Shown: piece after piece, positions 1 to 64,000 of the stretch
Layout of the letters: every line of letters starts with the position of its first letter
Numbering within the stretch: the first letter of the stretch is position 1
Source: an uncultured bacterium
Lineage (GTDB): Bacteria; Babelota; Babeliae; Babelales; Babelaceae
Assembly (NCBI GenBank): GCA_963722385.1
Contig: CAVRKK010000002.1
Span: 160,001 to 224,000, forward strand
Length of the DNA stretch: 64,000 bases
Reading direction: 5' to 3'
Notes under the pieces: model-generated
What the model saw: only the letters and a program-made list of their open reading frames with translations
Told to the model about the DNA's origin: nothing
Database searches by the model: none
Made by a program: the position numbers and the translations under genes

Positions 1-104
1 GCGTTCCCGTTGTACCTTGGCGAAGTTGCTGCATAAGCACGCTCTTACTTCAGCAAGCAGGTATTGCTTTGTATCCCTTTGGCAAACTTAACTTTTCCCA
101 ACTA

Positions 105-2192
105 TTAAAAGCCCAAATCAGCAAAGAAAGCATCGCTACGAGGCTCACGGCCCAGGAAGTCACGAAGAAGCTGAGCAGGTGGCTTGCTGCCGCCCTTGCT
201 CAGAATCGTTTCGACATAGCGCTTTCCTACCATTTGATCAAGCAGGCCGTGCGCTTTGATATATTCAAACAAGTCGAGTGCATAGACTTTTGACCAGAGA
301 TAGCCATAGTACCGGGAGCCGTAGCCTGTCAAATGCCCAAAGGAGCACTCAAAATGGTCTTCAGGCATACGCGCCATATAAGGGCGTATCTTTGCTTGCA
401 GCTCGCTAATAAGAGCATGCATATCCTCAGAGCTCCTAAATGCCTCAAGCGACGTTTTTGCCAAAACAAGCTGACGCCGCACAAAATCCCCCGAGTCAAA
501 ATTCTTGAGCTTAACAAGCATATCAATTAAGTCATCAGGTAATGGCTTACCGGTTTTATAATGCTTGCTAATCTGCTTAATCGTATCCTTGTCCCACATC
601 CACTCCTCAAGCATTTGAGATGGCATCTCAACAAAGTCCCGCTTTACGTTGGTACCAGCAAAACCATTCAAATGGGTGGCACTCAACAAAGCATGAAGCG
701 CATGCCCAAATTCATGGAAAAAGGTGGTAACGTCGCTATGAAGAAGCAGTGCGGGCCGATCTGCTTGGGGCTTGGGAAAGTTGGCAATCACCAAACTTGC
801 TCCTGGTGTATGCTTCCCTTTTTCTTCCAAAGATGGTACAAGAGTTATGTGGCAGGCGTGCGTATACTTATCTTTGCGGGGGAACAGGTCAAGAATAAGG
901 TAACCAAGCAGTGTCCCATCAGCACGACGCGCTTCTATAACGCTCGCGTCGGTATGCCACGGCACGGTCGCTGGTACACGCTTGAGCGAAATACTGAGGA
1001 ATCGCTCATAAATACCAAGCAGTGCCTGAATGGTGTGGTCAACGGGAAAGTACTCGGCAACAATACGATCATCAAAATTAAACTGCTTCTTGCGATAAGT
1101 ATTCTTTATAAATCCCCAGTCCCATGATTTGATATCTCCCTGTGGCGTCAACGATACGCCCGGGGGCAAATGCGCTTTATAGCGCTCAACTTCCTCTTGT
1201 GCTTTGGTACGTGACCTCTGCTCAATGTCCTGTAAAAATGCATCTACCGTTTCGGGGTTTTTGGCCATCTCCTCATCAATGTCGTAGTGAGCATAACTCG
1301 CGTAACCAAGCCTACTCGCCAATGTTTGGCGCAGTGCACGAACTTCGCGAAGCGGGTTTTCATTTATTGGATAAGCACGGCTAACGTACGCTTGCCAAAG
1401 CGCTTTACGCGTGCTTTCAACCACGCAATTTTCCATGACTGCTGAATAGGTCGGATAATCTACACCGAGCTTATAGAGCCCTTCCGGTGTTTGCGCTAAA
1501 CTCTTTATAAAAACAGGGTCAAGACCGGCAAGATCGCTTGCCAAAACGCTCACAAATTTTTGCGTAGCATCCTGGTTAATATTAAGATCAAACACCTGCT
1601 CTAATTCCGCGAGTTGCTTCTTAAGGGTCTTAAGCTCATTCTGCTGTTCATCAGGTAAATCAAGCCCATTGTGCTTATACCCTTTTAAGAGTTCAGTGCA
1701 ATAATAACGGTCTTCCTGAGTCAGCTTGTCGAGTTGGCCAGGCTTTTCAGCATATGCCTTAAGCGCCCGGTAAAGTTCTTTATTTTGCTCAAGAACCTCA
1801 ACAGCAAACTCTTGCAGTTTAATAACATTCGTACGAGAAGCGGCACGGAGCAATTCGTCCGGACTGACATTCATAAGCGCTTGTAGAATTCCTGCCTCGC
1901 GACCAAGCTCGCCGACCGCATTATCATAGGCCTGAAAGGTATTTGCAAATGTCTTCTGGTCATCCGATAAGCTTGTAATCTGGTTCACTATTTCACGGAT
2001 ATTTGCCATGACGGCATGTGATCGCTTATCGATTTCATGGGGGTTAGCAGGAAATAAAAGCATAACGTCTTCGACTTTATTTATCACCGGATGCATAGCG
2101 CGGCGCCCTCCTCTTAACCAGCCTAGACACCATAAAACAAAACAAAGAACGATAGCACAATAAGTTAGCGAGCGCGCCGTTTTTGCGGTCAT
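105..2192 (-). CDS. M3 family oligopeptidase (thimet oligopeptidase/oligopeptidase A-like) with N-terminal hydrophobic anchor
   Basis: TFFHEFGHALH zinc motif, DFVEMPSQMLEEW, GYGSRYYGYLWS, FLGREP C-terminus; start uncertain (2207/2192/2096). Confidence 0.92.
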   Translation of the reverse strand: MTAKTARSLTYCAIVLCFVLWCLGWLRGGRRAMHPVINKVEDVMLLFPANPHEIDKRSHAVMANIREIVNQITSLSDDQKTFANTFQAYDNAVGELGREAGILQALMNVSPDELLRAASRTNVIKLQEFAVEVLEQNKELYRALKAYAEKPGQLDKLTQEDRYYCTELLKGYKHNGLDLPDEQQNELKTLKKQLAELEQVFDLNINQDATQKFVSVLASDLAGLDPVFIKSLAQTPEGLYKLGVDYPTYSAVMENCVVESTRKALWQAYVSRAYPINENPLREVRALRQTLASRLGYASYAHYDIDEEMAKNPETVDAFLQDIEQRSRTKAQEEVERYKAHLPPGVSLTPQGDIKSWDWGFIKNTYRKKQFNFDDRIVAEYFPVDHTIQALLGIYERFLSISLKRVPATVPWHTDASVIEARRADGTLLGYLILDLFPRKDKYTHACHITLVPSLEEKGKHTPGASLVIANFPKPQADRPALLLHSDVTTFFHEFGHALHALLSATHLNGFAGTNVKRDFVEMPSQMLEEWMWDKDTIKQISKHYKTGKPLPDDLIDMLVKLKNFDSGDFVRRQLVLAKTSLEAFRSSEDMHALISELQAKIRPYMARMPEDHFECSFGHLTGYGSRYYGYLWSKVYALDLFEYIKAHGLLDQMVGKRYVETILSKGGSKPPAQLLRDFLGREPRSDAFFADLGF

Positions 2193-2232
2193 GGTCCAAG
2201 CCCTCAATAAAAAATGTTACTGAGCAAGTCTA

Positions 2233-4185
2233 TCAGAGGAGCTTTTTAAGTTCAAACCATTCATCGCGCAACTTAATGGCTGTTTCAAATTGAAAGCTCT
2301 CCGCCGCCTTATCCATTTGTCGCTCAAGCTCGGCAAGGCGATTAAGTAAGTCAGCTTGATCAGCAATCACTTTCTTAGGCCGTCCCTTGCGTGCCGCTTC
2401 CGCGATCGCTTTTTGGAGCGATGAGATGCTCTTGGTCACTTCGCGTTTAACGCCCAATGGCTGGATATCATGCTGCACATTATAAGCTTGCTGGAGGGAC
2501 CGGCGGCGGTCAGTCTCATCAATAGCTTCCTGCATTGAGCCGGTGATCTTGTCGGCATAAAGAACCACTTTAGATTCGGTATTACGCGCAGCACGCCCAA
2601 TAATCTGAATAAGCGACCGCTTATCCCGCAAAAAGCTCTCCACATCTGCGTCCATAATGGCAACAAGCGCTACCTCAGGCAAATCAATGCCCTCTCTCAG
2701 CAAGTTAACCCCCACCAAGCAGTCAAAAACACCAAGGCGTAGCTTATGTAAAAGCTCAGTACGTTCCGGTGTTTTGATATCATGGTGCATATAGCAAACT
2801 TTGATCTGTTGCTCCTGCAGGTACCGGGCAAGCTCTTCGGCAAGCTTTTTGGTTAAGACCATAACTAACGAGCGCGACCCTTTCTCTTTTGTCTCATTTA
2901 TAGATTCGATCAAGTGGGTCATTTGACCTTGGCGCGCATGCACTTCAATGGCTGGATCAACAATGCCTGTTGGTCGGATAATCTGCTCAACAATCGTATC
3001 GCTTTTTTCAAGCTCGTAACGGCTTGGCGTTGCTGATACAAAAATAACATCGTTAAAGTATTGCTCAATTTCACCAAAACGCAATGGCCTGTTATCGCGC
3101 GCTGATGGCAACCTAAAGCCAAAATCGATGAGCGTCTGCTTGCGAGCGGCATCGCCAGCATACATCCCCTTAAGCTGCGGCAACGCAATATGCGATTCGT
3201 CGATCACCACCAAGAAATCATCAAAGAAATCCAGCAAGCAATAAGGTTGCTCTCCTGTTGTGCGCCCGTCAAAGTGGATAGAATAATTTTCAATACCGGG
3301 ACACATGCCCAATTCATAGAGCAATTCGATGTCATGGCGAACGCGTGTTTGAATGCGCTCCTGATAAAGCGGATTGGCAAGCTGCGGCCACCATGTTTCA
3401 AGCTCGGCTTCAATACTATTTATAGCAGTTCGACGAGCATCCGGGGTTATAACAAAGTGGCGCGCCGGAAATACAAGCGCATTGTCCAACTCGGATAAGA
3501 CGGTGTTATCATGCCTGCTTACCCAAACAAGCTTCTCAATCACCGAGCCCGATAGCTCAATGCGCAGCTTCTCTTTTTGGTAAGGGAGGATAACTTCGAT
3601 CGTTGAGCCAAATACCTGAAAGGTCCCGGGTGCTTTTTCAATGTCATTACGAGCATATTGAATCAATATAAGCTGGCGTATAATATCAGCACGGCTCATC
3701 GTGTCGCCCACCTTAATCGAAAGCGCCAAATTGCGATAGTCGACCGGGCTGCCTAATGAATATATACACGATACTGACGCAACCACAATGGTATCTGGCC
3801 TGTTAATAAGGGAAGCCGTCGCTTCGATACGCAAGCGTTCAAGCTCACTATTAATTTTAGTTTCTTTAGCAACGTAAATATCTTGAGCGGGCAAGTATGA
3901 CTCGGGTTGATAATAATCGTAATAGCTAACAAAATAACAAACTTTATTTTCAGGAAAAAAGAGCGAAAATTCCTCGTATAACTGAGCTGCAAGCGTCTTG
4001 TTAGGCGAAAGAACAAGAACGGGTTTCGTCTGTTGCGCTATAACCTGCGCAACGGTGTACGTCTTACCAGACCCCGTCACCCCCAAAAGCGTCGAAATCC
4101 CCGGCCGCGCCGCTAAAAGCTTATCAATTGCTTGGCCCTGGTCGCCAGCAGGAGGAAATGGGGCATGTAGCTTAAAAAGTGCCAT
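2233..4185 (-). CDS. uvrB: Excinuclease ABC subunit B
   Basis: PAGDQ, LLGVTGSGKT Walker A, YFVSYYDYYQPE beta-hairpin, DESH, GFRLPSARDNRPL, C-terminal UVR domain. Confidence 0.97.
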   Translation of the reverse strand: MALFKLHAPFPPAGDQGQAIDKLLAARPGISTLLGVTGSGKTYTVAQVIAQQTKPVLVLSPNKTLAAQLYEEFSLFFPENKVCYFVSYYDYYQPESYLPAQDIYVAKETKINSELERLRIEATASLINRPDTIVVASVSCIYSLGSPVDYRNLALSIKVGDTMSRADIIRQLILIQYARNDIEKAPGTFQVFGSTIEVILPYQKEKLRIELSGSVIEKLVWVSRHDNTVLSELDNALVFPARHFVITPDARRTAINSIEAELETWWPQLANPLYQERIQTRVRHDIELLYELGMCPGIENYSIHFDGRTTGEQPYCLLDFFDDFLVVIDESHIALPQLKGMYAGDAARKQTLIDFGFRLPSARDNRPLRFGEIEQYFNDVIFVSATPSRYELEKSDTIVEQIIRPTGIVDPAIEVHARQGQMTHLIESINETKEKGSRSLVMVLTKKLAEELARYLQEQQIKVCYMHHDIKTPERTELLHKLRLGVFDCLVGVNLLREGIDLPEVALVAIMDADVESFLRDKRSLIQIIGRAARNTESKVVLYADKITGSMQEAIDETDRRRSLQQAYNVQHDIQPLGVKREVTKSISSLQKAIAEAARKGRPKKVIADQADLLNRLAELERQMDKAAESFQFETAIKLRDEWFELKKLL

Positions 4186-4370
4186 AATCACCACTCTGTT
4201 TTATTTCAGTTATATTTTTCAGTTATATATTTAGAAAATGTTTAATTTATTATAGCACAAGCAAAAAAATTAGCCACCCAATAAGAACTCCAAGCCGGTG
4301 CGCTTTTTTCGCATAACAACTTTAAGTACATGCTCGCCCGAGTTATTTCTTTGTCTATTTTGCATTTTTG

Positions 4371-4398
4371 TTGGCAAATTTTAAATTTTAGCTATAAT
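4371..4398 (+). promoter_or_regulatory. sigma70-like promoter upstream of the AAA ATPase
   Basis: TTGGCA-N16-TATAAT; near-identical copy at 14412-14439. Confidence 0.6.
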
Positions 4399-4468
4399 AA
4401 GAATAGATTTGATTCATCTATGTTATTGGATTTAAAGCTCACCGTTATTAGATAGGGAGATATACCTA

Positions 4469-5959
4469 ATGAGACACCCACGAGGCTTTGCTTTCTTAAG
4501 CTTAGTGCTTAGCTTCTTCTGCGTAGCACTTTCTGCCAATCAAGAATTTATTCGATTTGACGAGCATGGCCACTATGCCGGCCTCTCCGACTACGCTAAA
4601 AATCTTATCGCTCAATCACGAGATACGTTACGACGACGCAAAGAAGTATTCAGCAAAAAATTCAAGCAATTTGATGCTATTTATCATGCAGCCCATGTCA
4701 ATCGCCTCGCCCGCGGAAATATGTTTCTTTTTGGGCCACCGGGCGGTGCAAAATCAGCATTCTCAAGCTGGCTTTTTAGTCATGAGCTTGAGCCTGCCTT
4801 CAAGCTTCAGATGCACCAGATGATGACCGAGCAGGCTTTTGTGGGCGGCCAGAATATGAATAAGGCACGCGAAGGCCTTTTTGAAATCAACACACAGGGA
4901 AGCCTTGTTGATTTTAAGGTTGCCTTAGTTGATGAGCTTGATAAAGGTAATCCAGCAGCTTTGGCTGCGTTATTGAGCTTGCTCAACGAGCGCGAAGTAC
5001 TTATCGGTAATAAGGCCGTCAAGGCAAAGCTTGAGACGCTTCTTTCGACGAGTAATGCCAACCGCTACGAGATTTTTGAGCAATTTGCCGAAAACGGCAT
5101 GCGCTCAACGGCAGCTGCCTTACTAAATAGGTTTACCACCTCGGCCTTTGTTCCTAATTGGCTTGCCAAAGCTGACCAAGCAGCCATCGACCAGGAATAC
5201 CTCGCTTCATTTGATACAGTTTTTAATCGCGCCGATGGCGAAACTACGGTTGCCGATGAAAAGTTAACGCTTGATTGGGAAGCCCTCCGCAAATTAGCAT
5301 ATTACCTTTTGCGTCCTAACGAGGAATTTTTCAGCGTTTCACGCGAGTTTGTCGACGCCCTCCGTGCAAAAACTATCGAGGCAGTCCAGGAGAAGGTCTA
5401 TGAAACCTCAGAAGATACTCTGCCCTACTTCCCGACAGCTGAATTTACCGAGCGCCTCAGGCAACGAATACATGAAATAATCATTATGTCAGTGTTTCTT
5501 GATTTCTTGACCTCGCGCGTTGCTGATGATATCCCAAGCTTGGAAAATGCGCTCAAGCTCCTTCCTCATCACCGCTTTGAAATAAGTCCGCTTTCTCTCT
5601 GGCGAGCGTACTTAAGCATAACAACCGTAACAGCAGGCAAGGTAGCTCTTCGCTACCCTACAAAAGATGCTGCACAAGATCTCTCGATTGATTTTGGCTC
5701 CGTATTCCGCCAAAAATCAGGCGTTACGGCAAAACCTACCTACAAGGCAAAAGATAAGCGAGAAGAGCAAGAAATCATCTACGCCCTCGAGGAACAAGAT
5801 CGATTCAACCGCCTCTTCGTAACAACCATGAATAACCACAAGCAAGTGCTTGAGGATTCCGCCTCTTTTGGGGGCATGTTCTCTTGTCTGCTTGGCGACT
5901 GCGTTATTAACAAAAACTTACAAGATGTAGAACGACTTCTGATGGCGTTTGGCTCATAA
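4469..5959 (+). CDS. RavA/MoxR-like AAA+ ATPase with N-terminal signal peptide
   Basis: Walker A GPPGGAKS, Walker B LVDELDKG followed by AALAALLSLLNER (RavA-like), sensor STSN, ALLNRF arginine finger; N-terminus MRHPRGFAFLSLVLSFFCVALSA. Confidence 0.85.
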   Translation: MRHPRGFAFLSLVLSFFCVALSANQEFIRFDEHGHYAGLSDYAKNLIAQSRDTLRRRKEVFSKKFKQFDAIYHAAHVNRLARGNMFLFGPPGGAKSAFSSWLFSHELEPAFKLQMHQMMTEQAFVGGQNMNKAREGLFEINTQGSLVDFKVALVDELDKGNPAALAALLSLLNEREVLIGNKAVKAKLETLLSTSNANRYEIFEQFAENGMRSTAAALLNRFTTSAFVPNWLAKADQAAIDQEYLASFDTVFNRADGETTVADEKLTLDWEALRKLAYYLLRPNEEFFSVSREFVDALRAKTIEAVQEKVYETSEDTLPYFPTAEFTERLRQRIHEIIIMSVFLDFLTSRVADDIPSLENALKLLPHHRFEISPLSLWRAYLSITTVTAGKVALRYPTKDAAQDLSIDFGSVFRQKSGVTAKPTYKAKDKREEQEIIYALEEQDRFNRLFVTTMNNHKQVLEDSASFGGMFSCLLGDCVINKNLQDVERLLMAFGS

Positions 5960-5983
5960 CACGCGCAAAACGTTAAATAAGCA

Positions 5984-6020
5984 AAAACGCCTGCCGTATT
6001 AATTAAGCGGCAGGCGTTTT
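5984..6020 (+). terminator. Intrinsic terminator-like hairpin after the AAA gene
   Basis: AAAACGCCTGCCG / CGGCAGGCGTTTT inverted repeat. Confidence 0.7.
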
Positions 6021-6066
6021 GTTGCTCCCGAGGCCTCTTCGTTCTTTTGCTGCCCCTTGATTTTGC

Positions 6067-6094
6067 TTGTCTATTATTAAATTTCAGATATAAT
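6067..6094 (+). promoter_or_regulatory. sigma70-like promoter upstream of the transglutaminase-VWA gene
   Basis: TTGTCT-N16-TATAAT. Confidence 0.5.
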
Positions 6095-6150
6095 AGTTTA
6101 TGTATATTATTTTATTGAGCTCCTTATTGAAGATGTAATGAAAGAGTTCC

Positions 6151-9100
6151 ATGAAACTGATGCCCTTTCTCTTACTCCTTTTCTGCTTTAACTGCCTGGC
6201 ACCCGACATTGCTCCATTACCTGAGCAATGCTCTGATTACCAAAGCTTCGTTGAGCGCTTTAGCGCACTCAGCGCGTATTATGAAAAAGCTTTGGGGGTG
6301 TACAAAAATCCTTTTTTGTTCACCTTTACGACTGAAGAGGCAAACGCCATCTATAATTCTCTCCTTAGGCGCCCTAACGGCTTTTTCTGCGAGGAATCAT
6401 CGCTCTTTGCAATTCAAGAAGAAATCAAAACATCTAAAAATTATCGTATTGCCGACCTGAATAAATTACTTCTTGAAAAAATTATCGAGGATTCGCGGGA
6501 CGTTTTGGCGCGTAACGAAGCTTCTTTGCATGAACGCCAATCTCTTTTGATTGCCGTAAAAACGGCGCTTGAGTACTTAAGCCGATTCTATGAGTGTTAT
6601 GCCGAGCAGGTGTCTGATACGCAACAAAGCAAGAAGCAAGAAAGCGAGCAGGATGAGCCTGACTTCGATGAACCATCAAACGAATATACGCCATACACCA
6701 AAGATCTTTCGAAGCTTGAAAAGAAAAACACCAAGAAAATTGTTGCAGAGGTCCCTTTCAAGACCCCCGTCTTTGGTAACGTTATTTATTCCTTCATCGC
6801 GAGAAATCGCCCCTTGCAAACAAGCGCATTGCTCGATGAGAACATGCTGTTGCCAGCGGCAGTTACTGGTGAATATACCACGATGCTCGTGCGGACGTGT
6901 CCGAGCAAACAGTTTCAACTTTTACTACCTGCAGGATACGTACCGGCTCAAGGACAACTTGACGGCGCTATTATAAAACCTGATGGCAAAGGCTCTTATC
7001 GTGTGCAGCTTGAGCGCGATATTGAGCAATTTACCGTCCCGTTAAAAAAGCGCATAGGCGATTTGTCTGACTTTCAAAAAGAGCTGTATACAAGGCCGGT
7101 TGGCTTTGCTCTTGAGGAGTGGCCCGATGATATTCAGGCTAACATCATCCATAAGTTTAGCCCCGCAGAGCATAGCGCTGCAGAAATTGCCCAGGCAATT
7201 GTTAAGCATTTTGGCGAGCATTATACCTATAGCATGAAAGCGCAGCCTGAAACCGACCCGATCGACGCCCTTAAGGCGCGGTCATTTCAATGTGATATGG
7301 CTGCTTACAGCATGGCAAGCTTGCTGCGCGATGTTTTTGCTATTCCTGCCCGCATCGTGGCTGGCTATAGCGCTCAGAGAAAAACCAATAAAAGCTTACT
7401 CGTTTTGCCGAACACCGGCCATGCTTGGGTTGAAGTGTTTCACGATGGTGAATGGCATACCTATGACCCAACGCCACCAGGCGGCCCCGATGATGCTGAA
7501 GAAACGGAAGCCTCGGATGACAACCAGAGCCGCACCCAAGAGCAAAGCGCGGTACGAGAGTGGCAACCTGCGACAAATATAACTGAGCATACGCAAGATA
7601 ACCAAAAGCCAGATGACCAACCTCAGACAACTGACGACGAATTTATTTTTCCTGAATTGGCTAAAGTGCTTGAAGGGATCGACTTTTCTACCTTCACGGA
7701 CATGAACGTTTTAAGAAAGCATATTTTAAAAACCCTGCTCAGAGAACTCCTCAATCCACTGTTCAATTCAGAAGAAAGCTCCCACAAACTTAACTTATTT
7801 AAAAGCCTTTTAACCAAATTTACGCCAAAAGACGATCTGGTCTTTCAAGCACTATTGCTTCATAAAGAGCCACACGACCGGCTCCTTAATTGGCTTAAAG
7901 ATATCGAGATGAGGCTGTTTGCACGTGATATCAATCTTACCTATCAGGATCTTGCAAGAATTAGCCGTATTTTAAGCACGTATCAAAAAGTAGCTGAGAA
8001 TGACGTGCCCAGCGCTCTTATCGATCAGATTGTTCACAAGCTCCAGATGGCGCTCAGCGAGCTCTTGCCGCTCAAGGATGCCGATGCATGGGCAATGGCT
8101 TTAGCAGAGGACTTTAAGAAACAATCACCTGCCTTGCTCTGGAAAATGTTGCAGCGGGACTACAGCTTGACGGCGGTCGGTCCTAATCCTGAAACGATCG
8201 CCTTTGCGCATGACGTTGAAGATGGTAAGCACAATGACAAGAGGCTTATTAATGAACTTTATGACTATACCAACTTTATTCTTAACGCCGACACGCGCAA
8301 GGGCAGTACAGAAGTAAAAACGTGGCTCCGCGACCAGCGCAAACCTGGGCTTGATGTTTTGCCGCTACAAAGAATCGATGACTGGCGACGCGGCATCTTT
8401 ACCCGCCATGACCTCGACCCGTTTGAGAACATTGCAGGTGGCTATGCGTACTTGCTGGCCAAGCGAAAGAAAGTTACCTTGCCTACCGAAAAAAACAAGC
8501 AAGAGACTGAGCGGATAACGATCGTCGGCTTTGATACATCAGGTAGCATGTCAGGTAATAATGCTGAATTTCAGGCAGGGCTTATTGCTGCTTTTGTTTG
8601 CCGAGCACTCAATGACGTGTCACCTTCAGGTCGCCAGCGCCACCGCGTATTATTGGTACCTTTTGATGATACGGTAAAGTCGCCTATCAAAGTGTCAACC
8701 ACGCAGGACGCGCTGAATCTTATTAGGGACCACCGAGAGCTCTTGGCCAATACGGGAGGAGGCACTGATATCCAAGCGTTCCTCTTGCAGGCCATCAAGC
8801 TGATCGCGGATGCACAGGATCAAAAGAATCCATTTGACATCGCCAATATCATCCTTATGACAGATGGGCAATCGCCGCTCGATTATGAAGAGCTCAAGCG
8901 CGCTCGCCAGTCGATACATCGAAGCACCCCTCTTCAAACTATGTTTATTGCTATAGGCGACACCAATCCCGAGCTTATCAAGTTTGCGACTGAATCGCAA
9001 AAATTAGGGGCACAAGAAGGCTCATACAAAGAATTTTTGGGCCATGAAATTGATACGATTCTTAACCGAACACATAAAGTAGATCGTGGCGCCTATAACG

Positions 9101-9489
9101 ATTACTTTTATAGCTCAAAATCCGCTGAGCAGATCCCTTTTAAAACGCGCGAATATATTCACGGTGCGCATCAAATGGCAAGCACGCTGGCTCTCTACCT
9201 CCAGCAAGAATCAGCTCACGGCACCAACTATCGTGAGTTCATAGAGCCGCTTAAAATACCCCATGCAAAAGAGCTCTATTCAAAAAGAAGCCTAGAGAAC
9301 TGGATCCACGAAGTGCGACAAATGCTCGCCTACCATAAGGGTTTTCACGATGAGCGCATATTGAGCCTTGTTTTGTATAGCTTGATGCAAAACTTTGAAA
9401 AGCTGGCTGGCCTAAAGTTTTCTGACTTAAACCATTACGAAACCGAGCAATTAATACATCTGCTGGAAACTCCACTTGCTGAGGCTTAG
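6151..9489 (+). CDS. Signal peptide + transglutaminase-like domain + acidic linker + VWA (MIDAS) domain protein
   Basis: FQCDMAA..IPARIVAGY..GHAWVEV..W.TYDPTP (Cys-His-Asp triad); GFDTSGSMSG, GGGTDI, ILMTDG MIDAS; MKLMPFLLLLFCFNCLA N-terminus. Confidence 0.85.
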   Translation: MKLMPFLLLLFCFNCLAPDIAPLPEQCSDYQSFVERFSALSAYYEKALGVYKNPFLFTFTTEEANAIYNSLLRRPNGFFCEESSLFAIQEEIKTSKNYRIADLNKLLLEKIIEDSRDVLARNEASLHERQSLLIAVKTALEYLSRFYECYAEQVSDTQQSKKQESEQDEPDFDEPSNEYTPYTKDLSKLEKKNTKKIVAEVPFKTPVFGNVIYSFIARNRPLQTSALLDENMLLPAAVTGEYTTMLVRTCPSKQFQLLLPAGYVPAQGQLDGAIIKPDGKGSYRVQLERDIEQFTVPLKKRIGDLSDFQKELYTRPVGFALEEWPDDIQANIIHKFSPAEHSAAEIAQAIVKHFGEHYTYSMKAQPETDPIDALKARSFQCDMAAYSMASLLRDVFAIPARIVAGYSAQRKTNKSLLVLPNTGHAWVEVFHDGEWHTYDPTPPGGPDDAEETEASDDNQSRTQEQSAVREWQPATNITEHTQDNQKPDDQPQTTDDEFIFPELAKVLEGIDFSTFTDMNVLRKHILKTLLRELLNPLFNSEESSHKLNLFKSLLTKFTPKDDLVFQALLLHKEPHDRLLNWLKDIEMRLFARDINLTYQDLARISRILSTYQKVAENDVPSALIDQIVHKLQMALSELLPLKDADAWAMALAEDFKKQSPALLWKMLQRDYSLTAVGPNPETIAFAHDVEDGKHNDKRLINELYDYTNFILNADTRKGSTEVKTWLRDQRKPGLDVLPLQRIDDWRRGIFTRHDLDPFENIAGGYAYLLAKRKKVTLPTEKNKQETERITIVGFDTSGSMSGNNAEFQAGLIAAFVCRALNDVSPSGRQRHRVLLVPFDDTVKSPIKVSTTQDALNLIRDHRELLANTGGGTDIQAFLLQAIKLIADAQDQKNPFDIANIILMTDGQSPLDYEELKRARQSIHRSTPLQTMFIAIGDTNPELIKFATESQKLGAQEGSYKEFLGHEIDTILNRTHKVDRGAYNDYFYSSKSAEQIPFKTREYIHGAHQMASTLALYLQQESAHGTNYREFIEPLKIPHAKELYSKRSLENWIHEVRQMLAYHKGFHDERILSLVLYSLMQNFEKLAGLKFSDLNHYETEQLIHLLETPLAEA

Positions 9490-9493
9490 TCTC

Positions 9494-11740
9494 ATGAAAG
9501 AAAATAGATTACAGACTTTTTTATGCGTGGGAATCATCGCTTGTTTGGTTGGTATATCGCCCCTTTCTGGTACCGACAATACGCGGCAAGATAATAGGCC
9601 TAGGGCCATGCTCATCGCCTATTTTGATAATCTTATTGCTAAAAATATCATTAATATTGCTGAGCTCAAAAACCTGCATGAGCGTGATCACTTGATTAAT
9701 CCTATAGATGCTGCTCAATCAAGTGCCCATTATGTGCACGCAAAGCAGCTTGACCAGATGCTGAGCCAGGTTAAGAAGCATAAGCAGCTTGATCTAGACA
9801 CCCTTAAAATATGGGTAGTCCAGAAGATTAAAGAACTAGAAAATCAAGCTTCTACACGGGAACACATACATGAAAAAACGACCGCTCTCACGTATCCCTT
9901 AAGTTTTGTTGCACTTCCCGAAGGGACCTATAGAAGCCAACTTGACCAACGTGAATTTATTATTGAGTCTGGTATTGAGATACAAGAAACTCCCGTTACC
10001 CAGTACCAATGGGCAAGCATTATGGGCGATAACCCCGGGCATTTTTCAAGTGGTCTGCAAACACAAGAAATAGTAATCAATGGCAAAAAAACAAAGATGC
10101 AAGCCAACTGGCCGATAGAATCCGTTTCTTATGCTCAGGTGCGAGAATTTATCAATAAGCTTAATGAGCACGATTCAGAATATAGGTACGATCTACCATC
10201 TGTTCAGGAATACGAAGCATTCTTACAAGCAAGCTTGGGCAAAGATTGGCTAAAACAATTACCGCATCTTACTTCTGCGCAAACTACGCATGATGCAAGA
10301 AGTGGCTTTTATGGTGAGCTTAACAAGCAACGTGTCTGGGGAATTATTGGCAACGTTTGGCAATTTACGAGAGATATGGTAATGCTCAACGAAGATACCC
10401 AAGGGTTTCTCGTTTTTGGTGGCTCATACGCTACTAACAGCGCACTTTCTTGTGAGCTGTTAAGGCCGGTACTGAATGGAAAAAATAGTATAGGCAACAT
10501 ACTTGGCTTCAGGCTTGTTCGCTCTAAGAAGTGGGTACCCGAAAAAGAAGCAAAAGTATACGACAACATCGTCTGGGATGAACACGTTATTGAGCAAGAT
10601 CCCCATTGGCATTGGCACCGTAATGGAATATTTGAAGGACCTTTATTCTATGATGACATAATCGAATTCATGCTCAAAAATCGGCAACAATATCCTTTGG
10701 TAACCCGGCGGACCCTTGGGGCTTTAGAACCAGAAAACCATATAAAGCCTAGTCTAACCCGGTTGGTAAATCTTTATGGAATTGGTATACGAGACCTAAC
10801 TCCTCTGAGCTACCTGATTAACCTTGAAGAATTAGTGCTTGGGGAGAATGAGGTATACAATATACGACCTCTTGCTAAACTTGTTCACCTCAAGCTTCTA
10901 GATCTTTCTGAAAATCATATAGAAAATATTGAGCCACTTGCTCATTTAACCAAATTGCTCACCCTTAATCTTGACGACAATAGAATCAAGAATATCGATG
11001 CTCTTAAAGATCTTAGTTCTTTAGAGAACCTAAATCTTGACAATAATAGGATCGACAATATTGAGGCCCTTAAAAATTTAACTCACTTAAAAAGTTTAAC
11101 GCTTAATAAGAATCAGATTAAAAACATTACTCCGCTCCATGACGTTATTCAACTCGAATATTTATCTTTTGCCGATAATCACGTAGCCAATATCGAACCA
11201 CTCAAGGCTTTAACGAATCTCAGAACCCTTTACCTTGCTCGTAATCAAATTCGCGATATTAAGGCACTGGGCAACCTCACGAAACTTAATACACTTTATC
11301 TTAATAGTAACTACCTTCAAAATATTGATATTCTTGAAAAACTAACCAATCTTGAAGGATTGTATCTCCAACATAACGCTTTAACAGAGGTAAAACCGCT
11401 CAAAGGGTTAACAGACCTTTATGAATTATTTCTTGATGACAATGAAATAAAAGATATTGAACCTTTAGCAAATTTGCAGAACCTCGATTCTCTCAGTCTT
11501 TCTCATAATCAGCTTAAGCATGTCACGGGTGTAGATCAAATGACTGATCTCTCAGAGCTCTATCTTGATGGTAATCCTTTAGAAAATCTTACAGGATTTA
11601 ATAATTTAACGAGTGATGCAAGTTTTCAACTCTATCTTGACGAAGAACAAATTGATAAATTTGATGCTCTTGCGTTTTTTAAAAATATTAGCCACGATAT
11701 TAAAGTGATAGGGGTACCTAATGGACCTGAGGACCAATAA
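9494..11740 (+). CDS. Signal peptide + FGE-sulfatase/SUMF1-like domain + internalin-like LRR protein (copy 1)
   Basis: EIQETPVTQYQW..MGDNP, PIESVSY, YDLPS..EYE, GNVWQF, GGSY, LGFRLVR; then 22-aa LxxLxLxxNxIxxIxPL repeats. Confidence 0.85.
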   Translation: MKENRLQTFLCVGIIACLVGISPLSGTDNTRQDNRPRAMLIAYFDNLIAKNIINIAELKNLHERDHLINPIDAAQSSAHYVHAKQLDQMLSQVKKHKQLDLDTLKIWVVQKIKELENQASTREHIHEKTTALTYPLSFVALPEGTYRSQLDQREFIIESGIEIQETPVTQYQWASIMGDNPGHFSSGLQTQEIVINGKKTKMQANWPIESVSYAQVREFINKLNEHDSEYRYDLPSVQEYEAFLQASLGKDWLKQLPHLTSAQTTHDARSGFYGELNKQRVWGIIGNVWQFTRDMVMLNEDTQGFLVFGGSYATNSALSCELLRPVLNGKNSIGNILGFRLVRSKKWVPEKEAKVYDNIVWDEHVIEQDPHWHWHRNGIFEGPLFYDDIIEFMLKNRQQYPLVTRRTLGALEPENHIKPSLTRLVNLYGIGIRDLTPLSYLINLEELVLGENEVYNIRPLAKLVHLKLLDLSENHIENIEPLAHLTKLLTLNLDDNRIKNIDALKDLSSLENLNLDNNRIDNIEALKNLTHLKSLTLNKNQIKNITPLHDVIQLEYLSFADNHVANIEPLKALTNLRTLYLARNQIRDIKALGNLTKLNTLYLNSNYLQNIDILEKLTNLEGLYLQHNALTEVKPLKGLTDLYELFLDDNEIKDIEPLANLQNLDSLSLSHNQLKHVTGVDQMTDLSELYLDGNPLENLTGFNNLTSDASFQLYLDEEQIDKFDALAFFKNISHDIKVIGVPNGPEDQ

Positions 11741-11753
11741 AATTTTAGTTTCT

Positions 11754-13537
11754 ATGTCACGCTACCTTGGAAAAGTGCTTTTTATATTCGCTCTTATTTT
11801 CATAAGCTTTAGCGCACGAGCAGAGAGCGTTAATGCAAATAAAGCAACCGATCTTTTAATCGCTTATTTCGATACACTGATTGCTAAAAATATTATGAAT
11901 GCGGACCATCTCAAAAATATTGGTGAGCATCACGACTTAATCAACCCTCTGACTGAAACCGATGCGGCTCAGTCAAGTACTCATCATGTTTACGCTAAAC
12001 AGCTTGACCACATTATTAACCACCTGAAATGCAATGATGTACTTGACCACAAGACATTTAAAGCCTGGGTGGTTTCGAAAATCGAGGAACTCGAAACCCA
12101 CCTATCAACGCGCGAATTAATCCACGAGGAGACTATTAATACCCACTATCCCTTACGCTTTGTTGCTCTTCCTGCAGGCACGTATACCAGCCAACTCGAT
12201 CACAAAGAGTTTATCATAAGCGATGGCATCGAAATTCAAGACAGCCCTGTCACTCAATATCAATGGGCAAGCATTATGGGCAAGAATCATGCCCATTTTT
12301 CTCAGGGCAAAGATTCCTATCAAATAGCACTGAACAGCGAGAGCGTCAAGATACAAGCTGACTACCCCATTGAGTCTGTTTCTTATGCGCAAATACGCGA
12401 ATTTATCAACAAACTCAATGAACAAGACCCTCAATACCTCTATGATTTACTCTCAATTCAGGAATATGAAGCATTCTTACAAGCAAGCTTTGGCAGTGCT
12501 TGGGCTGAATACTTAATCAAAGTCGATAAGAACGAACAGCAACCTCATGCTGTGACCGCGCAATTTTATGAGATGAGTGGCCAACGAGTGCGCGACCTTC
12601 TCGGCAATATCTGGCAATTTACGCAAGACAAAGTACACCTCGGTAACAATATTAATGCATGCGTTGTTTTCGGCTCTTCATACGCGACCAAAAAAGATGC
12701 TTTAGGAACATTGAGAGATATACTGAGGCCGATTATCTATGAAGATAGCATTGGCAAAGACGTTGGATTCAGGCTTATTCGGTATAAAAAAGGTACATCA
12801 CAATGAATAGCAAGAATATATTCAAAAGATGAATTGAACTGGGATAGGCAAGCAGTTGAACAAGATGCAAGTTGGCAGTGGCATCACGACTTCGGCTTCG
12901 CGGGCCTTTGCTTTTACGACGAAGCTTTGCATTTTATGCTGGACAGGAAAAGGTATTATAAACCAGATGTACAACAAACACTCGATTGCTTATATTACAA
13001 GAGTAGACAATTTCGATGCGATAAAACTCATTGCTTCACCGCACTTTCTCTTTACGATAAATACATAACAAACCTCGAGCCACTGGCCTATCTTCAAGAT
13101 CTTTGGTTCCTCGACCTTGAAAGCAATCGTGGCATACGCGATATTCGCCCCTTGAAAAACCTCACGAAGCTTCGCGAACTGTTTCTTGCCTACTCATATG
13201 ATATTGACGACATCAGACCGCTTGCTACTCTTATTAAGCTTGAAAAGCTATCGCTTCAACATAATAAAATAAGCAATATTGAACCGCTTGGTCATTTAAC
13301 AAATCTTAAAGAACTTGATCTTGCTCATAATCAGATCAGCAGTATTGAAAGCCTAGCTTCGCTGAAAGCTTTAAAAATTCTGAAGCTTTCCAGAACCCGC
13401 TCCAAGATATAATGCCCTTAGCCCACCTCACTAATCTTGAAGAGCTCAAGCTTGATCCTGATCAAATAAATCGATTTGACGCCAGATCATTTATCAAAAA
13501 CGTAAACCCTCATATTAAGCTCGTTGAGAGTTGGTGA
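11754..13537 (+). pseudogene. FGE-sulfatase + LRR paralog (copy 2), disrupted
   Basis: ORFs 11721-12806 and 12834-13412 share a frame, separated by TGA 12804-12806; a frameshift near 13390 leads to the family C-terminus (NPLQDIMPL..LDPDQINRFDARSFIKNVNPHI) ending at 13537. Confidence 0.8.
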
Positions 13538-13554
13538 TAAGAATTGCCCGAAGC

Positions 13555-14256
13555 TCAAGCTTTTGCCGATGCTAAAAGCTTAATCTCGAGCGTCGTCACT
13601 TTAGGTAGCACCTTGTTCGTCACAGCAATGCCTTTGGAGCCAAATGATGTATCAAAGCTTCCATCAGAATTAAAACGTGCAATAGCAAGAAAATCGTTGC
13701 TAGAACCGGCGATTAAGATTTTGTCATCATGCTGAATAATGACATCATCAGCTAAGCACCACTCATGGTGAGCAGCAAATTTGCCAACCACCATACCGGG
13801 AATTTCGCCATTTTTGAATGATTTATCCGCGGTGCCATCAGCATTATAACGAGCGATTACAAAATAGCGGCTTTTGTAGTTATCGGCTTTTTTAAATGCA
13901 TAACCAACTACAATAATTTTCCCATCTTTTTGCGTAACTTTTTGGCGCACGCGAGGAAGGGTATAACCTGATTCAAAAGCATCAGGCACAACGAAGCCGA
14001 AGTCACTAAATGATCGCGTAATAGGAATAAGGGTATTCCAATGTATAACCGCAAAGGCTTGAGGGCGTGATGTTAAAATTTTCCCATCTTTACCAATTAG
14101 TATTGAACAGGTAAAATTGCTGGTTGCCGAAGCAGAAGCATCTTTCAATGCCAAGCTCGAATCAAGCGCGCTGCCAAAGTTAGAGATAGCAAAATATAAA
14201 AGCACCATTATTAAAGCATAGATGTTAAAATTGTGTTGATCATAATATTGATTCAT
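13555..14256 (-). CDS. Delta-60 repeat (beta-propeller) protein, probably truncated
   Basis: QKDGKIIVVG..FVIARYNADGTADKSF and QHDDKILIAG..AIARFNSDGSFDTSFG repeats; hydrophobic N-terminal segment. Confidence 0.7.
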   Translation of the reverse strand: MNQYYDQHNFNIYALIMVLLYFAISNFGSALDSSLALKDASASATSNFTCSILIGKDGKILTSRPQAFAVIHWNTLIPITRSFSDFGFVVPDAFESGYTLPRVRQKVTQKDGKIIVVGYAFKKADNYKSRYFVIARYNADGTADKSFKNGEIPGMVVGKFAAHHEWCLADDVIIQHDDKILIAGSSNDFLAIARFNSDGSFDTSFGSKGIAVTNKVLPKVTTLEIKLLASAKA

Positions 14257-14411
14257 AATATTCCCTTGCTGGAGTCGACGATGCTAACCAGTTTATACAC
14301 TCAAAGATTTTAATCAACAAGCGGCAAAGGCGTGCCCTGCGACCTCCTCGATCTGAAATTATTCGCTATTTCGAATATTTAATTGCTTTGCCATTATTGC
14401 TTATATTTCCG

Positions 14412-14439
14412 TTGGCAAATTTTCAATTTTTGCTATAAT
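14412..14439 (+). promoter_or_regulatory. Duplicated promoter upstream of FGE-LRR copy 3
   Basis: GTTGGCAAATTTT(c/a)AATTTT(t/a)GCTATAATAAGAATA matches 4370-4405. Confidence 0.6.
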
Positions 14440-14535
14440 AAGAATATATCTTTTACTGTATTAGATTTAAGGCTGGCTCAGCTTAGGAGAGGCCGAGTAC
14501 TGCACCTCGTTTTACCATCCTGATGCAGAGGAGGC

Positions 14536-16503
14536 ATGAGAGATATGCTATCTAGAATCAACGCTTTAAAAGCAATACTTGCGTTATTTATATTGCCAAC
14601 CCTTCTATTAGCACAAGAGCAACCGGACCAAGCTACGAGCCTATTGGTCGCCTATTTCGACAATCTTGTTTCACAAAATATCATCGCCGTAGATCATCTC
14701 AAGCATATCCACGAACATGAAGAATTAACCAACCCCCTCACTGAAGCTGACGCTCTTACCTCAAGCACTCATTACGTTTACTGGAAGCAGCTTGAACAAC
14801 TTATTAACCAGCTCAAGAGCCATCATTGCATTGATAAAAAGAGCATTAAATTATGGGCGGAACACAAAATTGCAGAAGTCGAGAACCAAGCTGCAACCCA
14901 AGAACTGGTACGCGAAAAAACAGCCAATATTTACCAGCCCCTACGCTTTGTTGGCCTTCCTGAAGGCATGTATACGAGCCAGCTTGACCAAGCTGAATTC
15001 GTCATCGAGTCTGGTGTGGAAATACAAGAAACACCTGTCACTCAACACCAATGGGCAACTATTATGAGCGATAACCCCGCGTATTTTTTCTATGGCTTTG
15101 ACTCAGAAGAAATAGAGATCCATGGTAAAAAAATTAAGCTGGTCGCTCATAATCCAGTAGAATCTGTTTCTTATAGTCAAGTACGCCAATTTATCAATAA
15201 GCTTAACGAGCAAGATACTGAGTATACGTATGATTTACCATCGATACAGGAATATGAAGCCTTGCTTCAGATAAGCCTTGGCAACGATTGGCTACATTAC
15301 CTACCAGCATTTACAAGTACGGAGCATACGCAACCGGTAATTGCAAAAGCTTGCGCGCTTGATAACCACCACCGATTAGGAAGTCTTGTTGGCAATGTTT
15401 GGCAATTTACCCGAGATATGGCAAACCTGAGCCATGATACTGAGAGACACCTTGTTTTTGGAGGCTCTTATGCAACGGTACTAGACTCCATAAAAGACAT
15501 AAATAGCTTACTGAGGCCATTATTTTGGAACAGCATAAGCACCGGCGTTGGATTTAGGCTTGCCCGCTATAAAAAGAGCGCGGAGGCAAAAGAAGCAAAA
15601 ACCTACCATGATATCAAATGGGATAAGCAGATTGCTCACCAGGACCCAAGCTGGTATTGGCATACCAACGATATCTTTGAAGGCCCTCTCTGTTATGCTG
15701 AAATGGCATCGTTCATGCTTATTAACAAGCAACATTATCCTGAAGCAACACAACGTACGCTTAATGCTCTCGAGGAAAATGTCGATAATTTTTATAGCGA
15801 AATTCAGGAGCTCCCCGAGATTTTTCTCAGCAAAAAGCAAATAGATGACCTTACGCCCTTGAGAGGGTTGGTTGCTCTTGAAAGACTCTTCCTTGATACC
15901 AACCAAATAAACGATATAAGTGCCCTTAGCAAATTGATTAACCTCAAGGGCCTCGATCTTTCAAGCAATCAAATAGAAAATACCAAGCCGATCGGAAATT
16001 TACCAAGTTTGCAATGGGTCAACCTCGCTCATAATCGTATTCGTCATATTAAAGCCCTTTCTGGGCTGATCAACCTGAAAAAACTCAATCTTTCTCAGAA
16101 TTATATTTCTGATATTAGTTTTCTTGAGAAATTGCCTAATTTGTCACAGCTTTATCTTAATATAAATGCTTTGAAAGATTTGACGCCACTTAAAAATCTA
16201 ACCAACCTAAACGTGCTTTATCTTACTAACAATGATATCGATGATATTAGCCCGCTTAGAAATTTAATTAATCTTAAGGGTCTCGCTCTTTTTGATAATC
16301 AGATTCAGGATATTACTCCTTTAGAAAATATGAAAAATTTGGAGTGGCTTCATTTAAACGGCAATCCCATAGATGATATAGCACCACTTACAGAACTTAC
16401 TAACCTTCGACACATTTATCTTGATAAAAAGCAAATCAAAAAATTTAATGCTCATCATTTTTTTAGAAATATTAACCCAGATATCGACGTGCATGAAGTG
16501 TAG
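14536..16503 (+). CDS. Signal peptide + FGE-sulfatase-like + LRR protein (copy 3)
   Basis: Same motifs as copy 1 with fewer LRRs. Confidence 0.85.
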   Translation: MRDMLSRINALKAILALFILPTLLLAQEQPDQATSLLVAYFDNLVSQNIIAVDHLKHIHEHEELTNPLTEADALTSSTHYVYWKQLEQLINQLKSHHCIDKKSIKLWAEHKIAEVENQAATQELVREKTANIYQPLRFVGLPEGMYTSQLDQAEFVIESGVEIQETPVTQHQWATIMSDNPAYFFYGFDSEEIEIHGKKIKLVAHNPVESVSYSQVRQFINKLNEQDTEYTYDLPSIQEYEALLQISLGNDWLHYLPAFTSTEHTQPVIAKACALDNHHRLGSLVGNVWQFTRDMANLSHDTERHLVFGGSYATVLDSIKDINSLLRPLFWNSISTGVGFRLARYKKSAEAKEAKTYHDIKWDKQIAHQDPSWYWHTNDIFEGPLCYAEMASFMLINKQHYPEATQRTLNALEENVDNFYSEIQELPEIFLSKKQIDDLTPLRGLVALERLFLDTNQINDISALSKLINLKGLDLSSNQIENTKPIGNLPSLQWVNLAHNRIRHIKALSGLINLKKLNLSQNYISDISFLEKLPNLSQLYLNINALKDLTPLKNLTNLNVLYLTNNDIDDISPLRNLINLKGLALFDNQIQDITPLENMKNLEWLHLNGNPIDDIAPLTELTNLRHIYLDKKQIKKFNAHHFFRNINPDIDVHEV

Positions 16504-16509
16504 GACGTT

Positions 16510-18756
16510 ATGAATCACCTATCTATTACTGCTAATATCCACCTATTTTTTCACCAGTTTCTAAGAGTAGTGCTCGTTATATTTCTATTTCCGAGCTTTG
16601 CCGTAGGTATACAACGAGAGTCCAATACCACAAACCTCTTGATCGCTTATTTTGATAACCTTGTTTCAAAAAATATCATCGTCGTAGATCATCTCAAGCA
16701 TATCTACGAACATGAAGAATTAGTCAACCCCCTCACGGAAGCTGAGGCTCTTACCTCAAGCACCCATTACGTTTACTGGAAGCAGCTTGAGCAACTGATT
16801 AACCAACTGAAGCGCCATGGCTACCTTGAAAGCAACAGCATTAAAATATGGGCGGAACATAAAATTACGGAGCTCGAAAACCGGGGCTCCCTCAGTGAAC
16901 ATATACATGAAAAGACAGCCAATATTTATTATCCCTTGAGTTTTGCCGCTCTTCCCGAAGGGACCTATAGAAGCCAACTTGATCAAAAAGAATTTGTTAT
17001 TGAACTTGGTGTTGAGATTCAAGAAACGCCGGTGACCCAATATCAATGGGCGAGCGTTATGGGTAACAACCTCGCGCATTTTTCAGATGGGTCGGAATCG
17101 CAAGAAATAGTCATCAAAGGCAATAAAATTAAGATGCGCGCTAACTGGCCAGTGGAATCTATTTCTTATGCTCAGGTGCGCGAATTTATAAATAAGCTTA
17201 ATGAGCATGATGCAGACTATATTTACGATTTACCCTCTCTTCAGGAATATGAAGCATTATTACAAGCAGCCTTGGGTCAAGACTGGCCAAGCCGATTACT
17301 TCAACATACTCCCGCAGAAAATATCCATGACGTAAAATTGGGGCCCTACGGGGAACTTCACCAGCAACGCATTTGGAATATTTTTGGCAACGTTTGGCAA
17401 TTTACCAGAGATAGAGTAATGCTCAATGAAAATACCCAAGGGTTTCTTGTTTTTGGTGGCTCGTATACCACCAAGAGAGATACTGCTTCATTTCATAACG
17501 AATTGATAAGACCGGTCCTGAATGGAGAATATAGCGTAGGTAACACACTGGGATTTAGACTTGTTCGCTACAAAAGGGATACGTCAGAAAAAGAAGCAAA
17601 GGTATATGATGGTATTGTCTGGCACAAACACGCTGATCATCATCAAAACTGGCAATGGCATCGTAATGACGTTTTTGAAGGACCTTTATTTTACAATGAT
17701 ATAATCGAGTTCATACGTGAAAATAGGCAGTATTATTCTGACGCTATTCAGCATACGGTCGATTCTTTATACATTTCTAGCAAACCAAGCTACGTATTTT
17801 TGATATCTCTCCAAAACAAAAAGATACAAAATTTGACGCCTTTAAGTTGTTTTATCAAGCTTAAAGGCCTTGAGCTTGGTCGCAATCAAATACGAGATGT
17901 AAGTCCCCTTAGCACACTCACGAGCCTTAAGGAGCTTAATCTTTCAAATAATGAAATAGAAAATGTTAATCCCATCGGACGTTTATCAAATTTGCAAAAA
18001 CTCTTTCTCAAAGCTAATAAAATTAGAAATATCGGAGCTCTTACGGACCTTAGGCATATTGAGCGCTTGGATCTTACTGACAATGAAATAGAAGATATTC
18101 AAGGCATTGAAAAGTTAACGAATTTACGAGAACTAGTTATTCAGGAGAATAAGCTTAATAACATTGAGCCTTTAAGTAGCTTAATCCATCTTAAATATCT
18201 ATATCTTGATGACAATCAAATTACCACTATTGAACCTCTTGAAAATCTCGCAAGCCTAGAATGGCTTAGCCTTGGGCATAATCCAATTCGCTCTATTAAG
18301 GCGCTTCCATCTTTAAAACTTAGGATGCTCGATCTTCATAATACCTTTCTTAAGGAAATTAATTTTCTTAAAAAATTAACTAATCTTACGAATCTTAACC
18401 TTAATAACAATATGATAGCAGATGTAAAGCCACTCAAAAACCTTACTATGCTTGATAAACCTTCTCTTGGTCGCAACAAAATAAAAGATATTACCCCCCT
18501 TAAAAATTTAACTAATCTTCGGACTCTTTACCTTTCTCATAATCAAATTCGCGATGTTACTGCCTTAGAAAATCTGAAACACCTGGTCGAGCTTTCTTTA
18601 GACGGCAATCCTTTGGAAGATATAACACCACTTAAACAGCTTGCTAATCTTGAAGATATTTATCTTGATAAAGACCAAATCGAAAAATTTAATGCTCATG
18701 AGTTTTTCAAGAATAGCAATCCCGCTCTTGTGGTGCATGAGGTAGAGGAGATATAA
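16510..18756 (+). CDS. Signal peptide + FGE-sulfatase-like + LRR protein (copy 4)
   Basis: Same motifs as copy 1. Confidence 0.85.
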   Translation: MNHLSITANIHLFFHQFLRVVLVIFLFPSFAVGIQRESNTTNLLIAYFDNLVSKNIIVVDHLKHIYEHEELVNPLTEAEALTSSTHYVYWKQLEQLINQLKRHGYLESNSIKIWAEHKITELENRGSLSEHIHEKTANIYYPLSFAALPEGTYRSQLDQKEFVIELGVEIQETPVTQYQWASVMGNNLAHFSDGSESQEIVIKGNKIKMRANWPVESISYAQVREFINKLNEHDADYIYDLPSLQEYEALLQAALGQDWPSRLLQHTPAENIHDVKLGPYGELHQQRIWNIFGNVWQFTRDRVMLNENTQGFLVFGGSYTTKRDTASFHNELIRPVLNGEYSVGNTLGFRLVRYKRDTSEKEAKVYDGIVWHKHADHHQNWQWHRNDVFEGPLFYNDIIEFIRENRQYYSDAIQHTVDSLYISSKPSYVFLISLQNKKIQNLTPLSCFIKLKGLELGRNQIRDVSPLSTLTSLKELNLSNNEIENVNPIGRLSNLQKLFLKANKIRNIGALTDLRHIERLDLTDNEIEDIQGIEKLTNLRELVIQENKLNNIEPLSSLIHLKYLYLDDNQITTIEPLENLASLEWLSLGHNPIRSIKALPSLKLRMLDLHNTFLKEINFLKKLTNLTNLNLNNNMIADVKPLKNLTMLDKPSLGRNKIKDITPLKNLTNLRTLYLSHNQIRDVTALENLKHLVELSLDGNPLEDITPLKQLANLEDIYLDKDQIEKFNAHEFFKNSNPALVVHEVEEI

Positions 18757-18760
18757 GCAT

Positions 18761-18952
18761 ATGCTCAATAATTACTTATATTTTTCGATACTTTTTAACT
18801 GGCGCGCTGGCGATAGCAATTTTCCAATCAGCTATACTACAGCTCAAGCAGGCAACACAAGCAGAATATGCAGCAACTGATCTTTTGCTCGCCTATTTAA
18901 CGTAGAGCATCTTAAACGTCTGTATGAGCATGATAAATTAACGAACCCCTAG
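18761..18952 (+). pseudogene. Relic N-terminus of a fifth FGE-LRR paralog
   Basis: Broken frames encode ATDLLLAY and NVEHLKRLYEHDKLTNP, matching ATDLLIAY..NADHLKNIGEHHDLINP of copy 2. Confidence 0.7.
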
Positions 18953-19013
18953 ACAAGTGTAAGCAGTTTGCTCAAAAAATTGTTAGTTATTCGGCTCACA
19001 AAATGATAGAAAT

Positions 19014-19042
19014 TGAGCCGATTAACTGCTATAATCGGCTCA
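19014..19042. promoter_or_regulatory. Inverted-repeat operator candidate upstream of the Fic gene
   Basis: TGAGCCGATTA-N7-TAATCGGCTCA; an extra half-site TCGGCTCAC at 18991. Confidence 0.55.
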
Positions 19043-19117
19043 CACCTCAACAGAATAGCAAAAATCGTTTAAAAAGCTTTGAGGCATATGTTATATTAAA
19101 AACAAAAATTTGAAATT

Positions 19118-20236
19118 ATGAAGTATATTTGGCAAAATAAACGCTGGCCACATTTCGAATACGATATTACCGGCATACAAGATATACTCTATTGCTATGC
19201 TATTACGACGGGTTCTTTGACAGCTAGTATGAGCCACCTGCCTAATCACTTAAAGATCGATGCAACCATCGATTTACTGGTATCAGAGGCTATGAAAACA
19301 TCAGAGATTGAGGGAGAAAACCTTGACCAAGAAGATGTGCGGTCATCTCTAAGAAACCAGTTAGGCCTTACAAATAATACTCTGCTTATTAAAGATCCCC
19401 GAGCAATAGGCATAGCTCAACTCATGATTGCTGTTAGAAAAAACTATGATCGGTTGCTTACTAAGGAAGAATTATTTTCATGGCACGCTATGGTGCTACC
19501 TAAGCCTTTGAGTGGAGGCATGGAAGTAGGTCATTGGCGGACGGGTAATGATCCCATGCAGATAGTCTCTGGCACTATTGGCCGAGAAACAATTCATTAT
19601 GAAGCTCCTCCAAGTTCAAGGCTTGATAATGAAATGGAACAATTCATCGCTTGGTTTAATGCAACAGACCCACATAAAAGTAACCTAAATATGCCAGGCC
19701 CCGTAAGGGCTGCTATTGCCCACCTTTATTTTGAATGTATACATCCATTTGTCGATGGCAACGGACGGGTAGGCCGAGCTCTTGCAGAAAAAGCTCTATC
19801 CCAAGAGCTACAACGGCCTGTTTTGTTTAGTCTTTCTACCACCATACAGAAATATAAAAAAGAGTATTATCAGCAGCTATCTATTGCCAGCAAAGACGAC
19901 ATGAATATTACTGGGTGGGTCGAGTACTTTGTAAAAACTATTTATTCTGCCCTTCTAGATTCTCAAGAACAGATTGTTATGGTAGTCCAAAAAGCTCAAT
20001 TTTGGAATCACTACGCATCAAAATTAAATGATCGCCAATCAAAAGTAGTAGCTCGAATGTTTAAAGAAGGGACAGCTGGTTTTAAAGGTGGTATAAATGC
20101 CCATAAATACATGGCGATAGCGCACTGTTCGAAAGCTACCGCAACAAGGGATCTTGCTGAATTGGTAGCTTATGGGTGCTTAGAAAGATTACAAAGTGGC
20201 GGTAGAAGCACAAGCTATAAAATTAAGCTCCCGTAA
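19118..20236 (+). CDS. Fic family protein (DUF4172-type N-terminus, C-terminal HTH)
   Basis: YIWQ..WPHF N-terminus, HPFVDGNGRVGR Fic motif, SKATATRDLAELV..GGRSTSY. Confidence 0.93.
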   Translation: MKYIWQNKRWPHFEYDITGIQDILYCYAITTGSLTASMSHLPNHLKIDATIDLLVSEAMKTSEIEGENLDQEDVRSSLRNQLGLTNNTLLIKDPRAIGIAQLMIAVRKNYDRLLTKEELFSWHAMVLPKPLSGGMEVGHWRTGNDPMQIVSGTIGRETIHYEAPPSSRLDNEMEQFIAWFNATDPHKSNLNMPGPVRAAIAHLYFECIHPFVDGNGRVGRALAEKALSQELQRPVLFSLSTTIQKYKKEYYQQLSIASKDDMNITGWVEYFVKTIYSALLDSQEQIVMVVQKAQFWNHYASKLNDRQSKVVARMFKEGTAGFKGGINAHKYMAIAHCSKATATRDLAELVAYGCLERLQSGGRSTSYKIKLP

Positions 20237-20259
20237 AAAACAAGAAGCTAGATAATGCA

Positions 20260-20667
20260 TTATCGCAATGATATTCTATATGATGGATCAATTGCTTTAA
20301 GCAACTGTTCAAGCTTATCGAAACCCGGCACATGCTTTCCTTGCTCGTATTGGGCATAATCATTAATTGACTTAGCATTTAGGCGTGTTTGAACATCCTC
20401 TAATTTCATTTTATTTTTTAGTCTTTGCCTTTTAAGAATCAAGCCCATTAACTTTTTGTCGTCATTTGACTCTACAAATACATCTCTTCCTGCTATAGTA
20501 GAATCAATCAAGAATGCTGGGTCATTTACCAGTGCTTCTATAGCATCCTTGACCATTTCAGGGATCTCTTCTTTGCTCTCTGCTTGAACCATGAGATTTA
20601 AAAGAGGAATTTTAGCGAGCCAGAATTGGTCCTTTCTGCTCTTCCATACGTTGCCTGATACTATCAT
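20260..20667 (-). CDS. HicB-like antitoxin with Xre-type HTH
   Basis: WLAKIPLLNLMVQAES..EMVKDAI (HicB-like) followed by YAQYEQGKHVPGFDKLEQLL HTH. Confidence 0.7.
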   Translation of the reverse strand: MIVSGNVWKSRKDQFWLAKIPLLNLMVQAESKEEIPEMVKDAIEALVNDPAFLIDSTIAGRDVFVESNDDKKLMGLILKRQRLKNKMKLEDVQTRLNAKSINDYAQYEQGKHVPGFDKLEQLLKAIDPSYRISLR

Positions 20668-20680
20668 TTTTTCCCTTTGT

Positions 20681-20745
20681 TTAGTTTTTCCCAGCCGCCC
20701 TTAATATACTTCGAGCAAGCATCTCGTTTACCTCTCTATGCCAAG
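20681..20745 (-). pseudogene. C-terminal remnant of a HicA-like toxin
   Basis: Minus frame reads WHREVNEMLARSILRAAGKN*, resembling the HicA C-terminal PxHxEI..LA..IL, directly upstream of the hicB-like gene; no intact N-terminus. Confidence 0.55.
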
Positions 20746-20779
20746 AAGATCTCTCTTTCGAGTCTACACTGCTTGTTTC

Positions 20780-22165
20780 TTAGGCAGGAACACCACAGAT
20801 TTCAGCGCGAATTGCCTGAATATGTTTAGGAACAAGAATCGTGTACTGTTTTCCTTCTAAATATTCTTGCAACGACTTAGTATAGCAAGAGCACGAGTCC
20901 TCACCCTTCAGAGAAGGCAAGTGAGCAGCACCAGCCATAACAAATATAGTATTATCGGCCGGCAGTTCAGCATCAATTGTCTTAATAACCTCAATCATGT
21001 CATTATTGCGGGTAACAACTAAAAAGGGGAAAACTATTTCAATAAAAAGTTGTTTAATTATTTTACTAATCCCCGTTTTCTCGAAGAAAGCGGTATAATC
21101 CAGCGCTCCAAGAACACCCCCTATTATAAGCAGCGTTTTTGGTGAGAAGAGCAAAGGAAGGACAATACCCGCAGCAATAAGGGCTCCTACACTAGCCCAC
21201 ACGGAGAGGCCGATGTTACCGCTTTCCCACCCATAGATCGATACTTTACTTGGTAATGCCGATGAGCGCTTAACTGCTTTATTAAGAAGCGCCTCGCTAT
21301 CATCGTCAAATAAAAATCCTGTGAGGCCCTGCAAAGTGCCTGCAATCTGTTTAGCTACATCGCGCGGCTCCTTACTATTAAAATCGAGACCCTCTAAAAG
21401 AATAACGTCGCCCGGCTTAGCTAAGCTTTCCATTGCTTTAAAATTGAGCATAATGCATTCTAAATCGTTATGTACTTCGCCAAGAAACACAATTCTCGAT
21501 TTTTCAGGAACCGTTGTGCCTCCTTGTTCAAAATGGAAGGATAATGGTTGTGTTAAGGGATGAAGAAGTTTGCCGCCTTTGCCTTCATTTTCGAGTAGTT
21601 TAATAACGCCAAAAGAGTGTGTTTTAAGAGCATATTCTAGAGGTGATTTATCAAAATCATCCACCACATCGTTATTTTTGTTTGTATGGGAAGCTATGGT
21701 GCCTAGTAAGGCACGGTAATGAGGATACTCTTCTTTAACCGAGTCTCCAAAAGCATAGCTATACAGATAAGGACTTAATCTGTAGATAGCATATATAAGT
21801 GCCCCCAATGCAAATATCTTAGTTTTGATACCAGGCACATTTTTTAAAATCAACGTAATAAAAAAGGGAACGACGCCGAGGGGGAGAAAAATTGTATTAA
21901 GATTAACGTCATATTTGGATTCGGGAAAGGGAACCGACGCTGCTGCATGATGCATAAGGGTCTTGCCCTCGCTGTCCTTCATGGTTGTGAGGGATGGCAT
22001 CTGCTTAAGTATTGTTTGCAGTTTTACCACATCATGGTTATTAATAGCATTACGTGCTTCCTCATACTGCTGATGTTCGTGAACATCGGCTGCTTTGAAC
22101 ACGCTCGTTGTACTCAAAGATGCTATTGCTACCATAAAAGCTGCTCTACAATATGCTTTATTCAT
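20780..22165 (-). CDS. Signal peptide + ankyrin repeats + hydrophobic segments + TIKI/TraB/ChaN-like domain
   Basis: DSEGKTLMHHAA and DDFDKSPLEYAL ankyrin motifs; IVFLGEVHND..ILLEG..RN..MAGAAHL. Confidence 0.6.
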   Translation of the reverse strand: MNKAYCRAAFMVAIASLSTTSVFKAADVHEHQQYEEARNAINNHDVVKLQTILKQMPSLTTMKDSEGKTLMHHAAASVPFPESKYDVNLNTIFLPLGVVPFFITLILKNVPGIKTKIFALGALIYAIYRLSPYLYSYAFGDSVKEEYPHYRALLGTIASHTNKNNDVVDDFDKSPLEYALKTHSFGVIKLLENEGKGGKLLHPLTQPLSFHFEQGGTTVPEKSRIVFLGEVHNDLECIMLNFKAMESLAKPGDVILLEGLDFNSKEPRDVAKQIAGTLQGLTGFLFDDDSEALLNKAVKRSSALPSKVSIYGWESGNIGLSVWASVGALIAAGIVLPLLFSPKTLLIIGGVLGALDYTAFFEKTGISKIIKQLFIEIVFPFLVVTRNNDMIEVIKTIDAELPADNTIFVMAGAAHLPSLKGEDSCSCYTKSLQEYLEGKQYTILVPKHIQAIRAEICGVPA

Positions 22166-22368
22166 AAGCGTCTCTTTAGCTAGATAGATTATTCAAAACT
22201 TGACTACACTATTATACTCTTTATTGTAAAAATTGCAATATGTAATAAAATTTCAACATGGACCGTCCTTGGACATTTTTAAGACATGATATCACGGTAG
22301 AAGGCGGCGTGGGCTTAAGCTCATTGGCATGCTATACTAGAAAACAAATCATTTTCTAAGGCATATTC

Positions 22369-25227
22369 ATGCGCCAATTGCTTTTAGCGCTTTTTGTACT
22401 ATCGTTACCCTGTATGCTCAAGCTCTATGGGAGCGTCGACTGCCAGCTTGATCTCCTTGACGATAGGTACCAGGAGGCTTGTGAAGGCTGCGTCCATGAG
22501 CTACCCGATTCATTTGTTGTTGAGCAGGTGCGCTTGATCAATGATATTATGGTCGACAACGAAGAGCTTACCACGCTCATTGGCCTTAAGCAGGGTGCAA
22601 CCTTAAGCCGCCAAGAGCTCGCACGTGGTTTGCAAGCACTCAAACGCAAGCAAAAATTTAAGACAGCACACATTCAGGCGCATCAGGGAACCACTGGCTG
22701 GGTCTTTACCCTTACCTGCACCAGCATCCCCACCATACGCAAGGTCACCTTTACCACTAATGTCAGCTTGCCAGAAAAGTATCGCATGGTGTACGCCGTA
22801 GAATCTGGTGAGCTCTTTGATGAAAATAAACATAAGCAGCTCCTTGAGCAGGTGAAGATGACGCTCTACAAAGATGGCTACTTTGAGCACACACTGACCT
22901 CCCGCCTTACGTATCACCCCAAAACAAAAGAGGTTGACGTTATAATTAACGTGGCTTCCGGAAAGCGCTTCACTATTGACAAGATCAGCGTAGATTGTAC
23001 GCCAGAAACTGCAAGACAAGAACAAGAAGTCACGAGCACGAAAATTTTAGAGCCTGGCCTCAGATACGAATATTTCACCCAAGCGCTTGTTAAAGAGCAG
23101 CTCGCCGTTCTCCACAAGCATTGGCAGAGCGAAGGGTACAGCTCCCTAACCATGAAGCCGTCATTTAAGCTTAATAGAAAAAAGCATACCATTAATATTT
23201 ACCTTTCCTTGACTCTCGCTGAGCATAAGAATTACACATTTTCTGGCAACCAGTTTTTTCAAGCGGCCACGTTACGTGAGGCAGCGGTGCTTTTGGGCCC
23301 ATCAGTTCCTATCTTACCGCCTGCGATCGTTGCAGAAGAAATCATACGCCTTTATCACCAGTCAGGCTTCCTCGATGTTACGGTTACCCCACAAGAACAA
23401 GAAAGCGCTTATAACTTTGCCATCGTTGAAGGACCACGCTGCAAGTTGTTAGCTCTTAAATTCGAAGGCATAACAGCCTGCAGGGACAGCTTTGTCCAGA
23501 CATATTTTGCTCCCGTCATTGATAACGCTTATTATGATGCGCATATACTTCAGGAATGCTGCGACAGCCTTGCCCAATGGTACTTGAGCCATGGGTATTG
23601 GGACTTTGCATTTGCCGATGAGTCGTTTGAGCAGGGAGAAAAGCCAGAAGAAAAAATATTGGTGATACAGGTGCGTGAGGGCGAGCAACGATTTTTGTCG
23701 CGCGTCGACCTTGATAACTTTCCCGAAATTGCGCACGAAGAAATTTTTAAAAAATACCAGAAGCTTGATAAGCCGATTCCTTTCGATATCTATATTATTC
23801 ACGAGCAACAACAATGGCTGACCAAATATCTCCACAAAAAAGGGTATCTCTATAGCACCTTTAAGCCAGACTTTGTGCCTGAAGAAGGCGGCATCATTTT
23901 ACGTTGGAAGCTCGCTGGTTCGCCAGAGCCTGTCCGCTTTGGCAAAACGATTGTTTTAGGGAGCACCTATACCGTTGCCCATGCTCTTTTACGTGAGCTC
24001 GAATATCGCGAAGGGGACGTGTTTAACATCGACCTTGTGCATCGATCCATAAGCCGCCTCAAGTCTCTTGCTCTTTTTGAAAGCGTTTCTCTTCAGCCCG
24101 CCGATCTCTTCAAACCAGAGCCCTACAAAACAATGCTCCTTAAAGCCACCGAAGATGATCCATTTGAAATAAGGACCCGCTTAGGCATAGCATTTATAGG
24201 ACGTAATATAGAATTACGCGGTGGCACCACCTACCGACTCGGTGCATCTTTTTTATGGAAAAGCCCTACCAGACAAGCAGATCTTTTGCGCCTCGATACC
24301 GACGTCATGCGGTATATCCGAACAGCCACGTTGAGCTATCGCTTGCCCTGGCTATGGCAATTTCCCATTAAGACAACGTTTAAAGTCTACACTTCTTTTT
24401 ACGAGCAGCCATTTGTTATCGGCTCGCGCGATATTTTATATAACGCATTGCATTCAGGGTTTTCTGCGCGATTTGAAGGCGACTATCGCTTTTTTGACTG
24501 GGGGCTCAATACAGGCATAGAGTGGATGAAGCTCGAGGGGCTTTCTGAGCGCCTCGCAAAAAAATTGGAATTTGAGCCCGATCTGATCGATCGGTCATTT
24601 CCGTATCTCGTGTGCGAGCCAAGCATCTTTTTTGATTACCTGGACAATAAGCTCCAACCAACGCGGGGAATTTTGACCATGATTTCACTACGCGGGATGT
24701 TTCCATTTACGCTCCGCGATGCTTGGTATATTAAGCTCCTCGCTGAACAATCATGCTTTTTCCCGATCTATAAGCGTGTCGTACTTGGTTTACGTATCCG
24801 CTTCGGGCATATTTTTAACGGACGCTTTGAGCGCATCATGCCTACCGAGCGCTTTTATTTAGGCGGCGCTTATTCATTGCGCGGCTACGAGCCGGATCAT
24901 GCGCCACCACTTAATTTTTACAAAGACTCAGCAGGACAAACTCATTTGGTACCCATCGGTGGCAAGTCCATGCTCAACCTAAATTTTGAAGTCCGCTTTC
25001 CTTTGTACAAAAATATAGGTGGCGTGCTGTTTACCGATATAGGCATCCTTTCAAAGCACGGCATGCCGGATATAGCACGACAAAATCTCCTCGGCTCGTC
25101 TGGATTTGGCCTTCGTTATGATACCTCGGTCGGCTCGCTACGCTTTGATATCGGCTGGAAATGGAAGAAGCGGTTTAAGGATGACCGATCATTTGCTTGG
25201 TTTCTTACCCTGGGACAGGCGTTTTAA
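22369..25227 (+). CDS. Omp85 family outer membrane protein (BamA/TamA-like, multiple POTRA domains)
   Basis: ERFYLGGAYSLRGY loop, GFGLRYDTSVGSLRFDIG, C-terminal LTLGQAF. Confidence 0.9.
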   Translation: MRQLLLALFVLSLPCMLKLYGSVDCQLDLLDDRYQEACEGCVHELPDSFVVEQVRLINDIMVDNEELTTLIGLKQGATLSRQELARGLQALKRKQKFKTAHIQAHQGTTGWVFTLTCTSIPTIRKVTFTTNVSLPEKYRMVYAVESGELFDENKHKQLLEQVKMTLYKDGYFEHTLTSRLTYHPKTKEVDVIINVASGKRFTIDKISVDCTPETARQEQEVTSTKILEPGLRYEYFTQALVKEQLAVLHKHWQSEGYSSLTMKPSFKLNRKKHTINIYLSLTLAEHKNYTFSGNQFFQAATLREAAVLLGPSVPILPPAIVAEEIIRLYHQSGFLDVTVTPQEQESAYNFAIVEGPRCKLLALKFEGITACRDSFVQTYFAPVIDNAYYDAHILQECCDSLAQWYLSHGYWDFAFADESFEQGEKPEEKILVIQVREGEQRFLSRVDLDNFPEIAHEEIFKKYQKLDKPIPFDIYIIHEQQQWLTKYLHKKGYLYSTFKPDFVPEEGGIILRWKLAGSPEPVRFGKTIVLGSTYTVAHALLRELEYREGDVFNIDLVHRSISRLKSLALFESVSLQPADLFKPEPYKTMLLKATEDDPFEIRTRLGIAFIGRNIELRGGTTYRLGASFLWKSPTRQADLLRLDTDVMRYIRTATLSYRLPWLWQFPIKTTFKVYTSFYEQPFVIGSRDILYNALHSGFSARFEGDYRFFDWGLNTGIEWMKLEGLSERLAKKLEFEPDLIDRSFPYLVCEPSIFFDYLDNKLQPTRGILTMISLRGMFPFTLRDAWYIKLLAEQSCFFPIYKRVVLGLRIRFGHIFNGRFERIMPTERFYLGGAYSLRGYEPDHAPPLNFYKDSAGQTHLVPIGGKSMLNLNFEVRFPLYKNIGGVLFTDIGILSKHGMPDIARQNLLGSSGFGLRYDTSVGSLRFDIGWKWKKRFKDDRSFAWFLTLGQAF

Positions 25228-25230
25228 ATA

Positions 25231-26268
25231 TCACAGTTCAAGCGTACGGCCAGCCTGCGCCAGAAACTCGAGGACTTCAGGATCATGCGTAATTTCGCTC
25301 TCTAATGCCGGAAGATGCCGATCAACATAATCAAAGAGCTTTTCAAGTGATTTCTTTGCTTGATTTGCTTTAGTTTTACCAAGGATATACGTAAATATTT
25401 TACGAACAGCACTTCGATTCAATGAGCTTTTCAGGTAAAAGCGCACAAAATAAGCTCGCTGATCATGGGTCAAGTCGGGTATCAATGCTTCGGTACGATC
25501 CGCTACCTTTTGGCCCAAACGCGCTTGAGCCAAACCACCTATACGATTTTGGTCTGCCATTTGTGAAACGCGAGGTTGATTGCTCCTAAAAAAATTTTTT
25601 GAGGATGACCAATCTTCGACTTCTCTTTTTTGAAGATCAAGCTTAAAGAGCATCTGGCCATAGGCTTCCGCTTCTTGACGTGCACCTTCTTCAAATATAT
25701 TACGGGCTTCCCCATGGCCTATCGGCGTAAATCCCTGCTTGAGATGCCATGCACGTCCGATAGCATTTGAAGGCTTAACGCGCGACAGGATAGTTTGCAC
25801 TTGTCCATCTTTAATTAATTCTTGCTTCCATGAATTAAAAAGTTGAACGCCAAGGCCTTTTCGCTGCTCAGAAGCATCAACGCCTATATATGAAAGCTCA
25901 GCATACGTAGGATCTTCATGGATACCTTGCTCTATAAGCAACGTAGAAGCAACGACCGGATGGCTGTGGATCAATATGCCGAGAACCTTGCCTTTATCCG
26001 CCAAAACTTTAATACCAAGACCTTCCGCATCTTGAGGAAGCAGTGAAAAGGGTGTCATATGTAGCAATAACGTCTCAAACGTACCACTGCAAACAGCATC
26101 ATCTTCATCAAATTCACGCCAATGCTGTGTACAAATAGCGTGCGCAGCCTGGTAATCCTTCGCAGGATTATACTTTCTTACTATTATCGCATTTGAAGAT
26201 AAGCAAGAAGCAAGCGCCAGATAATAAAAAGCGGAAAAAACTATATTTCTAACTGTAAGCATTATCAT
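25231..26268 (-). CDS. GNAT acetyltransferase with signal peptide and C-terminal helical extension
   Basis: LSYIGVDASEQRKGLGVQL motif A; N..GRAWHLKQGF motif B. Confidence 0.75.
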   Translation of the reverse strand: MIMLTVRNIVFSAFYYLALASCLSSNAIIVRKYNPAKDYQAAHAICTQHWREFDEDDAVCSGTFETLLLHMTPFSLLPQDAEGLGIKVLADKGKVLGILIHSHPVVASTLLIEQGIHEDPTYAELSYIGVDASEQRKGLGVQLFNSWKQELIKDGQVQTILSRVKPSNAIGRAWHLKQGFTPIGHGEARNIFEEGARQEAEAYGQMLFKLDLQKREVEDWSSSKNFFRSNQPRVSQMADQNRIGGLAQARLGQKVADRTEALIPDLTHDQRAYFVRFYLKSSLNRSAVRKIFTYILGKTKANQAKKSLEKLFDYVDRHLPALESEITHDPEVLEFLAQAGRTLEL

Positions 26269-26441
26269 GACCTCTATTTAAAAAAAATTATGTTTCACAA
26301 TATAAACTATCCAAAATTTCGCTATTTTGTCAAGATTATTTCAATTATACGCAATGCCAATCTTAAATTTTACAATTTTTTTGGCATATATATAATTAAT
26401 ATTGATACATTTTTCAGCGCTCGTTATATAAAGTGGCAATT

Positions 26442-27002
26442 ATGAAACGTCTTCTATTAATTCTATCAGCATTCACGATATTTTCATCATCAGTAACCGC
26501 CTTTCACCAAGAGATTACTCTCAGGATAGAATATTTTACCAATTTAGATAATCCTGATAGCACACAATGCTGCCTTCAAGACCTTGCAAAAATCCTTGAC
26601 AAAACGCCTTATGGGCTCGTAGCTGCTCCTAAACTTATTGAAGCAAGCTTTATGCGAGAGCCTGAAAGCATAATTTCGCATCTTGGTTCATTACCATTTT
26701 GGTTTAAACAAAGTATAGGGCAACTTATCGGACTTGATCAGCTCATCCCTTTATTAACTCAACGTATCGCGAGCAATGGTAAAGTTGATTGCTCCGCTAT
26801 ACGTAAGCAACTCCAAGAAACCCGCATAAAAAAGCGCAACGAGCATAACTTAATACTTGCCGCAGGCCGCGTTGCCTGTAAAACAATGGCCATTACGGTA
26901 TTAACGGCTTGTACAACAATCCTAGCAGGCCTATTAACCTATCGCCTTCGGGCTCGTTCAGGTTCAACGGTGAGTATCGGAGCAGCGGCATCAGCAGCAT
27001 GA
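26442..27002 (+). CDS. Hypothetical exported protein with C-terminal TM helix
   Basis: MKRLLLILSAFTIFSSSVTA signal; hydrophobic C-terminus. Confidence 0.6.
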   Translation: MKRLLLILSAFTIFSSSVTAFHQEITLRIEYFTNLDNPDSTQCCLQDLAKILDKTPYGLVAAPKLIEASFMREPESIISHLGSLPFWFKQSIGQLIGLDQLIPLLTQRIASNGKVDCSAIRKQLQETRIKKRNEHNLILAAGRVACKTMAITVLTACTTILAGLLTYRLRARSGSTVSIGAAASAA

Positions 27003-27203
27003 TCGAAAATCAATTTAATTAACATATTTTAAATATTTCAAGACATTACCCAACTTGAGGCCCTTGATCATGGCCGCATATCATTTTTATTAGAATTGGT
27101 GGCTAATACCAAGCTGGCTGCTCATTTTTTTGCTTTATATGAAAAAAACTTTATATTCATAAGTAGAATACTAGTATATGGGTAAAAACACTGGATAAAA
27201 AAA

Positions 27204-27893
27204 ATGAATGAAGAGCGCTATCATGACCACTCGCATAAAAGCCACGAAACTTCCATTTTAAGCGAGATTGGTTGCCACTTGCCGTGGGCGACCTTTTCGA
27301 TAGCTCTTGGATTCGTACTTTTAAGTATCCTGCATTTCATAAGCCTCGGCATCTCGCGATATGGAGCAGCCTCGCAGGGCTATCATATTCTTTTTCACTC
27401 ATTCCATTACCTCCACATAGTCTATGCGGTAGTTGGTACATTTGTGACGTTTTCTCGCTTTTCAAAAGCATTAGCACCCGGCATCATTTTATCTATTATT
27501 TCGCCTTCCTTTTTTTGTACGCTCTCTGATGTCGCCCTTCCAACGCTTGCTGGCAACATTTTGGGAGTTAAAATGGCCATGCATATTTGCTTTATAACAG
27601 AATTACATAATATCCTGCCCCTGCTTATCATGGGGCTTGTCACGGGATTATTTTTGCGATCGCACCATGAGTCATTGCTCAGCTTTTTTTCGCTTGGGTC
27701 CCACTTTGTTCATATACTCATCAGTTCGCTCGCGTCCCTTTTTTACATGGTATCTTATGGCTTTACCAATTGGCATGAGTCAATGGGACTTCTGTTTTTA
27801 TTTTTGGTTATCGCCGTAGTAGTCCCCTGCACCTTATCAGATGTTGTTGTTCCTTGGTATTTTGCTCAAAAGAAGTTTGCCCAAAAGAAATGA
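27204..27893 (+). CDS. His-rich multi-pass membrane protein
   Basis: About 6 hydrophobic segments, HDHSHKSH, HILFHSFHYLH, repeated CTLSD motif; ATGA overlap with potA. Confidence 0.7.
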   Translation: MNEERYHDHSHKSHETSILSEIGCHLPWATFSIALGFVLLSILHFISLGISRYGAASQGYHILFHSFHYLHIVYAVVGTFVTFSRFSKALAPGIILSIISPSFFCTLSDVALPTLAGNILGVKMAMHICFITELHNILPLLIMGLVTGLFLRSHHESLLSFFSLGSHFVHILISSLASLFYMVSYGFTNWHESMGLLFLFLVIAVVVPCTLSDVVVPWYFAQKKFAQKK

Positions 27894-28981
27894 AAACCAT
27901 AAGCATTAAAAATGTTACTAAAAGTTACCATGGCGAAGTGGTGCTTGATAAACTCAACTTGACGATCCCGCTCGGTAAGTTTTTTGCACTCTTAGGCCCA
28001 AGTGGCTCAGGTAAAACCACCCTCTTGCGCCTCATTGGCGGCTTTGAAAAAGTCGATGCCGGAAAGATCTATCTTGCCGATGAAGACATTACCGATAAGC
28101 CAATCAATAAGCGCCGCGTTAACACAGTTTTTCAGAATTACGCACTTTTCCCTCATATGGATGTGTTTGCCAATGTTGCCTACAGCCAGGTCCTCAAAGG
28201 CTTGCCTCGAGAAGAAATCCAAGAAAAGGTATACAAAACCCTCCGCAGCGTTAATTTACAAAGCCACATGCACAAGTCCATCAATCAGCTTTCAGGAGGA
28301 CAACAGCAGCGCGTAGCACTCGCACGGGCCATTATTAACGAACCAGAAGTACTCCTTCTTGATGAACCCCTGGCAGCGCTTGATGTCAAACTGCGTGAAA
28401 AGCTGTTGATTGAGCTCATTGAGCTCCAATACAAGCTTAAAACAACTTTCATTTATGTAACGCATGACCAATTTGAAGCGCTCACAGTTGCCGACCAATT
28501 GGCGATCATGAACCATGATGGCGAGATTGAGCAGATTGGTACGCCCAAAGAGATTTACGAGTTTCCCGTCAGCTCCTTTGTTGCCAAATTCGTCGGGACA
28601 ACCAATATTATTCAGGGTAAATTGCGCCTCCTCGACCATGAACTCGCCCTTGAAGCAGAAGGCCTTGGCAACTTTAAGGTTGCTGGCGCTCAGCCTAAAG
28701 AGTGGCTCAAAGATGGCGCCACGGTGTATATGAGCATCCGCCCTGAAAAAATTCTCATCAGTAAGCTCCCTAAAGAAGGGTTCTCGAACATGATCCGTGG
28801 CATTGTCGAGTCGATTGTTTATCACGGCCGGTCAACCCAATATAACGTACGTTTAAAAAATGGCAGCCGTCTTCAGGTATTTGAGCAAAATGACGAGCAC
28901 TTTCCCCAGGAAGTAATCGATTATGACAACGAAGTGTACGTATACTGGCAAAAAGAGAATGTAGTACTCCTTCAACGATGA
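27890..28981 (+). CDS. potA: Spermidine/putrescine ABC transporter ATPase
   Basis: GPSGSGKTT, VNTVFQNYALFPHM, LSGGQQQRVALARA, TOBE C-terminus. Confidence 0.92.
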   Translation: MKTISIKNVTKSYHGEVVLDKLNLTIPLGKFFALLGPSGSGKTTLLRLIGGFEKVDAGKIYLADEDITDKPINKRRVNTVFQNYALFPHMDVFANVAYSQVLKGLPREEIQEKVYKTLRSVNLQSHMHKSINQLSGGQQQRVALARAIINEPEVLLLDEPLAALDVKLREKLLIELIELQYKLKTTFIYVTHDQFEALTVADQLAIMNHDGEIEQIGTPKEIYEFPVSSFVAKFVGTTNIIQGKLRLLDHELALEAEGLGNFKVAGAQPKEWLKDGATVYMSIRPEKILISKLPKEGFSNMIRGIVESIVYHGRSTQYNVRLKNGSRLQVFEQNDEHFPQEVIDYDNEVYVYWQKENVVLLQR

Positions 28982-28987
28982 GATTTT

Positions 28988-29833
28988 ATGCAAAAATTAA
29001 AAAATGCTCTTTTTTCAGCAATGGGCGCTTTTTTTGGCATCCCGGTGGTGCTTTGGCAAATTCTCTTCTTTTTCTTACCCTTAGGTGTCGTGCTGCTTCT
29101 GAGCATCGTCAATTTGCAGCAGGGGTTGAGCTTTGCTTCGTTTCGTACTTTTTTTACCCCCACGTACGCTTATGTCATTGGACGATCACTCGTCCTTGCC
29201 TTTACTAATGCATGTCTATGCTTAGTAATTGGCTATCCGCTCGCTTATTTTTTAGCATTTAAAGCAGGCAGGTTCAAAAACTTCTTGCTCTTTCTTTTTA
29301 TTGTGCCTTTTTGGACCAACTTTCTCCTGCACGTTTATGCCTGGTTTTTTGTGCTCGAGCGAGGTGGGTTTTTAAATACGTTTTTGCGCTACCTCGGCAT
29401 TACAAAGGAGCCTTTACATATACTTAATACGCTCTATGCCGTTTCACTCATGATGGTCTACTATTATTTACCCTTCATGGTATTACCCCTCTATACGTTA
29501 TTAGAAAAGTTTGATTATCGATTTATCGAAGCATCACTCGACTTGGGCGCAAGCTGGAGCCAAACAGTGCGCAAGATTATGATACCCATTACGCTCCCCG
29601 CGATCTTATCCGGATTTTTCTTGGTCTTTGTTCCTTCATTTGCCGAATTTGCTATACCGGAGCTCTTAGGTGGCGATAAAGTAATGTTTGTCGGTTCGGT
29701 CGTCTCACACTATATTTTAGGTGGCACCACCATTTCATATGGCGCTGCCTTTACGGTCTTAAGCTCGGCTGCCCTCATCCTGAGTGCGCTCATACTTTAC
29801 CCCTGCCTTAAAAGGCTGGCCAGAATGCTATAA
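28988..29833 (+). CDS. potB: Polyamine ABC transporter permease
   Basis: IGYPLAY, VPFWTN, YLPFMVLPLY, EASLDLGA. Confidence 0.9.
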   Translation: MQKLKNALFSAMGAFFGIPVVLWQILFFFLPLGVVLLLSIVNLQQGLSFASFRTFFTPTYAYVIGRSLVLAFTNACLCLVIGYPLAYFLAFKAGRFKNFLLFLFIVPFWTNFLLHVYAWFFVLERGGFLNTFLRYLGITKEPLHILNTLYAVSLMMVYYYLPFMVLPLYTLLEKFDYRFIEASLDLGASWSQTVRKIMIPITLPAILSGFFLVFVPSFAEFAIPELLGGDKVMFVGSVVSHYILGGTTISYGAAFTVLSSAALILSALILYPCLKRLARML

Positions 29834-29851
29834 AATTGAAAGGGAACGCGC

Positions 29852-30655
29852 GTGACGAAAATAATGAGCACCCTGACACGCTATAACCGCCGCTTCTTTT
29901 GGATAGGCTTGATAGCTTGCTTGTACACTTTTTTATATATGCCCATTATTATTTTGGTTGTTTTTTCTTTTAATACCCAAGCATTTCCCGCTCCATGGCA
30001 TGCTTTTACCCTCCATTGGTATAAGGAGCTCTGGTATAACTCTGCCGAGCTCTGGAGCTCACTCTATAACTCTTTGCTTGTTGCCGCGTCAACGACCGTA
30101 TTAAGCCTTGCCATGGCGGTAGCCCTTATTTTTTCGGTCATGCAAAAAGCAAGCATTAAAAAGTTCTCCCAAGTTTTTTATGCCAATCTTATTGTTCCTG
30201 AAATCGTATTGGCTGTTGGCCTCTTGAGCCTCTTTGGCCTCTTTTCAATTTCCTTAGGCAAAATGACCCTGATAGCGGCCCATACCGTTTTGGGGCTAGG
30301 CTACGCGGTGCCGATCTTACAGGTGCGCTATCATGAGCTTGATCCTCGCTTGCTCGAGGCATCGGCTGACCTCGGCGCAACGACCTTCCAGACCCTTCGG
30401 CGCGTCATACTGCCCTTGTTAAGGCCAGCGCTGCTCGCTGCCGGCTTGCTCGTTTTTATTATTTCATTTGATGACTTCGTGCTTTCTTATTTTTGTACGG
30501 GACCATCCTCTCAGACTTTGCCAGTCTATATCCTATCGCTCCTTCGGGGGGGCGTTTCACCCGTTGTAAATGCTTTGTCGACAGGGTTGCTGGTGCTCAG
30601 CAGCTTATTGGTCGTTCTATTTTGCTCGTTAGCGATACGTCTAAAAATATTTTAA
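29852..30655 (+). CDS. potC: Polyamine ABC transporter permease
   Basis: FLYMPI..VFSFN, FTLHWY, EASADLGA, SFDDF. Confidence 0.9.
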   Translation: MTKIMSTLTRYNRRFFWIGLIACLYTFLYMPIIILVVFSFNTQAFPAPWHAFTLHWYKELWYNSAELWSSLYNSLLVAASTTVLSLAMAVALIFSVMQKASIKKFSQVFYANLIVPEIVLAVGLLSLFGLFSISLGKMTLIAAHTVLGLGYAVPILQVRYHELDPRLLEASADLGATTFQTLRRVILPLLRPALLAAGLLVFIISFDDFVLSYFCTGPSSQTLPVYILSLLRGGVSPVVNALSTGLLVLSSLLVVLFCSLAIRLKIF

Positions 30656-30666
30656 AGGATAGATTG

Positions 30667-31761
30667 ATGAAAAACGTATCGTTCTCTGCTGCTGGGATAT
30701 ATATGCTCATGGTTCTCATCTGGCTCGCCATTATTTTTGGCTTACTCTTTGTGGGCCATTTCTCACTTATACATCCTACGCAAAAAACTATCAATATCCT
30801 GACCTGGGGCAGCATATTTGATACGAGCACTATTTCGTCATTCACTGAACGCACCGGCATTAAGGTAAATGTTAGCTACTACAGCACCAATGAAGAGCTC
30901 CTCGTAGCACTTAAGTCTACCAAGGGCAGCGGCTATGACTTGATTGTGCCTTCGGATTATGCGGTGCCCATTCTTAAGGAGCAGGGCCTGCTCAAGAAAC
31001 TCGACAAGTCCCGGTTAACATTCTTAAGCAACCTTAATCCATTACTAACCGCCCGGAGCTTTGATCCTACTAATGATTACTCGTTGCCATATATGGTCGA
31101 AATTTTTGGCCTCGGGTATAGCAAAAGCTTTTTTGGCGGTAGCTTGCCTAACCCCTCGTGGCACTTGATTTTTACCAAGCCGGCAGGTTTCAAAATTGCC
31201 ATGGTCAACGACCCCGTCGAGGCCATCGATCTCGCCGCTTACTACCTTTTTAAGCAAGCTAACCGGCCGCTCACTGCCAAGCAAATTGAAAGCGTAAAAC
31301 AGCTCCTCGTGACCCAAAAAGCATGGGTCGAAGCATATACGGATTTTCGCCCCGACTACTTCTTGCTAACGGGCAATTGCCCGCTCGTCGTTACCCAGCT
31401 TTCAAGCGTTATTCGTGCACAAGAGCAGTCATCTGATATCGGCTTCGCCTTACCCCACGAGGGAACTTTTATGAGTATTGAAAATCTAGCCATACCCACC
31501 GGCTCGCACAATAATGCCGTATACGATTTTATTAATTACGTATATACTCCTCCTATTACCATAAGCCATTTTGAAAAACTGGCCTCAGTGCCGGCAACAA
31601 GCGACGTTTTATCCCAACTCCAATTTAAGGATGATCTTCAGAAAACGATTATTTCGCTCTTGACCATGGATCGCGACCAGTTTGAAAAATTTGCCTTATT
31701 TTTTGCACCAATAATGCCCGAAAACACCTTACACAATCTCTGGGTTGAGGTTAAGTCGTGA
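30667..31761 (+). CDS. potD: Polyamine ABC transporter substrate-binding protein
   Basis: FTERTGIKV, NEELL, GYDLIVPSDYAV, FDPTNDYSLPY. Confidence 0.88.
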   Translation: MKNVSFSAAGIYMLMVLIWLAIIFGLLFVGHFSLIHPTQKTINILTWGSIFDTSTISSFTERTGIKVNVSYYSTNEELLVALKSTKGSGYDLIVPSDYAVPILKEQGLLKKLDKSRLTFLSNLNPLLTARSFDPTNDYSLPYMVEIFGLGYSKSFFGGSLPNPSWHLIFTKPAGFKIAMVNDPVEAIDLAAYYLFKQANRPLTAKQIESVKQLLVTQKAWVEAYTDFRPDYFLLTGNCPLVVTQLSSVIRAQEQSSDIGFALPHEGTFMSIENLAIPTGSHNNAVYDFINYVYTPPITISHFEKLASVPATSDVLSQLQFKDDLQKTIISLLTMDRDQFEKFALFFAPIMPENTLHNLWVEVKS

Positions 31762-31781
31762 TGTTAAAGGCGAGGAAACAT

Positions 31782-33698
31782 ATGCCAAGCGAAACCAACA
31801 AATTTTATGTAACCACACCAATTTATTATGCCAATGCAAAGCCACATCTGGGGACCCTGTACTCAACCGTGCTTGCTGATGTGGCAGCGCGTATCAATAA
31901 GCTCGCGGGCAAGCAGACCTTTTTATTAACCGGAACAGATGAGCATGGGCAAAAAATAGCCCAGGCAGCCGCCGCATTGGGCAAGAGCCCCCAGCAATTG
32001 GTCGATGAACAGGCACAGGAATTTAAAAAGCTCTGGGATACCTACGAGATTGGCTACAACCATTTTATACGCACAACCGACGAAGCGCATAAGCGTGGCG
32101 TACAGCTCTGGATAGAAAAATTATTGGCACAAGGCGATATTTATAAAGGTACGTATACCGGGCTCTATTGCGTCCCTTGCGAAACTTTTATTGGCCAACC
32201 AGAAACCTACGCAAGCCCAGCGTGTGCTACCTGTGGCAGGCAGGTCATTGAGCTCTCCGAAGAATGTTACTTCTTTCGGCTCTCAGCGTATGCAGATCGG
32301 CTTCTTGCTTTTTATCGCGAGCACCCCCACTTTGTTACACCCGCTGAACGCTTACATGAGCTCGTCAGCTTTGTCGAGTCAGGATTGAAAGACCTGAGTA
32401 TCTCCCGAACAACGGTCACGTGGGGAATTCCCTTCCCTGGCGACGAGCGCCACAAGGTCTACGTCTGGGCCGACGCCCTCAACAACTATATCACCGCTAT
32501 CGGCTATGGCGACCCGCAACGCGCGGAGGAATTTAAGCGCTGGTGGCCAGCAGATCTTGAGGTAATGGGTAAAGACATCATCAGGTTTCATGGCGTGTAC
32601 TGGCCTGCTTTCTTAATGGCAACCGGTTTGCCGCTACCTCATCAACTCTTAGTACATGGCTGGATCAAGGTTGGCGAGCAAAAGATGTCAAAGTCGCTCG
32701 GCAATGTCGTAGATCCATGGCAGCTCGCGCAGCGGTATGGAGCTGATGCTATTCGTTATTATCTGATATGCCACATGTCGATTGCCCAAGATTCCCCATT
32801 CAGCATTGAAGACCTGGAAAAGCGGCTCAATGCCGACTTGGCCAATGACCTCGGCAATCTCTTAAATCGCATGCTCACGCTTGCGTCCAAGCATGGCATC
32901 AATGTCGTGCAGGCACCCGGCCAGCTCCAGGGGCCAGAGCTTGATCTACGCGATAAATTATGGAGCACGCTGAGTGACTTTTCAAGTGACATGGAGGAAT
33001 ACTTCTTTCACCGCGCCTACTTACATGTCTGGAAATTTATAAGTCACGTTAATGCGTATTTCCATAGTCAGGAACCGTGGAAACTAGCAACCAGTGAACC
33101 GGAAAGGTTTAAGGCTGTGCTGTCGGCGACCTGTCACAGCTTGTATGCGGTGGGCGTGCTCGTTTGGCCGGTAATGCCAGTCAAAATGGAAGCATTGTTA
33201 GCTTCTCTCGGATTTACGATTGAGACAGGGACAAACATATTTGAGCGACTTTCGGTCGATCCCTGGCTCAAAACTTTTACGCTCAAGCCTATCGCCCCGC
33301 TTTTTATGCGCTATGAGCCCCAACCGATCATCATCGCCGAGCAAGCGCCGCACGTAGAAAAAGTACGCGAGATATCATTTGACGATTTTTCACGTATCGA
33401 CCTACGCGTGGGCACCATTATGACCTGCGCTGATGTGCCAAAATCAGAAAAGCTTTACCAACTTCAGGTAGACTTTGGCACCTTGGGAATGCGCACCATA
33501 TGTAGCGGCGTCAAGCACCACTTTCAGGCGCAGGACCTTGTGGGCAAGCAAGGGATCTTCGTCGTGAATTTGCCGGTACGTATGCTCATGGGTATTGAGT
33601 CGCAAGGAATGATGCTCTTCGCAAAAAGTGAAGATACTGGTAAATTTACGCTGGTAACGGTTGAACAGGGGGTTGCCAACGGGTCTCGGGTAAGTTAG
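31782..33698 (+). CDS. metG: Methionine--tRNA ligase
   Basis: FYVTTPIYY..PHLG, GTDEHG, CxxC knuckle, KMSKS, C-terminal tRNA-binding OB domain. Confidence 0.97.
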   Translation: MPSETNKFYVTTPIYYANAKPHLGTLYSTVLADVAARINKLAGKQTFLLTGTDEHGQKIAQAAAALGKSPQQLVDEQAQEFKKLWDTYEIGYNHFIRTTDEAHKRGVQLWIEKLLAQGDIYKGTYTGLYCVPCETFIGQPETYASPACATCGRQVIELSEECYFFRLSAYADRLLAFYREHPHFVTPAERLHELVSFVESGLKDLSISRTTVTWGIPFPGDERHKVYVWADALNNYITAIGYGDPQRAEEFKRWWPADLEVMGKDIIRFHGVYWPAFLMATGLPLPHQLLVHGWIKVGEQKMSKSLGNVVDPWQLAQRYGADAIRYYLICHMSIAQDSPFSIEDLEKRLNADLANDLGNLLNRMLTLASKHGINVVQAPGQLQGPELDLRDKLWSTLSDFSSDMEEYFFHRAYLHVWKFISHVNAYFHSQEPWKLATSEPERFKAVLSATCHSLYAVGVLVWPVMPVKMEALLASLGFTIETGTNIFERLSVDPWLKTFTLKPIAPLFMRYEPQPIIIAEQAPHVEKVREISFDDFSRIDLRVGTIMTCADVPKSEKLYQLQVDFGTLGMRTICSGVKHHFQAQDLVGKQGIFVVNLPVRMLMGIESQGMMLFAKSEDTGKFTLVTVEQGVANGSRVS

Positions 33699-33708
33699 GA
33701 TTGCAACG

Positions 33709-34608
33709 ATGGTAAAAAAGCTTCTTTTTTTGAGCATCTTGTGCTCTTTGGTGACTACTCGTGGCAACACGTGCGCACACAAGCCACGTATTTCGATTCT
33801 TGTCAACGTACCCGCAGAAGAAATACGATCGCGCCTCTTCATTGAGGATATACTCAATTTTAGAAATTTTGACACTTATGAGCTCGTGCTTATTATTCCT
33901 GGCCATTACGAACTTCTGCCGATGATACAGGAATATGCGACACGATTCCCCAATATTCGTTACCTACCGCTCGAAAACAACCCAGGCGTAAGCGAAGCCT
34001 TGAATCAGAGTATACTCACCGCGCGCGCCGACCTTCTCACGATGTCGTCGGTTGACGACCGGCTCAATGCTCAGATGCTTGATGAGCAGATACGCTTTCT
34101 TGAGGAAAACCAGGCCATCGATCTTGTTTATACGCGCTTTATTATTACCGACACCGTTCAGGAATCTTTTGAGAAGTGCCCGCGCCAATTTATAGGCGAT
34201 GCATTGCCATTTTCACCCGCTGCCATGAACCATGACCTTGTGGGGCCTATGCCCGTCTGGCGCAGATCGATGCACCAACAATATGGCTATTTTTGCGCTG
34301 ATCTTTGCTCGCTGCACACCATAGAGTTTTGGAATCGCGCGGCGAGCAATGGTTCGGTATTTAGTCAACTTGACGGTTACGGCGCTTGTTATCTAGCAAG
34401 CGCTCTGCCCGATCATGCACCATATGCTCGCGAGCTCGCTTTTATAAGAAAAACCTATAGCGCTTATTGGAATAGTTTTGGTGATCGCCAAAAGAGCGAT
34501 ATCACGAAAACTATTGATCAACCAAAGGTTGCTGCGTGCTCTGCTCAGCTATCAGAGTTGTGTCCGACTACTTTTTTACGCGATGTGAATACGATAATAT
34601 TGCCGTAA
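33709..34608 (+). CDS. Glycosyltransferase family 2-like protein
   Basis: NPGVSEALN, VDDR DxD-like motif, GPMPVWRRS. Confidence 0.75.
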   Translation: MVKKLLFLSILCSLVTTRGNTCAHKPRISILVNVPAEEIRSRLFIEDILNFRNFDTYELVLIIPGHYELLPMIQEYATRFPNIRYLPLENNPGVSEALNQSILTARADLLTMSSVDDRLNAQMLDEQIRFLEENQAIDLVYTRFIITDTVQESFEKCPRQFIGDALPFSPAAMNHDLVGPMPVWRRSMHQQYGYFCADLCSLHTIEFWNRAASNGSVFSQLDGYGACYLASALPDHAPYARELAFIRKTYSAYWNSFGDRQKSDITKTIDQPKVAACSAQLSELCPTTFLRDVNTIILP

Positions 34609-34669
34609 ATCCCAGGAGGCTCTTTTACCACCTTTCTTAATTATAATAACAAAAAACCATCAAGCTTTC

Positions 34670-35584
34670 ATGTGTATCATGTTAAAATTTTTGCAGTTCT
34701 TAAGCTTCATATTGATAATCACCACGAGTATACAAGGATCGGCACAAAGTGCTGATTTAATTATCTTCTCATTTGACCGGCCTCTGCAATTTTATGCGTT
34801 AATGGAGTCGATTGAGCGCTACGTTACCGGGCTAAGGAGTGTAAGCGTTTTATATCGGGTCAGTTCGCCTGAGTTTAATCAAGCCTATGATAGCTGCTTT
34901 GAGCGATTTAAGCATTTCAACATTTTAATTCGTGCGGTCAAACAAGGCGAGAACCCTCGGGCAGATTTTAAGCCACTTATCTTATCACTCATGGAACAAA
35001 CCGGCGACTATATCCTCTTCGCTGTTGATGACCTGTTAGTTAAAGATTTTATTAATCTTGATGAATGTATAACGCATCTTGAAGAGCATAAGGCCTATGG
35101 CTTTTATTTAAGAATGGGCAACAATATCACCCACTGTTACTCGGCAAACATGCCGAGCCCTGTCCCTCCTTATGAGCTCCACGACAACCTCATAAAATGG
35201 AAATTTGGTGATGGCGTTGGCGAGTACTCAGAATGGCGCTATTCAAATTCGCTTGATATGACGCTTTATCGCAAACATGATCTGCTTGGGACTTTTAGGG
35301 AGCTCGACTATGTTTCTCCAAATGTGCTGGAGATGGTCTGGGCATGGCGAAGCCATGAAAATTTGTCAAAACAGGGGATTTGCTTTACGGTCTCAAAAAC
35401 AATTAACGTTCCGCTCAACTTGGCACAACAGGATTGGCCCATATCGCTTAATATGGGATATACGCTTGCGCAGCTTCTTAAGCTATTCCAGCTTGGGTAT
35501 CGGCTCAATATAAAGCATTATTTTAGGCTTGAAAATAGTGCGCCACACGTCGAAGTGGTGCCGCATTTGATTAGACATTTTTAA
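34670..35584 (+). CDS. Putative GT-A fold glycosyltransferase-like protein
   Basis: IIFSFDRPLQ, YILFAVDD, FYLRMG. Confidence 0.6.
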   Translation: MCIMLKFLQFLSFILIITTSIQGSAQSADLIIFSFDRPLQFYALMESIERYVTGLRSVSVLYRVSSPEFNQAYDSCFERFKHFNILIRAVKQGENPRADFKPLILSLMEQTGDYILFAVDDLLVKDFINLDECITHLEEHKAYGFYLRMGNNITHCYSANMPSPVPPYELHDNLIKWKFGDGVGEYSEWRYSNSLDMTLYRKHDLLGTFRELDYVSPNVLEMVWAWRSHENLSKQGICFTVSKTINVPLNLAQQDWPISLNMGYTLAQLLKLFQLGYRLNIKHYFRLENSAPHVEVVPHLIRHF

Positions 35585-35619
35585 AGATTTTAATGATATA
35601 TTGTATTTAATTTTACTAT

Positions 35620-35710
35620 TTGTTGGTTCCGTTATTAATCAAACGAATGCTGCTAATTTTGGATTAGCACGGTATAACCAAGACGGTTCGCTCGATACAA
35701 CTTTTAACGC
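35620..35710 (+). pseudogene. Single delta-60 repeat remnant
   Basis: NFGLARYNQDGSLDTTFN, then the frame runs into GC-rich non-coding-like sequence. Confidence 0.6.
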
Positions 35711-36023
35711 CGAAGGCCCCCTCCCACAGCTCCGGAGGCCTTGCCCTGGCCGGCTGACGGAGGCCGCGCCCGGCCGAGAGGGCGCGTGTGCTTGCTGTAA
35801 GGAAAAATTGTTGAGACCTGGAACTTTCTACGCGCGCGCGTGCATACGCGTGAATATTAATTTAATTAAATAACGCGAATTCGATGGAAGGCTTTTTTGA
35901 TCTAAATGAGTAAGCAATTAGAGAAGAAAAGATGGAGGCTAAAAAGTTGATAGACTTCTATGCTCAATAGAAATGGAAGACTTAAGGACACCAATAGCAG
36001 ACTCCACGAGCCATAATGCTTTT

Positions 36024-37232
36024 TTAATTAACTAATTTAGTCCGTTCTTCCAAAGTATTTTTGAAAAAGTGCTTTTTGAGTAAAAAGATACCGATTCCAG
36101 CGACAACAGCTAAAATGACGGCTCCTGCGCCGCCGCCAACACTCATTCCTATGATACAACCGGTACCGCAGCCGTCACCAGAATTAGCATCTGATTTTAA
36201 AGATGCTATGGTTATACTACCTGGGCCAACGAAAAGCCCGTTTACTGAAGCAAGGTAGGCGCCATTAGGTGAAAATGCTAGTGCTTCGGATGTGGTATCG
36301 TGCGTATCGAAGACATAAGAAATTGCCTTGCTTAAGCCTTCATCAGTCACGGTAAATAGAGTCACATCATTTGAATACGCGTTAGCGGTTGCAAGGCAGC
36401 TACCCGTTGGTGAAAATGCTACTACCAGAGGCTTGTCAGAACCTGATGGTAAAACATAAGAAGTTCCTTGAGTGAGTATTCCATCGATTAACCTAAACAG
36501 GGTTACATCACTTGAGCCATAATTAGCAGTAGCACAATATAAGCCGCTCGGTGAGAATGCCACTGACTGTGGCGAGCTCGAAGTAACAGGCAAAGGATAC
36601 GAAGTGCCGTTGCCGAGGATCTCTTCAGCTTCTACCTTAAAAGCGGTCACGTCGTTTGAAGCTTGATTAGCCGTAGCAAGATACGAGCTATCAGGAGAAA
36701 ACGCTACTGAATAGGGACCAGCAGAACCAGAAGGTAATGGATATGAAGTACCGTTGCTCAAGGTGCCTCCTGTTTCTACCTTAAATAGTGTCACGTCGTT
36801 TGAAACTTGATTAGCCGTAGCAAGGTACTTGCCATTTGGTGAAAATGCTACTGAGTAGGCTTCTGAAGAACCCGGCAAGAAGTAGTTCCTTGCGTTTGGG
36901 TCTAATGTCCCATCCGGATTTACCGTAGATATGGCCACACCACCGGAACACGTAGCAAGATATAAGCCATTTGGTGAAAAGTCTATTGACTGGTCGCTAT
37001 CACGTGGATAGGTAGTCCCTGCGTTTAAAATTCCCTTAGTAAGCGTAAACATGGTCACACTTCCAGCATTAGCGGTAGCCAGATAAAGTCCATTTGGTGA
37101 AAATACCATTGCTGCAGGGCTTATAACATTATCATGTAGAGAATTGGTCTATGAAGATGAGACTGAACAGGTCTGGGACACCACATTGCTTGCAAAAGAA
37201 AGTGTTAGAATTAAGAAAAATAGTTCTTTCAT
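36024..37232 (-). pseudogene. 7-repeat beta-propeller type I membrane protein with an in-frame stop after the signal peptide
   Basis: AGGAG RBS + MKELFFLILTLSFASNVVSQTCSVSSS*TNSL.. (TAG 37149-37151) is in frame with ORF 36024-37109; FSPxGxYLATAN repeats; C-terminal TM. Confidence 0.75.
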
Positions 37233-37397
37233 GTATCTCTCCTGAGAATCTTGAGATCTTTTCTACTCTAAGAGATTAACCGTATTTATTGCTGTTATCA
37301 AGTCGAGCGGTTGCATTGGTCGTCACAAGAAATCAAAGCCGTGGCCCATATTTGTTCGTATTTTAAGAAATGGCTGAATAGTAGTTCATCAAGAAGT

Positions 37398-37700
37398 AAA
37401 GCACGGCCGGCTTAAAAGCCGGCGCTTTCTGCTTCGAGATTGAGGCTCTATTGATTTTTAATGTATTCTCTGATTTTGTCTTCGCTAACTTGACCCGATG
37501 TTTCAGCAAAATATCCATCTGCCCAAAAGCTTTTACCCCACAAAAATTCTTTTAATTCAGGGAATTCTTCTCGAATTACTCTGCTGCTACTACCTTTGAA
37601 TAGCTGCACCATTTTGCTTACGCTTATTTCAGGCCTCATTTCACAAGTACATATACATGATCTTTTTGTATATTTAGCTCTTCTATTTTCCATCGCCGAC
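37398..37700 (-). mobile_element. tnpA: Degenerate IS200/IS605 tnpA (Y1 transposase) with end hairpin
   Basis: WKIEELNIQKDHVYVLV, frameshift, then EMRPEISVSKMVQLFKGSSSR..FWADGYFAET..IREYIKNQ; hairpin GCCGGCTT-AA-AAGCCGGC at 37406-37423. Confidence 0.85.
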
Positions 37701-38045
37701 TTCTCCTTTTTTTGGGTTTGAATTTTAAAAAAGGATAGTACTTTGCTCGTTTTTTTCTACTTTTTCTTATGTCGAATTCGCGTTAAATAAAACATTTCAG
37801 ATTTGATGCTGCCATGCCGGCATCTTTATTGCTAATTTTAATTATGTTTTTTCTTGTGTGAAAAAACTTTACTTTTTAATAGTTTGACTATTTAATATAT
37901 TTATACTAACATTTTAATATCCAATGGCACTTCTTAAAAGAGTAACAATAGAGAGCAATGTGTGTCAAAGGTGAGCACAGCAACACAATAAAGCACGCTG
38001 GCCAAACTAAATCAAAATATTTTCTACCACTCACAAGGAGTAATC

Positions 38046-39119
38046 ATGCACAATGGTATACATCGAGTGCTCATATTTTTATCATGCAGCGGCTTTGCAA
38101 TGGCTGCCGGAGCAGAACCAGCTGAGAACTTATTCATCGGACTTAAAGACGTTATTGATGCTGGAAAGGTATATGCTGAGGATACCGATCGCATGACCGA
38201 CAAGCTAGCACTGTATGCATGCGCGGATCAATACGTCGATGCCCTGACGTTTCAGCCTACGAATAAGGAAAAAATCTCTGAGTATCACGCTTGTTTAAGA
38301 ACAGTCAGCGAAAGCGAGTATGCAGAGACAAACAAGCAGTTTGTGGGATTTGAACCTTATTTGATTCAATATGAAGACGAAGAAGAATATAATAAGCGAT
38401 GGGCAATCACCAAATTGCTGAGCAAAACAACGGTGAAACTTCCCCACCCTTTGGCACTTCTTAAAAAAGCCGCAGAAGACCTCGGAAAATTCGCTTTTGT
38501 CAACGCGGTCGATGAACAGAAAAACTATAAGCCTCGTGACCGGTTTGTTGTTACCATAAAAGATGCGATGTTACTCGTTCTTGATCGCCAAAAATACGGC
38601 AAGCAAACTTTCGAAACCAAGCTCAAAGAAAAACTGGCTATTTTAGCTGACCTCTGCGCAAAAAATACGGTCTTCCAAAAAGATGAACTCGCCGATAAAA
38701 AAGATGAGCAACTTGAAAGTGAGTACTCATCTGAAACTCTGATCGACCTAGGCCAAAAAATTGGCTCGATCTTAGCAAGCGCTGGCGGCCAGCATGTTCT
38801 TCCTTATGAAGAGAGAATTAAATTGGGCGTTGAGGTAGCTCAAGTGCTGTTTCCCGTCTATAGCTCAATATTAAGGGCCAATGCTGAAGGCAAAGATTTA
38901 AAATTGGGCATGAGTGAGCTCGTAAAACTTGGCGATGAGGAAATTCAATCTTTCGAAAAAAATAAAGGCTCGTTGGAAGGCGATTTCGACGCCAAATTTT
39001 ACGCTATATCGATGATCTTATTTCAGCTCAATAAACTACAAGAAAGCAAATCAACCAAATCGGTAAAAAAGGCCGAGTTCAAAGAAAAAAATCCGCTTGA
39101 AAACGCTTTTGTGCTCTAA
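38046..39119 (+). CDS. Hypothetical exported helical protein, paralog of 39153-40499
   Basis: AAGGAG RBS, signal peptide; PHPLALL..AEDLGK and NPLENAF are shared with the next gene. Confidence 0.75.
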   Translation: MHNGIHRVLIFLSCSGFAMAAGAEPAENLFIGLKDVIDAGKVYAEDTDRMTDKLALYACADQYVDALTFQPTNKEKISEYHACLRTVSESEYAETNKQFVGFEPYLIQYEDEEEYNKRWAITKLLSKTTVKLPHPLALLKKAAEDLGKFAFVNAVDEQKNYKPRDRFVVTIKDAMLLVLDRQKYGKQTFETKLKEKLAILADLCAKNTVFQKDELADKKDEQLESEYSSETLIDLGQKIGSILASAGGQHVLPYEERIKLGVEVAQVLFPVYSSILRANAEGKDLKLGMSELVKLGDEEIQSFEKNKGSLEGDFDAKFYAISMILFQLNKLQESKSTKSVKKAEFKEKNPLENAFVL

Positions 39120-39152
39120 AGAGTAAACAAATAACAACGTGACAGGAATTTT

Positions 39153-40499
39153 ATGAAAAATTGCAATCAACTTATTTTTAGCATCGGTTTGTTGTGCTTT
39201 GCTGCGGCAAGCTTTGGCCAATCAGATGTGGTAATGAGGCAGGATATCCTTGCTCATGATTCGAAATATATCGTAGGAGACGAAGAGACTGAAATTACGA
39301 AAGAGTACATAACTGCGCTGGCCCTTGATGGAATGCGCCGTCTTTTCGAATCTGGCCTTGAATTTCTTAGCAGAGATGCAAAATCAACCATGAGCGAAAT
39401 TGAAAGAAAAGAAGAGGCGGTCGAATGCGCCTTTAAGCATGCTCTCATCTCAAGCGAGAATGACTATTGGAGTGATCATTACATAGCATGCGTAAAGGCT
39501 ACCGGTCAACTCGGCGGCAACATACGTAAAGACTGCGCTGGTAACGGAATTTGCATGAGCCGTTCGAGCCCGACTTTTAAAAATAATAAATTCTATAAAC
39601 CATGTGGATGGCGTGATTTTTCGCTTACGGGATTAGCTTATGACGATTGGTATTATCCTGGGCCTCTTGCAGTCATCTACTGGGCAATGGGAAATGTCGG
39701 GAAAGTTGCTATTGACCTGTCTAAAGATCCAAATACAGAACAAAAATTTCTTGACGATATCAATGCCATTCTTGAAATTATTGAAGCACGTAACCGTATG
39801 GGGCGCAAGGCCTATATTGCTGAGATGGACCAACGCTTCCGTTCTGTCCAGAGCATGATCGATGCCCACGCAAAATCTAAGGTCAATCAACAAGCCGGAA
39901 TTCTTAATCTGATGAATCTTCGTTTAACCGAAGAAGGGGCAAGTAAGTTAGGTCAAGTTGCTTTTGAAGAAGTTAATCGCGCTTATGCATCAAAGCCTAT
40001 CAGCGCTGAAAACGCAAAGGCGCTCGCTCTTTTTGTTTTGAGCAATCCCATAATATCCGAGTTGTTACAAAAGCAAAATGGAGAAGACCTCCAGGATTCT
40101 CTCGATGAAATAATTGAGGCTTATAATCTCATTTTCAACAAATACGTAGAACAAGGTGCTTCGAGCAAGGCTTCAGTGCGCATGTCAGAAAAAATGAAGG
40201 TAGCAACCAAAACGTTGGGGGCATACTACCTTAATGATATGCATGGCTTTTCCAAACAGGAAGTTGAGGCTGATCCGTTGAAAAATGCTTTTAAGATCGG
40301 TCGCATCCTCGGCAAAAATGCGCGCACCGCAGAATATGATACAGAAGAACGATCAGCTGCTCGTCTTACAGAACAAGGCAATCGCATCAATGAGTATCAA
40401 AAATTAAGCGAGCAACAACAGCGGCTTTCGCTCGGCGATGGTGCAACACTGGCCCCTAAGCTCAACGAGAGCAAAAATACGATTAAAGACGAACTTTAA
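39153..40499 (+). CDS. Hypothetical exported protein ending in KDEL
   Basis: MKNCNQLIFSIGLLCFAAASFG signal; AAA GAC GAA CTT TAA. Confidence 0.8.
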   Translation: MKNCNQLIFSIGLLCFAAASFGQSDVVMRQDILAHDSKYIVGDEETEITKEYITALALDGMRRLFESGLEFLSRDAKSTMSEIERKEEAVECAFKHALISSENDYWSDHYIACVKATGQLGGNIRKDCAGNGICMSRSSPTFKNNKFYKPCGWRDFSLTGLAYDDWYYPGPLAVIYWAMGNVGKVAIDLSKDPNTEQKFLDDINAILEIIEARNRMGRKAYIAEMDQRFRSVQSMIDAHAKSKVNQQAGILNLMNLRLTEEGASKLGQVAFEEVNRAYASKPISAENAKALALFVLSNPIISELLQKQNGEDLQDSLDEIIEAYNLIFNKYVEQGASSKASVRMSEKMKVATKTLGAYYLNDMHGFSKQEVEADPLKNAFKIGRILGKNARTAEYDTEERSAARLTEQGNRINEYQKLSEQQQRLSLGDGATLAPKLNESKNTIKDEL

Positions 40500-40521
40500 A
40501 AACATTAAACATCTATGTTTG

Positions 40522-40554
40522 GAAGGCGCCTCAGTTGCAGGCGCCTTCTTTCTT
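40522..40554 (+). terminator. Intrinsic terminator
   Basis: GAAGGCGCCT / AGGCGCCTTC stem followed by TTTCTT. Confidence 0.7.
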
Positions 40555-40705
40555 AATGGCCCCGTCAGCTTTTGCTCCTGGGAAATGTCCACCACCACCT
40601 CCTTCTCATGGCAACCATATCGAGTTATAACTTTTTTGGAAAGGTGGAAATTAGCTTTGTTTACGACGCAGCAATTCACGTCAATTATCTCGAGCTTTGG
40701 TGGAG

Positions 40706-41902
40706 CTATATTTTTTGTATTATTTCTTCCAAGGCTCGAATAAGCCCTCCCGAATATTGCCAACTAAGAACTTTAGCATCACTCCAGCTACGATTTTCCG
40801 ACCCACCATAGACGACCAAGCTCTGCTGCGGAGTTTTTGGTGCAATTGTTTTCCAGTAATCAAATTGCTTGAAAAAGTCAGAAGCAACCGTTTTAGCAGC
40901 CTTAATTTCGAGAGGAATGGTGTACTGCGACTCCTCAATAATGCAGTCAATTTCGTTTCCTTTACTATCCCGCCAAAAATAAAGAGATGGTCGGCGATCA
41001 AGATTATAATATTGTTTGAACAAATCAGAAATAATAAATGTTTCTACCAGCGCCCCTCGCATATGATGATTCATAACTTCTGTAGAAGACCGAATGTTTA
41101 ATAATGAACATGCAATGCCGGTATCAACAAAATAAAATTTGGGCGATTTGATGAGCCGTTTGCCAAAATTTTCATAATAGGGATAGAGCAAAAAGATAAC
41201 GTAACTTGCCTCAAGTACTGAAATCCATGAGCTAATAGTCTTATGGTCGACACCAAGATCGCTGCCAAGCCCGGAAAGATTAAGAATTTGCCCAGTTCTG
41301 CCGGCACATAGTTGGAGAAAACGTCTAAATAAGTTTACTGATGCTATGTTTTTTATCTGGCGCACATCGCGCTCAATGTACGAAGTTATATAGTGGGAAT
41401 AGACTTTGAGGGGCGGAAGATTTTCTGCGTACACGATGGGATACGCTCCCTGAAATACCGCTTCCTCAATTTTTGAAGGTAGTAATGATGAACCGCTCAA
41501 TTCGTGAATAGAAAGAGGAAAAAGCGTAAATAGTGCAATACGTCCAGCAAGCGTTTGAGTTACCGCTTGATTAACAAGAATATTTTGAGAACCGGTAATA
41601 ATAAAATACCCTTTTTTCTTTTCACGATCTACCATAGTCTGAATATAAGAGAGCAAGCTAGGCACATGCTGAATTTCATCAAGAATGATCCCTGCTTCAC
41701 TTGCAAAATCATTGAGAAACCGGCGAGGGTCATTCGTGGCAATCAATCGGTTATCGAGATCTTCGAGCGAAACATAGCTATGCTTGCTAAAAATACTTTG
41801 AACAAGAGTGGTCTTTCCCGATTGACGTGGACCCAAAACTGCAATCACCGGGAATTGGCTTGCGGCCTCTATAAGCTGATTAGTTATATCACGAGCTATC
41901 AT
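40706..41902 (-). CDS. AAA_14 ATPase + DUF4143 (PD-(D/E)xK-like) protein
   Basis: GPRQSGKTT, ILDEIQ, ITGSQN, LAGR, KSPKFYFVDTG, YFWRD..EID..PLEIK. Confidence 0.92.
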   Translation of the reverse strand: MIARDITNQLIEAASQFPVIAVLGPRQSGKTTLVQSIFSKHSYVSLEDLDNRLIATNDPRRFLNDFASEAGIILDEIQHVPSLLSYIQTMVDREKKKGYFIITGSQNILVNQAVTQTLAGRIALFTLFPLSIHELSGSSLLPSKIEEAVFQGAYPIVYAENLPPLKVYSHYITSYIERDVRQIKNIASVNLFRRFLQLCAGRTGQILNLSGLGSDLGVDHKTISSWISVLEASYVIFLLYPYYENFGKRLIKSPKFYFVDTGIACSLLNIRSSTEVMNHHMRGALVETFIISDLFKQYYNLDRRPSLYFWRDSKGNEIDCIIEESQYTIPLEIKAAKTVASDFFKQFDYWKTIAPKTPQQSLVVYGGSENRSWSDAKVLSWQYSGGLIRALEEIIQKI

Positions 41903-41927
41903 ATTAGCGACCCTTCTTCGAGAAAGC

Positions 41928-41964
41928 TGGTACAAATTGGGAATCCAATTCCCAATTTGTACCA
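41928..41964. repeat. Perfect 17-bp inverted repeat upstream of the AAA_14/DUF4143 gene
   Basis: TGGTACAAATTGGGAAT-CCA-ATTCCCAATTTGTACCA. Confidence 0.85.
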
Positions 41965-42115
41965 ATATAGCTCATTTCACAGAAATTTTCAAAAAGATAT
42001 GCGCTTTATTCCTTTATTGCTCTTGCTATTTTTCTTGTATTTGTTAAGCTTGCACCGTAATTTATAAAACTCTTATTGCAAAAATACTTTACCCAGCTAG
42101 AAATAAGGAGAAGCT

Positions 42116-44386
42116 GTGTTCAATTTTTGTTTTGTTATTGTGGTATTAGTTTTTTTGGTAGGGTCATCTCAAACAGAGAGTATACCTATATGTACCGTAT
42201 CCAGTAGTACCAATACTCCATTGCCAAATGGTTCGGGCCCTACTGGGATTACCTTTTCACCCAATGGACTCTATCTTGCTGTTGGTAATACTGTCGCGAC
42301 AGCTGTTACTATGTTCACGGTAGGAATAGATGGTATCATTGACAGTGGCATTTCATACCCTATGCCGGCAGGATCTTCTTTTCCTCAGGTTTTAGCTTTT
42401 TCGCCTGATAGTCATTATCTTGCTACAACTAATAACAGCTCCAATAATATTACTATCTTTACGGTTACGAGCGGAGGTGTGTTAACTAATGGTACCTCTT
42501 ATGCATTACCTTCTGGTGCGCAATTAGCTGGTGCACCAGTCTTCTCTCCTGATGGGCAATACCTTGCAGTGACTGCTGAAAATTCCAATCAGGTAGTCAT
42601 ATTTACGGTAGGATCAGGAGGCGTTTTAAGCAATGGCACTGTCTATGCTATGCCTAATGGTGCTTCACCAGACATACCCGCTTTTTCCCCTGATGGATCA
42701 TACCTCGCAATCGGTGACGACGCTAATAATGCAGTAACTATGTTTAAGGTAGGAAATGGAGGCATTCTCAGTAACGGTGTTACGTACGCCCTACCCTCAG
42801 GATCTACGTCTCCAAGCTCAATCGCTTATTCTCCTGATGGTAGCTATCTTGCTACTTCTAATTTTAGCTCAAATGACGTAACTGTTTTTACGGTAGAGCC
42901 TGGAGGAGTATTGAGTACTGGTATTTCTTATCCGCTGCCTTCTAACTCTTACGATCCAAATTCTATAGCTTTTTCCCCCAATGGTTTATATCTGGTAACT
43001 GCTAACTCATTTAGCAATAATGCAACGCTTTTTAGTGTAGGAGATAATGGTGTTCTTTCTCAGGCAGTTTCTTATAGCTCTGGAGCTCAACAGCTTGATT
43101 ATCTAGCTTTTTCTCCCCGAGGGCTTTATTTTGCAACATCTAATTATGGTTCAACCAGCGTAACGATTTTTACTTTATCTTGTTCAAGTGCTGCTACTTC
43201 ATACCCTTTACCTCCCGATTCTCTCGATCCAGATGCTGTGGTAATTTCAAAAAATGGCTTGTACCTTGCAACAGCAAATTATAATGCAAACAATGTGGCT
43301 TTTTTTAACCTAGAATCTACGGGTATACTTAACAATGGAACGACTTGTTCTTTGCCATCTGGCTCGCTTTGTCCTTCTGGTGCTGCGTTTTCAGCTGATA
43401 CAGCCTACCTTGCAACTTCTAACAGTCAATCCAATGATATTACTCTTTTTAAAATTATGGATGGTCAGTTAATTGCTGGTACTTCTTATCCGCTGCCTTC
43501 TGGGTCTATCAATCCGGTATCGCTTAATTTTTCCCCTCATGATGCCTATCTTGCTGTTGCCAATAACAACTCAAGTGATGTAACTATGTTTAATGTTGAA
43601 GCGGGTAAACTTGTGGATGCTCTTTCTTATCCTTTGCCTCTACCATCTAAAAATCCGACAGGAGTAGCTTTTTCCGCTGATAGCTCTTACCTTGCTACAG
43701 CTAATGCTGGCTCAAATGATATAACGCTTTTTAGCGTGATAAACGGAACTTTAAAAACGTTACTTTCAAAAAATATACCCGCCCAATCCTCTAACCCACG
43801 TTCGCTTGTCTTTGTGCCTGATGCTCAGAGCGAATTTTTCATAGCTACCGCTAATAGCGATTCAAGCGATATAACAATCTTTCCTTTCCAGGAAGGCGTA
43901 CTGGGTAATGGTACTTCTTATACCTTGCCTGCAGGTGATCTTAATCCTCTCTTTATCGCTGCTTCGTCCGATGGTGTTTATCTCGTTAGCGCCAATAGTG
44001 GATCTAATAGCATTACTATTTTCATTGTTACTGATGTTGCCTTAAGCCAAGGTGTTTCTTATAACTTGCCTGCTCAATCAAGTTATGATGTAGCAGTCGC
44101 GTTTTCTCCTGTTCTATCAAATAGTGGATCTATGGTAGCAGCCACCGCTAATAGTTTATCCAATGATGTGTCTATTTTTCCTCTTCTTGGATCAGGAACA
44201 GGAGATGGAGGCAGCAGCCTACCGCTCGGGCTCATTATCGGAACGACTGTTGGCATTCCTCTGGGTATCGGGGCTGTGGCACTCGTAGGCTTCCTTGGCG
44301 CCTTTTTGTTCTATAAGTATCGGCAATGTCAACGTGGAGGAGGAAACGTTAGCTTTAGTGGAGAAGAGTCTACTGATACGCTTTAG
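42116..44386 (+). CDS. 14-repeat (double) beta-propeller type I membrane protein
   Basis: AAGGAG RBS, GTG start, signal peptide, 14 FSPxGxYLAxxN-type repeats, Gly linker + TM + basic stop-transfer. Confidence 0.8.
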   Translation: MFNFCFVIVVLVFLVGSSQTESIPICTVSSSTNTPLPNGSGPTGITFSPNGLYLAVGNTVATAVTMFTVGIDGIIDSGISYPMPAGSSFPQVLAFSPDSHYLATTNNSSNNITIFTVTSGGVLTNGTSYALPSGAQLAGAPVFSPDGQYLAVTAENSNQVVIFTVGSGGVLSNGTVYAMPNGASPDIPAFSPDGSYLAIGDDANNAVTMFKVGNGGILSNGVTYALPSGSTSPSSIAYSPDGSYLATSNFSSNDVTVFTVEPGGVLSTGISYPLPSNSYDPNSIAFSPNGLYLVTANSFSNNATLFSVGDNGVLSQAVSYSSGAQQLDYLAFSPRGLYFATSNYGSTSVTIFTLSCSSAATSYPLPPDSLDPDAVVISKNGLYLATANYNANNVAFFNLESTGILNNGTTCSLPSGSLCPSGAAFSADTAYLATSNSQSNDITLFKIMDGQLIAGTSYPLPSGSINPVSLNFSPHDAYLAVANNNSSDVTMFNVEAGKLVDALSYPLPLPSKNPTGVAFSADSSYLATANAGSNDITLFSVINGTLKTLLSKNIPAQSSNPRSLVFVPDAQSEFFIATANSDSSDITIFPFQEGVLGNGTSYTLPAGDLNPLFIAASSDGVYLVSANSGSNSITIFIVTDVALSQGVSYNLPAQSSYDVAVAFSPVLSNSGSMVAATANSLSNDVSIFPLLGSGTGDGGSSLPLGLIIGTTVGIPLGIGAVALVGFLGAFLFYKYRQCQRGGGNVSFSGEESTDTL

Positions 44387-44458
44387 CAGAACCTATAATC
44401 AATTGACCTCTAATTGCCCTTTTTGCCCAGCCAATTGAAGAAGCTGCTAGCCTTTTCA

Positions 44459-45157
44459 TTACGCTGCCGCCTTTTCAAGAAAGATCGCTAGATCGTTATG
44501 CTCCATAAATCGCGCGTAATCTGCCGGCGTTTGCCCTTCTGCTGTTTTTTGAGCAGGATTTGCACCATGAGCAATAAGTATTTCCGCAGCTTCCTTGTTT
44601 CCCTTGAGTGCTGCCTGGTGCAAAGGCGTGGACCCGCCCGCAGATAACTGGGCGTTTACGTCTGCACCTGCGGCGATTAAAAGCTTAAGCACCTCTGACA
44701 TCTTTTTAAAATTGACAACCCTGAAGAGTGGCGTGGTACCGATTTTGTCCCGTTGATTAACGTCTGCTCCATAATCAAGCAAAAGTTGCGTTAACGCTAT
44801 GTTAGGCTCGCCCTGCGAGAAGCTATAATAGAATGGCGTGTTGCCAAAACGATTAGCCTTGTTTGGGTCTGCACCAGCATCAAGCAAAAGTTTCACCATG
44901 GGTACATTGCTTTTGAGCACCGCATAGTGTAATGCAGTATAACCATCATCGTCTTGGGCGTCGACCGCCATGTTCTGTGCAAGAAGTGTTTTAACCAGAT
45001 TAATATCTTGTGCTTCAGCAGCTTGAATCAGCTCTTGTGACGGCTCGCCTGCTGAAACTTTATCAAGCCCATTCTGACCTATACAGGTCATCCAGCTCAT
45101 AAGAAGAAAAGCGAACAGTACCTGTTTCTTTCGGTTTATTAACATAGCACGCCTCAT
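44459..45157 (-). CDS. Ankyrin repeat protein with signal peptide
   Basis: DDDGYTALHYAV, GNTPF, GTTPLF, GSTPLHQAA. Confidence 0.92.
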   Translation of the reverse strand: MRRAMLINRKKQVLFAFLLMSWMTCIGQNGLDKVSAGEPSQELIQAAEAQDINLVKTLLAQNMAVDAQDDDGYTALHYAVLKSNVPMVKLLLDAGADPNKANRFGNTPFYYSFSQGEPNIALTQLLLDYGADVNQRDKIGTTPLFRVVNFKKMSEVLKLLIAAGADVNAQLSAGGSTPLHQAALKGNKEAAEILIAHGANPAQKTAEGQTPADYARFMEHNDLAIFLEKAAA

Positions 45158-45286
45158 TAATTTACAAAATTATAATATTGCTTATATTATATTATATTAT
45201 ATCAATGTTTTATGGCTAGATGCAATATTTAGATAAGAAAACTATTTTCTGGCATCCGAATCTTTGAGGTGCCTGACGCCTGAAAA

Positions 45287-46198
45287 TTAACCTATCTCAG
45301 GATTTGCATTAAGAAGGGTCTTATCAAGATAATTTATTAATCGCTTTGTTGATGTATAGCTCTTGCGAATTGCTTTTTTATGTTTAACCAAGCGGTTTTT
45401 AAGCTCATTTCTTAAACTTTGCTGCTCAAAAAGCCCGGCCTCATGGATGAGTTTAACAAAATCGCTGAATAATTGTTTTGGTTTAAATTTAGCTACCAAT
45501 CGCGCCAAAGCATGACGATATTGTTTCAATGCTTGAATTTCGAAAGCAGAAAAACTAAAATCGGAACATTCGAGATCTTTTAAATTATGAAGAGCGAAGA
45601 TTGCCAGGTTTTGCTGAAAACCAGAATTAAAATCGATACCATATATCGTATCCGTTTGCTTATCATACATAAAATTTGGGCAACCTCTATCGGCCGCGCC
45701 GACAAACGTATCTAAAGCAACAATAAGGGGCAGCGTTGGATGTTTCGTCATACTCTTAATGACACGTTCGCTTAAGCCGCACAGCCCCTTGCACTTACCA
45801 CCTGCGGGTTGCTGTATTTTAACGTGTGGCCGAAAGGTGCAGCCTGACCGTCCAGGAATCAAGGTATGGAGCGTCGCAGGACTATCTTTATAATGCTTGT
45901 ACTCTTTACCCTCGCGGCTCCGAATCAACTTTACCTCATTAGAGGGGATACCGAGAAATTTAGCCATGCGGGCGCCTAAGATTTCTTTGACGCACATCAT
46001 CTGCTCAGCAAGCGAATTGCCTTTGCGCTGTTTTAAGAGCCATTGTGAGCCATCTTTTTTTTCGAGAAGAAACATCCGGCTGCTTGCAGCGGGAAAGGGA
46101 GTCTGCGAAACAAACATAGGCTTAGTTGCTTTGCCATAGGCAGATTTAAGCATCGCTAAGCTGAGCAATAGTGCGCAATAAGTAACTTTTTTAACCAT
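45287..46198 (-). CDS. HipA/PI3-4-kinase-like kinase with signal peptide
   Basis: WLLKQ (beta3 Lys), KEILGARMA..LGIP, LDTFVGAADRGCPN catalytic loop, YGIDF. Confidence 0.7.
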   Translation of the reverse strand: MVKKVTYCALLLSLAMLKSAYGKATKPMFVSQTPFPAASSRMFLLEKKDGSQWLLKQRKGNSLAEQMMCVKEILGARMAKFLGIPSNEVKLIRSREGKEYKHYKDSPATLHTLIPGRSGCTFRPHVKIQQPAGGKCKGLCGLSERVIKSMTKHPTLPLIVALDTFVGAADRGCPNFMYDKQTDTIYGIDFNSGFQQNLAIFALHNLKDLECSDFSFSAFEIQALKQYRHALARLVAKFKPKQLFSDFVKLIHEAGLFEQQSLRNELKNRLVKHKKAIRKSYTSTKRLINYLDKTLLNANPEIG

Positions 46199-46208
46199 AG
46201 GCCACCTT

Positions 46209-46421
46209 GCGAGCTACCCAAACCTAAAGGTTTTGGGCTTCCTGGGCTGAACCGCTAATGCGCTTTCATATTTCCCAAGCGTTACTTTCCCTGGCTCCCA
46301 GGGTAGTTGCCCTCATATTCTATCAACTTGCATGAATTATGCAAGAACAACTTTAAGTCATTCTTACAACAAATTTGAAGCCCTTATATTCCAGCCTTAA
46401 AAGCGCTGGGTTTTACGGGCT
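46209..46421 (-). mobile_element. Non-autonomous IS200/IS605-derived miniature element (left end + TnpB-type right end, no ORF)
   Basis: Minus strand: GCCCGTAAAACCCAGC..GCTGGAATATAAGGGC left-end hairpin; ..AGGAAGCCCAAAACCTTTAGGTTTGGGTAGCTCGC right-end hairpin. Confidence 0.65.
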
Positions 46422-47887
46422 TTCCTATAATAATCCGCCTGACGATGCGCAACCTTGCGTAAATACTCAGCTCCCGCTTTAAGCGTACGCTTAAATGTTG
46501 TGCGATCAATAGCGTAGAGCCCAAATTTTTTATCGTAGCCCAGGTTCCATTCAAAGTTATCAAAAAGCGACCAAGCGCAAAACATCCTTACATCGACTCC
46601 TTGTTTTATGGCCAGACTTACTGCATAAAGATAGCGCTTATACCAGAGATCACGCACTTCATCTCGTGTATCAGCAAGGCCGTTTTCAGTAATATAAATT
46701 GGCTTGCCAAGCGGCGCCAATTCTATAAGCGCCCGGTAAAGTCCCTCGGGATAGCAACCATACCCCATATCAGTTTTGATTTCACCGTCCTCGGGGCGCA
46801 ACGCCGGCTTCAGATGATGCCAGCTCACGAGGACATGTGAATAATAGTTCAGGCCAATATAGTCTTGGACTGATTTAATGGCGGGGTACTGCCAGGTTAC
46901 GGTGCCCGTATATGTTTTGAAGCCAAGGTTGCCGGTAAGCAAAAATTTTGTAATGTTATCTGAATAAATCGATCGCAAGAATGATGACATAGCCTGTTCA
47001 AGCCAGTTATTGGGGTGATACGGCTCAAAATGAATAACGTTATGAACGATACCAATCTGTGCTGCCTGACCACCTGGCATCTGCTTAAGTGCCTCGTAAG
47101 TCTTCACGTGCGCCATCATAAGATGCTTAACTACCATTGCCGCGCCATATAAGCACATTCCTAAGCCTAAGTTGCAGGGAAAGCCAAGATTTGAGCTCAT
47201 CGGTCGAGGAAATGCGTGAGTTACGTAGGTTTGTGCAGCATAGACGCCCGGTTCGTTGATCGTAACCCAGTAGGGCACTTTGGCACCAAACTCGGCAAAC
47301 ATCCGCTGGGCAAATGCCACAAAATAGGCGATATTTTCCTCTTGCTCAAATGCGCCCTTGTCCTCGAACCACCCAGGATTAACAAAATGGTGCAAGGTAA
47401 CCATCGGTTTAATCTGGTGAGCGCGCAGCTCATCAAATAACTCATGGTAGTGCTGAATAACCGCAAGATCATAGACCCCTTCGCGCGGCTGGACGCGCGC
47501 CCAGTCGATAGAGCAGCGATAGACGGTCACGCCTAACTGCTTGATGAGCGCAACATCCTCTTTGTAACGATCCCAATGGTCAACACCGCGGCCGACGGGC
47601 TCAATAGGAGCAAGCTTCTCATAACGCGACCAATTAGAATCCGGGCATATACTATTAAAGCAACTATTACCTGAAATTTGATATTCCGATGTTGCCGCAC
47701 AAAATTGAAAGTTGGCAGGAAAAGTTGCTGGGCTTACGTCAATAGTACGCCAGTCCCATCGCAACTCTTTTTCAGCCCCCCAAAGTATCACGAAGTTTCC
47801 CAGAATCATGAGATAGAAAAATTTTGAGATCAAGGTTGCCTTTGGATTACGCCTCCCTTGCGGAAGGCGCTTAATGAGCTCTGTCAT
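46397..47887 (-). CDS. Glycoside hydrolase family 1 (beta-glucosidase-like)
   Basis: AATSEYQ, HWDRYKED, TLHHF, WVTINEP acid/base, IYITENG nucleophile, DNFEW; start uncertain. Confidence 0.93.
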   Translation of the reverse strand: MTELIKRLPQGRRNPKATLISKFFYLMILGNFVILWGAEKELRWDWRTIDVSPATFPANFQFCAATSEYQISGNSCFNSICPDSNWSRYEKLAPIEPVGRGVDHWDRYKEDVALIKQLGVTVYRCSIDWARVQPREGVYDLAVIQHYHELFDELRAHQIKPMVTLHHFVNPGWFEDKGAFEQEENIAYFVAFAQRMFAEFGAKVPYWVTINEPGVYAAQTYVTHAFPRPMSSNLGFPCNLGLGMCLYGAAMVVKHLMMAHVKTYEALKQMPGGQAAQIGIVHNVIHFEPYHPNNWLEQAMSSFLRSIYSDNITKFLLTGNLGFKTYTGTVTWQYPAIKSVQDYIGLNYYSHVLVSWHHLKPALRPEDGEIKTDMGYGCYPEGLYRALIELAPLGKPIYITENGLADTRDEVRDLWYKRYLYAVSLAIKQGVDVRMFCAWSLFDNFEWNLGYDKKFGLYAIDRTTFKRTLKAGAEYLRKVAHRQADYYRKARKTQRF

Positions 47888-47892
47888 GGCGC

Positions 47893-50800
47893 TTAGCGCT
47901 CTGAGTGATAAAGCAGGAATGCGCTTGTTGGCGTTAGCACAGCGTCCGCAGGCACCATCGTGGTACCTCCCAAGGCACGAAGCTTGGTAGGGTCAGGATT
48001 CAGCAACCGTTTGTTTACCGAATCATAAACAGGGCCAGGAATACCAACTGACTTATCTCCTAAGAGTAGTGACAGCTCAGGATAATTGAGCGCGCCACCT
48101 GTAGGAATACCGTGCACATCATAAAAAACACCACTACGTAAATCAACATAAGCCGGTTGCTCGGTGCCGACCGTTGTACCGGGATAATATATCTTATTGG
48201 TGTCTTCAGAGCCGTATTTATAGAGGTAGCGCTTTTGATCAGAATCGTACACGAACTGCTTGCTCGTTATAAGCCCTTGTGCGTGTTCTCGAGCGCTTGC
48301 TGGCACATTTAAGATAGCAGCAACAGGACCGAGCGCGGTCATCAAAAGTGGCTTGAAGATACCAACGTCACCAAACGCCGTTATGCTTATATAGTTCTTG
48401 AGCTTATACTGAATATCGCGAATTGTTTTGCCACTTGTTGATTGGTAAGCAGGAATAAAGAAGTGAATACCGTTGGTATCTTCAAAAGCGACATAATTGG
48501 CGCCGGTGTTGGCATCAACAAGCCCATCATAGAAAGTAACTTGGTAGTCGGACGTGGTGCCATCAGGCAACTTGACTGCCTGCATCGTAAGCTTGGATCC
48601 GCCTTTTGCTGCTCCTTGGCATTCAATATACGCACCAAGTGGTATCTTTGCTGATGAAAGTCGGCTATCTCCCGTTGCGGCCGGAACGAAGAGCCGCTCC
48701 ACAGTAAACGCATCACCTTTCTTAGTGCCAGCAACCACGAGCAGGTTACCCGCATAGTTAGCATCCCACGTCGCTCGGGCAAATTCAAATACGGGACTTG
48801 AGCCAGGCTTTCTCGAACCAATATAACTGTAAGGCTTGATATATTCAGCGCTTGATTTATAAGTGGCTCCTTTTGGATCAAAAGCAATGACACCACTTTG
48901 TTGCTTCTGGCCTGCCTTAACAACCCACGGCTTGGCCAGGTCAAGGTCTGCGGGATCTATGGCAAGGTATTTGTCAGCATCACCAAGGGCGTTAAAGCCT
49001 TTATAAATTAAGTTTGGGTTCTTATTCGAGGTAAAGTCCATATAGTACGTATACTGGTAATAGTAGCCTCCAATATCGGTACCGAAAGCCTGTGGCATAC
49101 CGCGATTATCATTGCCAATGAACGCAGCAAGCCGGTGATTGGAATCTTCAAGTGCCTGGTACTCAGCAATGCGAGCATGCCCATTGGTATCGAACTCTGA
49201 TCCTGAATACAGATCTATATAGAAAGAGCTGCCTTGAGATGGTTTGGCGAGCGCCATAACGCGTGCACCAGGAATACGTGCATTAGTATATTGCTTAAGC
49301 GTATAGGTTGTATCGCCGAGCGTAATGGTGGGTATACTACTTGGGTAATCCTGCATCACCCCTTTTTTGTCGCCAAGTTCAATCCCTGGCATCGTATGTG
49401 GCACGCCTAAGACTTGCGAACCATCAGCATTCACCACGACGCCTGCTTTTTGGCGCGCAATATCAAGAAGTGCCCCGCTATAGATAGTGGCAGGCAAGCC
49501 TTTACCGTTATAAAGGATACCTACTTCCTGCTCTTTGCCTTCGGGGCCCTTCATAGGGTGCGCAGCGTAATCGAAAATAGATGCAGGTTGTCCATTAACG
49601 GCGTCATTGGCTGCTCCCGTAACAGCATAATACTTATTTTGATAACGTTTAAGATGCGTAAAAGGTGATGGTAAATAGGCAAGCGAACCAAGAAGCTTGC
49701 TTACCGTCACCTCGTCAAGCTGTATCACCGGTGCTGGCGGCGGCGTTGGCTGCTTCACCGGCGTTTGTCGCGTAATAAGCATGTCGAGGGCTTTTCGCAA
49801 AGCTGGCCGAACTTTGCCCCGAAGTTGCGTTAATAAACTACCAGGCGAAGAAACAACGAGTGAGGGGAAAACGCCCTGCGCATTATAAACGGTACCCGTC
49901 ACGAGGCTAATAATATATGCTGGATTACTCTCAAGGGGAATACCGAGCAATTCAGGAGTGATATTGCCTTTTGCATCCTGGTTGGCACCAATGAAGAAGT
50001 CATCAACCTGGCTCAATTTTGGTGGAAATGCCGAAGTTGGTAAAGTCGTAACGTCTTGATACACATACGTGTTATTCTTGGCATCTTCTGGGTCAATCGT
50101 CAACAAGAAATTAGCAAAGCTATAGTGCTTCCACGGCAATTGCGTTACATTCGTGGCTGCTGTGCCGAGCATACTTCTTAACGATGGACTTTTTAAGCTT
50201 GCCCTAACCGCTCCAAGGTTGCTTAACTGAACCGGTGTGCCATTTTCATCGGCCACGATGGTTACCTGGTCTTGGCTATCACGATGATAGATCGTGCCCG
50301 TTATTAAGCTTATGAGGTAGGGTTGCGGGTTCGTAGCTTCGAATGGCTCGCTCCCCACAACGGTGTTATTGGCCCCAAGAGTTTTGGCGACAATAAAATA
50401 GTCACCCGGATAGCTCGATGATGTGTAGACAAAGTCGCCTGCCCGTATGTCATCAATGCTGGTAGCTTGCAACACGATGTTTGGTATCAATTTTGAGGTA
50501 AAAGCAAAGGGCCCCATGAGCTCAAAAAGGAGCCATTCAGATTGCTTTTGCCCAATAAGCCAGAGCTTCCACATCAGATGGGAACTCTTTATGGCGTTAT
50601 TGAGTGCTGGGGAATTTGTCTCAAGGTACGTGCCGAGCAATGAACCGGTACTGTCGGAGACTGGTCCAAGATTAAGCCCTTGATTATAGAGGTATAACGG
50701 CCCGACGGGTATAAAACCATCAACGGCAAGTGTATGCTGGTAGCTTGTGCTTGGATCTAGCCCAAGATTTTGAGCAAGCCCATCAAAGAGTGGTTGGGCC

Positions 50801-53754
50801 GCTGCGGACAGTTGGTCTTTGAGTGATGTACCAACCCCTGCAAATGCCGTGGCAACAGCTGGGTTAGTGGCGGCGCTCAGTACTCTATCAAGATCAGCTG
50901 GTGATGCTTGGGCAAGTGAGTGCGTTATTACTCCATTTTGGATACCGTCGCTAACTGCTTTCGTTATACGATCAGCCAAGGTTGCACCAACCTTATCGAG
51001 AGCTGTCGGCGAAAGATCCTTGATTATAGTAGGATTCAATCCAATAGTCTGAACGAGAGACCCTACAACGCGCGCCGCTGCGTAAACGGCGAAGCGGCTG
51101 AGCACATTTTTGGCAGAAGAATAGACAGGATCATTCGAGCTTTCAATGGCATGGGCGATAGCTTGCACGAGATCAGGCACCACCTTTAAGCCCTTGGTAT
51201 AATTATAAGGGTTTACGTCATATTCTTCATAGAGGCTACCGAGTGCCGTGCTGAGATCTGAGCTCACAACTTCCATATTAGCCTTGCTTTTGAAAACCGC
51301 AAGCATATTGGCGGTGGCTATATAGGTCTCCCCGGTTGGTGTGTACTCAAGAATGCTAAAATCGATTGGCGTCTTGACGAGCGCCATGTCCTGGTCATAG
51401 ATACGTGAAGTGACGACGCTCACAAAATAGGCAAGCTTGCCACTCGGTAGCCCAACCGGGCTAAAGTACTGATCAACCGGAACCAGGTAGTCAGTTCCAC
51501 CATTTTCTAATGTTGTCTTCTTGTTATTATTCTGTGGTGCACATTCATAGAGGGAGACATTAGAGGCAAGGTCTTTTGGCCTCGTAAGGGTATAGCCGCC
51601 ATACGTAAATGGACCCTTTCCCGTTCTTGTTTCTATAGCGGTCTTTAAATTTTTGAAAAATTGCGATATTGCATCAGATGGCGACTTAAAACTTGCCGCG
51701 GCTTGTGCGAGCAGACTGGGATTTGCCTCAAGCTTGCCCATCGTTATATCGGTAAGAGCGTTATCGATGAGGCCATAAATATATTTCACCCGTGGATTGA
51801 CAGACCATGTCACGGAGCCAGGCTGGACTGCGGATATACCCTTCGTTTTTCCACGCGCCACCACGGACCCACCTAGTTTGATTTCAGCAGTACCGCCGCC
51901 TTCATTGACGCAAGGTATAAAGCCAGGTAGAGGGTTCATATCCCTATCAAGGCACATGACATAATCGTAAAGGTCGCTTGCCACTTTTACGTCAGACGAT
52001 GCCTCTTGCGCTTTAAGACTTTTACGGGCTAAGAGGGCCCATTGCGTATCAGGCGTTTGATAAATGAATATTCCCTGGGCATTGAGCGGCATGTCAAAAA
52101 GACCCTTTGATAGCAATGGTGTCGGTGCTATTTCAAGTACCTTGCTGGGATAAGCCATAGCTTGCAAGGTAAAGCCGCCCGATAGTTTTTCGCCACTTGC
52201 GCGAACCACGGGTGCGCCTAGATTGAAGATTCCTGACATGGCTTCATAGGTTGATGGCTGCTTGCCGGTAGGACCGCCGCCGCCTAGATTTTTGCTAATT
52301 TGGTCCGCAGGAGTTAAAAAGAGATTTGTTTTTTCAGTTTTAGTATCATACAATGTATTTGCTAATGATTGCCAGTATTCAGATTCCTTTTTGCCTCCGC
52401 CGCTTAAAGCTTCAGCAGCAGTTCCGCTTGCGCTGATCATACCGATATTACCGTTTTGATCGTACGTTTCAGAAAATGCTATTCCCGTATATAGCTTACT
52501 TGCCATAAGGCGGAGAAAGCGCAACATATTTGTCGCGCATTTGTGATAGGAATCAGATGCCGTTAGAGGACCTAACTGGCGATAAGGATACAAGATATCG
52601 AATGGATCACCTGCACCTAAAAATTCGAGGCCGGTATTGAGGTGAAGCATTTGGCCGGTAAACGAGTCTGATGGGATACCCCCAACGCCCCATGAAAAGG
52701 GGTAATCGCAATCGTTGTAGGCACCCGCTGTTACAAAAAAGTTTGTATTATCTACGACTTGCTCGCCTGTTTTACCCGTTAATTGGCTCCACTCGGCTTG
52801 CCACGACCCTTCGGTAACCGATTTTAAGTAAGATTCAGCTGCAGCAGGATCTTTAACAAGGGAGTAAATGTAAACACTTTTTGCAATATTGTCTTGATCA
52901 ATAAGAGGCGCTAGTGGCGCTAGCCAGAGGCCGCCAAAATATTGAGGTGCCAGAGCTGTCGTAACCTGGGCATCTTTAGCGAGCTTGGCCTGAATGGGAC
53001 CCATGACCCAGTTAGGAACCATGAAGACAAATGCTGACACAATAGTCAGGAATACATGTTGGACAAGAAAATTCTTGATAGTTTGTCCCCATGTTTCTGG
53101 TGTAGGTGCGGCGCCAGCTTCCTTGGCAGCCTGAGAAAGCTTTTCATCGGCATTATTAACCGCATTAGCTTCACTTTGTGCATTTGGTGATTCATTCTCA
53201 AGATTTTTGTCAGTCAAATTAGATACTTCAGTATCCACTTTGCCAACCATATCTTGTGATGCAGTCTTAAAAGTCTCCACCGTTGCTTCAAGCTCACTGG
53301 TCAATTCGCTGCCAGCCTTGCCAAATGCTTGTAAGTTTACGTCCTTTGCTAGATCTTCAGGAAGCAGCTTTTTTAAATCAGTTCCCAGATCAGAAAGCAG
53401 ATTGCCAACTTTTTCAAATTGCTCAGGAGTCAGCTCCGCGATAGTTTCTGCCCCTCCCATAACGTCTTTTAATCCCTCGCCAAAAGTTTCAAAGACCCCC
53501 TTTGCATCAGTCCCTAATTGCTCTAAAACAGCTGAGTCGATGCCTTTAAAAGAGTCTTCGATAGCAGTATTAGCGAAACTTTTTGTCAGATCAGCCATGG
53601 TATTTCCGCCAATGACCTCCCCTAACGAGCTGCCAACGGCTTCGCCTAGGTCACCTGTGAGAGCTTCCATACTACAGACTCGCTGGAAGCCGGTTCCTAC
53701 AGCAATTACGAGAATGGCAAATCTCATGAAGCGGTATAATTTCAAGGCTTTCAT
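47893..53754 (-). CDS. Giant (1953 aa) exported hypothetical protein with internal repeats
   Basis: Long ORF with GGGGG RBS, signal-like N-terminus, TM near aa 230-250, recurring YxISLxTGxxY motif. Confidence 0.8.
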   Translation of the reverse strand: MKALKLYRFMRFAILVIAVGTGFQRVCSMEALTGDLGEAVGSSLGEVIGGNTMADLTKSFANTAIEDSFKGIDSAVLEQLGTDAKGVFETFGEGLKDVMGGAETIAELTPEQFEKVGNLLSDLGTDLKKLLPEDLAKDVNLQAFGKAGSELTSELEATVETFKTASQDMVGKVDTEVSNLTDKNLENESPNAQSEANAVNNADEKLSQAAKEAGAAPTPETWGQTIKNFLVQHVFLTIVSAFVFMVPNWVMGPIQAKLAKDAQVTTALAPQYFGGLWLAPLAPLIDQDNIAKSVYIYSLVKDPAAAESYLKSVTEGSWQAEWSQLTGKTGEQVVDNTNFFVTAGAYNDCDYPFSWGVGGIPSDSFTGQMLHLNTGLEFLGAGDPFDILYPYRQLGPLTASDSYHKCATNMLRFLRLMASKLYTGIAFSETYDQNGNIGMISASGTAAEALSGGGKKESEYWQSLANTLYDTKTEKTNLFLTPADQISKNLGGGGPTGKQPSTYEAMSGIFNLGAPVVRASGEKLSGGFTLQAMAYPSKVLEIAPTPLLSKGLFDMPLNAQGIFIYQTPDTQWALLARKSLKAQEASSDVKVASDLYDYVMCLDRDMNPLPGFIPCVNEGGGTAEIKLGGSVVARGKTKGISAVQPGSVTWSVNPRVKYIYGLIDNALTDITMGKLEANPSLLAQAAASFKSPSDAISQFFKNLKTAIETRTGKGPFTYGGYTLTRPKDLASNVSLYECAPQNNNKKTTLENGGTDYLVPVDQYFSPVGLPSGKLAYFVSVVTSRIYDQDMALVKTPIDFSILEYTPTGETYIATANMLAVFKSKANMEVVSSDLSTALGSLYEEYDVNPYNYTKGLKVVPDLVQAIAHAIESSNDPVYSSAKNVLSRFAVYAAARVVGSLVQTIGLNPTIIKDLSPTALDKVGATLADRITKAVSDGIQNGVITHSLAQASPADLDRVLSAATNPAVATAFAGVGTSLKDQLSAAAQPLFDGLAQNLGLDPSTSYQHTLAVDGFIPVGPLYLYNQGLNLGPVSDSTGSLLGTYLETNSPALNNAIKSSHLMWKLWLIGQKQSEWLLFELMGPFAFTSKLIPNIVLQATSIDDIRAGDFVYTSSSYPGDYFIVAKTLGANNTVVGSEPFEATNPQPYLISLITGTIYHRDSQDQVTIVADENGTPVQLSNLGAVRASLKSPSLRSMLGTAATNVTQLPWKHYSFANFLLTIDPEDAKNNTYVYQDVTTLPTSAFPPKLSQVDDFFIGANQDAKGNITPELLGIPLESNPAYIISLVTGTVYNAQGVFPSLVVSSPGSLLTQLRGKVRPALRKALDMLITRQTPVKQPTPPPAPVIQLDEVTVSKLLGSLAYLPSPFTHLKRYQNKYYAVTGAANDAVNGQPASIFDYAAHPMKGPEGKEQEVGILYNGKGLPATIYSGALLDIARQKAGVVVNADGSQVLGVPHTMPGIELGDKKGVMQDYPSSIPTITLGDTTYTLKQYTNARIPGARVMALAKPSQGSSFYIDLYSGSEFDTNGHARIAEYQALEDSNHRLAAFIGNDNRGMPQAFGTDIGGYYYQYTYYMDFTSNKNPNLIYKGFNALGDADKYLAIDPADLDLAKPWVVKAGQKQQSGVIAFDPKGATYKSSAEYIKPYSYIGSRKPGSSPVFEFARATWDANYAGNLLVVAGTKKGDAFTVERLFVPAATGDSRLSSAKIPLGAYIECQGAAKGGSKLTMQAVKLPDGTTSDYQVTFYDGLVDANTGANYVAFEDTNGIHFFIPAYQSTSGKTIRDIQYKLKNYISITAFGDVGIFKPLLMTALGPVAAILNVPASAREHAQGLITSKQFVYDSDQKRYLYKYGSEDTNKIYYPGTTVGTEQPAYVDLRSGVFYDVHGIPTGGALNYPELSLLLGDKSVGIPGPVYDSVNKRLLNPDPTKLRALGGTTMVPADAVLTPTSAFLLYHSER

Positions 53755-53944
53755 ATGCCCCCCTTACTTTTTCAGTTATTTGAATTTTTAAGCTTTAACA
53801 ACACTATAATATATTTAGATCTGAAAATTCAATATTTAAGCTTTAACAGAAAAAAGAGGCATCGCTTGCCTATTGCCGGCAACGTGATACGCTCATAGAC
53901 AAGCATTATTTACTATAAACTTATTATTAAAATTAAGGAAAATC

Positions 53945-54835
53945 ATGAAAAAGCTGCCTATCTTTCTAATGTTTATTACCCTATTACATAACCTGGGCGC
54001 GATGGAGTCTAGTTTTAAAAATGAAAAGCACGGGGTAAGCATTACGCAAGATAGCGCTCATCAGTTTGCCAAATGCTGGCTTAATGAACATGGTGGCGAG
54101 AAGGGGGACAAGGCCCTTGCCTACCTTCTCGCTCTTGGATACAATTTTGCCGCTGAGATAGCAAAAAAATTACCTGGGCTTGATAGTGAACGAGATAGTT
54201 CTTTGATTTATGGCATACTTTTAAGACAAAATGATGTGGTCGAGAACCGCCTGCTGCGTTGGCATGCGGGTTTAGAGAAAACTGATTATGATCAGTTAAA
54301 TCGTGCTTTTCTGTTTACCATTGGGCTCAAGCAAAATAATTTACTCAATTCTATTATAACGTATATGTTCATATTTATAACTGAAGAGTCACGAAGGACT
54401 GGCTTAGGTGTTGCTGCCGCCGTTAATAATGTCGAAGCATTTTCATGGCTTTATGGAATGATGCCCAAAACAACCGTGCACGATGAATCAGAATTTTCGG
54501 GCGCTCTTGAAAGCGCTCTTTATTGGGCTGCAATAAGCCGAAATTTGCCTATTTGTCATCATATTTTACAAGCCAAGATTTCCGGTGATGCACTAAAAAT
54601 TATTTTGAAAAAGATAGAGGATTATACTCTTGATAGTGAATCCAGTAGATCTTTAACACTAAAAGATAAAGAGCTATTGTTTCGCATTAAGCAAAAGCTT
54701 ATAGGTGCTATTACTGCTTTTGATATAAGCATTTTGAAGCCAAATTTCGAAACGCAGCGCCATAAGCAGCTAGTACGCCCTGCTCAGCAGATGAGAGTCA
54801 AAAGTAATAATGGTTTATTTGGAAGCGAGAACTAG
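53945..54835 (+). CDS. Hypothetical exported protein with degenerate ankyrin-like repeats
   Basis: AAGGAA RBS, signal ending AME, GLGVAAAVNN and ALYWAAISRNLPICHHIL. Confidence 0.6.
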   Translation: MKKLPIFLMFITLLHNLGAMESSFKNEKHGVSITQDSAHQFAKCWLNEHGGEKGDKALAYLLALGYNFAAEIAKKLPGLDSERDSSLIYGILLRQNDVVENRLLRWHAGLEKTDYDQLNRAFLFTIGLKQNNLLNSIITYMFIFITEESRRTGLGVAAAVNNVEAFSWLYGMMPKTTVHDESEFSGALESALYWAAISRNLPICHHILQAKISGDALKIILKKIEDYTLDSESSRSLTLKDKELLFRIKQKLIGAITAFDISILKPNFETQRHKQLVRPAQQMRVKSNNGLFGSEN

Positions 54836-55354
54836 CGAGCGAGGATATTAAATCGCCTGAGTCTAATTGGAATCACTTTAACATAACGTATCATATGAAA
54901 TAACTAACTATTTTTTTTGAATAGCTTCTGAAGGGAATGCGCCTCCGCGGCGGCGACATCCTAAGAAATACGCCTGCGCGGCGAGCGGCAAGCGGGGTTC
55001 TCGCAAACCCCCTTGCAACCCGTGCGCCGCTTTCCCCGGCCCCTAATCCAAGCGGCCCTACTCATGCACCTAGCGTTCCGGAAGAACGCGCCGGGCCACT
55101 ACGGAGGGCCTCATCAGACTTTTATTTATTAAAGATTTTGGTAAAAAGATTGCTGCAAAACAAAAATCTATTCTCCGTTAGGAGAATTGCGTTTGCCATA
55201 ATCATGCGCCCCGCATGGTTATGGCATTAGAAGAGATAAAAGATATAGCAGATAGAGTGCAGACATCAGAATCAATGGGTGCAGGGCCGCCGCCCTGCCG
55301 CTCACTGCGTAAGTGTGCTCGCCGCATAGGCGCTCTCTTCTATTCACCCACCCT

Positions 55355-56443
55355 TCACTCAAGCTCGTCTGGATCAAGCGTGACGTACGCAGCATAGCGC
55401 TGCTTGATGGTCCCATCAAAGGCTTTTTGGATGAACCGGCGAACTTTGTAGATATACTTTTCGGGATTATAAAAATACGAATCAAAATGCGCCCTACCAT
55501 TAGTAATCCAGAGGCGCTTATACCCCTTGAGCGCATCGTAAATGGCCCGCACTGCAGAAACAGGTACTTTCTCATCGCCCTTGCAACCAATAACCATAAC
55601 AGGAATCGCTATTTTCTGGGCTGCTTCAACGGTATCAATCGGCACGATACACGTCTCCACCTGAGTGGCATCCATCTTGGCAATTGTCTTGAGCGCAAAC
55701 TTGAGCCACGACTGAACATAAGGATTATACGCATACCGCTGCAAGAGCGAGCGCCCCGGCAATGCGAGATCATAGCCTAGCATGGATAACTTCAAACTGC
55801 TCACCGCCCGCCCTATGATATTCTCGGTCGATTCAAACGGACAGTCCCAAATAGCCATATCAAACAGCGTAGGATCGTCCGCTTGCGCTAAAAGCGACGC
55901 CACAGCACCCATCGAAAACCCATATGCCACCCGCTTGGTATTCTTAAGCTCAGGATCCGATTTTACGTACTCGACGACACCCATAACATCATATTTCTCA
56001 TCATGGCCGAAGGAGCAACACTGCCCCTGAGCAACCTCGCCATGAGCACGAAAATCAATGGTAATCGTGTTAACCGGCTGCCCATCAAATGGCTGACTAA
56101 AAAGCGAGTTTGTCAAAAACCTTATATCATTTTTGTTACACATAAACCCGTGAAATACAAAAACTGTCGCCTTTGCACCGGGCCTGCGAATAAGAAACGC
56201 CTTACGTGCAAGGACGCGTGACGATTGCCCATTTTCACGGGCAAAAAACGTAATAGTCTCTTCAATACCCGTGCGGTACCGGCTCTTCTTATCGCCCAGT
56301 AATTGCTTAGGCGGACTTTTTTGCCAATGAGCTGGCCAGAAGGCTGGCGCATCCGATAACTGCCGAAAAACAGCGTAAACAACAATGCTGAAAATACAGA
56401 GAACGCCTACTATTACCAGGAGCCCCTTGCCCTTAAAATTCAT
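55355..56443 (-). CDS. Alpha/beta hydrolase with N-terminal TM anchor
   Basis: FHGF, IDFRAHG, YGFSMGA nucleophile elbow, GDEKVP, RAH. Confidence 0.88.
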   Translation of the reverse strand: MNFKGKGLLVIVGVLCIFSIVVYAVFRQLSDAPAFWPAHWQKSPPKQLLGDKKSRYRTGIEETITFFARENGQSSRVLARKAFLIRRPGAKATVFVFHGFMCNKNDIRFLTNSLFSQPFDGQPVNTITIDFRAHGEVAQGQCCSFGHDEKYDVMGVVEYVKSDPELKNTKRVAYGFSMGAVASLLAQADDPTLFDMAIWDCPFESTENIIGRAVSSLKLSMLGYDLALPGRSLLQRYAYNPYVQSWLKFALKTIAKMDATQVETCIVPIDTVEAAQKIAIPVMVIGCKGDEKVPVSAVRAIYDALKGYKRLWITNGRAHFDSYFYNPEKYIYKVRRFIQKAFDGTIKQRYAAYVTLDPDELE

Positions 56444-56452
56444 CCAGCCACC

Positions 56453-56998
56453 TCAACGCTGCAAAAGTTGTTTATAATAAGAAAGTTGCTTATTAAATAC
56501 GCTCCGTAGCTCCCCTTCGGGCTTTATCGGCTGACCATAGGGTGCCCCAGGAAGGCTCGCCCAGATGTTTTTAACCTTGCTAATCGCGGCGGGTAGGTCT
56601 CCTTGCTTAATAAGGTCGAGTGCGCCTGCTTCCTTAAGCATATAGACGGCGGCACAGTCCTGGTGCACCGGGCTAAAGCTCTTCATACCGACCGTATCGG
56701 CAACCTTGTCCCAGGTTTTACGTAAAAATTGATACCTTCCCGACGCACTTGAACGGAGCTCCTTGCCACCAAGCTTGGCGGTAATAACACAACGAGGATG
56801 GTCCTTAAAGCTGTCAAAAATATGCGCGCCAAAAAGCATACGGTATCCAGTATCCTGCAACGTCCCCTCAGCATACGCAATAGTGTCTAAAAAAGCCAGA
56901 ACGGCCGGATTATGCAAGTGCTCGACAAGTTCACAGGTTGGCGCATAAGCGCATGCGCTTATGAGATAGATTACTAAGTAAATATGCTTGAGTATCAT
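56453..56998 (-). CDS. Lambda-R-like lysozyme/lytic transglycosylase (GH104)
   Basis: AFLDTIAYAEGT, SSASGRYQFL..TW, FSP..QD, IWASLPGAPYGQ. Confidence 0.9.
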   Translation of the reverse strand: MILKHIYLVIYLISACAYAPTCELVEHLHNPAVLAFLDTIAYAEGTLQDTGYRMLFGAHIFDSFKDHPRCVITAKLGGKELRSSASGRYQFLRKTWDKVADTVGMKSFSPVHQDCAAVYMLKEAGALDLIKQGDLPAAISKVKNIWASLPGAPYGQPIKPEGELRSVFNKQLSYYKQLLQR

Positions 56999-57092
56999 AA
57001 CTTTCTCTCTCCCACAGATCCCTTTTCTCAATATATATTATTCAAATCAAAAATTAAAGCATACGATTTAATAATTTTTTCTGAAAGATTAA

Positions 57093-58100
57093 TTACCGTT
57101 CGATTCTCTGCGGGGGCGGGATAAGCTCGGCTGAAAGCCTCTGCATACGCCCAAGCGATTCTCGAGCATCTCTGGCATTCGCCGCGTTGACCTGCATGTT
57201 ATCGATAATGGTTGGTACGAGAGAAAGCTTTTCGAGAGATTTGTCATATACTTCTATGATAAATAAGAAGGATCTATCATTTCGTTGGCTAGGGTCGATG
57301 GCATAATCGTCAACAAAATCGCCCGTTTGATAAAGAATAAGTTTATCTTTGTACCATTCAATTCCTTGGAACACATGATTGCTATGCCCATGTATGACAT
57401 CTGCTCCTGCGTCAATCATTGCATGTGTTAGATCTCTAAAAGCTTGCGGTGGCCTCTCTTGCCAATTGGGTCCCCAATGCAACGTAATGATTATAAGGTC
57501 AACTTCTGGCTTTAGTTTTTTTATATCTTCTTGCACTCGCTGCCGGTCATGTTCTATCGAAATATAATTAGTTCCTGGCTTATTGGCTCCGGCTTTCCAT
57601 GATGGCTCATTATCCGTGTAGCCAAGGACGCCAATTTTTAAACCATTTTTTTCAATAATTGCCGGCCGCGCAGCCTCCTGCGCGTTCAACCCAGCCCCAA
57701 CATGCAATATTCCTGCCCGATCGAGCGTTTCAATCGTTTCTTTCAGGCCTTCGATACCAAAGTCTAAGACATGGTTGTTGGCGTTATTAACTACGTGAAT
57801 GTTTCCAGCAATTAATGCTTGCACATGCTTTGGGTCTGCCTTAAAATTAAACACCTTTGGTACCCGCTGCGTGCTTCGCGTCAGGGCTGTTTCCAAATTG
57901 ACGATATTTACATCATTGCTGCGTAACGTTGGCAAAAGGTCACCCCAGATATACGTAGGCGCCACCCGATTAAGCTTTTCGTTTACAAGCCTGCCCAGCA
58001 TCACATCGCCCCCAAGGCCAATGCGAACCACGCCATCAGTGGAAATGCACCATCCAGCAACACTCGCTAAAAGAAGAAAAAAACATCTCTTTGTTAACAT
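57093..58100 (-). CDS. CapA/PGA_cap family metallophosphoesterase-like protein
   Basis: GDVMLGR, NLET, ANNHVLDFG, LHWG, IHGHSNH. Confidence 0.9.
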   Translation of the reverse strand: MLTKRCFFLLLASVAGWCISTDGVVRIGLGGDVMLGRLVNEKLNRVAPTYIWGDLLPTLRSNDVNIVNLETALTRSTQRVPKVFNFKADPKHVQALIAGNIHVVNNANNHVLDFGIEGLKETIETLDRAGILHVGAGLNAQEAARPAIIEKNGLKIGVLGYTDNEPSWKAGANKPGTNYISIEHDRQRVQEDIKKLKPEVDLIIITLHWGPNWQERPPQAFRDLTHAMIDAGADVIHGHSNHVFQGIEWYKDKLILYQTGDFVDDYAIDPSQRNDRSFLFIIEVYDKSLEKLSLVPTIIDNMQVNAANARDARESLGRMQRLSAELIPPPQRIER

Positions 58101-58212
58101 AATAGCTTTAGTTATATTGGTTATTTACTAACTAACATAACTCATTTTAAATGCTCGTTTCAAGATTTGCCAAAGCAGCGCATTGCCGCTTCGGCAAAAT
58201 AAAAGCACGTTC

Positions 58213-58716
58213 TTAACTTTGATAGCCAATAAGGCCTGTTGGGCCGATGTCAGTGCGGCATCCCAAAGCGCGATAGAGCTCTTTGAATTTTTGAACAAGC
58301 TCTCCGGTAAAATCCGCGTTACGACGTGGTTCAAAAAACGCCATAATAGTATTTTTTAAAGGCTTGAAAGTTACGACAAGCCATAAAAATGCCAAAATGG
58401 TCCTATATGGCTTGTCGTTCAAGCTACTTTGAACACACAACCACCAATAAACCGGCAGCGTGAGGGCAGAGCTAACAACTAATTCGCCTATGCCGACGCC
58501 CGCAGATTGCGACCATTGTATCTCACGCAATTCAGCAAGTGCGTTAAGCGTCTCAAGGCATACCGCATCACGTTCTTCTTGGCTTATAGAATCAAAGAAC
58601 TCCTGAAACTCATCAAGATTTTTGAATTCGGAGAGAAAATCAACACGGGATGTCGGAGTCAATGCGGCGCTACAGCCCATAAGCATGACAATAAGTAAAT
58701 ACCTAACAAAATGCAT
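58213..58716 (-). CDS. Hypothetical exported/membrane protein
   Basis: AAGGAG RBS, signal peptide, two hydrophobic segments. Confidence 0.6.
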   Translation of the reverse strand: MHFVRYLLIVMLMGCSAALTPTSRVDFLSEFKNLDEFQEFFDSISQEERDAVCLETLNALAELREIQWSQSAGVGIGELVVSSALTLPVYWWLCVQSSLNDKPYRTILAFLWLVVTFKPLKNTIMAFFEPRRNADFTGELVQKFKELYRALGCRTDIGPTGLIGYQS

Positions 58717-58784
58717 TGCTTCTCCTTACTAAGCAGGGGTTTAAAAATATTTCGTATATTATTAAACCCTGTTCACACAGATTG

Positions 58785-60224
58785 TCAATTTCTGACAAAG
58801 CTCTGGAGATACTCAAGAAGCTCCTGCCTATTCATGACCTCAGTTGATCTACTCAAAAGCTTGCCCTCGTGCATAACAAGCATGGTAGGAACCATGGTTA
58901 CTTCAAACTTGCGTGAAAGTTCATCGGAAGTGCTGATATCTGTCTTGAGGAACTTAATCGTATCGCCTAAAGTTTCAGCTACTGACTCAATGACAGGCAA
59001 CATCGCTACACATGAGGTGCAGTAAGGCGCATAAAAATCTATAACAACGGGTCGCTGTTCAGCACCAAGGTGATCGGTAAGCTGTTCCAGCGTCTGCACC
59101 GATTCTAACGTATGGTGACGAATAATTTGCGGGTCGTAGTAACGGCCCGGGAGCTTTTCAGACGGCTCCAAAGTTTCTGATAAAAATGCATCGGCTTCAA
59201 GGGCCGCTTTAATGCCTTCGCCGGCAGCAACACCCGCTTGGCGATAGCGCGGATCGGCTACATCCCCAGCAGCAAATACTCCTGGCTGGGAAGCTGCTTG
59301 GCTACGCCCTTTAAGCTCAATATACCCGAGTTTGTCGGTTGCCAAGGCCCCTTGAAAAATTTTGGTGTTGGGATCATGGCCTATCGCCAGGAAGACTCCT
59401 TGCACCGCAAGAGAGCTCGATTTGCCGAGCTCTTTGATCTCCATACCTGTTACCTGGGCCCCATCTCCTTGTATACCGATGCTCTGGGTATTATAAAGTA
59501 TCTGTATGCGAGGTTGCTCATGGAGCCTTTGCTGCATAATAGCAGATGCCCGCATAGTGCTTGCTCGTACCAATAATGTTACTGATCGTGCAAAACGGGA
59601 CAACTCAAGCGCCTGTTCTGCTGCTGAGTCCCCGCCTCCTATGACAGCTACATCGCGGTCTTTATAAAATGGCGCATCGCACACCGCACATGTGCTCACC
59701 CCACGGCCCCAATATTCTTGCTCACCCGGAATATTGGTTGTTTTTGGCGTGGCGCCCGTAGCAATAATTACTGTATAGGCATATATCTTAGTGCCATTAT
59801 CTGTCTCCAACTCATGAGGATATCCCTTATCGAAATCTGCGCGAACTATAGTTGATGAATCAAATCGCGCGCCAAAATGACCGGCCTGCTTTTCAAAATT
59901 TTCCATAATGTCGGGACCGCGCTGCGTGCCAACTCCTGGCATATTTTCAACATCAGACGTACTCGTTAACTGGCCCCCCGGCATTGGGCCTTTAAAAACA
60001 ACCGTGTAACGATTCATCCGGGCTGCATAGAGGGCTGCACTCAAACCAGCCGGTCCTGAGCCTATAACAGCAACTTCAACAATATTGTTTTTTTCTAAGT
60101 CCCTTTGATCAAGGAAGATTGCTTGAAATTCAGATGGCGGCCAGATCGGCCAGAGAGAATACCATAACGCTCCCGTAATAACGAGTATACAACAGGCAAG
60201 AAATGGCCAGGGTTTAAAAGGCAT
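58785..60224 (-). CDS. trxB: Thioredoxin reductase with N-terminal TM and fused C-terminal thioredoxin domain
   Basis: IGSGPAG, GGQL, CAVCD, GGGDSA, AAGDV; C-terminal DFYAPYCTSC..VPT. Confidence 0.9.
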   Translation of the reverse strand: MPFKPWPFLACCILVITGALWYSLWPIWPPSEFQAIFLDQRDLEKNNIVEVAVIGSGPAGLSAALYAARMNRYTVVFKGPMPGGQLTSTSDVENMPGVGTQRGPDIMENFEKQAGHFGARFDSSTIVRADFDKGYPHELETDNGTKIYAYTVIIATGATPKTTNIPGEQEYWGRGVSTCAVCDAPFYKDRDVAVIGGGDSAAEQALELSRFARSVTLLVRASTMRASAIMQQRLHEQPRIQILYNTQSIGIQGDGAQVTGMEIKELGKSSSLAVQGVFLAIGHDPNTKIFQGALATDKLGYIELKGRSQAASQPGVFAAGDVADPRYRQAGVAAGEGIKAALEADAFLSETLEPSEKLPGRYYDPQIIRHHTLESVQTLEQLTDHLGAEQRPVVIDFYAPYCTSCVAMLPVIESVAETLGDTIKFLKTDISTSDELSRKFEVTMVPTMLVMHEGKLLSRSTEVMNRQELLEYLQSFVRN

Positions 60225-60472
60225 GTCAGTTCCCCTTAATCAGTAGGTGTCAATTGATTGCGCATTTGATACTTTATGCGCCGAATACCTACTAATTATA
60301 CTCAATTAGAAAAATTTGTAAACCCATTTGTCTATTACTGTTCTTATATTACTTTTTTTGTCACATAATGTTAATAGTATGATCGCACCACTTCTATGAT
60401 GAACTTTTCAAAATGACATTTTAGATCTATAATTACTGGGCAATACCTAAAAACCCAACTGAAAGGAAGTTT

Positions 60473-61795
60473 ATGCGCTCACCGTGTTTACGATTACTCG
60501 TCCTTGGTGCAAGCCTTACGTGTCTGCAGGCAAATACTCTTACTGCTGCTATAAAAGAAATCGTAGGGGCACCTCTTTATTTCGCCTTAGGCCATTATAC
60601 GAATAAAGCAAGCAAAAAAGCAGGAAATTGGACAACACATGATCTCCTTGGTATCAAGCAATCTCCTGCCAATAAAATCTTAGCGCTTGACTTCAAGTTT
60701 CTTTTTAACGAATTTGGAAGAGAATTTTTGGCGAGCAACCCATTGCCCTCAGCCCTCACTTTTCCTCCTATCAAAGGACCTCTCATCCTTGCGCCTGCAC
60801 GCATGAACGCTTATGAGGCCGGAATTAAGTATCTGACCATTATTGAGCTTTTTAGCAAGGTTGGCGAAGCATGGATTGAATGGGAAAAAATGCACGGATT
60901 ACTTCCACAGAATAGCACCGTCAAAAGTTTGCCGCTCAAAAATGGAACGGTTGCTGGATCGCTATCACAGCTTCCTGAAGATATAAAAGCGTGGGCAGTT
61001 GATTACTACGTAAATACCCCGGTAGAATATATGGAAAATCTTCCGGATCAATTGCACTACCGGTTTTCTGAATTGGCAAAGGACCAGCAATCAGCCACCA
61101 TCGCGCTTGGCTATTTTTTAACAGCGCTGGGAACAACGGTGCTCACGCGAATGTTCGGTAAAACCTCATGCAATGCCCTAAACCAAAAGTGTGGTTTTAA
61201 CCTTGGTGAAAATACACCCTATAAGCTAACAAGAAGCTTTATTTCAACATTTATTGGCTTTGCCACATCATATTTTATAATGCCATATAATATATATTGG
61301 CTTGAGGAGTTATCAGATTATTTAGGCTATTATGACCCGAACGCTACAAAGCTCAATCACGCATCATACGTTGCTGCGTTCAAAGCACCGTTTGCCTGGG
61401 AAGGTGTGCGTCAACAAGCAATCGCCATTGCCAGCTTGGTAACCGCGATTGCTTTACAGATATCTAATGGCAACCAAAATGTAATCACCCATCCTGCATC
61501 ACTGGTTAAGGCAATCCTTGCGGTAACCGTAGCTGTTGCCGCTTCGAGTGAGTACTATTTTGCTCCCGGTATTGTCAGTGATAATGCAAGCAAAGCTTGG
61601 AACAAATTGATAGATGTTGCACTTCCTTCCTGGATAGGCTTTCTCAGTTTTTTGATCGCTCAGCTTGAGGAATCAGACGAGCAAGCTGAAATATTGTTTG
61701 CGCATAGCAACAATACCCATGATACACAAGGTGACCAACGCGAGGAACAAAGTCATCGTGATCAAAATGACCCCGCTCTCAAAGATGAGCTTTAG
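60473..61795 (+). CDS. Hypothetical exported/membrane protein ending in KDEL; paralog of 62452-63510
   Basis: AAAGGAAG RBS, signal peptide, hydrophobic segments, polar tail, AAA GAT GAG CTT TAG. Confidence 0.8.
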   Translation: MRSPCLRLLVLGASLTCLQANTLTAAIKEIVGAPLYFALGHYTNKASKKAGNWTTHDLLGIKQSPANKILALDFKFLFNEFGREFLASNPLPSALTFPPIKGPLILAPARMNAYEAGIKYLTIIELFSKVGEAWIEWEKMHGLLPQNSTVKSLPLKNGTVAGSLSQLPEDIKAWAVDYYVNTPVEYMENLPDQLHYRFSELAKDQQSATIALGYFLTALGTTVLTRMFGKTSCNALNQKCGFNLGENTPYKLTRSFISTFIGFATSYFIMPYNIYWLEELSDYLGYYDPNATKLNHASYVAAFKAPFAWEGVRQQAIAIASLVTAIALQISNGNQNVITHPASLVKAILAVTVAVAASSEYYFAPGIVSDNASKAWNKLIDVALPSWIGFLSFLIAQLEESDEQAEILFAHSNNTHDTQGDQREEQSHRDQNDPALKDEL

Positions 61796-61825
61796 TCCCT
61801 CGATCATAGACGAGTTAATGTGCTC

Positions 61826-61856
61826 TACGGGGCAAGCAGGCTCTGCTTGCCCCGTA
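61826..61856. terminator. Perfect 14-bp hairpin between convergent genes
   Basis: TACGGGGCAAGCAG-GCT-CTGCTTGCCCCGTA. Confidence 0.7.
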
Positions 61857-61857
61857 C

Positions 61858-62298
61858 TTACTCAATTTTTTCTATTAACGATAAGCGTGCTGCATAATGA
61901 TTCTTTTTAAATTGGCACGTAAGCGCTTGACTGAAAATCCTATATGCCTCTTCATAAGTAAGATAATCGGCAGGGAAGACAAGAATATTCGCATTATCAT
62001 CTTGCCGAGATGCACATGCTATAGAGACATCCCATACGACAGCCGCATAAACACCGCTAAAGCGATTAGCCGCCATAGCCATACCAGAGCCCGTACCACA
62101 CATCAAAACGCCCATATCGGCAGCGCCACTTTGAAGAGCCCGAGCCACCGCCTGGGCAAAGATAGGGTAGTCAACACGCTCATCGCTCATCGTTCCCTTG
62201 TCGAGCCATTCGAATAAGATAGCTCCATCAGACGTGTGCTTTTTAAAAAATTCTTTCATGCCAAAGCCACGATGGTCGGCACCAATAGCAATAATCAT
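61858..62298 (-). CDS. rpiB: Ribose-5-phosphate isomerase B
   Basis: IGADHRG, VDYP, CGTGSGM..AANR, DDNANIL. Confidence 0.93.
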   Translation of the reverse strand: MIIAIGADHRGFGMKEFFKKHTSDGAILFEWLDKGTMSDERVDYPIFAQAVARALQSGAADMGVLMCGTGSGMAMAANRFSGVYAAVVWDVSIACASRQDDNANILVFPADYLTYEEAYRIFSQALTCQFKKNHYAARLSLIEKIE

Positions 62299-62451
62299 AT
62301 AAAACCTTCGCGTAAATAGTATTTAAAAGCTTATAATAACTTGATCACAATTTTAAAGCTTTGATCATGCAGGCTTGGACTTTTGTTTACACACGCGTTA
62401 AAAAATGTGATAGGATATTCAAGCTTATCCGATATAGAGCAAAGGAACATA

Positions 62452-63510
62452 ATGAAAAACTACTTCTTGGCGATTGTAATAGCTCTCGGCATGCAAGTAT
62501 ATACCCCAACTTTTGGCATGGCCGCTATCCAAGACCTTGGCAGCGCCCTTGTCTACTGGAATGCAGGCAACGCAGCGAACTGGCTGAGCGCCGAATTTGG
62601 TAATTATACCGCCACCGAAATATTCCAAGTCAAGGGCCTAAAGCACCACTTCTCACGACTGAACGTCAAAAATATCTATAACGCGCTCTTTAGGCACTTG
62701 CTTGCCCTGCGATTCGGCTTGTTGCCCAAGGCTATAGCAGAACCCACAAAAACGTTGGAATTTTTCTGTTACGAATCCGGTCGGCAATGGCTCACTTTTT
62801 ACGAATTTTTAAAATCAGGCCATCAGCTGGGCACCCATTTTTTTGAGCTTCATGATGCCGACTATAGACGTAGCCTCGCTCTGCCAAAAGAGCCTTGTGA
62901 TGCTTTGATTGAGGAGCAGGGCGGCGGATGCTCGATGCAAGAAAATAGCTTCAAAGATTTTATAGAACAACTGCCTAGCGGTTCGATCACTTTGGAGGTT
63001 CTCGAGGAAATACATATGCTGACGGTCGCCAGCCTCTACTTTGGCGTTGGTTATGCGGTGGCATATCTGGGCAGAGCATTGGCAGAATCATTCCGGCAGA
63101 TAGCAACGAGCCGCGGCGTACATTACATGGAAAAAGAGCCGACTAAAAAAATTACCGAAACAACGCTCAGCGTTACCTTCGCTCAATTCCTCAAGCCCTT
63201 AGTATTTCACCACCTGCACGAGGGGCTCTCGTTTTTTTACTTATATGACGATCGTTATATCAAACTCAACGAACTCGCTTATCGAACCGGCGACAAATTT
63301 TTGTGGGCTCAACAATGGCTTGTTGATACCAAAGAAGTGGCAAAGAGGGTTTGGACGGGTCAACCGATCAAAATTCTTTCAACCAACACCGCTACCAATC
63401 ATGGCACAGCAGGTCCACTAACAAGCGCTCTTGTTGAGGATTATGGTCAAAACCAGCTCATTGTCGAAAGCATAGTACAACCTGATATTGAAAAATTAAA
63501 AAAACAATAA
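62452..63510 (+). CDS. Hypothetical exported protein, paralog of 60473-61795
   Basis: AAAGGAA RBS, signal peptide; YESG..LT..E and YD..KLN..Y segments are shared. Confidence 0.7.
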   Translation: MKNYFLAIVIALGMQVYTPTFGMAAIQDLGSALVYWNAGNAANWLSAEFGNYTATEIFQVKGLKHHFSRLNVKNIYNALFRHLLALRFGLLPKAIAEPTKTLEFFCYESGRQWLTFYEFLKSGHQLGTHFFELHDADYRRSLALPKEPCDALIEEQGGGCSMQENSFKDFIEQLPSGSITLEVLEEIHMLTVASLYFGVGYAVAYLGRALAESFRQIATSRGVHYMEKEPTKKITETTLSVTFAQFLKPLVFHHLHEGLSFFYLYDDRYIKLNELAYRTGDKFLWAQQWLVDTKEVAKRVWTGQPIKILSTNTATNHGTAGPLTSALVEDYGQNQLIVESIVQPDIEKLKKQ

Positions 63511-64000
63511 TGTGGACACTCTTATTACTAGCACGCCGCTTTTTATGGGGTACAAGGGAAAAGAGTATTGCCGTGATGACGGGTATTTGCTTTATGAGCA
63601 TAATTCTCGGATCATGTGCCCTTGCGCTTGTTGCCGCGGTAATGAGCGGCATTGAAAAAGAGACGCGGGCGGTTGTTCAGGGAATCAACCCAGACCTTAT
63701 CATGCTTGGCGAGGGCAAGCCGCTCAATTATCCAAAGATTCAAGAATTTATCGCTAAAAATTATCATGATTCTATTGATGGTATCAGTCCGAGCATGCAA
63801 GGTCACGCGTGTATAAAAGCCCCTGATATCAATGCGATAGCAGCGCTTGTAATGCTCACGGCAATCGACCCCGACACCGAGCAGTCTGTCAGCAAGCTTC
63901 CCCTGCTGATTAAACAGCCAAAAGCAGCGTCCTTGGGAGCTGTGCTCGAAAACGATCAGCTCTTAATCGGACAGTCGCTTGCCTCTCTGCTGGGAGCCAA
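63510..64000 (+). CDS. LolC/E-like (MacB/FtsX) ABC permease, 5' part running off the window
   Basis: MWTLLLLARRFLWG..MSIILGSCALALVAAVMSGIEKE..LTAIDP; TAATG overlap with the upstream stop. Confidence 0.8.
   Translation, partial: MWTLLLLARRFLWGTREKSIAVMTGICFMSIILGSCALALVAAVMSGIEKETRAVVQGINPDLIMLGEGKPLNYPKIQEFIAKNYHDSIDGISPSMQGHACIKAPDINAIAALVMLTAIDPDTEQSVSKLPLLIKQPKAASLGAVLENDQLLIGQSLASLLGA

Follow-up and report, generated by a model that had tools for sequence, protein, structure and literature searches.

AAA+ motors in bacteria are taken to be cytoplasmic. Several described gene sets come close to the one analysed here. For MoxR-vWA-YebA, ATP-dependent degradation has been proposed, in which unfolding is followed by cleavage (Zhang and Aravind 2012, PMC3495828). 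The MoxR-vWA ternary conflict systems comprise VMAP, iSTAND, FtsH, beta-propeller, iSTAND2 and TERNS3 types, and in iSTAND2 and TERNS3 a helical vWA-L domain occurs with effectors in a separate gene beside the vWA gene (Kaur 2020, PMC7159879; Kaur 2021, PMC8195603). In the Esr pathway of Actinomycetota, a transglutaminase-like (TGL) protein has been proposed as the anchor of a surface sensor, which is released upon deletion of the TGL gene (PMC13622651). Finally, Babela massiliensis has secreted fusions of an AAA ATPase and a Ulp1 peptidase, for which activity in the amoeba cytoplasm has been proposed (PMC4378268). An earlier note, made from the sequence of the present locus, did not recognise it as a described system. 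This has to be narrowed, because the coupling of MoxR, vWA and TGL (PMC3495828) and the signal-peptide-bearing AAA ATPases of Babela (PMC4378268) were known; what stands is that our literature searches found no published description of a system in which all parts are exported. Two supplementary files of PMC7159879 contain no TGL, RCC1 or Dependentiae entry, the figure source data perhaps not being among them. The gene set is real, conserved and broader than the earlier note saw. It lies in a window of 64,000 nucleotides (the whole stretch of DNA analysed) and consists of the following features.

4371..4398, forward strand: sigma-70-like promoter site with 11 of 12 consensus matches; a consensus match only, its function being a prediction
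4469..5959, forward strand: AAA+ ATPase of the RavA/MoxR clade, signal-peptide-like at its start, 496 aa (from Pfam, PDB match and motifs)
5980..6094, forward strand: GC-rich intergenic hairpin, seen directly in the sequence, then a promoter-like site (6067–6094)
6151..9489, forward strand: TGL-vWA fusion, 1112 aa (from Pfam, conserved residues and structure model)
9494..11740, forward strand: adaptor 1, with signal-like start, N-domain (9596–9898), FGE/C-lectin-fold domain, linker and LRR
11721..12806, forward strand: adaptor 2, with signal-like start, N-domain and FGE, then an in-frame stop
12834..13537, forward strand: adaptor 2 tail, with linker and LRR and a frameshift near 13390 in the assembly
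13555..14256, reverse strand: DUF5122 beta-propeller gene, unrelated, inside the array; its family is dispersed across the genome
14536..16503, forward strand: adaptor 3, with signal-like start, N-domain (14629–14940), FGE, linker and a shorter LRR
16510..18756, forward strand: adaptor 4, with signal-like start, N-domain (16624–16935), FGE, linker and LRR
18762..18952, forward strand: relic of a further adaptor, with hydrophobic leader and start of an N-domain in two frames (from three-frame translation)

The ATPase, the fusion and the intact, broken and relic paralogs all lie where the earlier note had placed them, and the ATG of adaptor 1 does follow the fusion stop by 4 nt. The array that it described as co-directional is so for the named system genes but is interrupted by the DUF5122 gene on the opposite strand. 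Likewise, three intact paralogs and the relic stand, but the status of the one counted as broken is uncertain: 11721..12806 may be a short form with FGE only, or else the front part of a broken gene. The sole short-read contig covering the in-frame stop does not show it and has a one-base gap of its own (depth 3–4), and the downstream frameshift is absent from a second short-read contig (a single contig, depth 3–4). As the FGE domain ends precisely at this stop, 11721–12806 would be a complete form with signal, N-domain and FGE, an architecture that occurs intact elsewhere. A sixth, solitary paralog is found at about 719.1–720.4 kb of G000:C2. The ATPase and fusion genes are separated by a 191-nt gap that holds the strong hairpin and the promoter-like site, and a near copy of the 4371..4398 promoter region (45 nt at 14405–14449 of the window, 89% identical) precedes the gene at 14536. 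The adaptors turn over quickly, by duplication, decay and insertion-like genes.

The ATPase has its best Pfam hit in bpMoxR (E 1.9e-16) and its sole PDB sequence match in RavA (E 5e-9). It does not reach the RavA equivalog cut-off (37.6 vs 681 bits), the match covering only residues 80–196 (about 120 aligned). Its kinship to MoxR/RavA is joined by Walker A and B motifs, a sensor and an arginine finger, as expected of an AAA+ protein. The residues concerned (Walker A K95, Walker B D155/E156, N196, R221 and R329), whose labels we presume from the general AAA+ layout, are kept in 62–64 of 64 relatives, and the P-loop across the family reads GPPGGAKS/T. One scan with this single ATPase as query found no viral source, and the look-up named no RNA holder.

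From its N-terminus, the fusion comprises a signal-like start, a helical domain, a beta domain with the TGL core (C381-H424-D439), an acidic disordered linker, a second helical domain, a beta-hairpin insert, the vWA domain with its MIDAS (D795/S797/S799, T872, D905) and C-terminal helices. The reading of an intact transglutaminase-like core joined to a MIDAS vWA extends to the relatives, the Cys-His-Asp triad being kept in 46–47 of 48 relatives and each MIDAS residue in 47/48. The TGL domain is missing in L028 and L029 (L028 keeps adaptors), and P0047 has a degenerate MIDAS. In the structure model (pLDDT 83.5, pTM 0.47), the best fold match is the periplasmic domain of TgpA (E 6e-9), a beta-hairpin precedes the MIDAS strand in the secondary structure, and the region C-terminal to the vWA is all-helical and free of propellers.

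The likeness to MoxR-vWA-YebA/TgpA thus lies in the presence of MoxR, vWA and a TGL with Cys-His-Asp in one neighbourhood, together with the TgpA fold (PMC3495828). YebA, however, is a membrane protein with eight transmembrane segments and its vWA has a separate gene (PMC3495828), whereas the present locus joins TGL and vWA in a single soluble chain; the export-like signals on all parts, the RavA-like ATPase and the variable adaptor family are further differences. No DUF58 or DUF3488 Pfam match was found in the fusion locus, where TGL and vWA share one chain, so the multi-pass TGL protein and separate DUF58 vWA gene that mark YebA/TgpA are absent. The adjoining vWA protein with intact MIDAS is what a MoxR-clade/vWA pair calls for, and RavA-ViaA and NorQ-NorD offer a second parallel: RavA is the nearest solved sequence, and the partner likewise combines an N-domain, a disordered linker, a vWA with MIDAS and a pre-MIDAS beta-hairpin (PMC9976466). 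Those pairs are cytoplasmic and come without enzyme or adaptor array, unlike the present set. With the ternary systems it shares MoxR, vWA and a variable third component, FGE/FGS and propeller binders, a patchy distribution and bpMoxR as best Pfam match (PMC7159879, PMC8195603). The N-domain adaptors may resemble in layout the vWA-L domain described as heading the separate effector gene of iSTAND2/TERNS3, and the third genes scanned gave no VMAP, iSTAND, FtsH or TERNS3 Pfam match in a library that may lack some of these models. In beta-propeller ternary systems the propeller is strictly C-terminal to the vWA (Kaur 2020, PMC7159879), where the fusion has none, and the P-loop is often GXXXTAKS (PMC7159879), a weak criterion given that 'often', against the GPPGGAKS/T found here. 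The carriers differ as well, being multicellular forms for the ternary systems and small-genome parasites or predators for the present set, in which the ATPase itself has an export-like signal. MoxR, vWA and transglutaminase also meet in the Esr pathway, which serves in inter-organism conflict with an exported propeller sensor that is divergent, but this pathway signals inward via a kinase and an FHA protein in the host bacterium (PMC13622651); here the ATPase is predicted to be exported, and the loci showed no conserved gene for a kinase or FHA protein. The Babela fusions likewise pair a signal-peptide-bearing AAA ATPase with a cysteine peptidase, but they are described as single-chain, species-specific proteins with a C48 peptidase and neither vWA nor adaptors (PMC4378268).

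The three gene types do co-occur elsewhere, across phyla. In 10/10 genome loci the ATPase gene directly precedes that of the fusion; nine of these loci also contain an N-domain gene, and the tenth contig ends just past the fusion. On metagenome contigs, where 18 loci were returned and 16 belong to the family (the weak matches L037 and L038 were dropped as non-members before counting), the vWA partner is the next gene in 10 of the 11 family loci having downstream DNA. It is highly probable that the parts work together. Carriers are patchy, with 3/251 in the phylum of this bacterium, 16/401 in a Bdellovibrionota-type phylum and 1/22 in a further sample. In one class all five carriers (of 38) are genomes of 1.7–2.0 Mb with translocases, genomes of at least 4.5 Mb carry no copy (0/15), and cluster look-ups gave no cultured carrier; the carriers are small-genome and likely parasitic or predatory bacteria. 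From the ATPase tree we rely only on a starred clade of five rows, which joins the window ATPase with one from a Pseudomonadota record, because the Walker-A trimming anchor missed the first pattern in five rows, L008 has a very long branch and the outgroup consists of three proteins. This patchiness, the starred clade, the rapid adaptor turnover and the frequency of FGE as a binder in ternary systems (PMC7159879) would all suit an exported conflict system modelled on the MoxR-vWA ternary counter-invader systems, in which adaptors sense foreign proteins of competitors in a shared host or prey (viruses, endosymbionts, predators) and the core executes. We consider this unlikely: the same patchiness fits an arms race with the host, and the loci read contain no nuclease, TIR, STAND, VMAP or peptide-signal partner, nor was a template repeat of a diversity-generating (DGR) kind found. 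DGR diversification of the C-lectin region was rejected in its own right, as the variable-region DNA matches paralogs only; the sole reverse transcriptase match in the genome is a 141-codon fragment on another contig.

In the earlier note, the third component was an FGE-LRR protein. FGE and LRR are indeed among the binders carried, but the constant part is another one, and the LRR, far from defining the component, is a local add-on. What is constant is a previously undescribed domain, here called the N-domain, which is helical, spans about 103 residues, occurs in 538 clusters and has no family or fold match. Pfam gave no family common to more than two of 32 N-domains, and all protein atlas matches score below 0.8. 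Fold searches with its model gave no match at E<=0.001 (best Z 5.4, to unrelated helical proteins); they do not establish the fold as new, nor do they assign it to a known one. Two candidate relatives, the helical stretch before FGE in double-ATPase fusions and the heads of ankyrin and WD40 proteins encoded nearby, were rejected on profile comparison (probability below 1%). The binders attached include FGE/C-lectin domains, LRRs, RCC1 and PQQ propellers and ankyrin repeats; 110 N-domain proteins carry FGE in 87 cases, RCC1 in 9, LRR in 8 and ankyrin in 3, and PQQ-type propellers also occur. The idea of interchangeable specificity subunits is thereby strengthened, the variable subunits behaving as swappable modules on a common N-domain. 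The propeller adaptors of one genome have N-domains 37–45% identical to those of the FGE adaptors in that genome, and their six nearest neighbours include none of the propeller adaptors of another genome. Identity among the window paralogs falls from 58% in the core to 36% in the loop that precedes the C-lectin 'GFR' motif. The catalytic cysteines of FGE are not conserved in the five paralogs of this genome, which have one to four scattered Cys. Binder and motor are linked by a sister group in which FGE is fused, without intermediary, to a doubled ATPase. The divergence of the N-domain follows that of the ATPase (rho 0.61), of the TGL part (0.63) and of the vWA core (0.66) to much the same degree, which common descent would produce on its own. 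The LRRs of the adaptors are internalin-like, and the adaptors have no long stalks.

Export was judged with a home-made signal-peptide heuristic that does not distinguish cleaved signals from anchors. The six main ORFs all pass it, as the earlier note had seen for the intact members, and beyond the leader they show no further transmembrane segment. Such starts mark the family as a whole, being present in 48/58 full-length ATPases (52 counting alternative starts), 43/45 full-length fusions and 113/135 N-domain proteins, against 144/3801 internal-Met controls (3.8%) and 0/3 RavA-like outgroup proteins. Since 409 of the 1042 ORFs of the genome (about 39%) look soluble and exported, a signal in this genome alone is weak evidence. 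To our knowledge, all characterised bacterial MoxR ATPases are cytoplasmic, and the hydrophobic N-termini might instead be uncleaved anchors or start-site artefacts, the machine working on the cytoplasmic side like RavA-ViaA or MoxR-vWA-YebA. A subset of iSTAND systems does have N-terminal transmembrane segments (PMC7159879), and the heuristic would let an anchor pass. This reading is nevertheless very improbable given the leaders themselves, which in all three components and across phyla are short, with a single hydrophobic stretch after basic residues and often Ala-X-Ala-like ends, and are not conserved in sequence. In Bdellovibrionota-type loci, moreover, a Cys motif just after the leader occurs in 21/42 system proteins vs 3/72 neighbours, which would fit an oxidising compartment. 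Judged by sequence, the parts are very probably exported.

The genome (1.6 Mb) encodes three tandem ATP/ADP translocases and two secretins, 26 of its 29 ankyrin proteins have a signal-like start, and the bacterium is likely intracellular. The premise that the periplasm lacks ATP is weakened, as it may fail in a cell importing host ATP via inner-membrane translocases. At the same time, a translocase match is absent in 19/29 carrier genomes, including all 16 of the Bdellovibrionota-type sample, which rules out the cytosol of a eukaryotic host as a site of action common to all carriers, the earlier note having supposed an ATP-containing host compartment; a general link between system and translocases was rejected for the Bdellovibrionota-type carriers (0/16). 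If translocase-bearing parasites must route ATP through the periplasm and may hold it there, a role in envelope or surface assembly comes into play, with the variable proteins as adhesins or sensors that recognise host or prey, the TGL cross-linking them to the cell surface and ATPase and vWA as chaperones of their assembly in a periplasm that receives ATP from host or prey. Sec signals alone reach no further than the periplasm, TgpA is the best fold match, the LRRs recall internalins and the Esr sensor is freed when the TGL gene is deleted (PMC13622651). Yet a membrane anchor was found in no part, unlike YebA/TgpA, most Bdellovibrionota-type carriers are without translocase, the TGL-less L028 retains its adaptors and long stalks are lacking, and we regard such a role as rather unlikely, if the strongest of the rivals.

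The earlier reading of an exported remodelling machine gains from the co-occurrence, the catalytic residues, the family-wide signals and the modular binders; its premise on periplasmic ATP is weakened, and a eukaryotic cytosol falls away as the general site. The explanation that we favour, with about even confidence, is a conserved three-part set (ATPase, TGL-vWA and N-domain adaptors), predicted to be exported, that would assemble in an ATP-containing host or prey compartment to recognise, remodel and cut or modify its targets. All parts are predicted by the heuristic to leave by Sec and would then pass, likely, through the secretin-type system of the genome. The ATPase would form a hexamer whose pore the vWA protein plugs by its pre-MIDAS beta-hairpin, by analogy with what is proposed for NorQ/NorD. 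Adaptors may dock on this core by the constant N-domain and choose the target by the part that varies, be it an FGE/C-lectin loop, an LRR, a propeller or ankyrin. The MIDAS would hold an acidic patch that ATP hydrolysis pulls, and the Cys-His-Asp site could then cleave the target or, less likely, deamidate or cross-link it. It is somewhat more likely than not that the system acts beyond the organism's own envelope, and the balance tips slightly towards a TGL that acts on foreign targets as peptidase or amidase. Against this explanation, moving a hexameric ATPase and a partner of 1100 residues across two or three membranes is demanding, and the nearest fold belongs to TgpA, an envelope enzyme of the periplasm. 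In its strongest form, in which parasites and predators export a complete ATP-powered protease into the cell they inhabit, with motor, peptidase-bearing vWA plug and a receptor library on an undescribed docking domain, the proposal is a tentative one that we think doubtful.

A whole clade keeps its catalytic residues yet carries export-like signals, with a vWA partner and swappable receptors. If the explanation is true, ATP-driven protein remodelling would be sent into another cell or else into a periplasm supplied with ATP; an exported protease would draw its energy from the victim's own ATP and could do without the degradation machinery of the host, its docking N-domain playing the part that the F-box plays in SCF ligases. 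Soluble proteins make it testable whether MoxR-vWA-TGL sets are ATP-dependent proteases, a proposal of 2012, and by what means uncultured lineages of parasites and predators manipulate their hosts. With its 538 clusters, the N-domain is a new marker for such systems and, should it serve in docking, might offer a handle by which specificity can be programmed.

The open reading frames named in the earlier note are all present in the window, and Pfam agrees with its assignments. They encode a RavA/MoxR-like ATPase, a fusion of transglutaminase-like (TGL) and vWA domains, and a set of adaptors, interrupted by one unrelated gene.

4469-5959: ATPase, Pfam bpMoxR (E 1.9e-16) and AAA_5
6151-9489: TGL-vWA fusion of 1112 residues, Pfam Transglut_core and VWA
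starting at 9494, 14536 and 16510: adaptor proteins, Pfam FGE-sulfatase and LRR in each
11721: adaptor paralog with a stop codon at the end of the FGE domain and a frameshifted LRR tail downstream
13555-14256 (-): DUF5122 beta-propeller gene, unrelated, inside the array and opposite to it
after 18756: start of an adaptor relic

The 11721 gene, which had been counted as a broken paralog, does carry a stop and a frameshift in the assembly, but the short reads disagree: the stop is absent from the only short-read contig spanning it, a contig with a one-base gap of its own, and the frameshift is missing from another, each being a single contig at depth 3-4, which leaves the state of the gene uncertain. 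Away from the array, the source genome (G000) has a sixth paralog of FGE-only form, and stretches related to the DUF5122 gene occur at about seven further places. Right after the array come a Fic/DUF4172 gene (19118-20236, +) and an HTH protein (20260-20667, -). At L003, a locus bearing relatives, a gene with a Fic-family-like beginning lies upstream of the system, and a 1984-residue protein (2-5953, -) combines an inverse-autotransporter beta domain with a SecA-like DEAD module.

The check proposed in the earlier note, the gene neighbourhood in relatives, bore out the linkage. A genome-collection scan with the TGL-vWA fusion as query gave 10 loci, whose labels include Bdellovibrionales/Oligoflexia, Myxococcaceae/Deltaproteobacteria, Proteobacteria and one Altimarinota; the ATPase gene was immediately upstream of the fusion gene in all of them, and a gene with the N-terminal domain typical of the adaptors (N-domain, see below) was found in 9. 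Sixteen of 18 metagenome loci were family members, and in the 11 with informative downstream DNA the ATPase was followed by a vWA partner (10) or an adaptor (1). The distribution is patchy, with 3 carriers among 251 genomes in the phylum of G000 (G000 counted), 16/401 and 5/38 in the phylum and class of the carriers G068 and G066, respectively, and 1/22 in the order of the carrier G062. The ATPase tree joins the window's sequence, with 98/99 support, to a metagenome contig, a Pseudomonadota record and two genomes of the same family, and wherever adaptors were seen in this clade they were of the FGE+LRR type.

Two further forms were recovered. In 9 of the 16 carriers of G068's phylum the system is a sister form, with a tandem double RavA-like ATPase wherever the gene was seen whole. 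Four such loci were seen in context:

L065:5237-9484, double ATPase
L068:8881-13077, double ATPase
L066:9980-13060, double ATPase
L067:3625-6623, double ATPase

All four have a leader (a signal-peptide-like hydrophobic N-terminus) and an adjoining TGL-vWA gene; a C-terminal FGE-type domain is fused to the ATPase in two, and an ankyrin gene comes next in two. The other form, a vWA core without TGL, was present at two metagenome loci. The TGL-less vWA partner at L029:7479-10529 has GEGQQP repeats and a Cys-rich tail without a Pfam match, which we take to resemble a cyanovirin-type lectin.

Both enzymes look alive, judging by motifs that are intact across relatives. Among 48 fusion relatives the TGL triad was retained at Cys (Cys381 in the window's fusion) in 46, His in 47 and Asp in 46, and each residue of the vWA metal site (MIDAS) in 47. 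All 64 ATPase relatives have N196, R221 and the Walker B DE; R329 was present in 63 and the Walker A Lys in 62, both exceptions to the latter being truncated sequences. This ATPase family is sharply bounded, with 64 matches at E<=1e-65 and the next at 3e-16 and weaker; its sole solved sequence relative is RavA, and its RavA score is far under the RavA cut-off. In the predicted fusion model (pLDDT 83.5, pTM 0.47) an acidic disordered linker joins the TGL half to a helical domain, behind which a long insert of beta structure leads into the MIDAS strand; the vWA domain and closing helices follow, the vWA core covering about residues 515-1112. The top Foldseek match of the model was the TgpA periplasmic domain, followed by vWA domains. 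At the level of secondary structure, and so by analogy only, the insert resembles the 'finger' that PMC9976466 proposes for NorD.

Directly behind their leaders the adaptors have in common a helical N-domain of ~103 residues that contains an NPI motif; the domain is confidently modelled (pLDDT 88.4) and matches no Pfam family. The full scan gave 538 clusters at 50% identity. Among 110 members, picked from the best 150 by length over 300, the cargo was FGE in 87, RCC1 in 9, LRR in 8 and ankyrin in 3; PQQ-type propeller adaptors occur at loci L070 and L072. In one genome with both FGE and propeller adaptors the N-domains are more alike than either is to same-cargo adaptors of another genome, which is the pattern expected from a putative constant docking module with exchanged cargo. 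Divergence of the N-domain correlated about equally with that of each core part, at rho 0.61-0.66 for ATPase, TGL and vWA among kin that are not independent, and so singles out none of them as its partner. No cysteines are conserved in the FGE domains, whose most variable stretch is the loop ahead of the terminal GFR motif (36% identity among the window's paralogs vs 58% in the core); DGR machinery for this loop was looked for and not found. At L015:6681-13082 (carrier G008) two transposase-like ORFs break up the adaptor array, and one adaptor appears, from its N-termini, to be split around such an ORF.

Export was scored by a hydrophobic-leader heuristic. Leaders were present in 48 of 58 full-length ATPases (52 counting alternative starts; 6/64 excluded as truncated or unparsed), 43/45 full-length fusions and 113/135 N-domain proteins (10/145 excluded), versus 0/3 RavA-like outgroup proteins and 144/3801 internal methionines. 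Because these counts are high against the controls, the predicted leader appears to be a trait of the whole family across phyla. The background in G000 is high: 541 of 1042 ORFs have a leader, 409 of these without further membrane segments. That leaders merely anchor proteins acting in the cytoplasm seems to us very improbable. Cys-x-x-hydrophobic-Leu/Phe directly follows the leader in 21/42 system proteins vs 3/72 neighbours (Bdellovibrionota-type loci L005-L011 and L065-L073), possibly a common sorting or disulfide signal. Other proteins with signal-like starts include an ABC1-type atypical kinase immediately after the adaptors at L006:16057-17946, a second ATP-using enzyme of exported appearance; several P-loop-motif proteins of G000, among 28/109 heuristic matches of which some are false positives; a thioredoxin reductase-thioredoxin fusion in the window (58785-60224, -), with a leader despite its NADPH dependence; and a 1953-residue window protein (47893-53754, -), in which the region around residues 230-260 may form a membrane hairpin and for which an NCBIfam search gave no match.

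G000 (1.6 Mb, 93% complete) carries three ATP/ADP translocase genes in tandem, two secretins within a type II-like cluster and leaders on 26/29 ankyrin proteins. Since these features match the descriptions of Babela and Chromulinavorax in PMC4378268 and PMC6561590, the source organism would be a Babeliota-like protist parasite. Babela has AAA-peptidase fusions with signal peptides, for which PMC4378268 proposes the amoeba cytoplasm as site. The earlier note argued from a periplasm without ATP to a site of action in the host; an ATP-importing parasite, however, would pass ATP through its own periplasm, which weakens this case. Of 29 distinct carrier genomes, 10 have a translocase, a count that gaps in incomplete genomes may have lowered. 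The 19 without one include all 16 Bdellovibrionota-type carriers, and in the whole sample of that type only 2/401 genomes have a translocase. Such carriers would have to draw their ATP from the contents of prey; an earlier study reportedly dealt with ATP transport in Bdellovibrio.

At even odds, we read the system as a machine that is exported, takes its specificity from the adaptors, and remodels and cuts proteins. All parts would be exported and then assembled into one machine, with pore engagement between the ATPase and its vWA partner; the adaptors would recognise targets, on which the TGL domain would act by peptidase chemistry, more likely than not beyond the organism's own envelope. A surface assembly in which adhesins are cross-linked, comparable to Esr as described in PMC13622651, is rather unlikely, and a role in defence against co-residents is improbable. 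The exported machine would work like MoxR-vWA-YebA, a proposed degradation system (PMC3495828), and its components follow the grammar known from MoxR-vWA ternary systems (PMC7159879, PMC8195603 and bioRxiv 10.1101/2023.09.22.558884); by its features it is neither a true RavA-ViaA pair nor a system of the YebA or beta-propeller type. In the literature covered, mainly open-access papers with part of their supplements, we found no account of an all-exported set of MoxR, TGL-vWA and adaptors. The window adds a variant of the system in a translocase-bearing parasite, with LRR-extended adaptors, and its analysis defines the N-domain family together with the TGL-less and double-ATPase forms.

Follow-up and report, generated by a model that had tools for sequence, protein, structure and literature searches.

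This uncultured lineage places a real, selected and lineage-restricted KDEL-class tag on many unrelated proteins that are predicted to be secreted, and we consider it probable, on the strength of sequence comparisons, that the tag mimics the host signal for retrieval to the endoplasmic reticulum (ER). The window, by which we mean the whole 64,000-nucleotide stretch that was analysed (G000:C2:160001-224000), belongs to a genome of 1.6 Mb that is 93% complete (G000). For UvrB, a single gene, the homologs bearing organism names (6 among the 120 matches listed) are all assigned to Babeliaceae, Babeliales, Dependentiae or TM6, at 71-73% identity. The protein under study, hereafter the query, is presented in Table 1 with its parts and with related features of the window and of other genomes.

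Table 1. Location of the query, its parts and related features (window positions unless a genome or locus is named)
Feature	Location	Strand	Remarks
Query ORF, 448 aa, mostly helical, unnamed family, predicted secreted, C-terminal KDEL	39153..40499	+	
Predicted Sec signal peptide of query, about 22 aa	39153..39218	+	By eye and hydropathy heuristic; inferred cleavage site
Polar tail of query, predicted disordered, residues 426-448, presents the tag	40428..40496	+	pLDDT <50
KDEL codons and TAA stop of query	40485..40499	+	
Tandem distant paralog of query, 357 aa, predicted signal peptide, untagged	38046..39119	+	33 bp upstream of query
Second KDEL-ending signal-peptide protein, unrelated to query, weakly hydrophobic helices	60473..61795	+	
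Beta-propeller family member	42116-44386	+	
Beta-propeller family member	36024-37109	-	
GspC with PDZ domain, beside two secretins	L305 (G000:C2:782169-783335)		
J-domain and thioredoxin-fold set	G000:C2:1066683-1067558; G009 L006:10840-11352; G009 L016:2514-3719		
CaaX-ending proteins, most with signal peptides	G007 L222, L227; G005 L233		Ends CLLS, CLVS, CALS, CVLL, CVIL

The KDEL end of the query is not due to chance. As originally predicted, the reading frame closes on NESKNTIKDEL followed by a TAA stop, and the contig of one sequencing run spans this end with 0 differences, although that run may be the source sample and so not independent. The suspicion that a second, unrelated KDEL protein in the window would be unlikely by chance is borne out, with two such ends among 43 ORFs giving P ~3e-7 at the internal background rate. 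For the wider count, ORFs of at least 100 aa were called de novo, yielding 1,284 in G000 and 621 in the 800 kb sampled from the 1.52-Mb genome of a sister species (G009). In G000, 8 of the 1,284 ORFs end in [KH][DE]EL, where tail shuffles average 0.14 (maximum 2 in 1,000), and 15 end in [KHR]xEL, where they average 1.7 (maximum 7 in 1,000). The sister species presents the same picture, its 621 ORFs including 7 of the first kind and 16 of the second, for expected numbers of 0.09 and 0.83. Shifting the end by 1-10 residues leaves 0 occurrences of [KH][DE]EL; that is to say, the tag is strictly terminal.

The excess is carried by proteins with predicted signal peptides. The signal flag used here comes from a permissive hydropathy heuristic, under which about half of all ORFs qualify; across G000 and G009, [KHR]xEL terminates 27 of 1,003 flagged ORFs versus 4 of 902 unflagged ones, two of these four resembling signal-peptide proteins by eye. 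None of 357 flagged ORFs in four relatives ends this way. The genome-wide enrichment anticipated by the original prediction is thereby present and concentrated where it was looked for, on a tagged share that amounts to only ~3% of signal-flagged proteins. Proteins of the cytoplasmic class are not enriched (2 versus 0.76 expected), and housekeeping-like carriers, such as RDEL on C2:849289-850410 and KDEL on an AAA protein of G009, occur in about the number due to chance. BLAST clustering of a 17-protein set from G000, defined by the wider [KHRQ]xEL with the cytoplasmic class left out, returns 17 separate families.

Neutral bias in composition or translation termination is the least probable reading of these counts. 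It can appeal to a general enrichment of lysine near C-termini, to L as the commonest last residue and to EL as the commonest ORF end in G000 (34 ORFs), yet shuffles preserving both tail composition and the real last residue reach maxima of only 8 versus 15 observed in G000 and 7 versus 16 in G009, and the cytoplasmic class remains unenriched. The codons of the tag are varied and all three stop codons occur after it, which indicates selection on the peptide, so that the neutral account is largely refuted. The commonest four-residue end in G000 is VNQI (seven ORFs on C2), which marks copies of one transposase-like gene and is not a tag.

Position preferences within the tag were examined for the 39 signal-flagged, non-propeller proteins ending in EL. 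Position -4 is K in 16, H in 7 and R in 4, making 27 of 39 with a basic residue there versus 121 of 796 others, while position -3 is occupied by 12 different residues and never by Pro. The tails of tagged proteins also exceed those of untagged ones in polarity. The code of the KDEL receptor, as given in the accessible part of its description, accepts K, H, R and a few others at -4, anything except Pro at -3, E at -2 and L at -1, and human ER proteins carry KEEL, HEEL, HDEL, KTEL, KVEL, KEDL, REDL and RTEL (PMC2140024). On sequence, then, the preferences in this lineage match KDEL-receptor specificity. A search for the KDEL-receptor family itself returned no match in any genome nor in the control, and is a weak test. 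Other host-read signals behave differently in G000 and G009: PTS1 and CaaX ends are not enriched. Neither are glycosylation sequons, nor dileucine motifs in type I tails (1 versus 1.8), and KKxx shows a slight excess in G000 (17 versus 10.2).

Inspection of secretion genes suggests how tagged proteins could reach such a receptor. G000 encodes two secretins adjoining GspC, and GspC matches are found in 38 of 41 family genomes. Searches for the VirB4 (type IV) and FlhA/SctV (type III) families found none in G000, at 93% completeness, or in G009. A FlhA/SctV family match does occur in one Babeliaceae genome (G010:C11:179248-181099, L302-L304), with none in four others searched. ATP/ADP translocases are present in G000, indicating intracellular life. 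As far as the accessible text of the published accounts goes, no secretion system other than type II is reported for Babelota (PMC4378268), the relatives in culture parasitise protists and have many signal-peptide proteins (PMC4378268, PMC6561590, PMC4776705), and in Chromulinavorax such proteins make up 44% of genes (PMC6561590). We think it likely, from sequence features, that the host KDEL receptor retains Sec/type II-secreted tagged proteins in an ER-connected compartment. Most tagged proteins would leave the bacterium through Sec and type II secretion, their destination would be an ER-connected compartment of a eukaryotic, presumably protist, host, and the host receptor would hold them in the lumen by returning any that reach the Golgi.

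A bacterial reader, which the original prediction did not consider, has a PDZ-bearing candidate in G000, where one of three PDZ matches lies within the GspC beside the secretins. PDZ domains bind extreme C-termini with a hydrophobic last residue, so that GspC or a periplasmic PDZ protease might read the tag as a label for secretion or turnover, its likeness to KDEL being convergent; the tails of the beta-propeller family, described below, also end in L. We regard this account as unlikely. GspC is a family-wide protein, and alignment of its PDZ region across 8 genomes, tagged and untagged, reveals no lineage-specific change; a label for secretion would moreover sit on merely ~3% of the signal-flagged proteins; and K/H/R at -4, E at -2 and the EDL variant suit the KDEL receptor better than the usual PDZ classes as we know them.

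Retention by the host receptor is also to be weighed against passage through the ER. Type II secretion exports cholera toxin, heat-labile toxin and exotoxin A. These toxins exploit KDEL retrieval (PMC6471375, accessible part), and a similar path from vacuole to Golgi to ER and, by ERAD, to the cytosol would offer a cytosolic effector route to a bacterium equipped with type II secretion only, in keeping with the type III and IV markers not found in G000 or G009 and with ankyrin repeats in one tagged G009 protein. Lysine content makes this rather improbable. Toxins that use ERAD are extremely biased toward Arg over Lys (PMC6471375, accessible part), and the tagged proteins are lysine-rich (median 7.9% in 27 versus 6.3% in 716 other signal-flagged proteins, P 0.001), with 33 K and 22 R in the query. 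Toxin-like passage is for this reason less favoured than ER retention. The original prediction had allowed for effectors either routed to or kept in the host ER; it is the second half that the data favour.

A Pfam scan of 42 EL-ending proteins returned no match for 30 and no toxin domain in any, which further argues against toxin-like delivery; the remaining matches include thioredoxin, TPR, J-domain, ankyrin and M15 peptidase. Domains of the ER-chaperone type among these, namely a thioredoxin with KEEL, a TPR protein with RTEL and J-domains ending NEL or EEL, could be taken as traces of genes acquired from eukaryotic ER proteins and retaining a vestigial tag. Such an origin is very improbable. 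The 30 of 42 without a match, the bacterial type of the others (e.g. the M15 D-Ala-D-Ala dipeptidase) and the homolog searches with the query, in which no named eukaryotic homolog was found, all speak against it, and a vestigial tag would not be expected to outlast divergence to 30% identity. The J-domain proteins themselves combine a signal peptide and an intact HPD motif with ends NEL/EEL, and the thioredoxin-fold protein has CxxC and the end KEEL. Judged by these sequences, the set could engage host BiP or PDI pathways.

The query is modelled as a helical bundle without a recognisable catalytic site. Its AlphaFold model, built from 14 sequences, is mostly helical with a low-confidence tail (pLDDT 70.5, pTM 0.60). 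Most homologs align with N-termini that resemble the query signal peptide, and beyond that peptide the query has no further hydrophobic segment (top 19-residue hydropathy 1.2). No match was obtained with Pfam or with the family profile against PDB sequences, no usable match in the Atlas search, and nothing at E <=0.001 with Foldseek against PDB and viral models; a wide structural search with the whole chain found generic helical bundles only (best Z 7.8 over 76 residues). A toxin enzyme domain is thus seen neither by Pfam, nor by PDB sequence, nor by fold, although absence from lists is a weak exclusion. The Cys-rich N-terminal half originally noted is partly sustained: five mature cysteines cluster there (2.5%), but the mature chain as a whole has 1.18% cysteine versus a median of 1.02% for signal-peptide proteins, so that the feature was overstated and adds little, and broad conservation is limited to C92 and C113. 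The query would most likely act as a luminal binding or scaffold effector.

Comparison with the tandem paralog isolates the region that bears the tag. The two proteins are 21% identical over 230 aa (E 2e-4; family HMM E 2.3e-8), and the paralog ends NPLENAFVL without a polar tail, just as first described. This end aligns to query residue 380, so that both the conserved helix (397-425) and the disordered tail (426-448) are missing from the paralog. The pair is probably co-transcribed and recurs in G009, and the untagged paralog is possibly a partner of the query, to go by the gene arrangement and sequences.

Conservation was assessed on an alignment of 13 non-self homologs, two near-identical query fragments and two cluster members having been excluded; one sequence (P0010) that ends ahead of the conserved C-terminal region was dropped, leaving 12 complete homologs. 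The motif class persists in 9 of these 12, down to ~30% identity, as KDEL, KEEL (2), KKEL (2), KEDL, KQEL, REDL and KVEL on tails that cannot be aligned and that place the end 33-68 aa beyond the last conserved motif. Conservation of the motif, singled out by the original prediction as informative, is therefore uneven: all 7 homologs of a distant clade are tagged, but 3 of the 5 close homologs (53-63% identical) are not, among them the G009 orthologue, in which reading through the stop yields no EL. The tag is accordingly dispensable in some lineages. A comparable balance emerges from reciprocal best hits between G000 and G009, where 2 of 4 pairs of non-cytoplasmic tagged soluble proteins keep the tag (~30% identity) and 2 of 4 do not; the second KDEL protein of the window has a reciprocal best match in G009 that likewise ends in KDEL (32% over 128 aa). 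The query family is present in 2 of 261 phylum genomes, and metagenome and viral scans located no loci for the distant homologs P0007, P0008 and P0010-P0015. Two database fragments, P0009 and P0004, are 99-100% identical to the query, which suggests that another assembly contains a frameshifted copy; the contigs examined over this region contain no indel.

The tag is pronounced in one genus and less so in a neighbouring one, and it was not detected elsewhere. A DNA pattern for the tag, applied to 261 phylum genomes, gives 21 matches in G000, 21 in G009 and no more than 14 in any other; the pattern is noisy and would miss a genome with few tags. In G000, 11 of the 21 lie at ORF ends. Among 15 other higher-scoring genomes, 13 of 140 inspected matches end frames of at least 70 codons, comprising 5 of 8 in G010, 2 of 8 in G008 and 6 of 124 in the remainder. 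G008 and G010 represent the nearest other genera by GspC similarity. G010 holds 3 tag ends versus 0.18 in 366 kb, in stretches chosen partly by known matches, and G008 holds 0 in 400 kb. In 200-kb samples of G005, G007, G012 and G028, 0 of 628 ORFs end in [KH]xEL. A phylum-wide trait was considered and rejected, since the pattern matches inspected outside G000 and G009 rarely end long frames. Two relatives without the KDEL tag instead have CaaX ends, at 3 versus 0.1 in G007 and 2 versus 0.2 in G005 (200 kb each).

G000 and G009 are rich in a beta-propeller family, with 48 copies in G000 and 35 in 800 kb of G009; among the other relatives sampled it is all but missing, G008 having 2 copies and five more genomes 0. 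The layout is eukaryote-like, consisting of a signal peptide, propellers and one of two end types. In the first, a single membrane helix is followed by a short conserved tail made up of SVN[YF], acidic residues and a final L; in the second, a Ser/Thr stalk leads to a hydrophobic end that looks like a GPI signal. One subfamily has a dileucine-like motif at its end. Ends that follow a transmembrane helix are EL, DL or TL, and since such a tail would face a cytoplasm, the KDEL receptor would be unable to read it, a point that weighs against explaining all these ends by KDEL retrieval. A broader picture, which we put forward tentatively and hold to be rather doubtful, is that the lineage may inhabit the lumen of the host ER, or a space continuous with that lumen, and maintain an ER-resident proteome of its own. 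KDEL-held effectors would be joined by J-domain and thioredoxin proteins within the BiP/PDI network and by the 48-copy propellers, handled through their type I tails or GPI-like ends by host membrane machinery, while relatives acting in the cytosol would use CaaX. Were this so, the C-terminal tags encoded in a genome would suffice to predict where inside its host an uncultured symbiont lives. Accounts of cultured relatives, in their accessible text, describe vacuole or mitochondrial association and leave the ER unmentioned. In Symbiomonas, what had been reported as an endosymbiont of the ER appears to be a virus (PMC11008856, accessible part).

Effectors of amoeba-infecting bacteria, e.g. Legionella, use CaaX prenylation mimicry. 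Likewise, the tag considered here would be a host-read C-terminal signal on many unrelated effectors, and CaaX ends also occur in G007 and G005; the difference is that CaaX acts in the host cytosol and a KDEL tag only within the secretory lumen. The likeness to the eukaryotic KDEL/HDEL signal, read by ERD2/KDEL receptors, extends to the signal peptide, the extreme C-terminal tetrapeptide and the same variants including KEDL and REDL (PMC2140024, accessible part), but here the genes are bacterial and entry to the lumen is proposed to occur by bacterial secretion and not by host Sec61. Cholera toxin A, E. coli heat-labile toxin and Pseudomonas exotoxin A are equally bacterial, secreted and equipped with a C-terminal KDEL-class motif. 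In the accessible text, these toxins are single, lysine-poor and enzymatic and cross the ER to the cytosol (PMC6471375), which contrasts with at least 15 unrelated lysine-rich tagged proteins per genome in which no toxin fold was found. Brucella, whose replicative vacuoles are continuous with the ER lumen, provides a precedent for an ER-connected niche, although that niche is built by type IV secretion and the accessible text makes no mention of proteome-wide KDEL tagging (PMC13022623). We found no report of such tagging in the literature searched; the main text of four Babelota papers does not contain 'KDEL', and supplements and subscription papers (e.g. the Vermiphilus description) may differ. 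Bacterial use of KDEL has so far meant a few toxins crossing the ER, so that tagging 1-3% of the proteome for ER retention would, if true, be a different strategy, and would suggest that this uncultured lineage, from a phylum about which little is understood, has its niche in the ER lumen. With type II as the sole reported secretion system, the finding also bears on where the numerous signal-peptide proteins of Babelota act.

Other genes of the window present features of their own. Clustered at positions 9476-18756 are paralogous signal-peptide proteins that carry leucine-rich repeats towards the C-terminus; one of these proteins is apparently split (11721-12806 and 12834-13412). Positions 4469-9489 encode what we take to be a MoxR-like AAA ATPase and, after it, a large protein whose motifs look transglutaminase-like and von Willebrand A-like; both have signal-peptide-like starts. 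On the minus strand, 47893-53754 encodes a signal-peptide protein of 1,953 aa whose N-terminal region is acidic and which has a hydrophobic segment near its centre.
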